A stretch of 64,000 nucleotides of DNA from Heptranchias perlo (taxonomy: Eukaryota), in the NCBI RefSeq assembly GCF_035084215.1, contig NC_090340.1:4278001-4342000 (forward strand). Reading direction: 5' to 3'. A program made the position numbers and the translations under genes. The notes under the pieces are model-generated. The model saw only the letters and a list, made by a program, of their open reading frames with translations, made no database searches and was not told the origin of the DNA. This document shows, in pieces, positions 1 through 64,000 of this stretch (the first letter of the stretch is position 1; the number at the start of each line of letters is the position of its first letter).

Positions 1-890
1 GTCGGCCACAAATTTTGAAATTGTACTTTCGATTCCCGAGTCCAAATCGTTTATGTAAATGGTGAACAACACTGGTCCCAGCAACGATCCTTGTGGAACA
101 CCACTTCCCACCTTTTGCCAGTTTGAGTAACTACCTTTAACCCCCACTCTCTCCTTTCTGTTTTGTAACAAACTTGTTATCTATTCTGCTACTTATCCCC
201 TGACGCAACATGCACTGACCTTAGTCATGAGTTTACTATGTGGTACCTTACCGAAGGCCTTTTGTAAATCCAAATCTATAACATCCACTACATTGCCCTT
301 ATCTACACTTTCTGTAACTCCTTCAAATAATTCAATAATGTTGGTCACGCATGACCTTCCCTTTTGGAATCCGTGCTGACTATTCTTTATTCTCATTTTC
401 GGTTTCGAGATTTTTCTCTATTACATCTTTGAGTAGGATTCCAATATCTTTCCGAATACTAACGTTAAGCTAATTGGTCTATAGTTCCCTGGACTTGTTT
501 TATCTTCCTTTTTAAATGTAGGGATCAGATTAGCTGTCCTCCAGTTCTCTGGCACTATTACTTTTTGTAATGAATTTATATATATATATATATATATATG
601 TAGAAGTGCCTCTACGATCTCTTCCTTAATGCTTTTAGTATGCTTCTGGACCTGGGCATTTATCCTCTCTAAGATTGATTACTTTATCAATTGCCTCCCC
701 CTTTCTATCTTAAAGGTCTTTACATCTTTTTCGATCTCTTCTTCCAACGTCATGCCCACCATATTAGTCTCCCTGGTAAATACTGAAGCAAAGTAATTAC
801 TTAATAATTCTGCCATTTCACTGTCGTTGCCTGTTGGTTTATCTTGTTTATCTATTAGTGGCCCGATCGCTAACCTGATTTTTCTTTTAT
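1..890 (-). mobile_element. CR1 LINE ORF2 fragment (RT region); host element split by the insertion at 891-2170
   Basis: ORF 193-396 reads SQHGFQKGRSCVTN...VDVIDLDLQKAFGKVPH, a CR1 RT motif. Frameshifted; approximate bounds. Confidence 0.9.
576..599. repeat. (TA)n microsatellite
   Basis: Perfect TA run. Confidence 0.95.
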
Positions 891-2170
891 AGGAACATAG
901 GAATATAGGAACAGGAGTCGGCCATTTAGCCGCTCGAGTCTGCTCCGCCATTTGATAAGATCATGGCTGATCTGTGATCTAACTCCATATATCTGCCTTT
1001 GGCACATATCCCTTAATACCTTTGGTTGCCAAAAAGCTATCCATCTCAGATTTAAATTTAGCAATTGAGCTAGCATCAATTGCCGTTTGCGGAAGAAAGT
1101 CCGAACTTCTACCACTCATTGTGTGTAGAAATGTTTTCTATTCTCGCTCCTGAAAGGTCTGGCTCTAATTTTTAGAACGTGCCCCCGACTCCGAGAATCC
1201 CCAACCAGCGGAAATAGTTTCTCTCTATCAACCCTATCTGTCCCCCTTAATATCTTATAAACTTCGATCAGATCACCCCTTAACTTTCTAAAATCTGGAG
1301 AATACAACCCCAATTTGTGCAATCTCTCCTCGTAACTTAACCCTTGAAGTCCGGGTATCATTCCAATAAACTTATGCTGCACTCCCTCCAAGGCCAATAT
1401 GTCCTTCCGAAGGTGTGTGCTAGAACTGCTCACAGTACTCCAGGTGCGGTCTAACCAGGTTTTTGTATAGCTGCAGCATAACTTCTGCCTCCTTGTACTC
1501 TAGTCCTCTAGATATAAAGGCAAGTATTCCATTAGCCTTATTGATTATTTTCTGCACCTGTTCATGACACTTCAATGATCTATGTACCTGAACCCCTAAG
1601 TCCCTTTGGACATCCACAGTTTTTAACTTTTTACCATTTAGAAACTACCCTGTTCTATCCTTTTTTGATCAAAAGTGGATGACCTCACATTTGCCTACAT
1701 TGAATTCCATTTGCCACAGTTTTGCCCATTCACCTAATCTATCAATATCCCTTTGTAATGTTGTGTTTTCATCTACACTGCTTATAATGCCACCAATCTA
1801 TGTGTCATCGGCAAACTTAGATATGAGACTTTCTATGCCTTCATCTAAGTCGTTAATAAACATTGCGAATAATTGAGGCCGTAAGACAGATCCCTGCGGG
1901 ACTCCACAAGTCACATCCTGCCAATGTTAGAACCTAGCCGTTATCCCGACTCTCTGTCACCTTTCGCTCAGCCAACTTGCTAACCAAGTCGGTACTTTTC
2001 CCTCGATTCCATGGGCTTCTATCTTAGCTAACAGTCTCTTATTTGGGACTTTATCAAAAGCGTTCTGGAAGTCCATATAAATATCATCCATTGACATTCC
2101 CCTGTCCACTACTTTATTCAACTCTTCATAAAATTTAATCAGTTTTGTCAGGCACGACCTACCTTTCACA
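891..2170 (-). mobile_element. 5'-truncated CR1 LINE inserted into an older CR1
   Basis: RT C-terminal motifs ([25 protein letters not shown]) and a ggaacata-type 3' terminal repeat. tttat flanks both sides (886-890 and 2171-2175), and the host frame rejoins as HINNK|RKIRLAIGPL. Confidence 0.9.
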
Positions 2171-3710
2171 TTTATTATTTATGTGTCTGTAGAATAATTT
2201 GCTATTTTTTTGATATTCCTTGATAATTTAATTTTGTGCTTTCTTTTTGCCTTCCTAATTGCTTTTATGACTTATTTCCTAACCCTTTCCTATTCCCTTT
2301 TGTCATCCTCTCGTTTTTTGTCTGCGTCTTTAGTGTATGAATTTTTCTTCAGTTTCAATTTGGCCCTTATTTCTTTATTCATCCATGGTGTGTCATTACT
2401 GTCGAGTTTTTTCTTGCTTTTTCGTGGGATATATTTCTCCTGGACTCTTGTGATCACCGTTTTATACATTTCCCACTGCCGTTCTATTTCTTTCATTGTC
2501 AGTAATTTTTTCCAGTTGATTTTTCCTAGTTCCATTCTCATCTTCTGAAAATCAACTTTTTCACCCAATTTATTACTTTTGCCTTTGTCTTACTTACTTC
2601 CTTCTCAATCTTTACCTTAAACCTTTTTATGTTGTGATCACTATTGCCTAGATGTTCTGCTAAGCTTTATTTTCTTATTTGTCCTGGTTCATTTCCCATT
2701 ACTAGATCCAGCAGTGCTTCCTCTCTTGTTGAGCTTTCTACGCACTGAGTGAGAATCTGTCCTGCACACATTGTAAAAACTCTATTCTCTGTACCCCTTT
2801 TGTACCTCTTCTTGCCTACTCCTACTCCTATCTCTTATGGTCTCTTATGGATTATGCTCTCTTCTTGACAGTTTATTGGGGATGGGTAAAATTGCCTACA
2901 TACTTGTTCCTCTACCTCCTCCCACTATTAGGTGGTCTATAGTGGATCCCCATTCGCGTGATCGTGATAGTGGATCCCCATTCGCGTGATCGATCTCTTA
3001 TGTTTGATTTCAATCCACATAGAATCTGTTTCTATCCTTCTGTTAGTTATGTCCCTTTTTTCTAATGCCATTATATTATCCCTAATTAGTACAGCAACTC
3101 CATCTCCCTTTCTTTCTCCCTATCCTTTGTGATTAAACCTGCAATATTCACTTGCTAGTCCTTTTCTTTATGGAGCCATGTTTCACTTATTCCTACTACA
3201 TCTGTTTCCTCATTTCGGATTATTGCCTCCAGTTCCCCCGTTTTATTTCGGACGCTGTGTACATTGCTGGGCAGATAGTTTAAATCGTCCTTTTTACTTG
3301 TTTCATTCAATTTTACACGTTTTACCTTATCATTTTTCTTATTTGTCACTCCCACTTTGTTGATTTCAGCTTTTTTATTGTTTCCCAGACCCGGAGTATA
3401 TATGGTTTCTACAACACTGGCCTGGATTTTACTCTGGTCCCTTGTTCTTACTCTTGTTTTTTCTTTTTTACTAATATTTTTCTCTGAACCGCCCCCCTTA
3501 TCGAGTTAAAGTCTTATTAACCACCCTATTTATCCTTTCCACTGGGACCTTGCTCCCAGCTGTTTCAGATGCAGCCCGTCGCAACTGTACAGCTCCTTCC
3601 TGTCCTATTACTGGTGCCAGTGTCCCATGAAAAAGAACCCGTCTTTCCCACTCTAATCCTTCAGCCACGTGTTTATTTCCTGATCTGTTTGTCCCTATGC
3701 CATTTCGCAT
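2171..3710 (-). mobile_element. CR1 LINE upstream part (ORF2 endonuclease/tether and ORF1 end)
   Basis: Fragments NVHSVRNKTGELEA..DVVGISETWL (APE endonuclease) and PWMNKEIRAKLK. Confidence 0.85.
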
Positions 3711-3889
3711 CAATGCAGCGACTGAAGGGAATGCCGATTTCTTGCAGCATGTTTCCTCATGTTCTTAACATTGTAGCAAATTCGCCCACTCCACGATCTA
3801 AAAAATCGCGTCTGTGATCTGGGCACACGCGGGAAATGGAAATCGCTAACTTGGCACTGCCGGCCTGTGACTTTGTGCTTTTTTTTCAA

Positions 3890-4225
3890 TTCATTCTGGA
3901 GATGCGCGCATGCTGGCAAGGCTGGCATTTATTACCCATCCCTAGTTACTTTGAGAAGTTAGTGGTGGGCTTGCTAGGACACTTCAGAGGGCAGTTAAGC
4001 GTCAACCTCACTGGTTTGGGACTGCAGTCACAAAGAGGTCAAACTAGGTGAATACGGCAGGTTTCGTTCCCTGAAGGACATTAGTGAACCACATAGGGAT
4101 TTAAGACAATCCAACAGCTTCATGCTCACTCTTGCTGATACCAACTATATATGCGGATTTTTAAAACTTAATTCAAAATCTCAAACTGCCATGTAGGATT
4201 TGAATTCGCATTCTCTGGGTTTCGT
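3890..4225 (-). mobile_element. tRNA-head SINE sharing its 5' head and 3' tail with the LINE at 13096-16548
   Basis: The reverse complement contains tagggatgggtaataaatgcc (matches the LINE 3' end near 16480-16505) and a B-box-like ttcaaatcc followed by ggcagtttgag. Confidence 0.65.
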
Positions 4226-4633
4226 CCAGACTTATTTAATGGACACAAAATCATGGAGTGCGGTTGTACAATTGCGCAATATATTGCCCGCTGTGTTCAG
4301 GAGACAACAGCAGATATTTTTTTTTCTGTTCACTACAGTTGATGGAAACTTTTAAGCTATATGTTGATGGTTACTTAAACTATATGTTGCTTCACAATCT
4401 GGAGGTGACAATTCGAAGTCGGGTGCCTCTGACTTACTGTCACAGATACCGACAAGTCTAATGTTTCTACGCCTGTTTGTTGCATAATTACTGGTATCAC
4501 TCTGCACTATTTTTGTATAAATCTTTACAACGACAGAATAACGCGGGGCAAATCATTTCAATGCTAGTTTTACGCTCGGACTCTTCTTTATATTTACATT
4601 CGAAATATAATGGAATAGATTATGGAAACATAC

Positions 4634-4677
4634 CGGCTGTTTGCAATGGTCTGAGCTTTCATCGTCGTTCTGCGCTC
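4634..4677 (-). CDS. VJ-C1 gene A, exon 5 (cytoplasmic, 44 nt): GAQNDDESSDHCKQP
   Basis: ttcattaccag|GAGCG...CAGCCG|gtatgt, phase 1 to 0. Same length, phase and donor as the gene B exon at 54645-54688. Confidence 0.75.
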
Positions 4678-4757
4678 CTGGTAATGAACGAATTTCAAGA
4701 CTTTACAATGAAGCATTTCATTAGCTTAGAAATACACTAAGTGGTGGACTTAATGTA

Positions 4758-5200
4758 AGAACATAAGAACATAAAGCATAAAAAATAAGAGCAGGTGTAG
4801 GCCATACGCACTCGAGCCTACACCGCCATTTAATAAAATCAGGGCTGATCTTCGAACTCAACTCCACTTTCCCGCCTGATCCCCATATCCCTAAATTCCC
4901 ATAGAGTCCAAAAATCTATCGATCTCATTCTTGAATAAACTCAACTACTGAGCACCCACAGCCCCCTGAGTTGAAGAATTCCAAATATTCACGACCTTCT
5001 GAGTGAAGAAATTCCTCCTCGTTTCAGTCCTAAATGGTCGACCCCTTACCCTGAGACTGTGCCCCCTAGTTCTCGACTCTCCAGTCAGGGGAAATAGCGT
5101 CTCAGCATCTACCCTCTCAAGGCCTCTCAGAACCTTATGTTTCAATGAGATCACCTCTCATTGTTCTAAATACCAGAGAGTATAGGCTCATTCTACTCAA
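4758..5200 (-). mobile_element. CR1 LINE 3' end in a gene A intron
   Basis: LFPLTGESRTRGHSLRVRGRPFRTETRRNFFTQ plus aagaacat terminal repeats. Confidence 0.9.
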
Positions 5201-5782
5201 TGTAAAATATTACATGATCTTGATATCATATTTAAGGAATTGCTTAGATTCTGACCTGTGATTAACAATAATGACGGCATTGATCATCTACCGACGGGGT
5301 CTTGCACGCAGCAGCAGGATGATTGGAAAATCCCAGGAACACTGCCCACTATTCCATGTCCATTGTCCTGAATGGATGGAAAGTCGCAGGCGATGAAAGA
5401 TTGTTTTCCAATACAGATCCCGCTGAGTGCCAGTCTCAGCAGATGGCTGGGGGGTGCTGGGAAATTCCGCTGCATTTTACGCAGCATGTAAGAAATTCGA
5501 ATCTACCTCCACACCAGTAGTGATAAAAATCATAGTCCACAAATTAGTTGTTGAAATTTGTATAAATGAAACAGACTGTGGTGAAAGTGAAGGGACCCTT
5601 ATACTTTTCAACCTAAGGGAAATCGATAATCACCAACAGTTCCAGTTCCTGTGTGACAGCGTAACTGCACTTTGACCGTTAAGTTACAATCAACTCCTTT
5701 TCTATCTACATGTAACAGGAACTTCCCGCTCTCTCTTCGAAAGTTGTGTTTACATTAATAAAAATACTAAATGATTACTTAC

Positions 5783-5893
5783 CTTTATTCTTCTTTGAGA
5801 GACATCGCTTCCCGATGATGAGAACTAATACCGCGAATACCAACCCGACCCCTGCACATGCAGAAATCAGCAAGTAACGGGTGATCTGACCAC
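5783..5893 (-). CDS. VJ-C1 gene A, exon 4 (transmembrane): GGQITRYLLISACAGVGLVFAVLVLIIGKRCLSKKNK
   Basis: ctaatag|GTGGT...AATAAAG|gtaagt; 111 nt, phase 1-1. Hydrophobic ~21 aa stretch followed by a basic stop-transfer segment. Confidence 0.9.
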
Positions 5894-6512
5894 CTATTAG
5901 ATTTAGATGAAATATATAAATATGAAGTAGTACACTATTCAATTCAACAAGATCACGACTTAAAAGATCGTGAATATTTTAATCAATTTTTGCTATTTTA
6001 TTACTTTTTATTTAAAGTATAGTTTTATGAAACAAAATAAAACATGAGCTATGTTTAATTTTTCATTCTTGTGAAATAAGTTATATTTACATTATGTTTC
6101 CTTATACTCAAATCTGATTGCAATAAGACTTCGATATAAGTGTGATAATGATTAATTTGTTACTTTATAAGAAGCTAATAACTGTTGCTAAAATTATAGA
6201 TGTCTGCAGGTTGCGAGCACGGTTTAAGTGATGTAGGAAACAGCGGTCCAGCTCCGATGCGTTGCGACTTGGGGAACGGCAGGATACGGCTTACATCCCG
6301 ATATTGTCACAAGCGTCAGTTCCATATCTCGACCGTGACTCCCACTGGGGCAGGTGATGCTGAACTGCTGTTGCAGAGGCTTTGGAGCAGTACACCTGGC
6401 ATAACTCCACAGATTTGATGATGGAGGTGGGGCCGGGTCTGGAGGGAGGGGGGTGGGGAGCGATCACAGTAATCGGTTCTATTTGCAGGATAACTGAGAT
6501 CTGCTATCTTAC

Positions 6513-6821
6513 CTATAGGATAGGTGACAATGTGAGTGGCCGTGGCTGGAATTTGTAATGTAACGTGAGACACCAGGCAGGTATAAACAGTTCCAGTTGG
6601 AACAGGCGGTGTATCATCCAAACGGCTGGAAGCTTCATATAGTCCATCGGTGTTGAGTTGTATAACGTTACTTATCTCTGTTGTAGTTTTGGTCCCATCT
6701 TTATACCAAGTGAAGGTGATATTCTGCGGGTAAAACGGAGATGTCGCGCACACAATAGTCAGAGACGCAGATGAATCCTTTTCATGTTCTTGAGAGGTAA
6801 TTTTCAGCGGAGTTGGCGGAA
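6513..6821 (-). CDS. VJ-C1 gene A, exon 3 (Ig C1-set domain)
   Basis: tttttctag|TTCCG...CCTATAG|gtaaga; 309 nt, phase 1-1. C1 motifs [43 protein letters not shown]. Confidence 0.95.
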
Positions 6822-6984
6822 CTAGAAAAATTGAGGAAAGCAACGTTACTCGGGCATCAGTCAAGGTCATCAACAGTCGCTTTGTTTCGTCCGAATCCGG
6901 ACAGCACGATGAGGGGAGATATTCACTGTGCGCTATCGGTAGCGACATCGTAAACGGCATCTTCGTAAATGTTCACATTATCTC

Positions 6985-7105
6985 GGGGGTAATTTTATCT
7001 TTTATCCCCGGGCGATAAAGGGTGACCGCTGATGGGAAAGAAAATCGGGCGGCCGATTAACTATCGCCTGTTTTGCGGTACCGCTGCCGACCAATTCCAC
7101 CCCTT
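6985..7105. mobile_element. Short imperfect-palindrome MITE-like repeat
   Basis: ggggtaatttt...aattccacccc termini; related copies near 12646/20059, 32648 and 36893. Confidence 0.5.
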
Positions 7106-7730
7106 TAATTATAGCAGCTGATGATAAAGTACAATTTTCCCAAACGCGAGGGACTTTGACACAAAGTTTCTGGATGATATCCTATTTACTGGAGGCTAAA
7201 AAGATGATGAAAATATGGCGTGCGTGGCTCAAGTTACTGAGTGCGGACTTTAACTGTTAGTCACACCCGGCTTTCAACGATCTTAACATAAAGACCATTA
7301 AGTTACAAATGAGCGAATCTGAATTCCAATAGAAACGGTCAGCCTTCCCGAACCAATACAGACAAAATAAACCAACGAACTGGTTAAGATTTTGCTTACT
7401 TTGGCAGATCCGCGTTGGTATCCAATGCTGTCGAGATATATATATCCTTAACGGATACTGCAATTTTAACTTAATATGCTTGTTGTATAAATGCTGACTG
7501 TGTGTGTTTGGGCTAAAATTACTACCAGATAATCCTCTTGTTGATTAATATTGCTAAAATATTGTAATACCCAATAGCATGTAACGTGTAGCAGCCTACA
7601 TGCAATTTGAATTTATAAATACAAAACGATTGGAATGTAAGTTGCAATGTGAATCCTTCAAAGCACACCAGAGAAATGATTCGAATATTACAGTCACAGA
7701 GATCGCATTCGTCGCTATTTTCATACTTAC

Positions 7731-8051
7731 CCCATACTGCTAAATATGATCCAGTTCCGTTTCCAGCTATTCTCCCTTGATGGGCGACAGTGCAATAATA
7801 CAATCCCGAGTCCTTTACAGTCACATTGATTAACCGAAGGAAGCCGCTGAATTTAGTTTTGAAGCCAGTTACTTTTCTCTCATCAGGTCCTGTGCTGAGA
7901 TATTTATTATCACCCTGTTTCCACCAGTGCACGTTCACACGTGGGCCGTCTTGAAATAAGGGAATCGAGCAATGAAAGGAGACGCTTGTACCTAAGATTG
8001 CGCTCGCGCTTCCAGGGAGTTGAGTCACTTTGACCGAAGTATCGCCGGAGT
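7731..8051 (-). CDS. VJ-C1 gene A, exon 2 (Ig V-set domain with fused J-like strand)
   Basis: ttttccgatag|ACTCC...GTATGGG|gtaagt; 321 nt, phase 1-1. VKVTQLP..GTSVSFHC..VHWWKQ..LRLINVTVKDSGLYYC..AGNGTGSYLAVW. Confidence 0.95.
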
Positions 8052-8223
8052 CTATCGGAAAAGAAAATCAAAAACGAATTAGCGAGATTGTGTTACAGGA
8101 GAAAAGGCGCGAGGGTAAGGGAGTCAGGCAAAGAGTCCAAACGACAGTGATACATTTTATATGAAAGTAAAGTATCTACTTGCGCGTTTTAGCTATAAAG
8201 CGGGTTGTAGAAGAAACAGGTAC

Positions 8224-8278
8224 CTATGGAAATGATTCCCAGAACAGAGATGCAATGAAGTACAACGCTCACCAACAT
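8224..8278 (-). CDS. VJ-C1 gene A, exon 1 (signal peptide): MLVSVVLHCISVLGIISI
   Basis: ATG at 8278; 55 nt ending in phase 1 at ATAG|gtacct; hydrophobic; 172-nt intron to the V exon. A homologous segment precedes gene B. Confidence 0.8.
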
Positions 8279-8280
8279 TC

Positions 8281-8370
8281 TGAGCCAATTAATCACTCGG
8301 AGCGACAGACCGTGAACTGGCTGATGGTTTGTAAGAACACTGAGGGGCCGGAGTATGAAATACGTCACAA
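8281..8370 (-). promoter_or_regulatory. Putative proximal promoter/5' UTR of gene A
   Basis: agccaat (CCAAT box) and atggtttgtaag occur upstream of both paralogs; TGACGTA CRE-like site near 8361-8367. Confidence 0.4.
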
Positions 8371-9659
8371 TGAAGCATGATACTGTCAATGGATTCAGAA
8401 AATGCCCTTTTTTGTCTGTTTGGTGAGATTTGCTGAAACAATTGTATATTCGCCAGAAGAGGGCGCAGCTCGGAATTTTAAGTTTTTGCAGCTGGACCGG
8501 CCCAGCCACGGGACCTTCCAACCGAAGGAAAACTGTGAAGAAAAGGTTATGCACTCGTTTCGGAATTGCAGATTACAGTGCACTGCGCCTAGTATTTCCA
8601 CGGGAGTTTTCTGACGGTAGACCGGTGGAATCCCATGAAGATTGGTATCCTGGTGTTGAATTTCCTTTGAATTTATTCGCCAAACCTGCACAATCTTAGC
8701 AGGGAGGAGTAAAACGGAGAGGGGACAGGACGTCTTGAAACACCGGCCCTTGTCCCTCACTGTGATTATCTCTAGAAGTGGAGGAGATCAGAAGAATTAC
8801 AGGCACCTTATTGGCGGAGGTAAGGAAATGACGTGTGTAACAGATGATATCACTCATTCCAAATCCGTTATTTATGCCAGGATTACCCCGTCTGTCGCTG
8901 GAGTCGATACCTGCAGCAGGGCATCGAGGTAGAAGTAACCTTTTAAAATATGTTTTTGGTTCTACAAGCACTGCCAGTAACTTGGCAATTTATGAATTGG
9001 AGCCGGCCTGCAATCTATCTATGTCTCGTCTTTGGGGTAGAAGGGAATGTTTTCCCTTAGATCTCACACAAGCTTCACTATGGGTTTCCCAAAAGGGAAT
9101 GTTCTCCACAGTATCTTAACCGGGATATAATAAGATTAGGGGATGAGCATCACAGGGAACATAGTTCATTGGGCATCACAAGATGAGAATAAGGCCTAGG
9201 CCAATCATCCCTCCAAAAAGTCTCTCAAGAGATATAACCGGGGAGACTTCACTGACAAAAGAATCTCTGGATGAGAAGCCAGACCTGAAACCAGCTTCCA
9301 CCTCTAGCACATCACTTAGTCTCGGCGGGGTCATTATCCATGGGACAGGACAGTTGGCTAGACCACCCAGGTTGACATGATGTTCTTCCCCCAAAAGATC
9401 AGTTACCTCGACAGGAGAAGCTTCCTCTCCCTCAATGTCCAGATTGTGTCTGATAACATGCACAGGATCCTACGTTTCAATGTGAGATATGCTTGAAGTT
9501 GTCACGACAGATTCATCCATTAAAATTCGACTGTCCCTGACCGCCACTGGGAGTAAAATTACGTCAACGGATGGCTTGCAGGTGACAAAACCTACCTCCT
9601 GTTCTCATTGAAAACGATCCAATGAAGCGTGGCTTGAACAACAGCAGGGGAGCGCTACA

Positions 9660-10500
9660 ATGAGACACATACCACTGAATGATTTGTGATTGAAATGTCA
9701 ATCAGTGCTGTGGATAGTACACACTGCAGCTACAGTGAAGGGAGTGGATGCTGAAAATGGTGGATGGGCTGCTAATCAAGTGGAATATTTTGCTCTGGAT
9801 GGTGCGTAGTTTCTTGAGTGTTGTTGCAGCTGCACCCATTCAGCGAAGTGGAGAGTATAACATCATACTCCTGCTTATGCATTCTGGGTAGTGGTAGTGG
9901 GGATTCTTTGGGGAATCAGGAGGTGAGCCATTCGCCACATAACATAGGGACTCTGACCAGCACTAGTACCCACGGCTTTTATGTGGGTGGCCCAGTTGAG
10001 GGTTTGATTAATGGCGACCCCCGGGTGTTTATGGTGGCAGACTCGAAGATGGTCATGCCATTGAATGTCAAGGCCAGGCGGTTAGGCTGTCTCTTGTTGA
10101 AGATGCCACTGACTAACATTTGCATGATGTAAATGTTACTTTCCACTTATGAGCTGAAATCTGGAGCTCTCACTGCGTGCTAGCGAGGACTGTATCATGA
10201 GCTGAGGAATTGTAAATGGAGCTGCACACTGAACAATCATCACCCCCACTTATGACCTTATGATGGAGGAAATGCCATTGTTGAAGCAGATGAAGATAGT
10301 TGGGCCTCGGACTTTGCCCCGGGGACAAGATGATTCTCCTCCAAAAATCCCAATCATCTTTCTTTGTGTCAGCTATGACTCTAACCGCTGGAGAGGTTTC
10401 CCCCTGATCCCCATTGATTTCAGTTTTATTAGGGCTCTTTGGCGCCGCACTCAGCAGAATGCATTTGCCGCCTTTGTCATCTAGGTGATTACCACCTACC
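9660..10500 (-). mobile_element. Decayed fragment of the CR1-group LINE family seen at 13096-16548
   Basis: Antisense peptides match those of the 15.5-16.3 kb region (LKQMKIVGPRTLP, SQEVSHSP-like). Confidence 0.8.
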
Positions 10501-11900
10501 ACTCTATTAATTGGCAGCATGCCTGGTGAAGAGGGAGGTAAATAGGGTTTCACTGACGCCACTTAAAGGCAGCCAGTTCTTCTTAAAGGGGAAGTGCACT
10601 CTTCGCTGCAGACAGCAGTGAACGTTTCTGAAGAAAGAAAGGCATACACCAGGAAATGTAAGGTGCACTGGGCAGCCTGTCAGCGGGCTTGCGAGCAAAG
10701 GGTCAGAACAAGGAGAAGTCCAGCTCCAACTTGTGTCAGGGCTGGGTGCAGAGCATGGGGACCATCCTATTCAACATTGGTTGAGTGTGAGCTCCATTAA
10801 GACCACAGTGGCAACCACCATGATGAATCCATTGCTGACAGCTCTGACAGTTTCCATGGCAGCTCCCACTGCTGGTGTGGAAGCTTACATGGTGCCATCT
10901 TGGCTGTGGGGGGCAGTATTACCACGGGCTTCATGAATGTCACATCACTCCTGCACTCAGTTCTCACGCAGAGCCATCGGAATGCTGAGGCAGAATACCA
11001 GGAGATTGGACTTGGCTCCATGAGGCAGGCATTGTTGTCCTCTCTGAGAATGACCACATGACCGCTCCCTCAACACCCACTCCGCTAGTGCCACACAGCA
11101 AGCTGGGTCAGACTGCCGCGGCCCACCCTGAGATGCTGCTTTCTGCAGCCGTACCTTAAGGCACAGAGATGCGTGAGGTCGCTCACCCCGGCGATCTGAA
11201 GTGCTCTCTATGGAAGCTCAGCAGACTTCCACCTCCCAAGCTGCAGGCACTGGGGAAACACCTCGTAGGGGCAATAGGACAGATACACTAGCGCATGAGA
11301 TAGGAACGAAGTGGTAGATAAGGAAAATTCTTAACTATTCTTGTGGACAGATGCACAGATGGAATTAAGTTGTTGCATAATTTTTTTCTGGATTCGAATT
11401 CTGTGTTAATATTTGCAGTGAAATGAGCGCAAGACCCATCAGGCTGGACTGAAGGAAGGCAATCGGATGATGGAAGCAAGGACGATGGTGTTTAGGATTG
11501 TGGGAATGTTGGTATTTTGGGGATGAGAGGGATGGTTCACGTGAAACGCTCTTGGATGAGCTGCTGTCTAAGAACTCTGGCATCTAGGGGCGCTGGTGGT
11601 CGATGTTGGTCTGTTCCTCCTCTTCTTCATGCTGCTCATCGTCCGCCTCCTTCTGCTCCTGCTGAAACCTTTGCTTCCCAGGTGGTGGCAAGTGTTGGTC
11701 CCTCATTATAGTGAAGTTATGCAGCTTACACCACATGCCCACAAATCTAGCTACCCGGTCAGGATTGTACTGCAAAGCTCCTCCCACCAGTCCAAGCAGT
11801 GGGAGAGTTGCTTGAGCTCGCGCACTTAATTATATTTCCGGTAGTAGAATGGTACTCACTGCATGCCTGCTCTGTGGTTGTGCCCGGGTTCCTGACAGGA
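10500..11900 (-). mobile_element. PIF/Harbinger DNA transposon remnant
   Basis: ORF 11584-11787 GGALQYNPDRVARFVGMWCKLHNF resembles the C-terminus of Harbinger/HARBI1-type transposases. Left bound uncertain. Confidence 0.65.
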
Positions 11901-11919
11901 GTCACGAGTCCTGTTGGAG

Positions 11920-12240
11920 GTCCGGTATTTCGGATGAGGTGTTAAACCGAGGCCCCGTCTGCCCGATCAGGTGGCCGAAAAAGGTCCCAGGCACTATTGA
12001 GAAGAAGAGCAGGGAGTTCTCCCCGGTTTCCTGACAAATATTCATCCCAACCGACATCACTAACACAGATTATCTGATCATTGATTTCATTGCTGTTTGT
12101 GGGATCTTGCTGTGCGGAAATAAGCTGTCCAATTCCCCACATCAGAACAGTGACGACACTTCAAGAGTTCTTCATTGGCTGTAAACCGCTTTGAGACGGC
12201 CTGAGGTCGTGAAAGGAGCTATAAAAATGCCTGTCTTTAA
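11920..12240 (+). mobile_element. Deu-domain SINE (SacSINE1/AmnSINE1-like), 5' truncated
   Basis: tgctgtttgtgggatcttgctgtgc core and L2-type tail gtgaaaggagctataaaaatgc. Confidence 0.8.
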
Positions 12241-12739
12241 TTTTGTTCTCAACTGGGAACCAGCCACCTCGCGTCCTGTGTATCAGCTGGGGCCACATCC
12301 CCACTACCACATCTGAATTAGCTGGTTGTATTTCATATTGATTCAGGCCTCATATTGTAGCTCCTGCTCCTTATCCTTATTCTTTATATAACTAATAGAT
12401 CCACAAAGATTCTAATGGTAGTGCTTTATCCGACAGATTGTTTTTACTTAAGGACAGCACCTTGAGTACTACATGCAAGTTATAAGTCTATATGCACACA
12501 AGTAGAATACCCAACGGGGTGCTCGAGCTTACACCTCACGAGACAGTTCGCAGTCTTGAGTCTCCACTTGTTCTAAAACTCACTGATATTTATACACCTG
12601 AGGACAATTCCTAAGCAGGGTCAGGTGATTTGATTCGAACCTATTAGGGTAGATCTTGACTTTGTGCCGTATGGAAATAAATATTGGGAGAAAAGTAAAA
12701 CGGGCTGCCCATTCGCTATCCATTTAAATCCACGCGTTG

Positions 12740-13095
12740 GGGTTTTAACGGGTGGGAGAGGTGGTTAACGAATGCGATGGTGTTCAACCGATGGGAGAGT
12801 TGTTTAAAGGGTGGGAGTGTATGACGGATGGGAAAAGTTTTAAACGGGTGGAGAGGTGTTTATCGAATGGGCGAGTTGTTTAAGCGGTGGTAGAATTGTT
12901 TAACGGGCGGGAGCGATGTTTAATGGGTAAGGGTGTGTCTAAAGGGGGTGGGAGAGGTGTCTATGCGGTGGAAGAGGTGTGTAACGGGTATGAGAGGTAT
13001 TTTCCTTATAGGAGAGGCGTATAATGGGTGGGACAGATGTATAAGGGTGGGAGGGTGTTTAAAGAGTGCGGGATGAAGAGGTGTGTTACGGTTGG
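12740..13095 (+). repeat. Degenerate 20-bp minisatellite, left part
   Basis: Unit approximately aggtgtttaacgggtgggag. Confidence 0.9.
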
Positions 13096-14223
13096 AAGCA
13101 TAGTGGTTATGTCACTGGACTAGTAATCCAGAGGCCTGGACTAATAATCCGGAGTCATAAATTCAATTCCCGCCACGGCAACTGGGGAATTTAAATTCAA
13201 TTAATTAATTAAATAAAATTTGCAATTAAAAAAACTAGTATCAATAATGGTGGCCATGAAACTACCGGATTGTCGTAAAAACCCATTTGGGTCACTAATC
13301 TCATTGAGGGTAGGAAATCTGCCGTCCTTACCCGGTCTGGCCTATATGTAACTCCAGACCCACAGCAATGTGGTTGATTCTTAATTGCACTCTGAAATGG
13401 CCCAGCAAGCCATTCAGTTGTAAAATCTCGCTATAAAAGTCAGAATAAGAATAAAACCGGACGGACCACTAGGCGCCGGACACGATAAAGGCAAACCCAG
13501 CCCTGTCGACCCTGCAAAGTCCTCCTCACAAACATCTGGGGAATTGTGCCAAAATTGGGAGAGCTGTCCCACAGACGAGACAAGCAACAGCCTGACATAG
13601 CCACACTCACAGAATCACACCTTTCAGCCAACGTCCCAGAATCTTCCATCACCATCCCTGGGTATGTCCTGTCCCATCGGCAGGACAGACCAACCAGGGG
13701 TGGCAGAACAGTGATACACATTCAGGAGCGAGTGGCCCTGGGAGTCCTAACATTTACCTCGGACCCCATGAAATCTCATGGCATCAGGTCAAACATGGGT
13801 AAGGAAATATCCTGCTGATTACCACCTACAGTCCACCCTCAGCTGACGAATCAGTCCTCCTCCATGTTGAGCAACACTTGGAGGAAGCACTGAGGGCAGC
13901 AAGGGCACAGAATATGCTCTGGGAGGGGAATTCAATGTCCATTACAAAGTAGAGGCTAGGTAGCACCACTACTGACCGAGCCGGCCGAGTCCTGAAGGAA
14001 GTAGTTGTCAGACTGGGCCTGCAGCAGGTGGTGAGCGAACGAACACGAGTTAAAAACCTACTTGACCTCATTCTCACCAATCTACCTGTCGCAGATGCAT
14101 CTGTCCATGATATTATTAGTAGGGGTGACCACCGCACAGTACTCGTGGAGATGAAGTCTCCTATTCGCACTGAGGATACCATCCAACGTGTTGTATGGCA
14201 CTATCACCTTTCTAAATGGGATA

Positions 14224-14471
14224 ATTGTAAACAATTTTACAAGACCAAGTTATAGTCCAGCAATTTTATTTTAAATTCACAAGCTTTCGGAGGCTACCTC
14301 CTTCCTCAGGTGAACAATGTGGAAACGACATTTCCACATCGTTCACCTGAGGAAGGAGATAGCCTCCGAAAGCTTGTGAATTTAAAATAAAATTGCTGGA
14401 CTATAACTTGGTGTTGTAAAATTGTTTACAATTGTCAACCCCAGTCCATCACCGGCATCGCCACATCATGA
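14224..14471 (+). mobile_element. Penelope-derived fold-back mini-element
   Basis: ~100-bp near-perfect inverted arms plus a ~37-nt tail; 12-bp TSD ctaaatgggata (14212-14223 and 14472-14483). Confidence 0.9.
14342..14380 (+). ncRNA. Minimal type I hammerhead ribozyme motif (mirror copy on minus strand, ~14276-14314)
   Basis: UUCAC-CUGAGGA-A-GGAG(AUAGC)CUCC-GAAA-GCUU-GUGAA; stem I UUCAC/GUGAA. Confidence 0.75.
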
Positions 14472-16548
14472 CTAAATGGGATAGATTCAGGAGAGATCTA
14501 GCAGCTCAAAACTGGGGATCTACGAGGCGCTGTGTGCCATCAGCAGCAGCAGAAACCTATTCCAGCACAATCTGTAACCTCATGGCCTGGCATATTCCTC
14601 ACTCTACCATTACCAACAAGCCAGGGCTTCAACCCTGGTTCAATAAGGAGTGTAGAAGAGCACGCCAGGAGCAGCACCAGGCGTACCTAAAAATGAGGTG
14701 CCAACCTGATGAAACTACAACTCAGGACGACATGCATCCTAAACAGCGAAAGCAACATGCTATAGACAGAGCGAAGCGATTCCACAACTAACGGATCAGA
14801 TCAAAGCTCTGCAGTCCTGCCACATCAAGTCGTGAATGGTGGTGGACAATTAAACAACTAACGGGAAGAGGAGGCTCTGCAAACGTCCCCATCCTCAAAG
14901 ATGGCGGAGTCCTGCACGTGAGTGCAAAAGACAAGGCTGCATCGTTTGCAACCATCTTCAGCCAGAAGTGCGGAGTGGATATTTATCTCGACCTCCTCCC
15001 GATATCCCCACCATCATTGAAGCCAATCTTCAGCCAATTCGATTCACTCCACGTGATATCAAGCAACGGCTGAGTGCAGTGGATACAGCAAAGGCGATGG
15101 GCCCCGACAACATCTTGGCTGTAGTGCTGAAGACTTGTGCTCCAGAACTAGCCGCACTTCCAGCCAAACTGTTCCAGTACAGCTACAAAACTGGCATCTA
15201 CCCGAAAATGTGGAAAATTGTCCAGGTATGTCCTGTCCACAAAAAGCAGGACAAATCCAATCTGACCAATTCCCGCACCATCAGCCTAATTTGGGTTCCA
15301 CCAGGACAACTCGGCACCAGATCTCATTACAGCCTTGGTCCAAACATGGACAAAAGAGCTGAGGTGAGGTGAGAGTGACTGCCCTTGACATCATGGCAGC
15401 ATTTGACCGAGTGTGGCACCAAGGAGCCCTAGTAAAATTGAAGCCAATGGGAATCAGAGGGAAAACTCACCAGTGGCTGGAGTCATAGCAAGCAAAAAGG
15501 AAGATGATAGTGGTTGGTGGAGACCAATCATCTCAGCCTCAGGACATTGCTGCAGGAGTTTCTCAGGGCAATGTCCTCGGCACAACAATTTTCAGCTGCT
15601 TCATCAATGACCTTCCCTCCATCATAAGGTCAGAAATGGGGATGTTCGCCGATGATTGCACAATGTTCAGTTCGATTCGCAACCCCTCAGATAATGAAGC
15701 GGTCCGTGCCCGCATGCAGCAAGACCTGGACAACATCCAGGCTTGGATTGAGAAGTGGCAAGCAACATTCGCGCCAGACAAGTGCTCGGCAATGACCATC
15801 TCCAAAAAAAGAGTCCAATCACCTCAACTTGACATTCAACGGCATTACTATCACCGAATCTCCGACAGTCAACATCCTGGGGTCACCATTGACCAGGAAC
15901 TTTACTGAACCAGCCACATAAATACTGTGGCTACAAGAGCAGGTCAGAGGCTGGGTATTCTGGGGCGAGTGACTAACCTCCTGACTCCCCAAAGCCTTTC
16001 CACCATTTACAAGGCACAAGTCAGGAGTGTGATGGAATACTCTCCACTTGCCTGAATGAGTGCAGCTCCAACAACACTCAAGAAGCTCGACATCATCCAG
16101 GACAAAGCAGCCCGCTTGAATGGCACTCCATCCACAACCCTAAATATTAATTCCCTTCACCACCGGCGCACTGTGGCTGCAGTGTGTACCATCCACAGGA
16201 TGCACTGCAGCAACTCGCCAAGGCTTCTTTGACAGCACCTCCCAAACCCGCAACTTCTCCCACCTAGAAGGGCAAGGGCAGCAGGCACATGGGAACAACA
16301 CCACCTTCATGTTCCCCTCCAAGTCACACACCATCGCGACTTAGAAATATATCGTCGTTCCTTCATCGTCGCTGGGTCAAAATCCTGGAACTCCCTTCCT
16401 AACAGCACTGTGGGAGAACCTGCATCACATGGACTGCATCGGTTCAAGACGGCGGCTCATCACCACCTTCTCGAGCGCAATTAGGGATGGGCAATAAATG
16501 CTGGGCTTTTCAGCGACGCCCACATCCCATGAACGAATAAAAAAAAAG

Positions 16549-19500
16549 CAGTGTATAACGGATGGGAGAGAGGTTTTACGGATGAGTGACGTGTTCAACG
16601 AATGGGAGAGTTGCGTAAAGGGTAGGAAAGTTATATTATGGATGGGAGAAGTATTTAACGTTTGAGAGAGGTGTGTACCGGTTGGAAAGGTGCTTAACGG
16701 GTGGCAGAGGTTTTTAACGGGCGGGGGAGGTGTTTAACAGACTGGAGAGTTTTTAACGGGCGGGAGAGGTGTTTAAGGGGAAGGAGAGAGAGTGGCTTGT
16801 AAAGAGTGGTTGAGATGTTTCTCGGGTGTGAGAGATGTATAAGATGTGGGATAGATATTTAACAAGGAGGAGAAGTGATTAACGGGTGAGCGGGGTGTTT
16901 AACGGGTAGGAGAGACTTCTAGCGGGTGGGAGAGAAGTTTAACGGACGAGAGAGGCTTTTAACGTGTGGTTGAGACGTTTAACGGTTGGAAGAGGCGTGT
17001 AACGGATGACAGAGGCTTTTAACTTGTGGAGATGGTGTTTATCGTGTTGGAGAAGTTGGTAACGAATTGGTGAAGTGCTTAACTGGTAGGAAAGGTGTTT
17101 AACGGTTGGGAAAGGTTTTTATCGAGTGCCGGGGTGTTTAATGGGTGCGAACGTTATATGAGGGGGTGGAGAGGTGTTTAATGGGTGGAAGATGTGTGTT
17201 GCGAATAGAAGAGGCTGTTTAACGGTGGGAGAAATGTTTAACAAGGGGGCTGGTGTTAATTTGTGAGAGATGCTTTTAACGGGATGGATAGGATTTTGTA
17301 AGGGTGAGTGAGGTTTATAACGGATGGGAGAGGTGTTTAACTGGTGGAAGAGGTGTGTAACGTGTGATGGAGGTGTATAACGAATGCGACGGCTACTTAA
17401 CGGATAGGAGAGGTGTTAAACGGATAGGAGAGTTGTGTAACGGTTAGGAGAGCGGTTTAACGGGTGATAAAGATGTTTAAAGGGAGGGACAGTTGTCCAA
17501 CGGGTAGGAGAGGATTATAAGCAATGGGAGAGTTGCTTAACGGGTGGAAGAAAAGTTTAACGGATGGGAAAAGTGTCTAATGAGTTGGAGAGGTATGTAT
17601 GTGGTGGAGGAGGTGTGTAACGAATGTCGAATGTGGTTAACGGGTAGGAGGTGCTTTAATGGGTGGGAATGTTTAGTGGGTGGCAGATGTGTTTAAGGGA
17701 TAGGCGAGGCTACTTAACGGATGGTTCTGAGTGTTAACAACAGTCGAGGTGTGTAACGGATGGAAGAAGTGTTTAACGAGTGTGGCCGTGTTTAAGGGGT
17801 GTGGAAGTTATTTAACGGGGATGAGAGGTATTTAGCGGATGGGAGTGGTGTTTAACGGTTGGGAGAGGTGTTTTAATGAGTGGGAGAGGGGTTTAGCTGG
17901 CGGAAGAGGTGCTAAAAGAATAGGAGAGGTGTGTATCGGCTGGCAAATGTGTTTACCGAGTGCGGCGGAGGTGTTTAAGTGGTGGGAAATTTAATTAAGG
18001 GGGAGGAGTTGTGTTTTACGGGTGGGAGAGGTGTTTAGAGTGTTGGAGATGTGTTTTCCAGGCAGGAGAGTGGTGTAATTTACGGGAGAGGTATTTAACA
18101 GCTCGGAGAGACTTTTAAAGGGAAGCGGTGTTTATCGGGTGGGAGAGGTTTTAAACGGTTGGGAGAAATGTCAATGCATTGGAAATGAGCAACGGGTGGG
18201 AGAGGTGTTTATGGGGTATGAGAATTGCTTAAGGGGTCAGAAATGTTTTTTCACGGAGATGAGAGGTGATTAACGGGTGGGAGAGGTGCCCAACTGGTGG
18301 GAGAGGTGTTTCACTGGTGGGAGAGTTGCCTAACTGGTGGAAGAATTGTCTGTCGAATGGAAGAGGTGTTTATGCGGTGGAAAAGGTCTGTAACGGGGGG
18401 AGAGGTGTTTAAACGGTCCAAGTGGTGTTTAAGTGGTGGTGGTGGGTGGGGGGGGGGACATTAACCAATTGGAGGTATGTTTAACGGGTGGGAGAAGTGT
18501 GTAACAGGTGGGAGAGGTGGTCAACGAGTTCGGGGGTGGGGTGTTTAAGGGGTGGGAAAGTTATTAATGAGGGAGGAATGGTGTTTGACGGGCGGGGGAG
18601 GAGTTTAATCGGTGGGAGAGGTGTTTAGCCGGTTGGAGATATGCTTAACGGAAGAGGGAGACTTTTAACGGGTGGAAGAAGCGTTTAACGGGTCGGAGAG
18701 TTGTGTAACGGGTGGTAGAAGTGTGTAACGCATGGAAGCGATGTTTGATGCATGATAAAGGCTTTGAACGGGTGAAAGAGGTGTGTATCAGGTACGAGAT
18801 ATGTCTAACGGGTGGAAGAGGTGTGTAACGGGTGGGAGAGGTGTTTAGCGTATGCGGAAGAAATTTAAGGGGTGGCAAATTCAATGAAGCGGACGAGAAG
18901 TCTTTAACAGGTTGGAGACGTGTTTAATAGCTGGGGGAGGTGCTTAACTTGTGAGTGAGGTGTGTCATGGGTGGGACAAGTGTTTAACCTGTTAGAGAGT
19001 TGTTTAACGATTAGGGGAAGTGTTTAATGGGTACGAGAAGTGTGTTACTGGTGGGAGAGGTGCTTAAGGCAGGGAGATGGGGTTAACGCGTGAGTGAAGT
19101 GTATAACTGATGGGAGAGGATGTAAGGTGTGCGAAAGTTGTTTAGCGGCTGAGAGAGGTGTTTAACGTGTAAAAGAGGTTTGTAACGGGTGGGAGAGGTG
19201 CCTAACTGATGAGCTACTGTTTTAACGGGTGGAAGAAGTTTTTATTGGGTGGGAGATATGTTTAACGCGTGAGGAAGGTGTTTAACGGGTATGAGAGGTG
19301 TGTAACAGGTGGAAGAGGTGTTTAACGAATGGGAGAGGTGTTTAACGACCAGATGAGGTCCGTAATAGGTGGGATAGGTGTTTAACAAGTGCGGAACGTA
19401 TTTAAATGGTGGGGAAGTTATTGAGGGGGGCGGGAGGGAGAGATTTTTAACTGGTGTTTAATGGTTGGAAGAGGCATCTAACGGGTAGGAGGGCGCTGTA

Positions 19501-20000
19501 ATGGATGGGAAAGGTATGTAACGTGTGGGAGAGGTGTTTAACGGGTGAGAGAGGTTTGCAACTGGTAGATGAGTTGCCTAACGGATGAGAGAGTCTTTTA
19601 ACGGGTGGAAGAGGTGTTATTGTGTGGGTGAGATGTTTAACGGGTGGGGGAGGTGTTTAGCTAGACCGGGAGGAATGTAAGGGTTGGGAAAGATATTTAA
19701 CGGGAAGGAGAGGCGCGTAAGATTGGGGGAAGGTGTTTAACAGGTCGGAGAGGTTTTTAAGCGGTCGATGAGGTATGTAATGGGCGAGAGATGTGTTTAA
19801 AAGGTGAAAGGGGGTTGTAACGTGTGGGAGAGTTCTTTAGCTTGTGGAAGCGTGTTTTAACCGGTGGTATATGTACTTAAGGGTTTGTAGAGGTGTTTAA
19901 CGGGTGGGAGAAGTATAACACGGGTGGGAGAGGTGTTTACGGGGCGCCAGAGGTATTTAACGGAGGAGAGAGGTGTTTAACCGGTGGGAGAGGTGTTTAA
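16549..20000 (+). repeat. Degenerate 20-bp minisatellite, ~3.4 kb, G/T-rich top strand
   Basis: Continuous variants of aggtgtttaacgggtgggag. Confidence 0.95.
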
Positions 20001-21354
20001 TTCATGGGCCAGCCGATATCACACATTTTGCACTATCGGCTAAAGTCAAAATTATCCCCGTTGTCTCCAAACAAGGCCATAATTCTTTACACGATCTCTT
20101 GCATTAAACTGACAACTCATCATATTTGTTTCTATTTTTACTGCAGAATCCCAACGTCCTAATCTAAACCACGTGTTAACCTCTATCACACAGAATACAT
20201 TCTCACAATATACAGGTATTAATATTGACTTCTGTATTGTTAATCTTTTCTCATTTTTTCTCATCAGATATTCTAAGCTTTATGCGAATCACGCCCATAG
20301 TATGCCTGTGGTTTCTACACTTCCCTTTTAATGTAGCCCTCTGTGCTATCTGTAGATTAAAATAGGGATTTGGTCATAGTGGGGGGAGTTGCTAGGAGAT
20401 AAAAAAATATTGCACTTCCAGTAGGTACAAGATGGAAAGGGGTCAGTTAGTCTGCAACTGTAGTTTGGAGTAGAAACAGTTAACTCTTGCCTGTTAGAAG
20501 GAGGGCGAGCGAAGTGTAGTGAAAGTTAGAGGGATGGAGAAGAGTTGAAATATGAGGAAGTGAGTCGGGTTTATGGGCAGGAGAGTAAGTGTTAATCCAG
20601 CGAAAGAAGGTAGAAACTCGAACCTTGAGTGAGATAAGAACTGGAAAAGTCTCGTCTAGACATAGAAAGGGAAACATCAGTCCTGAGAGCTAATGAATAA
20701 TAATAATAAATGCATTCCTATAGTAACTATACTAACTATAAATATGAGTGTCACCTGAGGGGCCAGACTTTCAAATGCGTGTTGCTCAACTACTAAGAAA
20801 AAGCGAAGTGCTAATCAGTCCATTCTCAGTGTCTGAATCTTGCTTGGAGTTGTGCATTCAAACACTAACTACCCCATGATATAATTAATCCATTCCAAGC
20901 TGTTAACCTATTAGACTATATACTATCCTACATTCCCCTCCTTGGAACTGAGGGAAATAACATTTTCCAGGATTGCACACTCAACTATCTCTCTGACTGT
21001 TTCCGTCATAATCTATCTTAATTTCACTTGCTTGATGTTCCGTCTTAACACTCATCACTATAATTAATATTACTCACATAATACCTTGGCCACCACGAGC
21101 AACTCAGACATAATCCGTATCCATGGATGTTTTCCAGCATTATACATTACTTCTCATCATTCATATATCAGACACAATCGAAAGACTGTATTTCAAAGAT
21201 CCTCCACTAATCTTTCACTATTATCAATAGTGCGGATAATTTTAATATAGGTTTTGGAGATCCCCCTGAATTTGGGATTTCCAATTCTATATCCTTTTTT
21301 ACTTTGAACTTCAATTAGCCTGATGAAAAACAGTGCTTTGACCCTATGCTGGTT

Positions 21355-23390
21355 AGAATCATAGAATCGTTACAGTCCACAAGGAGGCCATTCGGCCCAT
21401 CAAGCCCGTGCCAGCTAATTGTAAGAGCAATCCAGTTATTCCCATTCGCCTGCTCTTTCCCCGAAGCCCTGCAATTTTTTCCTTTAAAGTATTTATTCAA
21501 TTCCTTTGAAAGCTACCATTGAATTTTCTTCTTCCACACTTTCAGACAGTGCATTCCAGATCATAACTACTCGCTGCATAAAAAAGTTTTTCCTCACATC
21601 GTCTTTAGTTAATTTGCCACTAGTTCTCGACTCTTACACCAATGGGAATAGTTTCTCTTTATTTACTTTATTTAAATCCTGATTTTGTCTTATATTTTCT
21701 AACTGATGATTTTGAACACTTCTAACAAATTTCCTTTCAACCTTCTCTGCTCTAATGAGAACAACCTCAGCTTCTCCAGTCAAGCAACGTAACTGAAGTC
21801 CCTCATCCCTGGAACCATTCTACTAAATCTTTTCTGCAACCTCTCTAAGGCCGTCGCATCCTTCCTAAATTGCGGTGCCCAGAATTGGACAAAATACTTC
21901 AGCTGTGGCCAAACCAGTGTTTTATAAGGGTCAACATCACTTCCTTGCTTTTGTACTCGATGCCTCTATTTATAAAGCCCAGGCACCCGTGTGCTTTTTA
22001 AAATCACTTTCTCAACCTGTCCTGCAACCTCCAAAGATTTGTGCACAAATGCCCCAGGTCTCTCTGTTCCTGCACCATATTTAGAATTATACCATTTAGT
22101 TTATATTGCGTCTCCTAAACCTTCCTGCCAATATTTATCCTTTCGAACTTCCCTGCATTCAATTTATTCTGCCATGTGGTGTCCGCCCATTCCACCAACC
22201 TGTCTATGTCCCCTTGAAGTCAATTATTATCCTCCTCACTGTTTACTACACTTCCGCGTTTTGTGTCATCAGCAAGTTTTGAAATTGTGCCCTGTACACC
22301 CAAGTCAAAGTCATTTATATATATATAAAAAACAGTGGTCCTGATACTGACCCCTGGGGAACACCATTGTATATCTTCCTCCATGATGTGGAGATGCCGG
22401 TGATGGACTGGGGTTGACAATTGTAAACAATTTTACAACACCAAGTTATAGTCCAGCAATTTTATTTTAAATCCACAAGCTTTCGGAGGCTTCCTCCTTC
22501 CTCAGCCTCCGAAAGCTCGTGAATTTAAAATAAAATTGCTGGACTATAACTTGGTGTTGTAAAATTGTTTACAATTATCTTCCTCCAGTCCGAAAAACAA
22601 CCGTTCATCTCTGCGCTGTTTCATATCACTTAGCCAATTTCGTATCCATGCTGTCACTTCCCCTTTTATTCCATCAGCGTCAATTTTGCTGACAAGCATA
22701 TTATGTGACACTTTATCAAACGCCTTCTGAAAGCCCATATACACAGCATCAACTGCACTGTCCTCGTCAATCCTCTCTGGTACCTCATCAAAAAGCTCAA
22801 TGAAGTTAGTCAAACATGTTTTGTCTTTAACAAATCCGTGCTAGATTTCCTTTATTATTCCACTCATTTCCAAGTGACTATTAACTTTGTCCCAGGTTAT
22901 CGTTTCGAAAAGCTTCCCCACCACCGATGATAAACTGACTTGCCTGGCATTAACATGTTTATCCTTAAACCCTTTTTTGAACAAGGATGTTACATTGGTA
23001 ATACTTCAGTCTTCTGGCGCCACCGCTGTATCTAAGGAGGATTGGAAGAATATGGCCAGCATCTCTGCAATTTCCACCCTTACTTCCCTCATGAACTCAG
23101 GATGCATCCCATCCAGACCGGATGACTTATTTACATTAAGCACAGCCAGCCTATCTAGTACGTACTCTTTATCATTTTTTACCCCATCCAGTCTCTCAAC
23201 TACCTCCTCCTTTACTGTGGCTTTTGCAGCATCTTCTTCCTTGGTGTAGAGGGATGACAAGTGCTCATTGAGAACCTCAGCCATGCCCTCTGCCTTTATG
23301 CATGCATCTTCTTTTTGGTCCCTAACCTGCTCCAGCCCTTCTCTTATGACCCATTTACTATTTATATGCCGATTGAATACTTTTCGATTA
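21355..23390 (-). mobile_element. CR1 LINE (5' truncated), interrupted by a Penelope mini-element
   Basis: KSSGLDGMHP, FQKAFDKVSH, ISKLADDTK; tagaatca 3' repeats. Confidence 0.9.
22383..22575 (-). mobile_element. Penelope-derived fold-back mini-element with a hammerhead core (minus strand 22474-22505)
   Basis: Same arms as 14224-14471; 11-bp TSD tatcttcctcc (22372-22382 and 22576-22586). Confidence 0.9.
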
Positions 23391-23859
23391 TTGGTTGTAT
23401 TATTACTTTATGTAAAGAAGGTTTGCTTTTCTATGGAGCATGTGTCAGAACCTTGAATAAATGGTTAAAATTAGTAATGATACGTATATGTTCATATTCT
23501 TCTGAGTCACAATAATCATTTCATGTAGCGATGTTCTCAACGTGACTGAGCATGTCTGGGACCCGTTCTTCAGTACATCTTTATCGTACATTCTGCATAC
23601 TGTTCGCTTCATGCACAATACTTCAATCCTGCACATTCAGTGGTAGGCCTAGATCTTGTGAACAAGACATCAGGCACGAGGTATTCCTGCCCGTACAGTC
23701 TATCAAAAGATCAGGTATTTGGAGATTTCAAGTAGTGGTCATGCCATATAATACAAACCCTTGGCCGTTCTGTCCTTGGAAACTACCACGCCATCTCAAA
23801 CCTTCCTTTCCCCTCCAAAATCCTTGAATATGTTGTTGCTTCCAAAATACAGGCCCATT

Positions 23860-25200
23860 TTTTCCACAATTCCATGTTTGAATCCCTCCAATTTGATTTC
23901 CACAACTGCCACAGTACTGAAACGGCCCTTCTCAGTCACGAATGACATCCTATGTGACTGTGACGATGGTAAACTATCCCACCTCATCATTCTCGACCAC
24001 TCTGCAGCCTTTAACAAGGTTGACACAGCATCCTCCTCCAATGGCTCTCCTCCGTCGTCCAGTGGGTGGGGTTGCACTTGCCTGGTTCCATTCTTATCTA
24101 CCCAGTCATAGCCTGAGAATCTCTTGCAGTGACTTATCTTCCTTCCCCCACACAGTTACCTCCAGAGTCCCCCAGTGGAGCTATCCTTCGTACCCTGCTA
24201 TTTCTCATCTACATTCTGCCCCTCGGCAATATCATCAGAAAATACAATGTCAGGTTCCACAGGTACGCTGGCGGCACACATTTCTATCTCACCAGCACTT
24301 CTCTCGACCCCTCCAGAGCCACTGATTTGTCAACCTGCTATTCTGACATCCAGCAATGGATGAGCAAAAAAAATCTTGAATTAACTATTGGGAAGGCCAA
24401 AGCCATTGTGTTCAGTCCCCGTCACAAACTCCGTTCCCTTGTAACAACTCCATCCAGCCCCCTGGCCAGGATTTGAAGCTTATCAAGACCGTTTGCATCC
24501 TTGGCGTCCTTTTTGACTCTGAAATGAGCTTCCAAGCACATATCCGATTCTTCACCAAAACCATGGACTTCCACCCTGGTAACATCGCCTGTCTCCGCTC
24601 TTGCCTCAGCTCATCTACTGCTGAAACCTTCATCCATGTCTTTGTTATCTCTAGACTTGACTATTCTAATGTTCCCTTGACCGGCCTCCCATCTTCCACC
24701 CTCCATAATCTTGAGCTTATCCAAAGCTCTGATGCATGTATCCTATTCCCGTTCACATATCACCCCCTATGCTCATTGACCTACATTGGCTCCTGGTCCA
24801 GCAATGCCTCGATTTAAAAATTATCTTCCTTGTTTTCAAATCGCTCCATGGACTCGCCCCTCCCTATCTCTGTAACCTCTCTCAGGCCTACAACCTTCCT
24901 AGATCTCTGTGCTCCTCCAATTCTTGCCTCTTGCGCATGCCCGATTTCAATCGTTCCCCCACTGCCGGATATGCCTCGCAGTTGCTCGGTCCTAAACTCG
25001 CGAATTTCCCCCTCGCCCAAACCCTCTCTCCTCCTTTAAGGCACTCCTTTTCACCTACTCCTTTGACTAAGCTTTTGTTCACCTATCCTTATACCTTCTT
25101 ATTTGGCTTGGTGTCACATTTTGTTTGATAACGCTTCTGTTAAGCACATTGAGAAGTCATGCTACGTTAAAGGCGCTATATAAATGCAAGTTGCTGTTGT
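23860..25200 (+). mobile_element. L2 LINE 3' part
   Basis: ILDHSAAFNKVD, LFLIYILPLGNII, ISRLDYSN; tail aggcgctatataaatgcaagttgctgttgttg. Confidence 0.9.
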
Positions 25201-28200
25201 TGTGTTCATTATTCAAACTGATAGAGGCAACGACACGACTATTTCCAAGAGAAAGCTATCAACTGACTATTCCTAACTACACATTCCTGACTTTCACCAG
25301 ATTGTGCATTGATTGAAGACTGATACCGTTCTCGTAGGTCCTACAGTAACGCGTCTTTTCCATGACCGACAGTTGGTGCTGCAATTGACCTGCTTCTACT
25401 TTATACACTCAATAACTTCTCGTGTCCAATTAAGTTACATGTTCCCATAATATTATCATCTCCTCTCAGTCGTGAACCCAGGATGAACCTTACGAGCAAA
25501 TAACTTATTAATTTTGAAAGACAGATGAGGATTTCTCTCACAGTGTGGTCGAATACATAATTGATACTTTTACTTAAATTGCTGAGTTCTTCTGTGTACT
25601 TCTTTAAAATTATCATCAATATAAAGCATGTTGTCGATATTCAGTATCCCCTGGATCACCAGCTCTTTGATCGCATCTATTTTAGATGTATACATTTATT
25701 TTTGTTTCCTCTATTGAATTTCTCCTGGCTTTCCCAGGTTCGTTCCATATCGGATCTATTTCGCATCGCTTTTCAAGTTCTTACACCCTGGAGAACACTT
25801 CCGATTATGCCAGATGTGTCTTGCGTTTCATAATGATTCGCAGAGCTTACAGGTGGTTTAACAATGAGTTTTAAACATGCAAGTGGTACGAATTTAATAT
25901 TTTAAATAATTCGTGCCGTGGATCCTAAGAGACAACAGCCTCTTATGGTACCTTTCGTACCGAAATGTCAAAATGCCGGAAACAATTGACAGGAATTCCC
26001 GGGTTCTTGGAGGCTAATATCTCACTAGGTGACTTATTTTTCAGAGGAGAGTAACTTGCATTCTCTAGGAGCAAAATAATTAAACAAAATCAAACACTGA
26101 AGTCTTTCCCATTCTCTACATTCTTCTGCCATTATGTGGAAAACATGAGTTTAATGTCTTTGTTCTTTATTTTGCATCCCCGAGAACTACCTCTACTCAT
26201 TTAGGCTGTATTATATGAACGAGGTGCTTATTATGTTATTTAGATTCAGGAATGCCCAGTCGCTAAGGACCATTCTGTAGGGTGCACAAACCCATGTGTG
26301 GGTTTGAGTGTTCTCGACCAGAAATCTTTAGTCGTAGCATAGAGACTCTGGAAATTCCAACGGGCTCCTTAACAATTCCACCCATCAAAACATATGATTT
26401 TGAATCAAACTTCCAGGGATATTTCAGAACAACAGTTCCCGGGTCCTAACGCCCGAACAGTTTCATTACTGCTCGCATCTCTTCACTAACTGAATCATTC
26501 TTACTTCAGTTGAAGAATTTCAACTAACTATCTTGCTTTATACTCTACAATTCAACTTAAGTATTTAGTAAGTGACAATTTTGTAAGTAGAGCTGAGGAT
26601 TTGATCTTGGATTCTTAATGACTGAATAATAGAAGTAAAGGTGTGTCACCGCCAGTACCTTTAAAACTGTCTGTAAAAGGAGGGCGGAACCATCTACAGC
26701 TACTATTAAAGGCACAAATGTTTTTTTTTCAATTTCTAACATTGTTACATTTAACGACAGCACCACAGGAACAATGTATAACTAGACAAGTAGAGGGGTT
26801 CCAAAATCGAAGAATTTCCATCTTTGGGAAATACAAGTTTGTTGAAACAAACGGAATCATTGGTTGATTGATTACATTATCACCATCATTACCCTTCATC
26901 ATAAACCTGTGCAGCAAAATCCTGCAGGGGAAGAGCTAATTTTATTTGTTAATCTCATTTAAAATGTATAGTGTGTCGTTGTCTTTTTTTTATGCACACC
27001 AAATATATAATACTAAGCAGGATCACTTCGCTGTCTGAATCGCCCATCCCAGGAAAACCAGCATTGATAATTTCATAATTTGATCAGACACTCGTTCTGT
27101 AACCTCTGGTCAATTAGCACCAATTACTCCAATTCAGACCCAAAACGAAGGAAATCAATAACTCAAAAATATAACGCACATATTGAATTAAAAACATAAT
27201 TAAAATGTAAGGCAGCACATGGTTGAAAACACACAAATGTTACAAATCATCTTCTTTCTTCGGCACACCTTGTAGATAACCTATAAATTCACTGAATATG
27301 AATGAGAAAATGTTAACTCCTGCCGGCAACATCAGAGATTGGATAATCTGTGTAACAATCTTAACGTGAACTAAATTGAGGCCTACCAAGGATTAACACC
27401 TCAGACGGAAAAGGGGCAAATTCAGCAAGAGCAAGGAAGCCCCACAAACCTGGGCTACACACACATTTAAAGGGGCAAAACAAGAGAAATGCTGCAGCCT
27501 GTAACGGTAGAAAAGAGATATTTCCCTCCTCTTTTTTCTCTCAGATTATTTATCTTTTTTTCACTCATTTCAACTTTCAATCTCTGATGTTTATTACCTA
27601 ATCCAGTTTCGTTGCAATGTAAGAAATGGGGCTTCTCAGGCTTATATTAACCTTTCTGTTCCTGGATAAGACCAGTGTGGGCTTTTAATTTCTCTCTCTT
27701 TTGCCTAATTCTGTTGCTACTTTTGGTATAACTAACCGAGGTTCTTCAAGTAACTGCATCACAGCCTTTGTCTCTGGTGTAAGATTCAACTCCTCATTCT
27801 CCTCCGATACAATCTCTTTTAATTGATCACAACGTTTCGAACACTGTTCTCGTTCCTCATTTCTTCGGCTTTCTTTCATTCGAACTTTCCGTTTGTTCTA
27901 CTAAGTGGAATAATCTAAGCAAATATTCATTTTTATCTTGTGCTTTATTCAGCTTTTCTCATAATGTTCCACTTCCCTTCTTGAAGTGTTTATTACTATC
28001 TGTTACTGCTTTTGCAACAACAGATAATCCCTGTGCTACTGCTGTTTTCGTCAATTACTTCGGGTTACTCAGGAAACCCATTTCGAGCACCTGAACTAAC
28101 TTGCTCACAGGGTCGATTTTATTGAAAAAGTCTCCGACTTTCAGGCGATCTCCGCCGTGTCTTGCAAGATATTTATCTCCTGATTTCTCAATTACTTCTG

Positions 28201-28619
28201 CCTCCTGTTTCCTTCCAAATGTTATCCCGCATTTCTATGGGTAGAGTCAATGCGGAGATCGCCAATCTCGGACTCGACGGTCAAATAATCACTGCTTAAG
28301 TTTCTGCCGTGGTTGCCAATGCTCGATTTTGTATCGTATCAGGCCCGGTACTCCATGACCTGCTCCTTCTCTTATCCTTTATTTAATGAACAGTTTAAAA
28401 CCCATGAGATAGTGATAGTCTTGAGACACTATTTGTTTTAAAACTCACTGATATTTACACTTCTGATGGACAATTCCTATTAACTCTAAGACTACTGTGA
28501 TTCGTGTGTGCCAAATGCGACTGCACGAAAATGTTGCAATATTGCACTCCATGAATTTCATAATCACTGGAGCGTGAAAGATATTTCAGATAGAATGAAA
28601 GATTAGATTCACAATTTAT

Positions 28620-29080
28620 CCCAGGAAAAGCGAGGTTGAGTGAGATGGGCCTTTATTCTCTGGAGCTTAGAACAATGAGAGGGGATCTCATTGAAACGTA
28701 TAAAACTCTTAGCGGGCTTGACAGGTTAGATGCTGAGAGGCTGTTTCCCCTTGCTGGAGAGTCTAGAACTGGAGAGCATAGTATCAGGATAAGGGGTCGG
28801 ACATTGAAGACTGAGATGAGGAGCAATTTCTTCACTCAGAAGGTTGTGAATCTTTGGAATTCTCTACCCCAGAGGGGTGTGCCTGTTTAGTCGTTCATCA
28901 CATTCAAAGCTGAGATTGATAGATTGTTGGACTCTAATGGAATCACGGTATTTGGGGATCAGTCGAGAAAGTGGAGTTGAGGTCGAAGATCAGCCGTGAT
29001 CTTATTGAATGGCGCGGCATGCTCGAGGGGCCGTTTGGCCTACCCCTGTTCCTATTTCTTATGCTGTTATGGTCTTATGA
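28620..29080 (+). mobile_element. CR1 3' end inserted in the 5' LTR
   Basis: GLYSLELRTMRGDLIETYK...FFTQKVVNLWNSLP. Confidence 0.9.
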
Positions 29081-29360
29081 TATTAAAAACTTAAACCAGA
29101 CACGTTGTCTCCAAACTAGCCATAATTCTTTAAAATACCCATTTATGCTTCTAAAATTGCATTAAACGTCCGGCTTGCTTAGCTTTGTCCTGCGGAATCA
29201 TAATGAGTTCATCCAAACCACGTGCTAGCCTCTATCACACATACTACATTGTCGTAATACAAAAATATTAATACTGACTTTTGTATTGTTAATCTATTTT
29301 ACTCATTATTATTTCTCACATGAACTAATCTCTCCACCGAATCACGGCCAGTGTATATCT

Positions 29361-29995
29361 ATGATGTGGAGATGCCGATGATGGTCTGGGGTGAACAAAT
29401 GTAAGGAGTCGCACAACACCAGGTTATAGTCCAACAGCTTTGTTTGAAATCACAAGCTTTCGGAGCTTTGCTCCTTCGTCAGGTGAAGTGAAGAGTTGCA
29501 TAAAGGCACTGCATATATAGTCAGAGAACAATGCCTGATGATTACAGATAATCTTTCTAACTGCCCTTTATAACACCTCGGCAGAGAGATAATCACAGCA
29601 ATCAAAGGAGTGAATGTTGTTCAAACAGGTTAGTCAGGGAAACATTACATCCAAGAATACTGAGGTGGGGTCACCAAGGGTCAAATGTAGCAGATGCTGG
29701 GGTATGTATTAAAAGCAGATAACTTTTTTTTGCTGGAAATTGCAGCAGGTCCTGCCGCACCTGTGTATGGAGAACAAGTCAACCACGACTTGAGTCTGGA
29801 TGACTCTACGTCAGGTGGGGTTACACGTAACGTGACATGAACCCAAGATCCCGGTTGAGGCTGTCCTCATGGGTGCGGAACTTGGCTATCAATTTCTGCT
29901 CGACGATTTTGCGTTGTCTTATGTCTTGAAGGCCGCCTTGGAGAACGCTTACCCGAAGATCGGAGGCTGAATGTCCTTGACTGCTGAAGTCGTTC
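29361..29995 (-). mobile_element. Truncated Penelope-like element (second subfamily)
   Basis: C-terminus FSSQGHSASDLRVSVLQGGL...EQKLIAKFRTHEDSLNRDLGFMS (GIY-YIG end); same atgatgtggagatgcc terminus as the other copies. Confidence 0.85.
29450..29487 (-). ncRNA. Minimal hammerhead ribozyme motif
   Basis: UUCAC-CUGACGA-A-GGAGC(AAA)GCUCC-GAAA-GCUU-GUGA. Confidence 0.75.
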
Positions 29996-32900
29996 GCAAT
30001 ATCCAAGTGAGCTCGTCATCACCCATAGGAAAAACAGAGTGGCTCCATATTGAATAGGTAGCCTTTTGCATTGGTGAAATGCGCTCTCCAGTGGCTTGGG
30101 TCTTGCGGGAATTGAACACTATTTTCTGGGGTAGCACAATTGCACCAATTAGGGGAAAGCTGGTACTTCGGAAGTGTTCATGGGGGAGTTAAAGTCAGCG
30201 ATTCGGTCTGTTAAGGGGTGGGGATAGGTTTTAGGATAGTGCAAGCAAGTAATTGCTGTTATGGGAGGTGGGTAGCCATCATACCAGATCCTAAGCTCAT
30301 ACCCGCTTAACCAAAGTGCATTGCGAAGGATTAGTAGCTGTTGGGTTGAATTTCTGAGATTGTCTGTGAATTTGTCATCCACTAACTTCAGCAGAAGAGC
30401 CATGGAATCTTGCAAAACGGCATAAACATTGTTTCGACTGTTCATCTGAGTTTCTGTATTTCTGCCACTGAAGTTACGGTGAAGTCTGAGAACCCCTAAG
30501 CAATTCACCGTTGAAATTTTTAGATTGTGAAAAATTTGCTAGCTCCCAGAGTGCCCAGGGACAAAGGGGAGAATATCTGGTGATTTAACTTGCCTGCCCT
30601 GGACAGGTCACTGGTCTCATTGTGTCAGTGGTCTTCAGTTCTTATCGTTAGAGTGTTGGCACTCAGTGGTACTACCCTCCAATTGGTGCTAATGGCATTT
30701 CTGGCGGCTTTCCTGCAATGGACATCAAGCAGTCTGTGATTCCTCATCTCAATTTTGCCAGATTCCGTGAAATTCGTGAGAAATAGGAGGTAAATTTATT
30801 TCTCTTTTCCAGCACTTCAGGTGGCAGCCATTCCAATGCATCTATCAGTCGGTGGTTCAAACCCAACAGTTTTCTTCTATAGACTGGGCCCACGAGATAT
30901 TCATCTGTGCCCTCTGCAGCATGGCAAGGATATGAGCTCAGCCTACGGAGAGCTGGGTAAAGGGCCGTTCTAGCTTTTTCTCATCTGCACAAGTGCTCTG
31001 TGAATCACTGATCCTCTAAACAACGCCAGTATTGAATTCAGGTCGAGTGATTTTGGATCTTGAAGTGGGCTGTTCTTCTCTTCCTCTGTTGCGATAGGGC
31101 CGTGACATCAACTGGACCTGGAAAGTAAGGTGAGTGACAAGGTTTCACAGTTAGTAACAAGGGTTTGCAGCTATTTACATGGGTTAGCAGAAACCAATGA
31201 GCAGGAGCTCAAAGCAGCAACAGTTTGAATGGGGGAGAGTGTTCAGCGAGCAGCGAAAAGGAAGGTAAGATGGTCAAACAAAGATAGAACGTATGCTCCA
31301 GCCTTACCAATTGCGATCGTTCTGACCAACGCTCTGCCGACTACATGGCGATCTGTTTAATTGTTGACACCACTTGCAATGATGGTAGCCCTCCTCCTCT
31401 CAGATATTTATGCCAACTTGTCCTGCTAGAAAAAAATGATTGCCTTAATATGTGACCTCCTGAAAGGTTGTAAATATGTGTGGCTCGAGGTTGAATCATG
31501 CGTATGATGCGTGGAAGATGCTGCAAGTATGGGATTGAGGGGAATAATTGTAAGCAGAGTAGCAGGTGTAGAGAATGTTCGAAGCAGCAGAAGGTGGTTC
31601 AGTGAAATGCGCTGCTGTGAGTGCTGGGCTCCAAGTGTTTCAGGACTACGCAGAGTAAGTGGGAAGTGAGTAGGAGTCTTACCTTATCACCTCTGGTCAA
31701 ATCATTGAATTGTTTCCCACATTGCTGCCAGGCCCTGGGCTATATGCACCATTCATTCAACTGCTCAGCCACTTCCATGCACTGTTGGCGGGCTAGTTGC
31801 TTTGACACCCTTCTCAAGTCGTCCTCCTGCTGACCACCTCCATAAGGAGCTCCAGCACCGTCCGAGATCATTGGGGCCATTGCAGTGCTCATTCTGATTG
31901 TATTCGCCCCTTTCAAGCACAGTAACATTCAGTACTGGCAAACTGCAGCGCCACCCATTTAAGCGGTACACGCCTTGAAATGACGCCACTGTCGTACGAT
32001 TTTCCATTCTCCTAATGGGCGAGCTGACAACAACCAGCATAGTAGCACAGACAGCTTGTCCACCGTGGTCAACAGAGTCACCAAGCGAATTTGGTTCCTG
32101 CCTCTCGCACACGTCATTGTGCGGGTGCAGCATCACTTCACGCCCCTTTTGGCATACGTTGAATATCTCTCCCCACTCTCAATTACAAGCCACCTCATTT
32201 GACACCGCCCCGCACCTGGTCCTCCATTCTGATCTTCAGTGAAAATTTTCCGACATGACCACATTGACTGCAAAGTCATTCATTAGTTGTGATTATTTTG
32301 AGCAATTCTAAAGTCCTGGAAGCTGCGGAATAAAGGCAAGTTCTTTCTTTTTAACTGCGAAGGATGATGGGATGTTTTTATGTCAAAGACGGAGACCACT
32401 GTCCCATCAATTTCATCTTCTTTCTCAAATAGGTTACATACCACGTTTTTCCCCACCCCAGCTCTGATCCTTATCACTGGGTTAGGGGGTCCCATCTACC
32501 CCTCTAACCACCATATTCATCGTCTGTTCAAAACCGACCTCCTGCTCCCTCCATCTCTTTAAACCAATAGTAGGTGCAATAGTGAGTGTGTATACACGTA
32601 ACCATTATCATTACAAAATAAACTAAATTATGAGTATTTGGAAATATTGGGGTAGATTTGCAACTTGCCTCCCGAGCGTAAAACTGGCGTTGAAGTCAAT
32701 GGAAATTAAATACGGGCGGGGCCCACAATTGGCGGGTGATCTGCTTCACCGGATAACTGCCTGGGCAGTTAACGTGAAACTTAGCTCTATTCTGAACTAG
32801 ATTCCAGCAAAAACTCACAACTCACATATGTCTGTTAGAGGGGTTCAACTAGTCTTTAAAGACACTTCCTTGAAAGGGGTGATGAAGCTGCATGTCTCAT

Positions 32901-33347
32901 CTTCATGGGATCCATGTATCCATTTGGACAAAACATGTCTCCAAGGCATCCACATTCCTTTAACAACGTCTTCTCTTTCTGCAAAGAAAAGGCGGTAAAC
33001 AACCACCGATGGACAACTGTATCTGACAGATAAACGAGAAGATTGAAAACCCACAGTCGATACGAACAGTAAGATCTGCAAATAACACGCAGTCATTCAG
33101 CTGAGGCTGTAGGAGATGTCTGGAACAAGAAGAGTCTGGTTAATGCAGGGCAGTAGAGTTTTCACTGGATTAAATGGTGAGCAATAGTGAGAATGAGGAC
33201 CGGGGCTTGAAAGAGAGGGAGAGTGTCGTTCGTGCATGGGGGGTGGAGTATGGACAGCCATGAGCTAAGGAGTCTAAGGACCCAAACTTACAGCCCAGTG
33301 TTGAAGAGTTTTATGATTAGAGAGCATCGCTCTTAAGCGGAGGCAGT

Positions 33348-36300
33348 AGAATCATAGAAAGTTTACAGTACAGAAGGAGGCCAATTGGTCCATCGAGTCC
33401 GCGCCGGTTTATTGCAAGACAAATCTAGCTAGTCCCGCTCCACAACACTATTCCCGTAGAACGACATTTTTTTTAATTTCAAGGACATATTCAGCTCCCT
33501 TTTGAAGGCCATGATTGAATCTGCCTCCACCATCCCCTCTGGCAGTGCATTCCAGATCCTAACCATTCGCTGTGTAAAAACGTCTTTCCTCATGTCACCT
33601 TTGGTTCTTTTGCCAAACACCTTAAATCTATATCCTCTGGTTGTTGACAATTCCGCTAATGGAAACAGTTTCTCTCTATCTGCTCTGTTTAAAACCTTCA
33701 TCATTTTGAATACCTCTATCAAATCTCCTCGCAACCATCTCTGTTCCAACGAGAAAAAACCCAGCTTCTCCAATCTATCCACGTAACTAAAGACCTTCAT
33801 CCCTGGAATCATTCCAGTAAATCTCTTCTGCGCGCTCTCTAAGGCCTTTACAACTTTCCTCAAGTGCGTTGCCCAGAACTGCACGCAATATTCCAGTTGC
33901 GGCCTAACCAGTGTTTTATAAAGGTTCATCATGACTTCCATACTTCTGTATTCTATGCCTCTATTGATAAAGCCCAGTATCCCGTCGGCTTTTTTAATCG
34001 ATTTCTCAACCTGTCCTGCTACCTTCAACGACTTGTTCACGTACATCCCCAGATCTCTTTTTCTTGTACCTATTTTGGAGTTGTGCCGTTTAGTTTATAT
34101 TGCATCTTCTCGTTCTTCCTACCGAAATGTATCATTTCGCATTTTTTGAGTTAAATTTCATCTACCACGTGCCTTCCCATGGCACCAGCCTGTCTATATC
34201 CTCTTGAAATCTATCACAATCCTCCTCACTGTTTGCTACCCTTCCAAATTTAGTGTCATCTGCCAATTTTGAAATTGTGCCCGGTACACCCAAGTCCAAG
34301 TCATAAATATATATCAAGAAAAACCCAGCACCCAGCACCGACCCCTGGGCAACACCACTGTATACCTCCCTCCAACCGAAAAACAACCGATCACCACTGC
34401 TCTCTGTTTCCTGTCACTTAACCAATTCTGTATCCATGTTGCTACTTCACCCTTTATTCCATAGGCCGTAATCTTGAATATAAGCCTACCACACGGCACT
34501 TTATCAAATGCCTTTTGAAAGTCCATATGCACCACATCAACTGCATTGCCCTCGTCTAACCTTTCGGTTACCTCATCGAAAAACTCTATCAGGACAGTTA
34601 AAAACGATTTGCCTTTAACAAATCCGTGCTGGCTTCCCCTAATCAATCTACACTCGATCAAGTGACTGTTAATTCATTCCCGGAATATTCTTCCTAAAAG
34701 TTTCCCTACCACTGAGGTTAAACTGATTGGCCTGTAGTTGCTGGGTTTATCCTTACACTCTTTTTTTGAACAATCGTGTAACACTTGCAATTCTACAGTC
34801 CTCTGGCACCAACCCGTATCTAAGGGTGTTTGGAAGATTATGGCCAGTACCTCCGCAATTTCCATCCTTACTTCCCTCAGCAACCTAGGGTGCATCCCAT
34901 CCGGACCGGATGAATTATTTACTTTAAGTACAGCTAGCCTTTCAAGTACCTCTTCTTTATCAATTTTCAGCCCATCCAGTATCTCAACTATATCTTCCTT
35001 CACTGAAATTCTGGCATCATCTTCTTCCTTGGTAAAGAAAGATGCTACATACTCATTTAATACTTCAGCCATCCCCTCTGCCTCCACGAGTCGATCTTCA
35101 TTATGGTCCCTATTCGGCCGTACCCCTCCTCTTGCTGCTCCTTTACTGGTTACATGCCTGTAGAAGACTTTTGGATTCCCTTTTATATTGGCCACCAATC
35201 AATTCTCATTCTCTATCTCTGCCAAACTTATTTCCTTTTTCACTTCCCCTTTGAACTTCTTTATATTCTGCCTGGTTGTCAATTGTATTTTCAACGTGAC
35301 GTCTCTCATACGCCCCTTTTTTCCGTTTCATCTTACTCACTATATCTTTTGTCATCCAGGGAGCTCTGGTTTTAGTTGCCCTACGTATTTGACTAATGGG
35401 AATGTGCCTAAACTGTACCCGAACCATCTCCTATATAAATGCAGCCCACCGTTCAATTACAGTTTTGCCTGCCAATCTTTGATTCTGATTTACCCGGGCC
35501 AGAACTGTTCTCATCCCATTGAAATTTGCCCTCCTCCAATTGAGTATTTTTCTTTAGAGTGGCCAATATCATTTTTCCATAGCTATTCTAAACCTAATGA
35601 TAATATCATCGCTGCTCCATAAATGTTCTACCACTGACACTTGCTCCACTTGTACTGCCTCATTCCCTAGAACCAAGTCCAGCAATGCCTCCTTCGCCTT
35701 TGGGGCCGAAACGTACTGGCCAAGAAAGTTATCCTCAACACACTTCAAAAATTCTTCCCCCTCTTTGCCCCGTATGTTATTATTGTTATCCCAGTCTATG
35801 TTAGGATAGTTGAAGTCGCCAGTTATCACTACTCTATACCTTTTGCAGCTCTCTTTAATTTTCCTGCCAATTTGCTCCTCTATATCCTTCCAACTAGTTG
35901 GTGGCCTATAGAATACACCCAGTAGTATAATGGCACCTCTTTTATTCCTTAACTCTAACAAAATAGATTCTGCCCTTGACCGCTCCAGAGCATCCTCCCT
36001 CTCCAGTACTGCAATATTCTCCTTAATCAATACTGACACCCCCTCCTTTCTTTCCTTCCCTATATTTCCTGAGCACCTTGTATCCAGGAATATTTTGTAA
36101 CCAATCCTGCTCTTTTTAAAGCCAGGTCTCCGTTATCGCCATGACATCTATTACCATGTGGCTATTTGAACCTGCAGCTCACTAACCTTGTTTATCACGC
36201 TTCATGAATTTACGCCCATGCACTGCAAACCAGTCTTGGAATTTCTTGTGCTCTCTCTTAGTTTGATCCCACTCAATACTGTACTATTACTTTTTCTAGT

Positions 36301-36630
36301 GCTATCTTTTTCTACCGATCCTTTGTGCTCCTTGTTTCTCCTTTCTACTGCTACAACCTGGTGCCCATCCTCCTGCCAAATTAGTTCAAACCACCCTCCA
36401 CCAACACACCATTAGCAAATTTCCCCACGACGACATTGGTCCCAACTCCGTTCAGGTGCAACACGTTCCAAGTTCCCCAGAACTGATCCCAATGCCCCAG
36501 GAATCTAAAGCCCTCCCTCCAGCACCATCTCTGCAGCCGCGCATTCATCTGTTTTATCATTCATTTTCTATACATGCGAGCTTGTGGCACCGTGAGTAAT
36601 CCGAAGATTACTACCTTTGCGATCCTGCTT
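33348..36630 (-). mobile_element. CR1 LINE, near-complete decayed ORF2 plus ORF1 end
   Basis: APE (VFYRPP, ITGDFNYPNIDW, LLDLVLGN) and RT (SGPDGMHPRLL, NYRPISLTSVVGKL, QGSVLG, LADDTK). Confidence 0.95.
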
Positions 36631-36892
36631 CTAAAGTAGATGTGGTTCCCATTCATATAGTTACAATAATGGAGAAGTGAAACTCCTTATTGTGGGTATT
36701 GTAGCGTGGTGGCTATGGGGCCGGACTAGCATCCAGGCGGTCATGGCAAGTTTTGAAATTGTATTAAGTTAAATTAATTTTTAATTTCTGTATAGATGAC
36801 AATCTCAGAATGGTTCAGTAATGTCCCTCCGAAAAAAGAGCCTGTTATCCATACCTGGTCTGTTCAACATGCGACATTCCACCAGGCTCTTC

Positions 36893-37066
36893 GGGGGTAA
36901 AATTCAACTTCGATGGGAATAAAAAACAGACAATAGTGCATTGGCTGCCCGTTACACGCACCACTTCATTTTGTTTTCCATTGAAGTCAATCGGGCGATT
37001 TGTATAACGTTCAACCGATCTACTACCATCCTTTTTGTGCCCCATTGATGTTGAATTTCACTCCCT
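36893..37066. mobile_element. Palindromic MITE-like repeat
   Basis: ggggtaaaattcaac...gttgaatttcactccc termini; central ccattgaagtcaat. Confidence 0.55.
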
Positions 37067-38387
37067 TAAAATTATGAGGGCAGCTATTGATGGGACCACA
37101 TGCCAAGAACAGAACATTAATTAATACGATCCACTACAAGCATCTGCAACACATTGCAGGATGTTTCCGAGGACAAAAGAAGACCCAGTAGAGAGTGACG
37201 ATCCAATATGGCGCCAGGTGGATGTACAGGAGAGCAGAGATGACCTCCAGAGGGGCAGTTACCAAATCAGCCTGAGAGCATCAGATTTGATCCGATACCT
37301 GGTTGAGACGATTCTTAATGACACTGAATAGGAGCAGCTCTGCGCTTCATCAGTGACTACTTCATTAAGACAAGAAATACATCAAGTTTCTAAGGCTCCA
37401 GACGAACCAATCTAGCCATTCACCGCTCAAACTCATCTGCCTGTAGTCGGCTCTGTGGCACTTTGAAATTGCCATGGATTTCATTACATCTTTTGCCCCT
37501 TTGTCTGTGGAAGTCTTAGTGGCACCATGAGCCACAACTTTATAGAATAGCGCAGATCACCATTTACGCATTGGGAAATACACCTCCACAGAGCAAATCT
37601 GCATTTCCGGAAGATTTGACTAAACAGAACAGTAAAAGTTTCAATTGACGTTCCAGAACACTAAACAACTCAAACTGGTCAGCAGACAAATTAGAACATA
37701 CCTTTAGCTGCTTTGACCGAAACAGCTTAAAGTGGGATCTACCTCATAGATGACATTCTGTAGCCCATACCATCAGTTTTTGGTTGGCATGGAATTAGTG
37801 TGAATATTGTGAAAAATGGACGGGGACTGGCGACGTTTAAATGCGATGGGCCAACCAACTATGACGCTTTTCAGGGGAATGATAGGTTTTTAATGGATCC
37901 TTTGGTTCAGTCAGTTAGTGCCAGATTTTGAGAAGGAGAAATCTCCCCAATTTTCCTTCAATTTGTGCTCCAAAATCATCTAAAATGAATGGAAAATGTA
38001 AGGAAAATACAAACATTCATTCTGCACTCGTTTCACATAAAACTTTGATTTTATATTATCTTCTCTATTAAATATAGAAAATTTGGGAAGTAGAAAGTAG
38101 TGATTAATTGGCCTTTAGAAACTTTTTCGCACAATAAGCTTAGGAGCTGTGCGATGTGGCCTGAATTCCCTCTGTGATGACTATGTAAGCTGAATTTCCT
38201 CTCTCTAAATTCACGTGCGCAGTTTGGCTGTTGCTCCGTAGTCATTACTTTTATTTTATATTTTTCTCTTGGGACCTCTCAGCTCTTTCTCTCCTGCCTC
38301 CTCTCCTTCCTGCCACCCAGTCTTGCAACCTTTCATTTCTCATTTCCAGGGCACTTTGGCCCCGAACCCCTACCCCACGCCATCACT

Positions 38388-39290
38388 AGGAACATAGGAA
38401 CATTGGAACAGAAGTAGGCCATCCAGCCCCTCGTCCTTGCTCCGCCATTTGATAAGATCATGGCTGATCTGTGTTCTAGCTCCATATACCTGCCTTTGGC
38501 CCATATCCCTTAATACCTATGTTTGCCAAAAAGCTATCTGTCTCACATTTAAATTTAGAAATTGAGCTGGTATGAATTGCCGTTTGCGGAAGAGAGTTCC
38601 AAACTTCTACCACCCTTTGTGTGTAGAAATGTTTTCTAATCTCACACCTGAAGGGTCTGGCTCTAATTTTTAGAGTGTGCCCCCTACTCCTAGAATCCCC
38701 AACCAGCGGAAATAGTTTCTCTCTATCCACCCTATCCGTTCCCCTTAATATCTTATAAATTTCGATCAGATCACCGCTTAACCTTCGGAACTCTAGAGAA
38801 TACAACCCCAATTTGTGTAATCTCTACTCGTAACTTAAACCTTGACGTCCGGGTATCATTCCATACGCTGCACTCCCTCCAAGGCCAATATGTCCTTCCG
38901 AAGGTGCGGTGCCCAGAACTGCTCACAGTACTCCAGGTGCGGTCTAACCCAGGTTTTGTATAGCTGTAGCATCAATTCTGCCCCTTCTACTCCAGTCCTC
39001 TAGATGTAAAGGCCAGCATTCCATTAGCCTTATTGATTACTTTCTGCACCTGTTCATGATACTTCAATGATCTATGTACCTGAACACCTAAGTCCCTTTG
39101 GACATCCACAGTTTTTAACTTTTTACCATTTAGAAAGTACCCCGTTCTATCCTTTTTGATCCAACGTGGATACCTCACATTTGTTTACATTGAATTCCAT
39201 TTGCCACAGTTTTTGCCCATTCACCGAATCTAACTATATCGCTTTGTAATTTTATGTTTCCATCTACACTGCTTACAATGCCACCAATCT
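38388..39290 (-). mobile_element. CR1 3' end, close to the 891-2170 copy
   Basis: Near-identical peptide GLYSLEFRRLSGDLIEIYKILRGTDRVDREKLFPLVGDSRSRGH. Confidence 0.92.
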
Positions 39291-40711
39291 TTACTCCACT
39301 TTCCTAGTCTTGTCTCAGGCTTAATTCCCTCATGTATATGACCCAGACTATCCTTTGTTTCTCGCTTGACATTCTCTGAAGTGCTCCCTACACAGGCAGC
39401 AATCCCAACTGCCTCATCCTTCTCACTTGCCAACTTTCCCATTTCGTGCATTTAAGCTGGAGGCTAATCTGATACCCATCCTGTTCATCTTACCCACCAC
39501 TGTCCTTTCAGATTCTGCCAATGGAAAAAAAAACAATACCTCTTCTTCCTGCATTTCCCCCCAGAATCCCCGTCTCTCGCAGTCCTTGCCATTCATGGCC
39601 TTATAGTTGACGATTGCATTCGCATCCTGATTCTCACTGAATCTTGCCCCACGAGTGAGAACTCCTTATCTTTACTAAAGCCTTCCTCCCAAGCCATACA
39701 TTACTCGACCTGCCCCAACCAAAATACTACAGTGGCGGCGTTGTCCATACCATCAAATCATATTTTGATCTTTCCCACTACTTCTCGGTACCTTCTTCTC
39801 CTTCGAGAATCGCAGCCTATGCCATCTGCCTCGCCTCTCCTTTAAAATTATCGTTGTCTACTGCCCGCATAAGTCCCATCCCGCGATTCCTACCGAGTAT
39901 CCTCCGTTCTTTGCGCTGTAACCCCTCAGCATCGGCAATTTAAATCACTACCTCAGCTCCCCTTGCCCTTTCTCCTCTAATTTTACTTCTCTGCTGTCTT
40001 CCCTATGATGTGGAGATGCCGGTGATGGACTGGGTTTGACAATTGTAAACAATTTTACAACACCAAGTTATAGTCCAACGATTTTATTTGAAATCTACAA
40101 ACTTTCGGAGGCTTCCTCCTTCCTCAGGTAAATGTCAGGAATTCCTCGAAGCCGACGCATTTATAAATCAGAGAACAATACATGGTGATTACAGACTGCC
40201 CCTGCAACTGCTCGTTGCCAAGGCAATCACCGTGTTCAGACAGAGAGGTGTCACCTACAGAAACCCCGAATATACATTCAACAAAAAAAACAAACAGGAA
40301 AAAAAACAGAGAGAGAGAGTGGCAGAAACATCCAGAAGGCAGAGAAAGCCAGCAAATGACCCGTTACATTAAAAACAGATAGCTTTTGTTCGCTGGTGGG
40401 CTTAAGTGTAGCATGACATGAACCCAAGATCCCGGTTGAGGCCATCCTCATGCGGAACTTGGCTATCAATTCCTGCTCGACAATTTTGCGTTGTCGTGTG
40501 TCTCGAAGGCCGCCTTGGAGTACGATTACCCAAAGGTCGGTGGCTGAATGTCCATGACTGCTGAAGTGTTCCCCGACTGGGAGGGAACCCTCCTGTTTGG
40601 CGAATGTTGCGCGGTGTCCGTTCATCCGTTATCGCAGTGGCTGCATGGTCTCGCCAATGTACCATGCTCTGGGGCATCCTTTCCTGCAACGTATGAGGTA
40701 GACAACGTTGA

Positions 40712-42113
40712 CGGACCAGTTCAATCAGGAACACTTCTCACCACGATGGACGTCTCGGCACTCTACACCAGTATCCCCCACGATGACGGCATCGCTGCGA
40801 CAGCATCAATACTCAACACCAACAACAGCCAATCTGAAGACGCCATCCTACAACTCATCCGCTTCATCCTGGATCACAATGTCTTCACCTTCGATAACCA
40901 GTTCTTTACCCAAACACACGGAACAGCCATGGGGACCAAATTTGCACCCCAATGCGCCAACATTTTCATGCACAAGTTCGGGCAGGACATCTTCACTGCA
41001 CAGGACCTCCAACCAATGCAAAACACCAGATACATCGACGACATTTTCTTTCTATGGACCCACGGCGAAGAATCACTGAAGAGACTACACGATAACATCA
41101 ACAAGTTCCATCCCACCGTCAAGCTCACCATGGACTACTCCTCAGAATCAGTTTCTTTCTTGGACACACGAATCTCCATCAAAGACGGGCACCTCAGCAC
41201 CTCACTCTACCGCAAGCCCACGGACAACCTCACGATGCTCCACTTTTCCAGCTTCCACCCTAACCACGTCAAAGAGGCCATCCCCTATGGACAGGCCCTG
41301 CGAATACACAGGGTCTGCTCAGACGAGGAGGAACGGGATGGACACCTACAGACTCTGAAAGACGCCTTGGTAAGAACGGAATATGATGCTCGACTCATCG
41401 ATCGACAGTTCCGACAGGCCACAGCGAAAAATCACGTAGACCTCCTCAGAAGACTAACACGGGACGCAACCAACAGAGTACCCTTCGTCGTCCAGTACTT
41501 CCCCGGAGCGGAGAAACTACGCCATGTTCTCCGCAGCCTTCAACATGTCATCAATGACGACGAACACCTCGCTATGGCCATCCCCACACCTCCACTACTC
41601 GCCTTTAAGCAGCCACCCAACCTCAAACTGACTATGGTGCGCAGCAAATTACCCAGCTTTCAGGAGAACAGCGTCCACGACACCACACAACCCTGCCACG
41701 GTAACCTCTGCAAGACATGCCAGATCATCGACACAGATACCACCATCACACGAGAGGACACCACCCACCAGGTGCATGGTTCATACTCCTGTGACTCGGC
41801 CAACGTTGTCTACCTCATACGTTGCAGGAAAGGATGCCCCAGAGCATGGTACATTGGCGAGACCATGCAGACACTATGACAACGGATGAACGGACACCGC
41901 ACAACAATCGCCAAACAGGAGGATTCCCTCCCAGTCGGGGAACACTTCAGCAGTCAGGGACATTCAGCCACCGACCTTCGGGTAAGCGTACTCCAAGGCG
42001 GCCTTCGAGACACATGACAACGCAAAATTGTCGAGCAGAAATTGATAGCCAAGTTCCGCACCCATGAGGACGGCCTCAACCGGGATCTTGGGTTCATGTC
42101 ACGCTACACGTAA
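40712..42113 (+). pseudogene. 5'-truncated Penelope RT + GIY-YIG endonuclease ORF
   Basis: Open to 41879; in-frame TGA at 41877-41879 and 42016-42018, consistent with CGA>TGA decay. The N-terminus of the 443-aa track ORF is antisense sequence from the inverted arm. Confidence 0.9.
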
Positions 42114-42380
42114 GCCCACCAGCGAACAAAAGCTACCTGTTTTTAATATAACGGGTCATTTGCTGGCTTTCTCTGCCTTCCGGATGTTTCTGCCTCTCTC
42201 TCTCTCTGTTTTTTTTCCTGTTTGTTTTTTTGTTGAATGTATATTCGGGGGTTCTGTAGGTGACACCTCTCTGTCTGAACACGGTGATTGCCTTGGCAAC
42301 GGGCAGTTGCAGGGGCAGTCTGTAATCACCATGTATTGTTCTCTGATTTATAAATGCGTAGGCTTCGAGGAATTCCTGAC

Positions 42381-42421
42381 ATTTACCTGAGGAAGGAGGA
42401 AGCCTCCGAAAGCTTGTAGAT
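42381..42421 (+). ncRNA. Minimal hammerhead ribozyme motif (mutated mirror copy on minus strand, ~40093-40133)
   Basis: AUUUAC-CUGAGGA-A-GGAGG(AAG)CCUCC-GAAA-GCUU-GUAGAU. Confidence 0.75.
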
Positions 42422-45299
42422 TTCAAATAAAATCGTTGTACTATAACTTGGTGTTGTAAAATTGTTTACAACTGTCTTCCCTAAACCTCTCCCTGAATTT
42501 CAACTCTGCCACCGATATACAAAACCAACTCCTCGAATTTGCCCTCTCACGTTGCCTCTCTACTCCAATTGTCTAGATCACAGATTAGGCTATCTCTGAC
42601 CACTTATTTGCATCCCTCACTAGCTGCTTCCCCCTAATCCATTCTAACCCCACTTCTGCCTACATCCGTCGATGGAAAAAACTATCTCCGAGATACTTAC
42701 ATGTGCACTTTCAAGCTGGCAACTGCCCAGCCTCTGTCCCTCCAGTTGCTACGATACGTCTGCAGCTGTTGATCTCTTCAGGCACTTCCGTACCTCTACC
42801 TTTGGTGCCTTTTTCTCCAGTAAAGCCTTCACTGTCTCCCATGATGGTTGTTGCCTCTGGTATAGCCGCCATCTTAACTCATTCAAGTACAAGAGACGCA
42901 GATTTGAGTGTATTTGGTGCCGAACTGGTCCAGCCATCCATTACCAGATCTGGACATTTAGCGCCCGAAGGCTTCACTCTATTCTGCCTAAACTGTCGCC
43001 TACTCCACGATCATCTTGGAGACCAAGCATATTCGACTACCGACTGTCTCTACCGATATGCTCAATCACACCCTCACCTCCACCTTTGATGCCTCTGTCC
43101 TCATTAAAGCCATTACTCGCTCTCACCCTGGTCGTTCCCCCTGATATGGCCCTCATCTTCACTGCTTTAAATCCAAGGGATGCAGACTTGAACGTTTATG
43201 GTGGACAAATGATTTAGCAATTCATCGCCAGATCTGGCTGGACTAGACAAAGCACTACCAGGTCTTGCTCTCCTCTGTCAAAACTGCTCACTATTGCAGG
43301 ATCATCCTGGAATGCAAAGATAACCCACAACTTCTCTTCTCCACTATAAACCGTCATATTTAACGCCTGTCCCTATCACCTCCACCCTCACCTCCAAAAA
43401 CAGGTACTTGAGGAGCTCATACACGTCTTTGTCACTAAGATTGAGACCAAACATTCAGCTGCCTCTACCACTTTCTTCCCTTCCCCTAGACCATCAGCCC
43501 AAACGTGCCCTAAAAGTCCCCCCTGCACTGGTCCTGAATTCGCGTCTTTCTCACTTATTTCCTTCATGCTCTTTCCGAGCACATTTTGACGATGAGGCCC
43601 ACCTTCTGCTCCCTCGACCCTATTTCCATCAAACTGCTGACATTCCTGGCCCCCATGTTAGCTGATATTGTTAACGATTCCCTCTCCTCAAGTACTGTCC
43701 CCCTCCCCTTCAAATCCACTCTCATTACCCGTCTCCTCATAAAACCCACCCTTGACCCCCAACTGTCCCTGCAAACTACCGCCCGTTCTCCAAGCTCCCT
43801 CCCTTTCCTCTCCAAAGTCCTTGACTGTGTTATCACTTCCCAAATCTTTGCCCATCTTTCCCTTAATTTCAAGCTTGAATCCATCCAATCAGTTTTCCGA
43901 CATTGACACAGTATTGAAACGGCCCTATCAAAGTCACAAATTACATCCTATGTGACTGTGACCGTGGTAGACTATCACTCCTCATTCTTCTTGACCTGTC
44001 TGCAGTCTTTGACAAGGTTAGCCACACCATCCCCTTCCAATGCGTCGCCTCCATCATCCAGCTGGGTTACACTGCGCTCGCCTGGTTCCATTCTTATCTT
44101 TCCAATCATAGCCAGACAATCACTTGCAATGGCTTCTCATCCTGCTCCCGCACCATTACCCCTGGTGTCCCTCAAGGGTCTACCCGTGAAAACCTCCAAT
44201 TTCTCATCTACATGCTGCCCTTCGGTGACATTATCCGAAAACACGACGTCAGGTTCCACGTTTACATTGACGACACCCTGCTCTAACTCATGACCACCCC
44301 CTCGACCCCTCCACTCTCTCTGATTTGTCATACTGCTTGTCCAACATCCAGTACTGGATGAGCAAAAATTTCCTCCAACTAAATATTGGGAAGACCAAAA
44401 CCATTGTCATCGGTCCCGGCCACAAAATATGTTCCCTAGCCTATTGACTTCATCCCACAACTTTGCCACTGTCTGAAGCTGAACGAGACCGTTCACAATC
44501 TTGACGTCTTGTTTGACCATGAGAGGAGCTTCCGACCACATATCCGCTCCATCACCTAGACTGCCTACTTCCACCTGTGTAACATTGTCCATCTCTGCAC
44601 GTGCCTCAGCTCATCTGCTTCAGTAGCCTTCATCCATGCCTTTGTTTCTTCTAGACTTGACTATTCCAATGCTCTCAGGACCGGCCTCCCATCTTCACTC
44701 TCCATAAACTTGAGCTCATCTAAAACTGTGCTGCCCATATCCTACCTCGCACCAAGCCCCATTCAACCATCACCCCTGTGCTGGCTGACCTACATTGGCT
44801 GTTGGTCCGCCAGGACCACGATTTTACAATTCTCATCCTTGTTTTCAAATTCCTTCATGGTCTTGCCTCTCCCTATCTCTGTAACCTCCTCCAGCCCTTC
44901 AACCCTCCGAGATCTCTGCGCTCCTCCAATTCTTGCCTCTTGCCCCACCCTCAATTAGAATGACTCCACCATTGTCGGCTCTGCCTTCAGCTGCCTGGGC
45001 ACTACGTTCTGGAATTCCCTCCCCAAGCCTCTCCGCCTCTCTACCACTCTCTCCACCTTTAAGACGCTCCTTAAAACCCTACCTCTTTGAACAAGCTTTT
45101 GTTCACCTGTCGCTCGGTGTCAATTTTTTTTGATAACGCTCCTGTGTCGCCTCGGGTCGTTTTACTACGTTAAAGGATGCTATATAAATGCAAGTTGTTG
45201 TTGATGAAACCTAACTCCCCTTTATCTTCAAATGTGAGGATGTCATGGACTTGAAGAGTGAGATCATCTGTTCAGCTGGCTCTGCTGTCCCATTCCCTT

Positions 45300-46340
45300 T
45301 TCCAATCAAATCAAACCTTTATTCAGGCTCTGCCCTCCATTGCTTTGGTTTCGCACCGATCTCCCTTATGCATTTTTAGAAATCATATTGTCCATGAGAC
45401 CCGTCTGCCGCTTAATTGATTGCATTCCCATTAAATTGCTGCCAACTCAACTTCCCTTCCTGGACCAATGCCGGCTGACATTCTACATGTTTGTGTCCTC
45501 ATGTACTGTCCTCTGCCTCCAAAAATTGCTGCCGTCGCCCGCTCCTCAGAAAGAAACACTCTCAAAACCTTTGTTATTGCAAGATACCACCCAATCTCCA
45601 ATCTTTCTTTCATCTCCAAAGTGCTGGAACTTCCAAAACCCGTGTCCATCTTTCCGACAATCCCATGTTCCACTTAAACCAATAAGGTTTCCGCTACTTA
45701 CACGGCAGTGAAATGGTCTAACCAACGTCATATATGACACCCTGTGTGACTGGGATCGTGGTGCATTCCCCCTCCTCGTCTTCACCGACCTCTGCAGCAT
45801 TTGGTATGGTCGACACACATCATCCTCGAATGCCTATTTTCCATTGTGCAGTTGATTGCAACTGTCCTCAACTGGTTCCATTCTTAACCATTCAATTATA
45901 GCTGGAGCATCTCCATCAATGCCTTCGTTTACTCTTCCTGCATCATTACATCTGGAGTCCACCAAGGATCTAATATTTGCCCTTTCCTCTTCCCCACCTA
46001 CATGCTGCCCCTCGGCAACATCATCTGAAGAAATCGGATCAGCTTCTACATTTCTGCTGACAATGCCCAGCTTTGTCTCCCCACCAATTCTCTAGATTGC
46101 CCCAATGCCTCTGACATCGAGACTTAATGGGAAGCAGTCCTCCAGTTAAACATTGGAAAGACTGAAACCATCATCATTGGCTTCTACCACAACAGACTTT
46201 TGTAAACTTAGCGTCCTATTCAGCCTGAGCTGAACTTCCAACACCCACATTCTATCCAAGGATCGTCGTACTTCCACATCAAAAAGATTGCCCACCTCCA
46301 TCCCTCAATCTGCCCCTCTACTGCTGAAACCGACAAATAT
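45300..46340 (+). mobile_element. Older L2 RT fragment
   Basis: YHPISNLSFISKVLE. Confidence 0.75.
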
Positions 46341-46347
46341 AATTTCA

Positions 46348-49300
46348 AAGAATCATAGAAAGTTACGGCACAGAAAAAGGTCACTGTGCATCGTGTCCGT
46401 GCCGGCCGAAAAAGAGCCATCCAGCTTAGTCACACTGTCCAGCACTTGGTCTATATCCCTGTAGGTTAAAGCACTTCAAGCGCACATTCAAGTACTTTTT
46501 AAATGAGCTGAGGGTTTTTGCCTCTACCACCCTTTCATGCGGTGAGCTTTAGACCCCTACCACACTCTGGGTGAAAAACATTCTCCTTAGCTCCCCTCTA
46601 AACCTTCTACAATTACTTTAAATCTATGCACCCTGGCCACTGACCCCTCTGCTAAGGGAAATAGGTCTGTGCTATCCATTCTATCTAGGCCCCTCGTAAT
46701 ATTATAAATCTCAATTAAATCACCCCTCAGCCTCATCTGTTCAAATGAAAACAACCCCAGTCTATTCAATCTTTCCTCATTGCTGAAATTCTCCAATCAT
46801 GGCAACATTTTCGTAAATCTCCCCGGTACTCTCTCCAGTGCAATCACATCTTTCCTGTAATATGGTGACCATAATTGTATGCAGTACTAAAGCTGTGGCC
46901 ATGCTAGTGTTTTAAAGAGCTCTAGCATAAGGTCCCTGCTCTTATATTCTATGCCTCGGCTAATAAAGGAAACTATCCCATATGACTTTTTAACCAGCTT
47001 ATCTAACTGTCCTGCTACATTCAGGGATCTGTGGACATGCATTCCAAGGTCCCTCTCTTCCTCTACACACCTCAGTATCTTTCTATTTACTGTTTATTCC
47101 CTTGTCTTGTTTGCCCTTCCCAAATGCATTACCTCACACTTCTCAGGTTTGAATTCCATTTGCCAGTTTTCTACCCACCTGACCAATCCATTGATAGCTT
47201 CCTGCACTCTCCAGCTTTCCTCATCACTGTCAACCACATGGCCAATTTTTCTATCATCTGCAAACTTCTTAATCATGCCCGTTACATTTATGTCCAAATG
47301 TATAAGCAAGGGACATGGTGCTGAACCCTATAGAACCCCACTGTAAACAGCCTTCCAGTTACCGAAACACTCGTCGACATTACACTTTGCTTCCTGCCAC
47401 CGAGACAATTTTGGATCCAACTGTCCACTTTCCCTTGAATACCATGAGCTTTTACTTTTCAGTCCAGTCTGCCATGTGGGACCTTGTCCAAAGCCTTGCT
47501 AACATCCACGTGCACTACATCAAATGCGCTAAACTCATCGACCCCCCTTGTTACCTCCTCAAATAATTCAATAAAGTTAGTCAGGCACGACCTTCCCTTA
47601 ACAAATTCACGCTGCCTTTCTAAGTGACGACTTGTACTGTCCCCCAGAATTGTTTCGAATAATTTGCCCACGACCGAGGTAAGCCTGACTGTCCTTTATC
47701 GTTTTCTCCCTTTTTAAAGAACGGTACAACATTAGCAGTCCTCCAATCCTCCGGCACCACGTCTGTAGACAGAGAAGATTTGAAAATGATGGTCTGAGCC
47801 TCCGCTATTTCCTCCCTTGCTACTTTTAACAGCCTGGGATACATTTCATCCAGGCCTGGCGATGTATTTACTTTCAAAGATGCTAATCCTCTTAATATTT
47901 CCTCCATCACTCTGTTTACCGCATCCAATATTTCACACTCCTCCTCCTTTACTACAATGTCTGCACCGCCCCCTCTTTTGTGAAGACAGATGCAAAGTAT
48001 CCATTGAGAACCATACCCATATGCTATGCCTCCACACATAGTTATCTTTTTAATCTCTAATCGGCCTTACTCTTTCCTTAGTTATCCTCTTGCTCTTTTT
48101 GTATTCATGAAACATCTTTGTTTTTTCCTTGATTTTACTTGTCAGTACTTTTTCATGCCCTCTCTTTGCTTTCCTAATCTTTTTAATTTCACCCCTGCAG
48201 TTTATATTCTCCTCTCGGCTTTCTGCAGTATTGAGGTCCAGGTGTCTGACATAAGCTTCCCTTTTTTGCCTTATTTTACCCTATATGCTCCTTGACATCC
48301 AGGGGGCTCTACATTTGGCATTCCCATAATTTTTCTTTACGGGAACATATATGCTCTGAACCCTCATTGTCTCCCAAATGAATGCCTTCCACTGTTATGA
48401 CACTCATTTATCTTCAAGTAACATTTGCAGTCCACTTTTGCTAAACCAGTTCTCAGCTTCGTACAATTTGTCTTTCCCCAATTGAGAACTTTAACTCTTG
48501 TTCTATCTCCGTCCTTTTCCATAACTATGCTAATTCTAACTGAATGATGATTACCACCACCACGATGCACTTCCACTGATACTCCTTCCATCTGCCCAGT
48601 TTCATTGCCTAAAACTAAGTCCAGAACTATCCCCGCCCTTATTGGGCTTGCTACGTACTGGTGAAAAAAGTTATGTTGAAGGCATTTTAAAACTCGATGC
48701 CCTCTATACCTTTTACACTGATTCTATCCCAGTTAATATTAGGGTAGTTTAAATCCCCTACCCGAGACTGCCCCATTGTTTTGGCACTTCTCAAAAATTT
48801 GCCTACAAATTTGCTCTACTCTCTCCATCGGACTGTTTGGAAGTCTATAGCACACGCCCAGTAGTGTGATTACACCTTTTTTGATCTTTAACTCAACGCA
48901 TATGGCCTCATTTGATGATCCTTCTAATATATCATCCCTCTTCACAGCTGTAATTTTTCCTTTACCAATATTGGCCACATCATGTTTTATCTCCGTCTCC
49001 ATCTCATCTGAAAACCTTGTAACAAGGAATGTTGAGCTGCCATTCCTGCCCCTCTTTAAGCCATGCTTCAGCCATAGCAATGATATCAAACTTCCACCTG
49101 TCTGTCTGAGCCCTTAGCTCACCTGCCTTATTCACTTGACTCGTTGCATTGAAGTATACCATTTTGCAATGCCAAACTACTTTGTTGTCTATTTTCTAAC
49201 CTCTGTTTCATCTGCCTTCCAAATTCGCTTACTAATTTTCTGTCCTCCATTTCTCTGCTTCGCTCCCTTCTAAATCTACGCGCAGGCTCCCATCCCCTGC

Positions 49301-49610
49301 CAAGTTAGTTGGAACCCTCCTCAACAGCACAAAACTCCCTGCGAAAATATTTGTCCCGGCCCTGTTGAGATGCAACCCGTCCTGCCTGTATTGGTCCCAT
49401 CTCCCCCAGAACCGGTCCCTATTCCCCTGGAATCTAAAGCCCTTCTTCACGGATCATCTCTCCAGCGACGCATTCATCTGCTCTATCCGCCTATTTCGCA
49501 ACTCACTGGCATGTGGCACCGGGAGTAATCTGGAGTTACTACAATTGAGGTCCTGCTTATTAATCTCTTCCATAGCTCCAAAAAATCTGTCTGCAGGGCA
49601 TCAACCTCTG
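46348..49610 (-). mobile_element. CR1 LINE, decayed ORF2 plus ORF1 esterase-like end
   Basis: FWGRWDQYRQDGLHLNRAGT, SPGLDEMYPRLL, PEDWRTANVVP, KKFADD. Confidence 0.93.
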
Positions 49611-49611
49611 T

Positions 49612-49915
49612 CTAAAGAGTCTAGAACAAGAGGACCAAGTCGCAGGATAATGGGTCGGACATTTAAGCCTGAGATGAGGAGGAAATTCTTCACTCAGTGG
49701 CTTGTGAATCTGTGGAATTCTCTACCCCAGAGATGATTGTGGATGCTGAGTCGTTGACAATGTTCAAGGCTGAGATAGGTCATTTTTGGACTCTAGGGAA
49801 ATCAAGGCATATGCGGATCGGGCAGGAAAGTGGAGTTGAGGTTGAAGATCAGCCATGACCTTATTGAATGGCGGAGCAGGCTCGAGAGGACGTATGGCCA
49901 ACTCCTGTTCCTGTT
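49612..49915 (+). mobile_element. CR1 3' end
   Basis: ESRTRG...EMRRKFFTQWLVNLWNSLPQ plus CR1 3' UTR. Confidence 0.85.
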
Positions 49916-49959
49916 TATTTCTTTTACCTGCTTGCCCGCTCCTCCTTCTATACCCGCTC

Positions 49960-50515
49960 TCTCTCTCTCTCCACTCTCGCGCTGGTATCATCCAGACTCG
50001 ATTATTCCAATGCACCCCTGGCCGGACTTTCATACTCTAGCCTCCATCAACTTCAACTGATCCAAACTGTTGCTGGGCTTATTCTATCCCGCACCATGTC
50101 CAAATCAGGGATCACCCCTGACCTCGCCGACCGATATAGTTTCCCGGTCCCCCAATTTATCCAATTTAAAATGCTCATACTTGAGTTTAAACCTCTCCCT
50201 GGTCTTGCTCCTCTCTATCTCTATATCTCCCCACCCCCCCAACAAAAAAACGCTCCACTTCTCTAACTATGGCCTCTTGTGCACCACCTCACATTGTACC
50301 AAAACTGGTAGCCGAGACGTCAGCTCTCTGGTCCTTGTACCTTGGAATTCCTTTCCTAAACCCCTCCAACTCGCCAACTCGCTCTCCTGCTGTAAGACCC
50401 CACTTGTAACCCAACACCTTGGCCACGTTTTTGATAACCCATCCTACCATCACCTTCGTCGGCTTGGTGTCCATTTTTGCCTGATTATAACCCTGTGTAG
50501 TGAATCGGGATGTTA
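49960..50515 (+). mobile_element. L2 3' fragment
   Basis: LVSSRLDYSNAPLAGL..LQLIQ. Confidence 0.8.
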
Positions 50516-50829
50516 GTCCACGTTCAAGATGCAAAACTATAGACGCATAACGCCACCACTTGCGGAAGCTCTTTTATATGATGGAAATTTTGCATAGGAA
50601 TTATTAACTCCCAATAAGGGCGTAGTATATTATAATGGAATTGAGTTGACACAGAATTGTGATAAAAATGTGGTAATAGTGAGAAACATTTTGCAGATAG
50701 GAAGTATGTGTCGACATAAGACATTTTTAAAATAGCCTACCTAGTTTAATACCTAGAGTAAGTGATTGTCTATTGAAACAATATATTTTTCAGAAGTAAC
50801 GTTCGTATATAAATTAAATATAATCTACA

Positions 50830-52500
50830 CCACAGAAACAGGCCATTCAACCGAACTGTTCTAAGTCGGTGTTTCGAAGCCACACGAGCCTTTTCTCATT
50901 CTAATGACCTCTCCCATCGCTGTCCTCAAAGCTCTCATGTCTTCACGAAGCCTCCCTTTAAATGCATCAATGCTATCTGCTTCAGTCACTCTTATGTGGA
51001 AACGAGATCCACATTTTCAACACTATCTGTAAAATGAAATGTATTCTCAGCTCTTTATTTGATCTATTAGTGGCTGTCTTATAACCGTGCCCATTCGTCG
51101 TGGACTCATCAGTGGAAACAATTTCTCCTATCGAATCCTTTCATATTTTTATAGACCTCTATCAGTCCTCCTCTTACTCTACGCATTTTCGAGAGAAAAG
51201 AGCCGCAGCCTGCATAAATCTTTCCTGCTATTTGCATCATCTCAATTCTGGTAATAACATTTCAAATCTTTTCTACACTTTCTCCAGTGGTTCTATACGC
51301 TTTTTATAATATGACGACCAGAACGTCGCACATTACTCCAAGTGTGGTTCTAAATAAATTAAATATTACCTTTCCGCTTTTTTGTTCTATTCTTCGAGAA
51401 ATGAACCTTATTGCTTTGTTTCTACTCTTTATGACCACCTGAACTTGTGTAGCTACTTCGAACGATTTATCTATCTTTCCTCCCTGACGTCTTTGCCCCT
51501 CTGGTGTTAGCTATAGCTCAGCGGTAGCACTCTAGCCTCTCAGTGAGAAAATTGTGGGTTCAAGTCCCATTTCTGAGAATTGAGCACATAATCTGAGCTG
51601 ACACTCCAATACTGAGGAGTGCTGCTCTGTCGTGAGTTTTGCTTTTTTCTGATGAGACGTTAAACTGAGACCCTGTCTTTCCTCAGAGGTGAAAACACCC
51701 CATTGCACTATTCGAAGAAGAGCAAAGGATTTCTTTCGTTGTCCTGGCCACTATTTATGCTTCAACCAACATCACTAAAACAGATTATCTTGTCAGTAAC
51801 ACATTGGGACATTATTGTGCGCAAATTAGTTGCCGCGTTTTATAAATTACAACAGTGACTACATTTCAAAAGTATTTCATTGTCTATAAAGTGCTTTAGG
51901 ATGTCCTGATTTAGTTTCTTATCCTCCAAGGAAAATGTTGCTTCTTCCATTCTCCTACCTAAATGAACCACCTCACAGTTGCCTACATTGAATTTCATTT
52001 ACCATTTATCAACCAAATCTGCAACCCTGTTTATGAATTAATTTATTTTGGTTTTCCCCTCCACACTGTTAGCTATATCCCTCCAATTTGATACCATCTT
52101 GAAATTTTGTCACCATGCTTCCAGTTACTGCGTACAAATGATTTCCATTTATGGTGAAAAATAATGGTCCCACAACCGATCCTCTGTTTTCTGTTATGTA
52201 GCCATCTTTCAATCCGTTCTGCTAACTGGCCCATGACTCCACACTCCCTGACCTTTGTCATGAGTCTCGCATGTGGCACCTTATTGAAAACCTTCTGAAA
52301 ACACATGTATGCCATATTCATTGCATTGTCCTTGTCTACTGTTTGTGTTATTTCGTCAAAGAATTGAATAAGGTTGGATGAACATGATATCTTCCCTATA
52401 GAAATCCTTGCTGACATGTTTTGTTATGTTCTACTTCTCTGGATGATTTGTTTTCTCATATTTTAGCAAAGATTCTTGCATATTTCCTTTTTCTGACATT
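50830..52500 (-). mobile_element. Old CR1 fragment interrupted by a SINE
   Basis: FQKVFNKVPHARLMTKV. Confidence 0.75.
51505..51910 (+). mobile_element. Deu-domain tRNA-derived SINE (SacSINE1-like)
   Basis: A box tagctcagcggtag, B box ggttcaagtccc, Deu core gtgcgcaaattagttgccgcgttt. Confidence 0.8.
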
Positions 52501-53573
52501 AAGACATCGCATTGTTCATAATATTTATTTTCAGCCAGTTATTTCAAAGTAAGACAGCGTGCTACCATGAAGTGATGAATAAACTGGAATTTACAATTGA
52601 TAACTTTACGTAAGTATACAAGTGTAATCGTTTTATACATTGCGACGGTGCACGGCCCTTTTACCTTTAGATTGAGATTGAATCTACCCCGACTGATCCT
52701 GAACGCCTCTCCAGTCTACCTGTTGTGCAGGTGTTGGGCAAAATGTTCTTCTGCTGAGTTCCCAACGAGTGTAGGTCTACATTGTGAAATTGACATTGAA
52801 TTGGTAAACAAGTTTTAAGGGCACAAGAATGGTGGGTACAGGAATTGCCAATGTCACACTTTAACAAGGCATATTTTGAGGTACAATAGAAGGTGCTCTA
52901 CTGTGCCACCTATATTTGCCCTGGTAAGGCATGAGTCGAACATGGGTAGCATGAAGAAACAAAGTAGTTTTATTGGCCAGAACTTTTACACTTCAACTGA
53001 AAACAAAAGCTTTATTAGTGGAACGCTAAATACTTTAAACAATTGATTCACGGAATACTCAATTAAACATTACTAGCAAGGAACAACATATTGACTTTAA
53101 TATTAACTGGAGATCTCTAACATAAGTCTATGCCGCTTGCTGTCCTGACATTCCACCTTTTAATGGATTTCTCACCAGACCGGAAGTCAAGAAAGCATGT
53201 CATAATGTTAATATAAACACTTCGGAAACATTTCACTTAACCAGAAATAAACTGTAGATCAGCATCTGATAAACAAAGCTAGGTTGATGTCTGGGATGGA
53301 ACGCCTCATAGGAAGCATTGATATCAGATTGTGTTGTGGTTGTCTACTATTAACGATTTAAGTTTGAGATTGACAGAACTGAAGGTTTGGCTGTTTTTAA
53401 ATGTATATGTAACAGGGATAGAGACGGCCCGCACGGACCAGTGAAATGGTACATCCACCAGTAGCCACATTTCGCTTTTTGTTCTCTTAGATAATCCGCG
53501 GTTCTTTCCTTATTGATTCGCTGACGCGTTTCATTCTCTTCAGGTTTCCGACTTTGATTGCAACATATGCCAT

Positions 53574-53609
53574 CTACAGCAATCTATCTTCAACCGTCTC
53601 TTTCATGGT
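53574..53609 (-). CDS. Gene B candidate terminal exon: TMKETVEDRLL*
   Basis: caattttacag| acceptor, phase 0 compatible with the 44-nt exon. Confidence 0.35.
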   Translation of the reverse strand, partial: TMKETVEDRLL

Positions 53610-54644
53610 CTGTAAAATTGAAGCGTTTTCCGGTTAGCTGGATTAGTCAGCAGAGTGATGCATGGAACAGAACGCGGTCGGCTGTAACTAAATTAATGTT
53701 TCAACGAATATGTCATTTGAATAAAGAATATATCATAGCAGTATATCATTATTGAAATTTCACAACTTTTATTTCTGACCGCATCGTGCATAACATTTTC
53801 CGCCTGATCAGAGCGTCTTACAATCACCAAGAAGTGTAACAAAACACCATTACATTCCTTCGAATTCTAAAAAATCCTAGAAGCTGAAAAACAGTATAAT
53901 TTTCTTCTACACTCAGTGAACAACTGCATTGTGCCCAGAATGTGTGCCTCAGACATGGGTTCAATGACACACAAAGAGGTGTTTTATCAATATTGAGAAC
54001 GAGATGCCGAAGTGAAGTCGTGCATTGGGACCTGGAGTTTGAGTTCAGCCTGTACTGATAGATGACTCTCCTTTTCTTGACCCATCTCGATCTCACTCAT
54101 CATGTGGTGGTTTTCAGCGTCAAATATACAATTTATTAAAAATCGACATTGAAGAATTATTAACCTCACTCAGAGAAGCCAGCGATGAGTATGCCGGAGA
54201 GTAGGGATGATACTTAGGGGCCAGATGTCTTGTTTTTCATCAGGTGGAGCTTTAGGCATTTTATTGAAGCCTAATAAATTAATCAGTTAATCAGTCTGTA
54301 TCTAACTCTACTGCACCAGACCTCGGGGTGTTAAATGGGGGAGTGTCGACGAAGGTCTACTCTGCTCTGGGAGTGTTTGATGGGACAGTGTAGAATGAAA
54401 TTTGTTCCAAATCCACCCCCTGCTGTAAATGACTGGAAATGTTTAAAGCCGGAAATGGGACTGATGGGGATTTATTGATTTTGTACAGTGGCCCCTCGTG
54501 GACATGAGCATAAACATTTACCAACAATCTAAATGTGAAAAATACGGGATAATCGCATAAGGCAGAAATTTCAAATATGTTCAGTTTTAGATCACATTCT
54601 TTTAAGACCTCAAGCATTTTCGAAAATGTGCGAGAGAAACATAC

Positions 54645-54688
54645 CCGTTCTTCGAAGTGTTGAGATCCCTCTTCTTTTCTGCGTGCGC
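54645..54688 (-). CDS. Gene B cytoplasmic exon (44 nt): GARRKEEGSQHFEER
   Basis: tttcactag|GCGCA...GAACGG|gtatgt; matches the gene A exon in size and phase. Confidence 0.75.
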
Positions 54689-55144
54689 CTAGTGAAATAC
54701 AACATTTATCTTTCAACATATATCAGGAAGTTAGGCACTGAGAGCAGGGGAATCCGACTTAGTCTCAGCCAATAAGACCTTCAGGATCGCAGCTCATGAC
54801 AAGTTTTGAAAATTTAATCGCAACGCCGCCTTCCTTCGAACAATTTTGAATTAAAGTTCCCGCAATGCATTCGGCCCATAACACAAGGAATTACTGATTG
54901 CAATCTATGAAAAGCACCGAAAAATGCAAATAGCTGTTCTCGTTAATCATTTATTTTAAGTTCATTTGAATGACACTTGGACAAATCATCAATGTCACAT
55001 CGTGGAACCAATTAAAGCTGTTCAACAAATCAACAGAATTCGATTCCTGTAGCAGTTTTAACGCGTCTTAATCAGCCTGCCGTCATATTGTTCTCTTTTT
55101 TATTACAAATGTTTCACAACGAAACTGCAGATTTGGCTCCTTAC

Positions 55145-55258
55145 CTTTACAGTTACTGAGTTGGCAACTCTTCCCAATGACGGCGACGAGGGCTAGAAGT
55201 ATCAATGCACCCCCTGTACATCCAGAAATCAGTAGGTAATGGGGGATGTGCTCATTGC
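55145..55258 (-). CDS. Gene B TM exon: GNEHIPHYLLISGCTGGALILLALVAVIGKSCQLSNCK
   Basis: attatag|GCAAT...TGTAAAG|gtaagg; 114 nt, phase 1-1. Confidence 0.88.
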
Positions 55259-55897
55259 CTATAATAATAATAATGTGTTAGTTGCACGATTTATGTATTC
55301 AGTGCCTCCATAATGAGACTTAACTCGGGCAAGCTGATTTAGTTCTAGATATCATATATACGTTTATTGATTCTGGTTTTCCCTTCAGCAGAATCCGGCA
55401 TGTGAATTGTCTGCATTACAGGGGCAAAACATAATTTTTCGATTTTCATTGACACGACAATGATGAACTTTGAAGCTAAGAAGACTGTGGCGCAAATTGC
55501 AGCCGCATTATTCATCCTTGGTTGATGCCTCCCGGAGACCATCAGCTGAAACAGGAATTGACTTGGATCGGCAGGGTATCAATAAAGGGAAATATTTAAT
55601 TAAATGAGAAAAATACATTCTACGTATTTCTCTCTTTATTAAAATACCAGGAATTGAATCTGATGACCATTAATATAATTCAGTTCATAATTATAATCTT
55701 TATAGATTAAACTCTTTTCCTCTGATGGAGACATTTTACTTTTTTTCATCTGTTATACAAATCCGCAAATAGCAACAATCTTTAAATGAAAAATCTTTAA
55801 ATTTATTGTCTGCCAAAAACAAAACAGACTGATGGCAAATAATCAGATTTATAGTTAACGATGGCTGCCAATATCTGTAAAAATGTCAACATTTTAC

Positions 55898-56197
55898 CTG
55901 GGTCAGAACTGGAATCAAAGTAAACGGCTACGGCTGGACTCTGCAGTGTGAGGTGAGACACCACACAGGTATATATTACCCCGCTCTGGGCTGGCAGTGT
56001 CGCTTTAAAACTGCTGGAAGCTTCATACATTCCCTCCGAATTCAGCTTTATAATGGTGGTGATTCCTGTCACAATGTTGATGTCATTTTTATACCAAGTG
56101 AAGGTGAGAGGCTCTGGATAGAACACAGCCGTCGCACACACAAGAGTTCGAGCAGATGAGTTGGTTCCGAACACTTTGGGAGACAGACTCACGGGTT
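55898..56197 (-). CDS. Gene B Ig C1-set exon
   Basis: LVCATAVFYPEPLTFTWYK..NSEGMYEASS..YTCVVSHLTL; donor CCAG|gtaaaa; in-frame acceptor ttccccag|AACCC. Confidence 0.9.
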
Positions 56198-56637
56198 CTG
56201 GGGAAGCCTTGGAGCAAGGCAGGGAATACATTGTCTCGATGTGGCGAACTTAGTCCGATTTGGCGCTCAGTCTTCTTGAATGTAACAGTGTGACTCTAGG
56301 TCACAGGTACAGAACTAAACCACTGACTGGAACTGACCTGGATCTGCAGGGTCGCCATTTGCTTGTTGGATGATACTATGAATCAAATTCACACTTTGGA
56401 TACTGAACAATTCGAATTAAGCTACTTCGCATAACTTTCTAGACTAAAATGCGGACGATTCACAACCGTGTTGCAGTAACAGGAGAATGTATTTCAATGC
56501 GAGTAGACATTCAGGGCGTCGGTGCTTCGTGCTTGGTCCAGGGAAAGAATTCAATTTAGCTTTTAACTCAGCAGATGTTTGCTGTGTTTTCTTATTGGGC
56601 AGCGTTTAGTAAATAGGCAAAACGTATTCAGGTAATA

Positions 56638-57995
56638 TTTGCTTGAGTTCTTTGAGGACATAACGTACAGGGTGGATAAATGGGAACCAGTGGACGTAGT
56701 ATATTTAGACTTCCAGAAGGCATTCGACAAGGTGCCACATAAAAGATTATTGCTCAAGATAAAGAATCACTGGATTGGGGGTACTATTCTGGTATGGGTG
56801 GAGGATTGGTTATCTGACAGGAAGCAGAGAGTTGGGATAAATGGTTCATTCTCAGACTGGCAACCAGTAGCCATTGGTGTTCCGCAGGGGTCGGTGCTGG
56901 GTCCCCAACTCTTTACAATCTATATTAACGATTTGGAGGAGGGGACCAAGTGTAACATATCAAAGTTTGCAGATGATACAAAGATGGGAGGGAAAGTAGA
57001 GAGTGAGGATGACATTAAAAACCTACAAAGGGATATAGACAGGCTGGGTGAGTGGGCGGAGATTTGGTAGATGCAATACAATATTGGAAAATGTGAGGTG
57101 ATGCACTTTGGCAGGAAAAATCAGAGAGCAAGTTATTATCTTAATGGCGAGAAACTGGAAAGTACTGCAGTACAAAGGGATCTGGAGGTTCTAGTGCAAG
57201 AAAATCAAAACGTTAGGATGCAGGTGCAGCAGGTGATCAAGAAGGCCAACGGAATGTTGGCGTTTATTGCAAGGGGGCAGAATATAAAAACAGGGAGGTA
57301 TTGCTGCAGTTATATCAGGTACTGGTGAGACCACACCTGGAATACTGCATACAGTTTTGGTGTCCATACTTAAGAAAAGACATACTTACTCTCGAGGCAG
57401 CACAAAGAAGGTTCACTCGGTTAATCCCGGGGATGAGGGGGTGGACATATGAGGAGAGGTTGAGTAGATTGGGACTCTACTCATTGGAGTTCAGATGAAT
57501 GAGAGGCGATCTTATTGAAACACATAAGATAGTGAAGCGGCTTGATCTGGTGGATGCGGTAAGGATGTTCCCAAGGATGGGTGAAACTAGAACTAGGGGG
57601 TATAATCTTAGAATAAGGGGCTGCTCTTTCAAAACTGAGATGAGGAGAAACTTCTTCACTCAGAGGATTGTAGGTCTGTGGAATTTGTTGCCCCAGGAAG
57701 CTGTGGAAGCTACATTATTAAATAAATTAAAAACTGAAACAGACAGTTTCTAAGAAGTAAAGGGAATAAGGAGCGGGCAGGAAATTGGACATGAAGCTGA
57801 GTTCGGATCGGTCAAGGCCCTGTGGGTGGCGGTGCGGGCCCAGGGGCTGAGTGGCCCGGTCCTGCTCCTACTTCTTGTGTTCTTTAGATTTGAGGTTAGG
57901 ATCTGATCAGCCATGATCTTATTGAATGGCGGAGCAGGCTCGAGGGGCCGATTGGCCTACTCCTGCTCCTATTTCTTATGTTCTCATGTTCTTAA
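56638..57995 (+). mobile_element. CR1 3' part in the gene B V-C1 intron, antisense to the gene
   Basis: [29 protein letters not shown]; ttcttatg tail. Confidence 0.95.
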
Positions 57996-58049
57996 TATAA
58001 TTTCAAACTGTTCGCGTTAAGAATTGCAAATTTGGAACAAAGGGGCAAA

Positions 58050-58710
58050 ATCATTACCGCCCAGAGTAGTGGTACTTTAAAGCCGGGAGTATTGTCGGGA
58101 CATTATAAATAGAGTCACAGAGTACAAAAGCCAGGAAGTTATGCTAAACATTTACAAATCGATGGTGAAACTTCAGCTGGTGTATTGTGTCCAATTCGGG
58201 GCACCATATTTTAGGAAGAATGCAAAGGGTGTAGACGGGTTTGCCAGAATTATACCACGGATGAGGGACTTCAATTCTGTGGAGAGACTGGAGAAGCTGG
58301 GATTGTTTTCCTTACAGCCGAAAAGGTTAACGGGAGATGTAATTGATATGTGCAAGATGAGGTGGGGTTTTGCACGAGTAAATAAGGAACAACTGTTTCG
58401 TTTGACAGGAGGATCCGTAAACAAAGAACATGGATTGAAGACAATTGGCAAGAGAACTAGACGAAACAAGTGGAAATTTATTTTTTAAACAGCGAGATGT
58501 TATGTTCTGGAATGCCCTGAGTGAACCGGTGGTGAAAGCAGATTCAATAGTAACCTTCAAAAGAGAATTGGATATATACATGAAATATAATTTTGTAGGG
58601 TTATGGTTGAAGGGCAGTTCAGAGTGACAAATGGGATAGCTCTTTCAAAGAGCCGACACATGCACGATGGGCGGAATGGCCGCTTTGTCTGCTGTAAGAT
58701 TCTATGAAAT
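58050..58710 (+). mobile_element. Older CR1 3' fragment
   Basis: ERLEKLGLFSL; attctatg tail. Confidence 0.8.
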
Positions 58711-58934
58711 TAGAGGCAGGTGCTTTCATTGCGACAAGAGTTTTTAAACACACAGGAACAAGTGCATAACACAGGAAGGATCTGAAAATACTCAGTAGCC
58801 CAGCTGTCCATTCCATAAATCTAATACCTCTGAAGCGTCCACTCCATCAAATATCGATTCAATTCTCGTGTAAAATTTTCAACATTATCTGCGCCCATCG
58901 GACAGTCCGTTTTGCATGTTTACCACCTTCTGCG

Positions 58935-58958
58935 ATATATATATATATATATATATAT
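58935..58958. repeat. (TA)n microsatellite
   Basis: Perfect TA run. Confidence 0.9.
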
Positions 58959-59547
58959 AAATCAGTTAAATCTACTGTCTCTGCCCACCTTCCCTCCGAG
59001 AAGTTTCAGCCATTGTGCGTTGGCTGCCGTCTTTGTGGAAATTTCGAGCTAACTATCCATTCTCTTAATAGTCTTGAACACTTGAAAAAAATACTCCATG
59101 CGCCTTCTGTGCTCCAAAATAAACACGCCCGGGCTCCGCAATGTCTCATCGTTACTCAGGTACCTTAAACTAGTCTTCAGTTTGGCTGTCCTGGTTGAAA
59201 AAAGCGTCCAATGCTTGTTTGTCCTCAATGTCGTTTTTTGATAGAATTGTACACCGTATTCAAGGCGTCGGCGTACCAGTTCCCCAATAATTTTACAATA
59301 CTAACACCAGGGATGAATTCAGTAAATAAGCAAAACAACTGATGATACAACATATTTAACTCTAGATACTTAAAACACTTTAAATATACCTGTACTGTAA
59401 CTATCCATATATAAATATACTACAGATTGACTGTTAGCAATGTTTGAAAAAAAGAAAACTCATAACGTGGCCCTCTGCCTCTTTTCGTTATTGTGGAATG
59501 GCGGTAGTGCAATACCAACGATCGCATTTTTCTGCAAGGTCGCTTAC

Positions 59548-59859
59548 CGTGCACAACAAGCTTCGATTCGGTTCCATTTACGATCCGGTTTCCAGTGTAT
59601 CTCACTCCACAGTAATAGAATCCGGAGTCTGGGACACGCACATTCACGATCTGGAAGGAAGCCTCTCCGTTTTCCAAAGGGAAGAATCGTTTACTGCCGT
59701 CAGAACTTGGTTTTAATAAGTGTTTGTCGCCAAGTCTCCACCAATAAACATTCACATCTGAATTATCATGGACAGAGCTCGTCAGGCATTGGAAAGTAAC
59801 GTCTGCACCTGAAATCACACTGGTGCTTTCAGGGGTATGGAAAACTTCAGCGGGAGCAA
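59548..59859 (-). CDS. Gene B Ig V-set exon with fused J-like strand
   Basis: ctgttttatag|TTGCT...GTGCACG|gtaagc; 312 nt, phase 1-1. GADVTFQC..VYWWR..FQIVNVRVPDSGFYYC..IVNGTESKLVVH. Confidence 0.93.
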
Positions 59860-60019
59860 CTATAAAACAGTCAAAAAACATTAATTTCAAAATAGGGATA
59901 CAAGATATTTAGGCACGGATAGATAAATTGATCTCCAAATAAAGAGATAGTTGGATAAATAGATAGAGATACTATATAGATCGAAGAAAGGAAGAATGGT
60001 CCATTATAGCAGAGAATAC

Positions 60020-60077
60020 CTTTGTAAATAATCCTTAGCACCCATATGTACTGAAACAAACGTTCTACAATGGATAT
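60020..60077 (-). pseudogene. Gene B leader-exon homolog lacking ATG: ISIVERLFQYIWVLRIIYK
   Basis: Aligns to the gene A leader (LFQYIWVLRII vs VLHCISVLGII); donor AAAG|gtattc, phase 1. Confidence 0.65.
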
Positions 60078-60549
60078 TGATCAGCCAATGAACCGCGGCT
60101 CTAATGGTTTGTAAGTATCTGTAGATAATGCGATCTGATTTGTGATGTGATGAGGTGTCGTATCATGTGCCTAAACCTGCTTTCGATAAGCTTTTTTAAG
60201 TGGCGAGATGTGAATGCAAATGTCATTTAATATGCATGAGAACCTGACCTCAACAGAAACTGTAATCTGAAGTTAAACCAAAGCCTCTCTGGTTGGCCTG
60301 TATGCGATTTATCTCACTGACGTATGATTAAGCAAGTAACAGGTTCTCGACACGTTGATGAAATTCACTGACTTCCTAGAAGCAGTTCATATTATACAGA
60401 ATGTGTAGAAAGGAAGGGATGTGGGTGGTCGGATTGCCAATAAGCGAAGGTCGGAAAGCTTCAGCAAGAAGACAATTTGTGCTGAGTCTGGTCCAAGTGA
60501 CCCTGCCCCAAACCCGTCAGTATTTCCTCCCTCGGTCTGTATTATCCAT

Positions 60550-60920
60550 GCGGACACGATGGGCCGAATGGCCTCCTTCCGTGCTTTAACCTTTCTATGA
60601 TTCTATGATTATGTGGTCAAGAACCAGAGGACATAGATTTAAGACGAATGGCAAAAGATCCAGAGGTGACATGAGGAAAATGTTTTTTACACAGCGAGTG
60701 GTTATGATCTGGAACGCACTCCCAGAGGGGATGTTGGAGGCAGATTCAATCGTGGCTTTTAAAAGGGAACTGGGTAATTACTTGAAAGGAAAATAAATGC
60801 CGAGGCACGGGGATAGGGCGGGAGAGTGGGACTCGCTGGACTGGTCTTGCATCGAGTCGGCACAGAGTCGATGGGCCGAATGGCCTTCTTTCGTGCTGCA
60901 ACCTTTCTACAATTCTATGA
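60550..60920 (+). mobile_element. Tandem CR1 3' ends
   Basis: SRTRGHRFK..FFTQRVVMIWNALP; two gatgggccgaatggcc 3' UTR hairpins. Confidence 0.85.
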
Positions 60921-62394
60921 CCCGATGCGGCACGTATTCGGAGCGGTAAAACGATGAAGCTGCAGATTTCCAAAGGCTGCGGCCAGGTAAAGGAGGACAT
61001 CAGAGCATGGATTCTCCTCTTCGGGTCGCAGTTCCTTCAGGATGGTATTTCCACCTGTCCGTCCGAATCCAACCCGATCCTGATCCAATTATTTCTGGTC
61101 GCGCTTCATCTGATGCACACGGCAACTCCCATCATGCACTCGTGGAGGTATTGCTGGCTCAGGTCAAAGCGAGAAGGGATTGACTGTTGAGACTTTAGGT
61201 TAGGCAGCCCCAAAGGAGGGTGGTTCAGGCTGTTTTCAGGGAGGCTGCTGAGGATGTCTGTGCAACTTCACCACCAAAGTACTGCAGGAAGAGATTAAAT
61301 GTACCACTGAAACTTCACTGACCACCTTGCCTCAAACTCTTTCTGATGACCTGAGTGTTGGGAAAAGTCACGCATGCATAGGCAAACCTCTTCAAGTACT
61401 CCAGCGCCACCTAAAATTAGAATCACTCTGTCAACTCACATAAGCTGCCACATTGGTTCTGTGCGTCTTCAGGGACATTTCCTTTAAAGACCTAATTCCC
61501 CTGCACCTCTCATCATCACATGGGTGATGTATCCACTCAAATTGGTGAAAACAACATCGCTACCCCTGACCATTTAACAATATCTTCTCCTACCACAAAA
61601 CGAAAGGGAAGTACACAAACCCCAAGGGGGTATTCGGTCTGTCATGACACTGACCCTTGCGTGATACATAGTGTCATAAAATAGGTTAATAAAAGAGCAT
61701 CACGGGTTAATTAGTTTGAGGGGCTGCAGTGAGATAGAAAGAGAAAGAGGGTGCAGCACGTGCCAGAAATATCTCTTTGCAAAACAGACAGCTTGAGCAA
61801 GATAAAATACAATCGCAGAATTAAATGTAGCTGGTGTAGAAGTAATGAACATTATTCCTCTAAAATTGAGCTTGGACAATAGAATCTTAGATGAATCTTA
61901 CATCACAAGACTTTAGGAGTGTATCAGTTAAAGTATTTAAGGGTGGGCAGGTGGTGTTACTATGGAACAGACGAGTCTAAGTATAATGGAAAATTAGCTG
62001 GAGAAACAAGAGCTACAAGATGAAATAACCCTGACAACGAGATACGAGATGGGGCCTTATATCTAACGATTTCACCCTGCGATTAACTAAATGATGCACT
62101 GCCGAGCTGGACAAATCAGGTTCGAGTCAGTTTTCAGACAAATGGATAACAATTGGTGCTAACGTTAGATCATATCTTATGAACAAAAGTGGGTGTATTA
62201 TAGTAAAAGTCAAAATGTGGAACGCAATTTATCTTTTTTTGCGGGGGGGGGGGGGGTGGTGTGGGTGGAGGGGGCTGAGGACTTCTGATCAAGAACGGCC
62301 TGGTAAAAATTATAGGGAGTTGCTTGCTTATAATCACCTGTGCGTTCAATAAATCTTGAAAGATGAGTTGTCTCTTGATAAGTTGATAAGAGGC

Positions 62395-63200
62395 CATAGT
62401 GACCAGAGTTCAAGTGAGTGGGCAAAACTTTGGTAGATGTATTTCAGTGTGAGGAATTTTGAAGTTTGCACTTTGAATTAAGAAAGATAGATCAAAGTAT
62501 GTTATAAATGGTGAGAAGTTGGGAACTGTGCAGGCACAGAGAGATTTATGGGTCCAAGTACAGGAATCGTGAAAAGCTCGTGGACAGGTAGAAAAATAAT
62601 TTAAAAGGCTAATGGAATGTTCGATTCATCTCAAGGGGGCTGGAATACAAGTGGGTGAAATTTATCCAACAGTTACATAACGCTCTGGTTAGACCTGGGC
62701 GCCACATCTCAGGAAGGGTAGAATGGCCATGGAGGGGGTGCAGTGCAGATTCATCAGAATGATACCAGTGCTAAAGGGATTAAATTATAAGGACAGGTTG
62801 CACAGACTCGGCTTATAGTCCCTTGAGTATAGAAGGTTAAGTGAGGATTTAATGGAAATTATTAAGATGATTAAATTATGTCATAAGGAAGCTAGAGAAA
62901 AACGATTTCCTTTGGTGGTAGAGTCCTGAACAAGGGGGCATAATCTTAAAAATAGATCTAGACCGTCCTTGGGCGATGTCAGGACACTTTTCTGCACACA
63001 CTCTGTCCGTCAAAAGGCTGTTGAAATTAGGTCAACTGGAAATTTCAAAACTGAGGTTGATAGATTTTTGTTAGGTGAGGTTATTAAGATCTATGAAACT
63101 AAGGAGGGTAAATGGATTTAAGATACAGATCAACCATGATTTAATTGAAAGGCGGAACTTTCTCAAGGAGCTGAATGACCTCCGCCTGTTCTTATGTTTC
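62395..63200 (+). mobile_element. Decayed CR1 3' part
   Basis: Similar to the RT C-terminal and 3' UTR sequence of other CR1 copies in the window. Confidence 0.75.
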
Positions 63201-64000
63201 TATTTTTGACCCCATTTCCATCAGTCATAAGTGGTCGCTTGGCAAAAGTCCTAATTAAACGCTCGAAAGAAGGTGCAGTTTGTACTCCTTATATATACAC
63301 TATTCATATCTGTGCGTGCAGCATGGTTTCCCCGAAGTTTGCTCTTAGTTACAGTGCAGCATGTGGAACATTAATTTTCGAATTCCGGGCCCCAGAAAAT
63401 GCCACTTTCCTCTGGGGTAGCTCCTACAATAAAACGTCCAGTCTCTCTACACTAAAGGTAACAGTTTCCAGAGTTCTTCCAGACATTCTTGGCCGCATAA
63501 GGCAAACTGCAACATAAATGGATTCGTCGCTAGATTTAACTAGATACAACCAGCACAGCACAATGGCCCGCTCCCCGTTGCTTACCCGGCCTGGACCGCT
63601 CTACCCTTGAGGAGTTTGATTCACTGACGTTTCTGAATGAGAAATTTACCTCCTCCGAGCAACAAGCTTAACGCTGCAGATCCATCAGTGAGCCAGGCTA
63701 CCTGTTCAATCAGCAGCAATGTCCTGGAGTACGGCTGAGTACGTGGCTCATGCATTGCGCTACCAGTCGTCCATGAAGGTTTAACTCGGTTCTTAACATC
63801 TGCCACCTGCCTTGTTTTCTTGGAAAAATCGCGACTTTCAATCTTGACTTACTTCCCTCAAGTACAATGATAATGATCGCCCGTCGATAACTATCGCCTG
63901 GTATTTCCTTGCAGGAACCTCTAAATCCTGTTTGTGCAGTTTCTCACGGGTTTGCGCCGATCTTCCACCGAAGTTATAGTGGCCAATCCAGAGAACTGTC

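Follow-up and report, generated by a model that had tools for sequence, protein, structure and literature searches.

A transcribed single-C1 gene of the shark Heptranchias perlo as a probable SIRP-like receptor of the inhibitory type

The idea that the SIRPs (V-C1-C1) are related to the precursor of antigen receptors is an old one, resting on their combination of a V domain with C1 domains (PMC2785349), and the SIRP definition given in PMC12975943 includes two C1 domains. A short SIRPalpha isoform of the mouse, as described in PMC12324903, has one Ig domain. Another closely comparable system is UrIg/UrIg2 of elasmobranchs (PMC12227049; PDB 9dmx), which is non-rearranging, has a single-exon VJ and contains C1-type domains; for UrIg2 the same paper gives 9 to 11 C domains, and SIRP is mentioned zero times in it. 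Our literature search brought up no description of a SIRP-like V-C1 family in cartilaginous fishes (the supplements of PMC12227049 and PMC10751288 lie outside this search), and PRARP in the immunological sense was found only as passing mentions.

Here, we analysed a window of 64 kb of Heptranchias perlo NC_090340.1 (the whole stretch of DNA under study), which contains two genes of one family and repeats, and nothing else. The first of them, referred to below as gene 1, has five exons in the window, all on the minus strand and located where the earlier note had placed them (Table 1). Their coding parts add up to 55 + 321 + 309 + 111 + 44 = 840 nt, i.e., 280 codons (an arithmetic sum over exons translated one by one), with no internal stop in any exon. 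Both the exon sequences and the RNA joints described below agree with the earlier description of five canonical GT/AG exons forming an open frame, and the translation places the J-like G strand, on which there is a conserved NGT sequon, already within the V exon. The proposed gene bounds, 4634 to 8278, were correct as to the exons inside them; however, position 4634 is a splice donor and not the end of the gene, which continues into a tail exon beyond the start of the window. Read-through of exon 5 to a stop near 4556 was ruled out by zero RNA depth over 4500-4630. The stalk (PIGGQITR by translation) consists of eight residues with no cysteine, and the hydrophobic core of the transmembrane (TM) segment carries no charged residue.

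Table 1. Features of the two family genes in the window of Heptranchias perlo NC_090340.1 (window coordinates).
Feature	Position	Strand	Remarks
Gene 1, leader exon	8224..8278	(-)	ATG at 8278; 18 codons + 1 nt; donor GT 8223-8222; sequence and translation
Gene 1, V-type exon with J-like G strand GNGTGSYLAV	7731..8051	(-)	321 nt; AG before, GTAAGT after; phase 1-1
Gene 1, single C1-set exon, YTCLVSH motif	6513..6821	(-)	309 nt; AG before, GTAAGA after; phase 1-1
Gene 1, stalk and transmembrane exon, …YLLISACAGVGLVFAVLVLIIG KRCLSKKNK	5783..5893	(-)	111 nt; AG before, GTAAGT after
Gene 1, cytoplasmic mini-exon, AQNDDESSDHCKQP	4634..4677	(-)	44 nt; AG before; donor GTATGT at 4633-4628
Gene 1, last intron, portion within the window, with LINE reverse-transcriptase ORFs	1..4633	(-)	RT-like minus-strand ORFs in ~1-3500
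Second gene, V exon	59548..59859	(-)	tblastn; 37% identical to gene 1 V; 94% to P0177
Second gene, C1 exon	55898..56206	(-)	47% identical to gene 1 C1
Second gene, TM exon	55145..55258	(-)	100% identical to P0177 residues 223-261
Second gene, cytoplasmic mini-exon	54645..54688	(-)	44 nt; GTATGT donor; both as in gene 1

We looked for recombination signal sequences (RSS) and found no exact heptamer-spacer-nonamer match across the whole 64-kb window; with a relaxed threshold (heptamer plus nonamer score of at least 13/16) there were also none in 4500-8400 and none in 55000-60100, which cover both V exons. The absence of RSS noted earlier was thus upheld at this level, and so was the presence of one C1-set domain after the V domain, as the C1 exon scored 51.4 bits against the Pfam C1-set (E 1.4e-13, cut-off 21) and is joined directly to the TM exon in RNA. 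No second C1-like stretch was detected near gene 1 by tblastn, and a degenerate second C1 exon within the C1-TM intron, considered as a candidate, was ruled out in the same way, having given no match. The V exon scored 37.0 bits against V-set (cut-off 26), 39.3 against ig and 26.4 against I-set; in the paralogue P0017 the I-set score exceeds the V-set score (46.0 vs 43.8 bits). On the whole, the non-rearranging layout leader-VJ-C1-TM-cytoplasmic read from the letters was borne out.

Transcripts were assessed in spliced contigs of two coded public runs, X1 and X2, presumed to be RNA. Gene 1 is intact and transcribed, and all four of its internal junctions are present in such contigs. The leader-V joint (8051/8224) was found in X1 with 43 letters falling on the leader side, while for the V-C1 joint the C1 part of one contig ends at 6822 and is followed by 15 letters identical to 7732-7746. 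Spliced contigs also contain the C1-TM joint at 5891/6511 (cut +2), and the joint between the TM exon and exon 5 at 4676/5782 (cut +1) occurs in both X1 and X2. A contig of the V exon (7760-8051) has no mismatch to the window, and, with the exception of a repeat at 4762-5285, the depth over the gene 1 introns is zero. At 4633 the contigs of X1 and X2 depart from the window sequence and run on for 255 letters, reading ATVDVMAPYA..., which is the start of the tail exon. Hence, the junctions predicted in the earlier note are there, with no extra Ig exon between them. In X1 we also observed a C1-skipping joint from V to TM (5891/7729, cut +2), with 32 letters on the V side; this form drops the C1 domain, and the short SIRPalpha is likewise a single-Ig protein. 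As a separate observation, one contig (6353-6646, with 11 differences) passes through the C1 donor.

The tail itself could be followed in an NCBI protein of H. perlo, P0001, named SIRPalpha-like, which is 99% identical to gene 1 over C1 and whose residues 151-186 are 100% identical to the TM exon. Its junction between exon 5 and the tail (...CKQP/ATVDV) agrees with the exit of the contigs into the tail. The tail of about 100 residues reads ...APYAAL...TVYAQT...LTYASI...TEYAQL...VIYEE and holds five tyrosines, in which LTYASI is of the ITIM type and TEYAQL of the ITSM type, with three further tyrosines; this motif content is that of P0001, the start of the tail being the part confirmed by RNA. 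Comparison of P0001 residues 187-289 with the ESM Atlas, a search of limited sensitivity, gave no usable match by features and TM scores of at most 0.37 by structure. A homology search with the tail of the paralogue P0014 (residues 272-374), also of limited sensitivity, gave four matches among 49 candidates, all of them H. perlo paralogues. The P0001 model starts within the intron that separates V from C1, and neither the V exon nor the leader exon is part of it. The NCBI model of gene 1 thus lacks the putative ligand-binding domain, which makes automatic annotation unreliable here. The earlier guess about annotation proved right in that gene 1 is called SIRPalpha-like and its relatives bear various labels, Ig lambda-1 light chain-like among them; across this one family of sharks and rays, automatic annotation was found to use seven different names.

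As in gene 1, the N-terminal V domain of SIRPalpha (SHPS-1/PTPNS1/CD172a) bears a J-like G strand with a GxG motif and precedes C1-set sequence; SIRPalpha also shares the uncharged TM segment, several tail tyrosines of the ITIM/ITSM type and a splice form that drops its C1 domain(s). A difference lies in the number of C1 domains, two in SIRPs but one in gene 1, where the V-C1 and C1-TM joints are direct in RNA. The V domain of gene 1 shows the V-set match and the GxG that mark a SIRP, yet its resemblance to SIRP D1 is not a specific one; as CD47 is bound through D1 in SIRPs, this low similarity argues for caution in extending that trait to gene 1. Ig lambda light chains and TCR chains share with gene 1 the V(J)-C1 order and the phase 1 exons. 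However, in gene 1 the V and the J-like part lie in one exon, with no RSS and no separate J segment. An interchain cysteine is a hallmark of IgL and TCR chains, and TCR chains are further marked by a very short tail and by basic residues in the TM segment, whereas the product of gene 1 appears as an ITIM-tailed membrane protein with no interchain cysteine and no basic TM residues. Since the TM core is uncharged and the stalk has no cysteine, only the domain order resembles a TCR/IgL chain, and the earlier description of a TCR/IgL-shaped receptor is not sustained, the ITIM/ITSM-type tail also speaking against it. From the lack of RSS, of a stalk cysteine and of a charged TM core we conclude that gene 1, itself intact and transcribed, probably encodes, with good though not full confidence, a SIRP-like receptor of a family of cartilaginous fishes, with one C1 domain and an inhibitory-type tail, and not a TCR/IgL-like chain.

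Such a receptor would be a type I membrane protein with a signal peptide, a germline-joined V domain bearing the J-like GxG strand, a C1 domain, a short stalk and an uncharged TM helix, its tail being encoded by the 44-nt exon together with the final exon, which lies beyond the window. If gene 1 works like SIRPalpha and other ITIM receptors, its V domain may bind some ligand, the tail tyrosines could be phosphorylated by Src-family kinases, and phosphatases of the SHP-1/SHP-2 type would then be recruited, so that activation of the expressing cell might be damped. In the C1-skipped V-TM-tail form the V domain would be held nearer the membrane, as may be the case for mouse short SIRPalpha.

The assignment to a family was based on a V profile score of at least 100 bits together with a C1 profile score of at least 79 bits, thresholds with a clear gap to other proteins, and gene 1 lies above both. 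The best scores outside the family were 25 bits (V) and 58 bits (C1); with the V profile the UrIg-like P0151 reached 17.8 bits, in comparison to at least 106 for 12 members among the matches listed. All 54 of the 54 named members come from cartilaginous fishes (17 species), under automatic labels such as SIRP-, Ig-lambda-, tapasin-, CD276- or NCR3LG1-like, and clustering at 50% identity gives at least about 55 clusters in this group. Full-length relatives with the order L-V-C1-TM-tail include P0005, P0014, P0038, P0064 and P0071, while a skate relative, P0021, carries two C1 domains. Elasmobranch orthologues keep both domains (V 50-75%, C1 57-76% identity), and the V exon of gene 1 is 75% identical to that of Heterodontus P0002. 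A family-profile search for named bony-vertebrate relatives yielded, out of 7368 candidates, 32 proteins with E ≤1e-8, each of them from a cartilaginous fish; tetrapod SIRPs were evidently lost at the word-index step of this search, because SIRPs of the PDB match the profile. The family of SIRP-like receptors is known so far only from cartilaginous fishes. With gene 1, an expressed and conserved single-C1 receptor with an inhibitory-type tail is present in the oldest jawed vertebrates alive today. It belongs to a family of dozens, whose non-rearranging V-C1 genes can now be set against SIRP, UrIg and Ig/TCR.

Relationships of the C1 domain were analysed in a tree built by a quick method over 104 columns. 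Family proteins entered it if their C1 match covered at least 85 profile positions, and outgroup proteins with at most their first four domains; 13 near-duplicate cluster members (P0161-P0171, P0181 and P0182) were set aside. Gene 1 falls into a family clade (SH-aLRT 89) and, inside it, into a subclade of 18 rows from sharks, skates and rays (SH-aLRT 99). Of the phylogeny called for in the earlier note, this C1 family clade is what was obtained, the fork to the sister group having support 0. The outsiders are poor references: P0084 and P0141, C1 arrays of lungfish named "SIRP-like"; P0123, a turtle "SIRPalpha X2" with a faulty gene model; and the UrIg-like P0151 and P0020. The tree therefore gives no supported sister group.

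These data bear on an alternative in which the family continues, as a branch without rearrangement, the lineage from which the rearranging antigen-receptor chains arose, being a VJ-C1-TM relic nearer to UrIg, UrIg2 and Ig/TCR than to SIRPs, with the ITIM tail acquired later or by convergence. The order and phase of the VJ and C1 exons are those of an antigen-receptor chain in the absence of RSS, several members are named Ig lambda-1 light chain-like by NCBI, and in the PDB the single C1 exon matches shark UrIg2 best (1.7e-18 for three domains taken together), an Ig lambda constant domain and SIRPalpha d3 also being among the best matches. With the family profile, the best contiguous V-C match in the PDB is likewise an Ig lambda chain (72.9 bits), in comparison to 67.4 bits for SIRPalpha d1-d2 and 48.4 for d3, where the alignment opens with VPPT against VPPTPL of the family. 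However, the summed C1 scores, 116 bits over three UrIg2 domains and 79.3 over two of SIRPalpha, are about the same per domain, and, as far as can be judged from sequence, SIRPalpha and shark UrIg2 resemble the C1 domain to about the same degree. In the PDB the V-only family profile finds generic Ig matches only, with no preference for V domains of SIRP or of Ig/TCR apparent among them, and SIRP is not among the best 60 PDB matches of the single V exon or of that profile; in alignments the family V is also about nine residues shorter than the V of SIRPalpha and Ig lambda in the C'-C''-D region. At the level of sequence the V domain is thus without a specific relative. The missing SIRP matches and the shorter V, like the single C1 domain, the likeness of C1 to UrIg2 and the unsupported fork in the tree, count against the SIRP-like reading of gene 1. 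UrIg-like domains are not adjacent to the family in the C1 tree, at the unsupported fork, and gene 1 differs from UrIg2 in having one C1 domain and an inhibitory-type tail in place of several C domains (Fc-like C2-C3). The features of stalk, TM segment and long tail given above, the V-only profile and the even C1 scores per domain speak against the relic alternative, which we consider unlikely, and descent of gene 1 from a pre-RAG receptor, as suggested in the earlier note, is not supported. At the same time, nothing was found of what that note had named as speaking against its reading, that is, robust grouping of both domains with SIRP or B7-H6 orthologues in conserved synteny, extra Ig exons in transcripts, or lack of a spliced transcript.

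A broader proposal would take V(J)-single-C1-TM as the ancestral chain architecture, from which duplication of C1 led to the SIRPs and entry of RAG into the V exon to the rearranging antigen-receptor chains. It is compatible with the data because C1 lies as far from SIRPalpha as from UrIg2, V is no nearer to any one group than to another, and the tree supports no sister group; we regard it as quite improbable. If it were true, no living genes would resemble the pre-RAG receptor more closely than those of the shark family, and they would be expressed in pairs of an inhibitory and a short-tailed form.

Less probable still, to a degree that we consider it very doubtful, is that the locus is transcribed without giving a working receptor, its main product lacking V or C1 and the full-length form being splicing noise. 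The truncated P0001 model and the contig running past the C1 donor would fit such an explanation, and so would the nominal depth of the V-TM contig, 19.3 vs 2.8 to 9.45 in C1-bearing contigs, contig depth not being a measure of expression. Against this, all exons are open, the leader-V and V-C1 joints are present in RNA, and both domains are retained in the elasmobranch orthologues. That gene 1 encodes a ligand of the B7/butyrophilin type with a V-C ectodomain and not a receptor is highly implausible: the V-C-TM layout is common to both and paralogues are auto-named "CD276 homolog" and "NCR3LG1-like", but in B7 and butyrophilin proteins the domain after the IgV is an IgC of the CD80 or butyrophilin kind, whereas the C1-set constant domain of gene 1 scored 13.7 bits against C2-set_2 (CD80-like) and 13.1 against C2-set_3 (butyrophilin), both under the cut-off, B7-family chains are absent from the best 60 matches of each of the V, C1 and family-profile PDB searches, and the J-like GxG G strand and the ITIM/ITSM-layout tail also speak against it.

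The second family gene of the window closely matches P0177, an H. perlo protein auto-named "NCR3LG1-like". An in-phase C1 exon of 309 nt in this gene requires GG in place of AG, and in the C1 tree its C1 domain forms a four-row clade with P0177, P0051 and P0178 (support 98).

Gene 1, the five-exon gene singled out by the earlier note, is a single-C1 SIRP-like predicted inhibitory receptor and a member of a large cartilaginous-fish family. When the reverse complement of positions 4400-8500 was read, five open exon-sized stretches with canonical borders were found on the minus strand, the V, C1 and TM exons being of phase 1-1. Each exon was searched separately, and the total of 840 nt (280 codons) is the sum of the exon lengths, not the length of a joined sequence. 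The borders, open frames and sum agree with the intact five-exon, 280-codon GT/AG gene described before. The extent proposed for it, 4634-8278, does contain these exons, but 4634 is a splice donor and the last exon lies outside the window, since both the NCBI model and the RNA contigs run past 4633.

Exons of gene 1 and location of the second family gene (window positions)
Feature	Position	Length	Strand	Borders and remarks
Gene 1 leader exon	8278-8224		minus	MLVSVVLHCISVLGIISI + one base; donor GT 8223-8222
Gene 1 V-type exon	8051-7731	321 nt	minus	AG upstream, GTAAGT downstream
Gene 1 C1 exon	6821-6513	309 nt	minus	AG upstream, GTAAGA downstream
Gene 1 stalk/TM exon	5893-5783	111 nt	minus	AG upstream, GTAAGT downstream
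Gene 1 cytoplasmic exon	4677-4634	44 nt	minus	AG upstream, GTATGT downstream
Second family gene (paralogue)	54645-60063 (54.6-60.1 kb)		minus, as gene 1	same exon plan

A protein search with the C1 exon recovered P0001, the NCBI model of gene 1 (289 residues, Heptranchias perlo, the sharpnose sevengill shark; 99% identical). It is named 'tyrosine-protein phosphatase non-receptor type substrate 1-like', i.e., SIRPalpha-like, the sort of automatic label that had been anticipated. The model matches the C1, TM and 44-nt exons exactly in order and then ends ATVDVMAPYAALDMTKSRKDPRPKHQERTVYAQTKQRAPENQLTYASIDMTSSKKTAKPPRKDKSTEYAQLRMKNQRADVIYEERKAK. It begins at an ATG within the V-C1 intron (about window position 6960), thus the leader and the V domain are missing from it; the presumed ligand-binding domain is absent from the NCBI model, though RNA contigs splice the V exon in. 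Two other H. perlo models, P0031 and P0060, likewise have their start at the C1 domain or close to it. P0001 differs from the window at two residues, one being Q/E in FYPQNITF, and since the RNA contigs show P0001's residue at this site (other letter at 6726), the window probably represents another haplotype or individual.

Splicing was assessed with Logan contigs of three sequencing runs, all from one sample and study and guessed to be RNA, which were aligned to window 4500-8400; such contigs are uninformative on expression level, transcript ends and strand. They lie over the gene 1 exons, and intron depth is zero except at a high-copy repeat (about 4762-5285), which is the pattern expected of RNA. 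Spliced joints were recognised by CT..AC ends, equivalent to GT..AG on the gene strand, and every predicted junction was present in the contigs: leader to V (8051|8224) in run X1, C1 to TM (5891|6511, cut +2) in run X2, and TM to exon 5 (4676|5782, cut +1) in both. The V to C1 joint is carried by one X1 contig, in which 6617-6822 is followed by 15 letters identical to the V exon end (7732-7746). Past 4633 the contigs extend by a median of 255 letters, reading ATVDVMAPYA on the gene strand. An additional X1 joint, 5891|7729 (cut +2, with 32 letters on the V side), connects V directly to TM, so that C1 is skipped; this form is in frame because both exons are of phase 1. A short form of this kind exists in the mouse, short SIRPalpha, which bound CD47 but did not suppress phagocytosis of CD47-coated beads (PMC12324903). 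The analysis mainly adds complete splice evidence for gene 1, an isoform without C1 and a defect of the public model of the gene.

One contig (6353-6646) crosses the C1 donor into the intron, with 11 differences and a 3-nt gap relative to the window, and past this donor the intronic frame is open to 6319; the contig could derive from unspliced RNA or from a close paralogue, or possibly represent a soluble form. The repeat in the TM-exon 5 intron (4760-5290) is short, with a contig depth exceeding 10,000 in each of the three runs, and LINE reverse-transcriptase ORFs occupy the last intron (window 1-3500, minus strand).

In Pfam, the V exon matched ig (39.3 bits), Ig_3 (37.8), V-set (37.0, cut-off 26) and I-set (26.4). 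The C1-set domain claimed by the earlier note was recovered at 51.4 bits (E 1.4e-13). For the same exon, C domains of the CD80-like and butyrophilin-like types stayed below the Pfam cut-offs; its YTCLVSH fits the Ig/MHC signature of PROSITE. The V exon ends ...YYCTVAHQGRIAGNGTGSYLAVW, and the J-like G strand, of GxG type, is indeed found within this exon. An exact heptamer/12-or-23/nonamer RSS pattern had no match in the whole window, and a relaxed scan (at least 13 of 16 positions) had none in 4500-8400 or 55000-60100, in line with the reported absence of an RSS; two relaxed matches fall outside both V-gene regions, at about 40.2 and 42.3 kb. The TM core (YLLISACAGVGLVFAVLVLIIG) is without a charged residue and the stalk, PIGGQITR, without a cysteine. 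The tail of P0001 bears five tyrosines, including those of LTYASI and TEYAQL, which fit the ITIM and ITSM patterns, respectively.

An Ig or TCR chain is ruled out, because gene 1 has no RSS, no pairing cysteine and no basic TM residue, and its tail is long. Of the previous interpretation, the germline leader-V-C1-TM layout is supported, the TCR/IgL-shaped chain is not. An NGT N-glycosylation sequon lies in the J-like G-strand motif (window 7746-7760 region) and is nearly invariant across the family, N97 and G98 reaching at least 90% in A4, the V-only family profile. If used, its glycan would occupy the Ig/TCR V pairing face, which argues weakly against antigen-receptor-like V-V dimers in the family.

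An exhaustive HMMER search of 1.84 billion representatives with the C1 exon gave 792 matches at E <=0.001, 12 of them at <=1e-30, and 57 of the 160 proteins collected also matched the V exon (BLASTP, E <=0.001). The family profiles set members sharply apart from other proteins: C1-profile scores were 79.5-150 bits versus at most 58 for outsiders, and V-profile scores, with truncated members set aside, at least 106 bits (12 members listed) versus at most 25. All 54 source-named family proteins come from cartilaginous fish, in 17 species (sharks, skates, rays and the chimaera Callorhinchus), a count covering the named ones, with about 30 further representatives outside it. Their automatic names range from SIRPalpha-like, SIRPbeta-1-like and Ig lambda-1 light chain-like to tapasin-related protein-like, CD276 homolog, NCR3LG1-like and MHC class II beta-like. 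The H. perlo members listed are all on one 66.5-Mb record. In a quick IQ-TREE tree of C1 domains (112 rows, 104 columns) the family members group in a single clade (SH-aLRT 89), and gene 1 and P0001 fall inside an 18-row clade (SH-aLRT 99) with Heterodontus, Scyliorhinus, Mustelus, Hemiscyllium, Chiloscyllium, skates and rays, thus gene 1 has orthologues or co-orthologues across elasmobranchs.

Many members carry the gene 1 type of tail, with two to five [ILVST]xYxx[ILV] motifs, and others have short tails, some with a TM ending ...IIVDHV. These tail types fit a mixed family of inhibitory and short-tailed receptors, in which pairing is hypothetical. In six short-tailed proteins (P0017, P0099, P0111, P0036, P0070 and P0081) the TM starts with R and ends in a conserved acidic-His pair (...IIVDHV / IIVEHL); these proteins could be non-inhibitory and depend on a partner, as counterparts of the members with an ITIM.

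Among PDB structures, the gene 1 C1 exon matched shark UrIg2 (9dmx; 69.9 bits over three domains, best domain 26.8), SIRPalpha (2wng; d3 28.5 bits, d2 16.4), SIRPgamma, and a chain via its Ig lambda constant domain (23.4 bits). The full-length family profile (A1) gave 72.9 bits with Ig lambda V-C, 67.4 with SIRPalpha d1-d2 plus 48.4 with d3, and 56.3 with UrIg2 V-C1 plus 32.4 and 41.8. With the C1-only profile (A5), UrIg2 scored 116 bits over three domains, SIRPalpha 79.3 over two and IgG heavy chains about 80 over three; per C1 domain, SIRPalpha and UrIg2 tie, both ahead of Ig heavy chains. Lungfish 'SIRP-like' C1 domains adjoin the family in the C1 tree and UrIg-like ones lie across the midpoint root, the fork having a support of 0. 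The V exon and A4 gave generic I-set/V-set matches (titin, Robo, pIgR, scFvs, one of them a TCR scFv, and light chains), SIRP D1 being absent from the best 60 PDB matches of either. In the A1 alignments, SIRPalpha and Ig lambda V have about nine residues more than the family V between the C and E strands; the C'' strand is probably short or missing in the family.

Gene 1 differs from SIRP, for which two C1 domains are defining, in having one, and its V domain shows no particular likeness to SIRP D1; its architecture is also unlike that of UrIg. By analogy, it would work like a SIRPalpha-type inhibitory receptor, as the NCBI name has it. Kinship of V-C1 SIRPs with the antigen-receptor precursor is an idea from 2005-2009 (PMC2785349). 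The term 'SIRP' occurs neither in the UrIg2 paper (PMC12227049) nor in the shark MHC paper, and we found no paper on the shark SIRP-like V-C1 family among the main texts of openly accessible articles.

The signal peptide, V-type domain, C1 domain, uncharged TM and tyrosine-motif tail are transcribed, spliced and conserved across elasmobranchs. By comparison with SIRPalpha (PMC12975943) and with ITIM receptors in general, the V domain would bind a ligand, the tail tyrosines would be phosphorylated, and SHP-type phosphatases would be recruited to the tail and damp activation. Skipping of C1 could change the reach of the receptor and so tune signalling.

The second family gene also has a 44-nt mini-exon with a GTATGT donor and is nearest to P0177, an H. 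perlo protein named 'NCR3LG1-like' (V 94%, C1 87% and TM 100% identical). It looks damaged in the window, judging by its sequence: ACG stands at 60063-60061, where the P0177 start codon would be, with two bases fewer just downstream, and in C1 the in-phase acceptor position (about 56208-56207) reads GG, the sole preceding AG being one base off phase. Downstream of the gene, the window showed no SIRP-like tail exon. Between the two genes, a 3.4-kb satellite (16551-20000; 20-bp unit, about 173 copies, 60% matches) has a strong G-over-C skew of 0.41-0.66, and a related repeat of 96 bp is found at 12742-12915.
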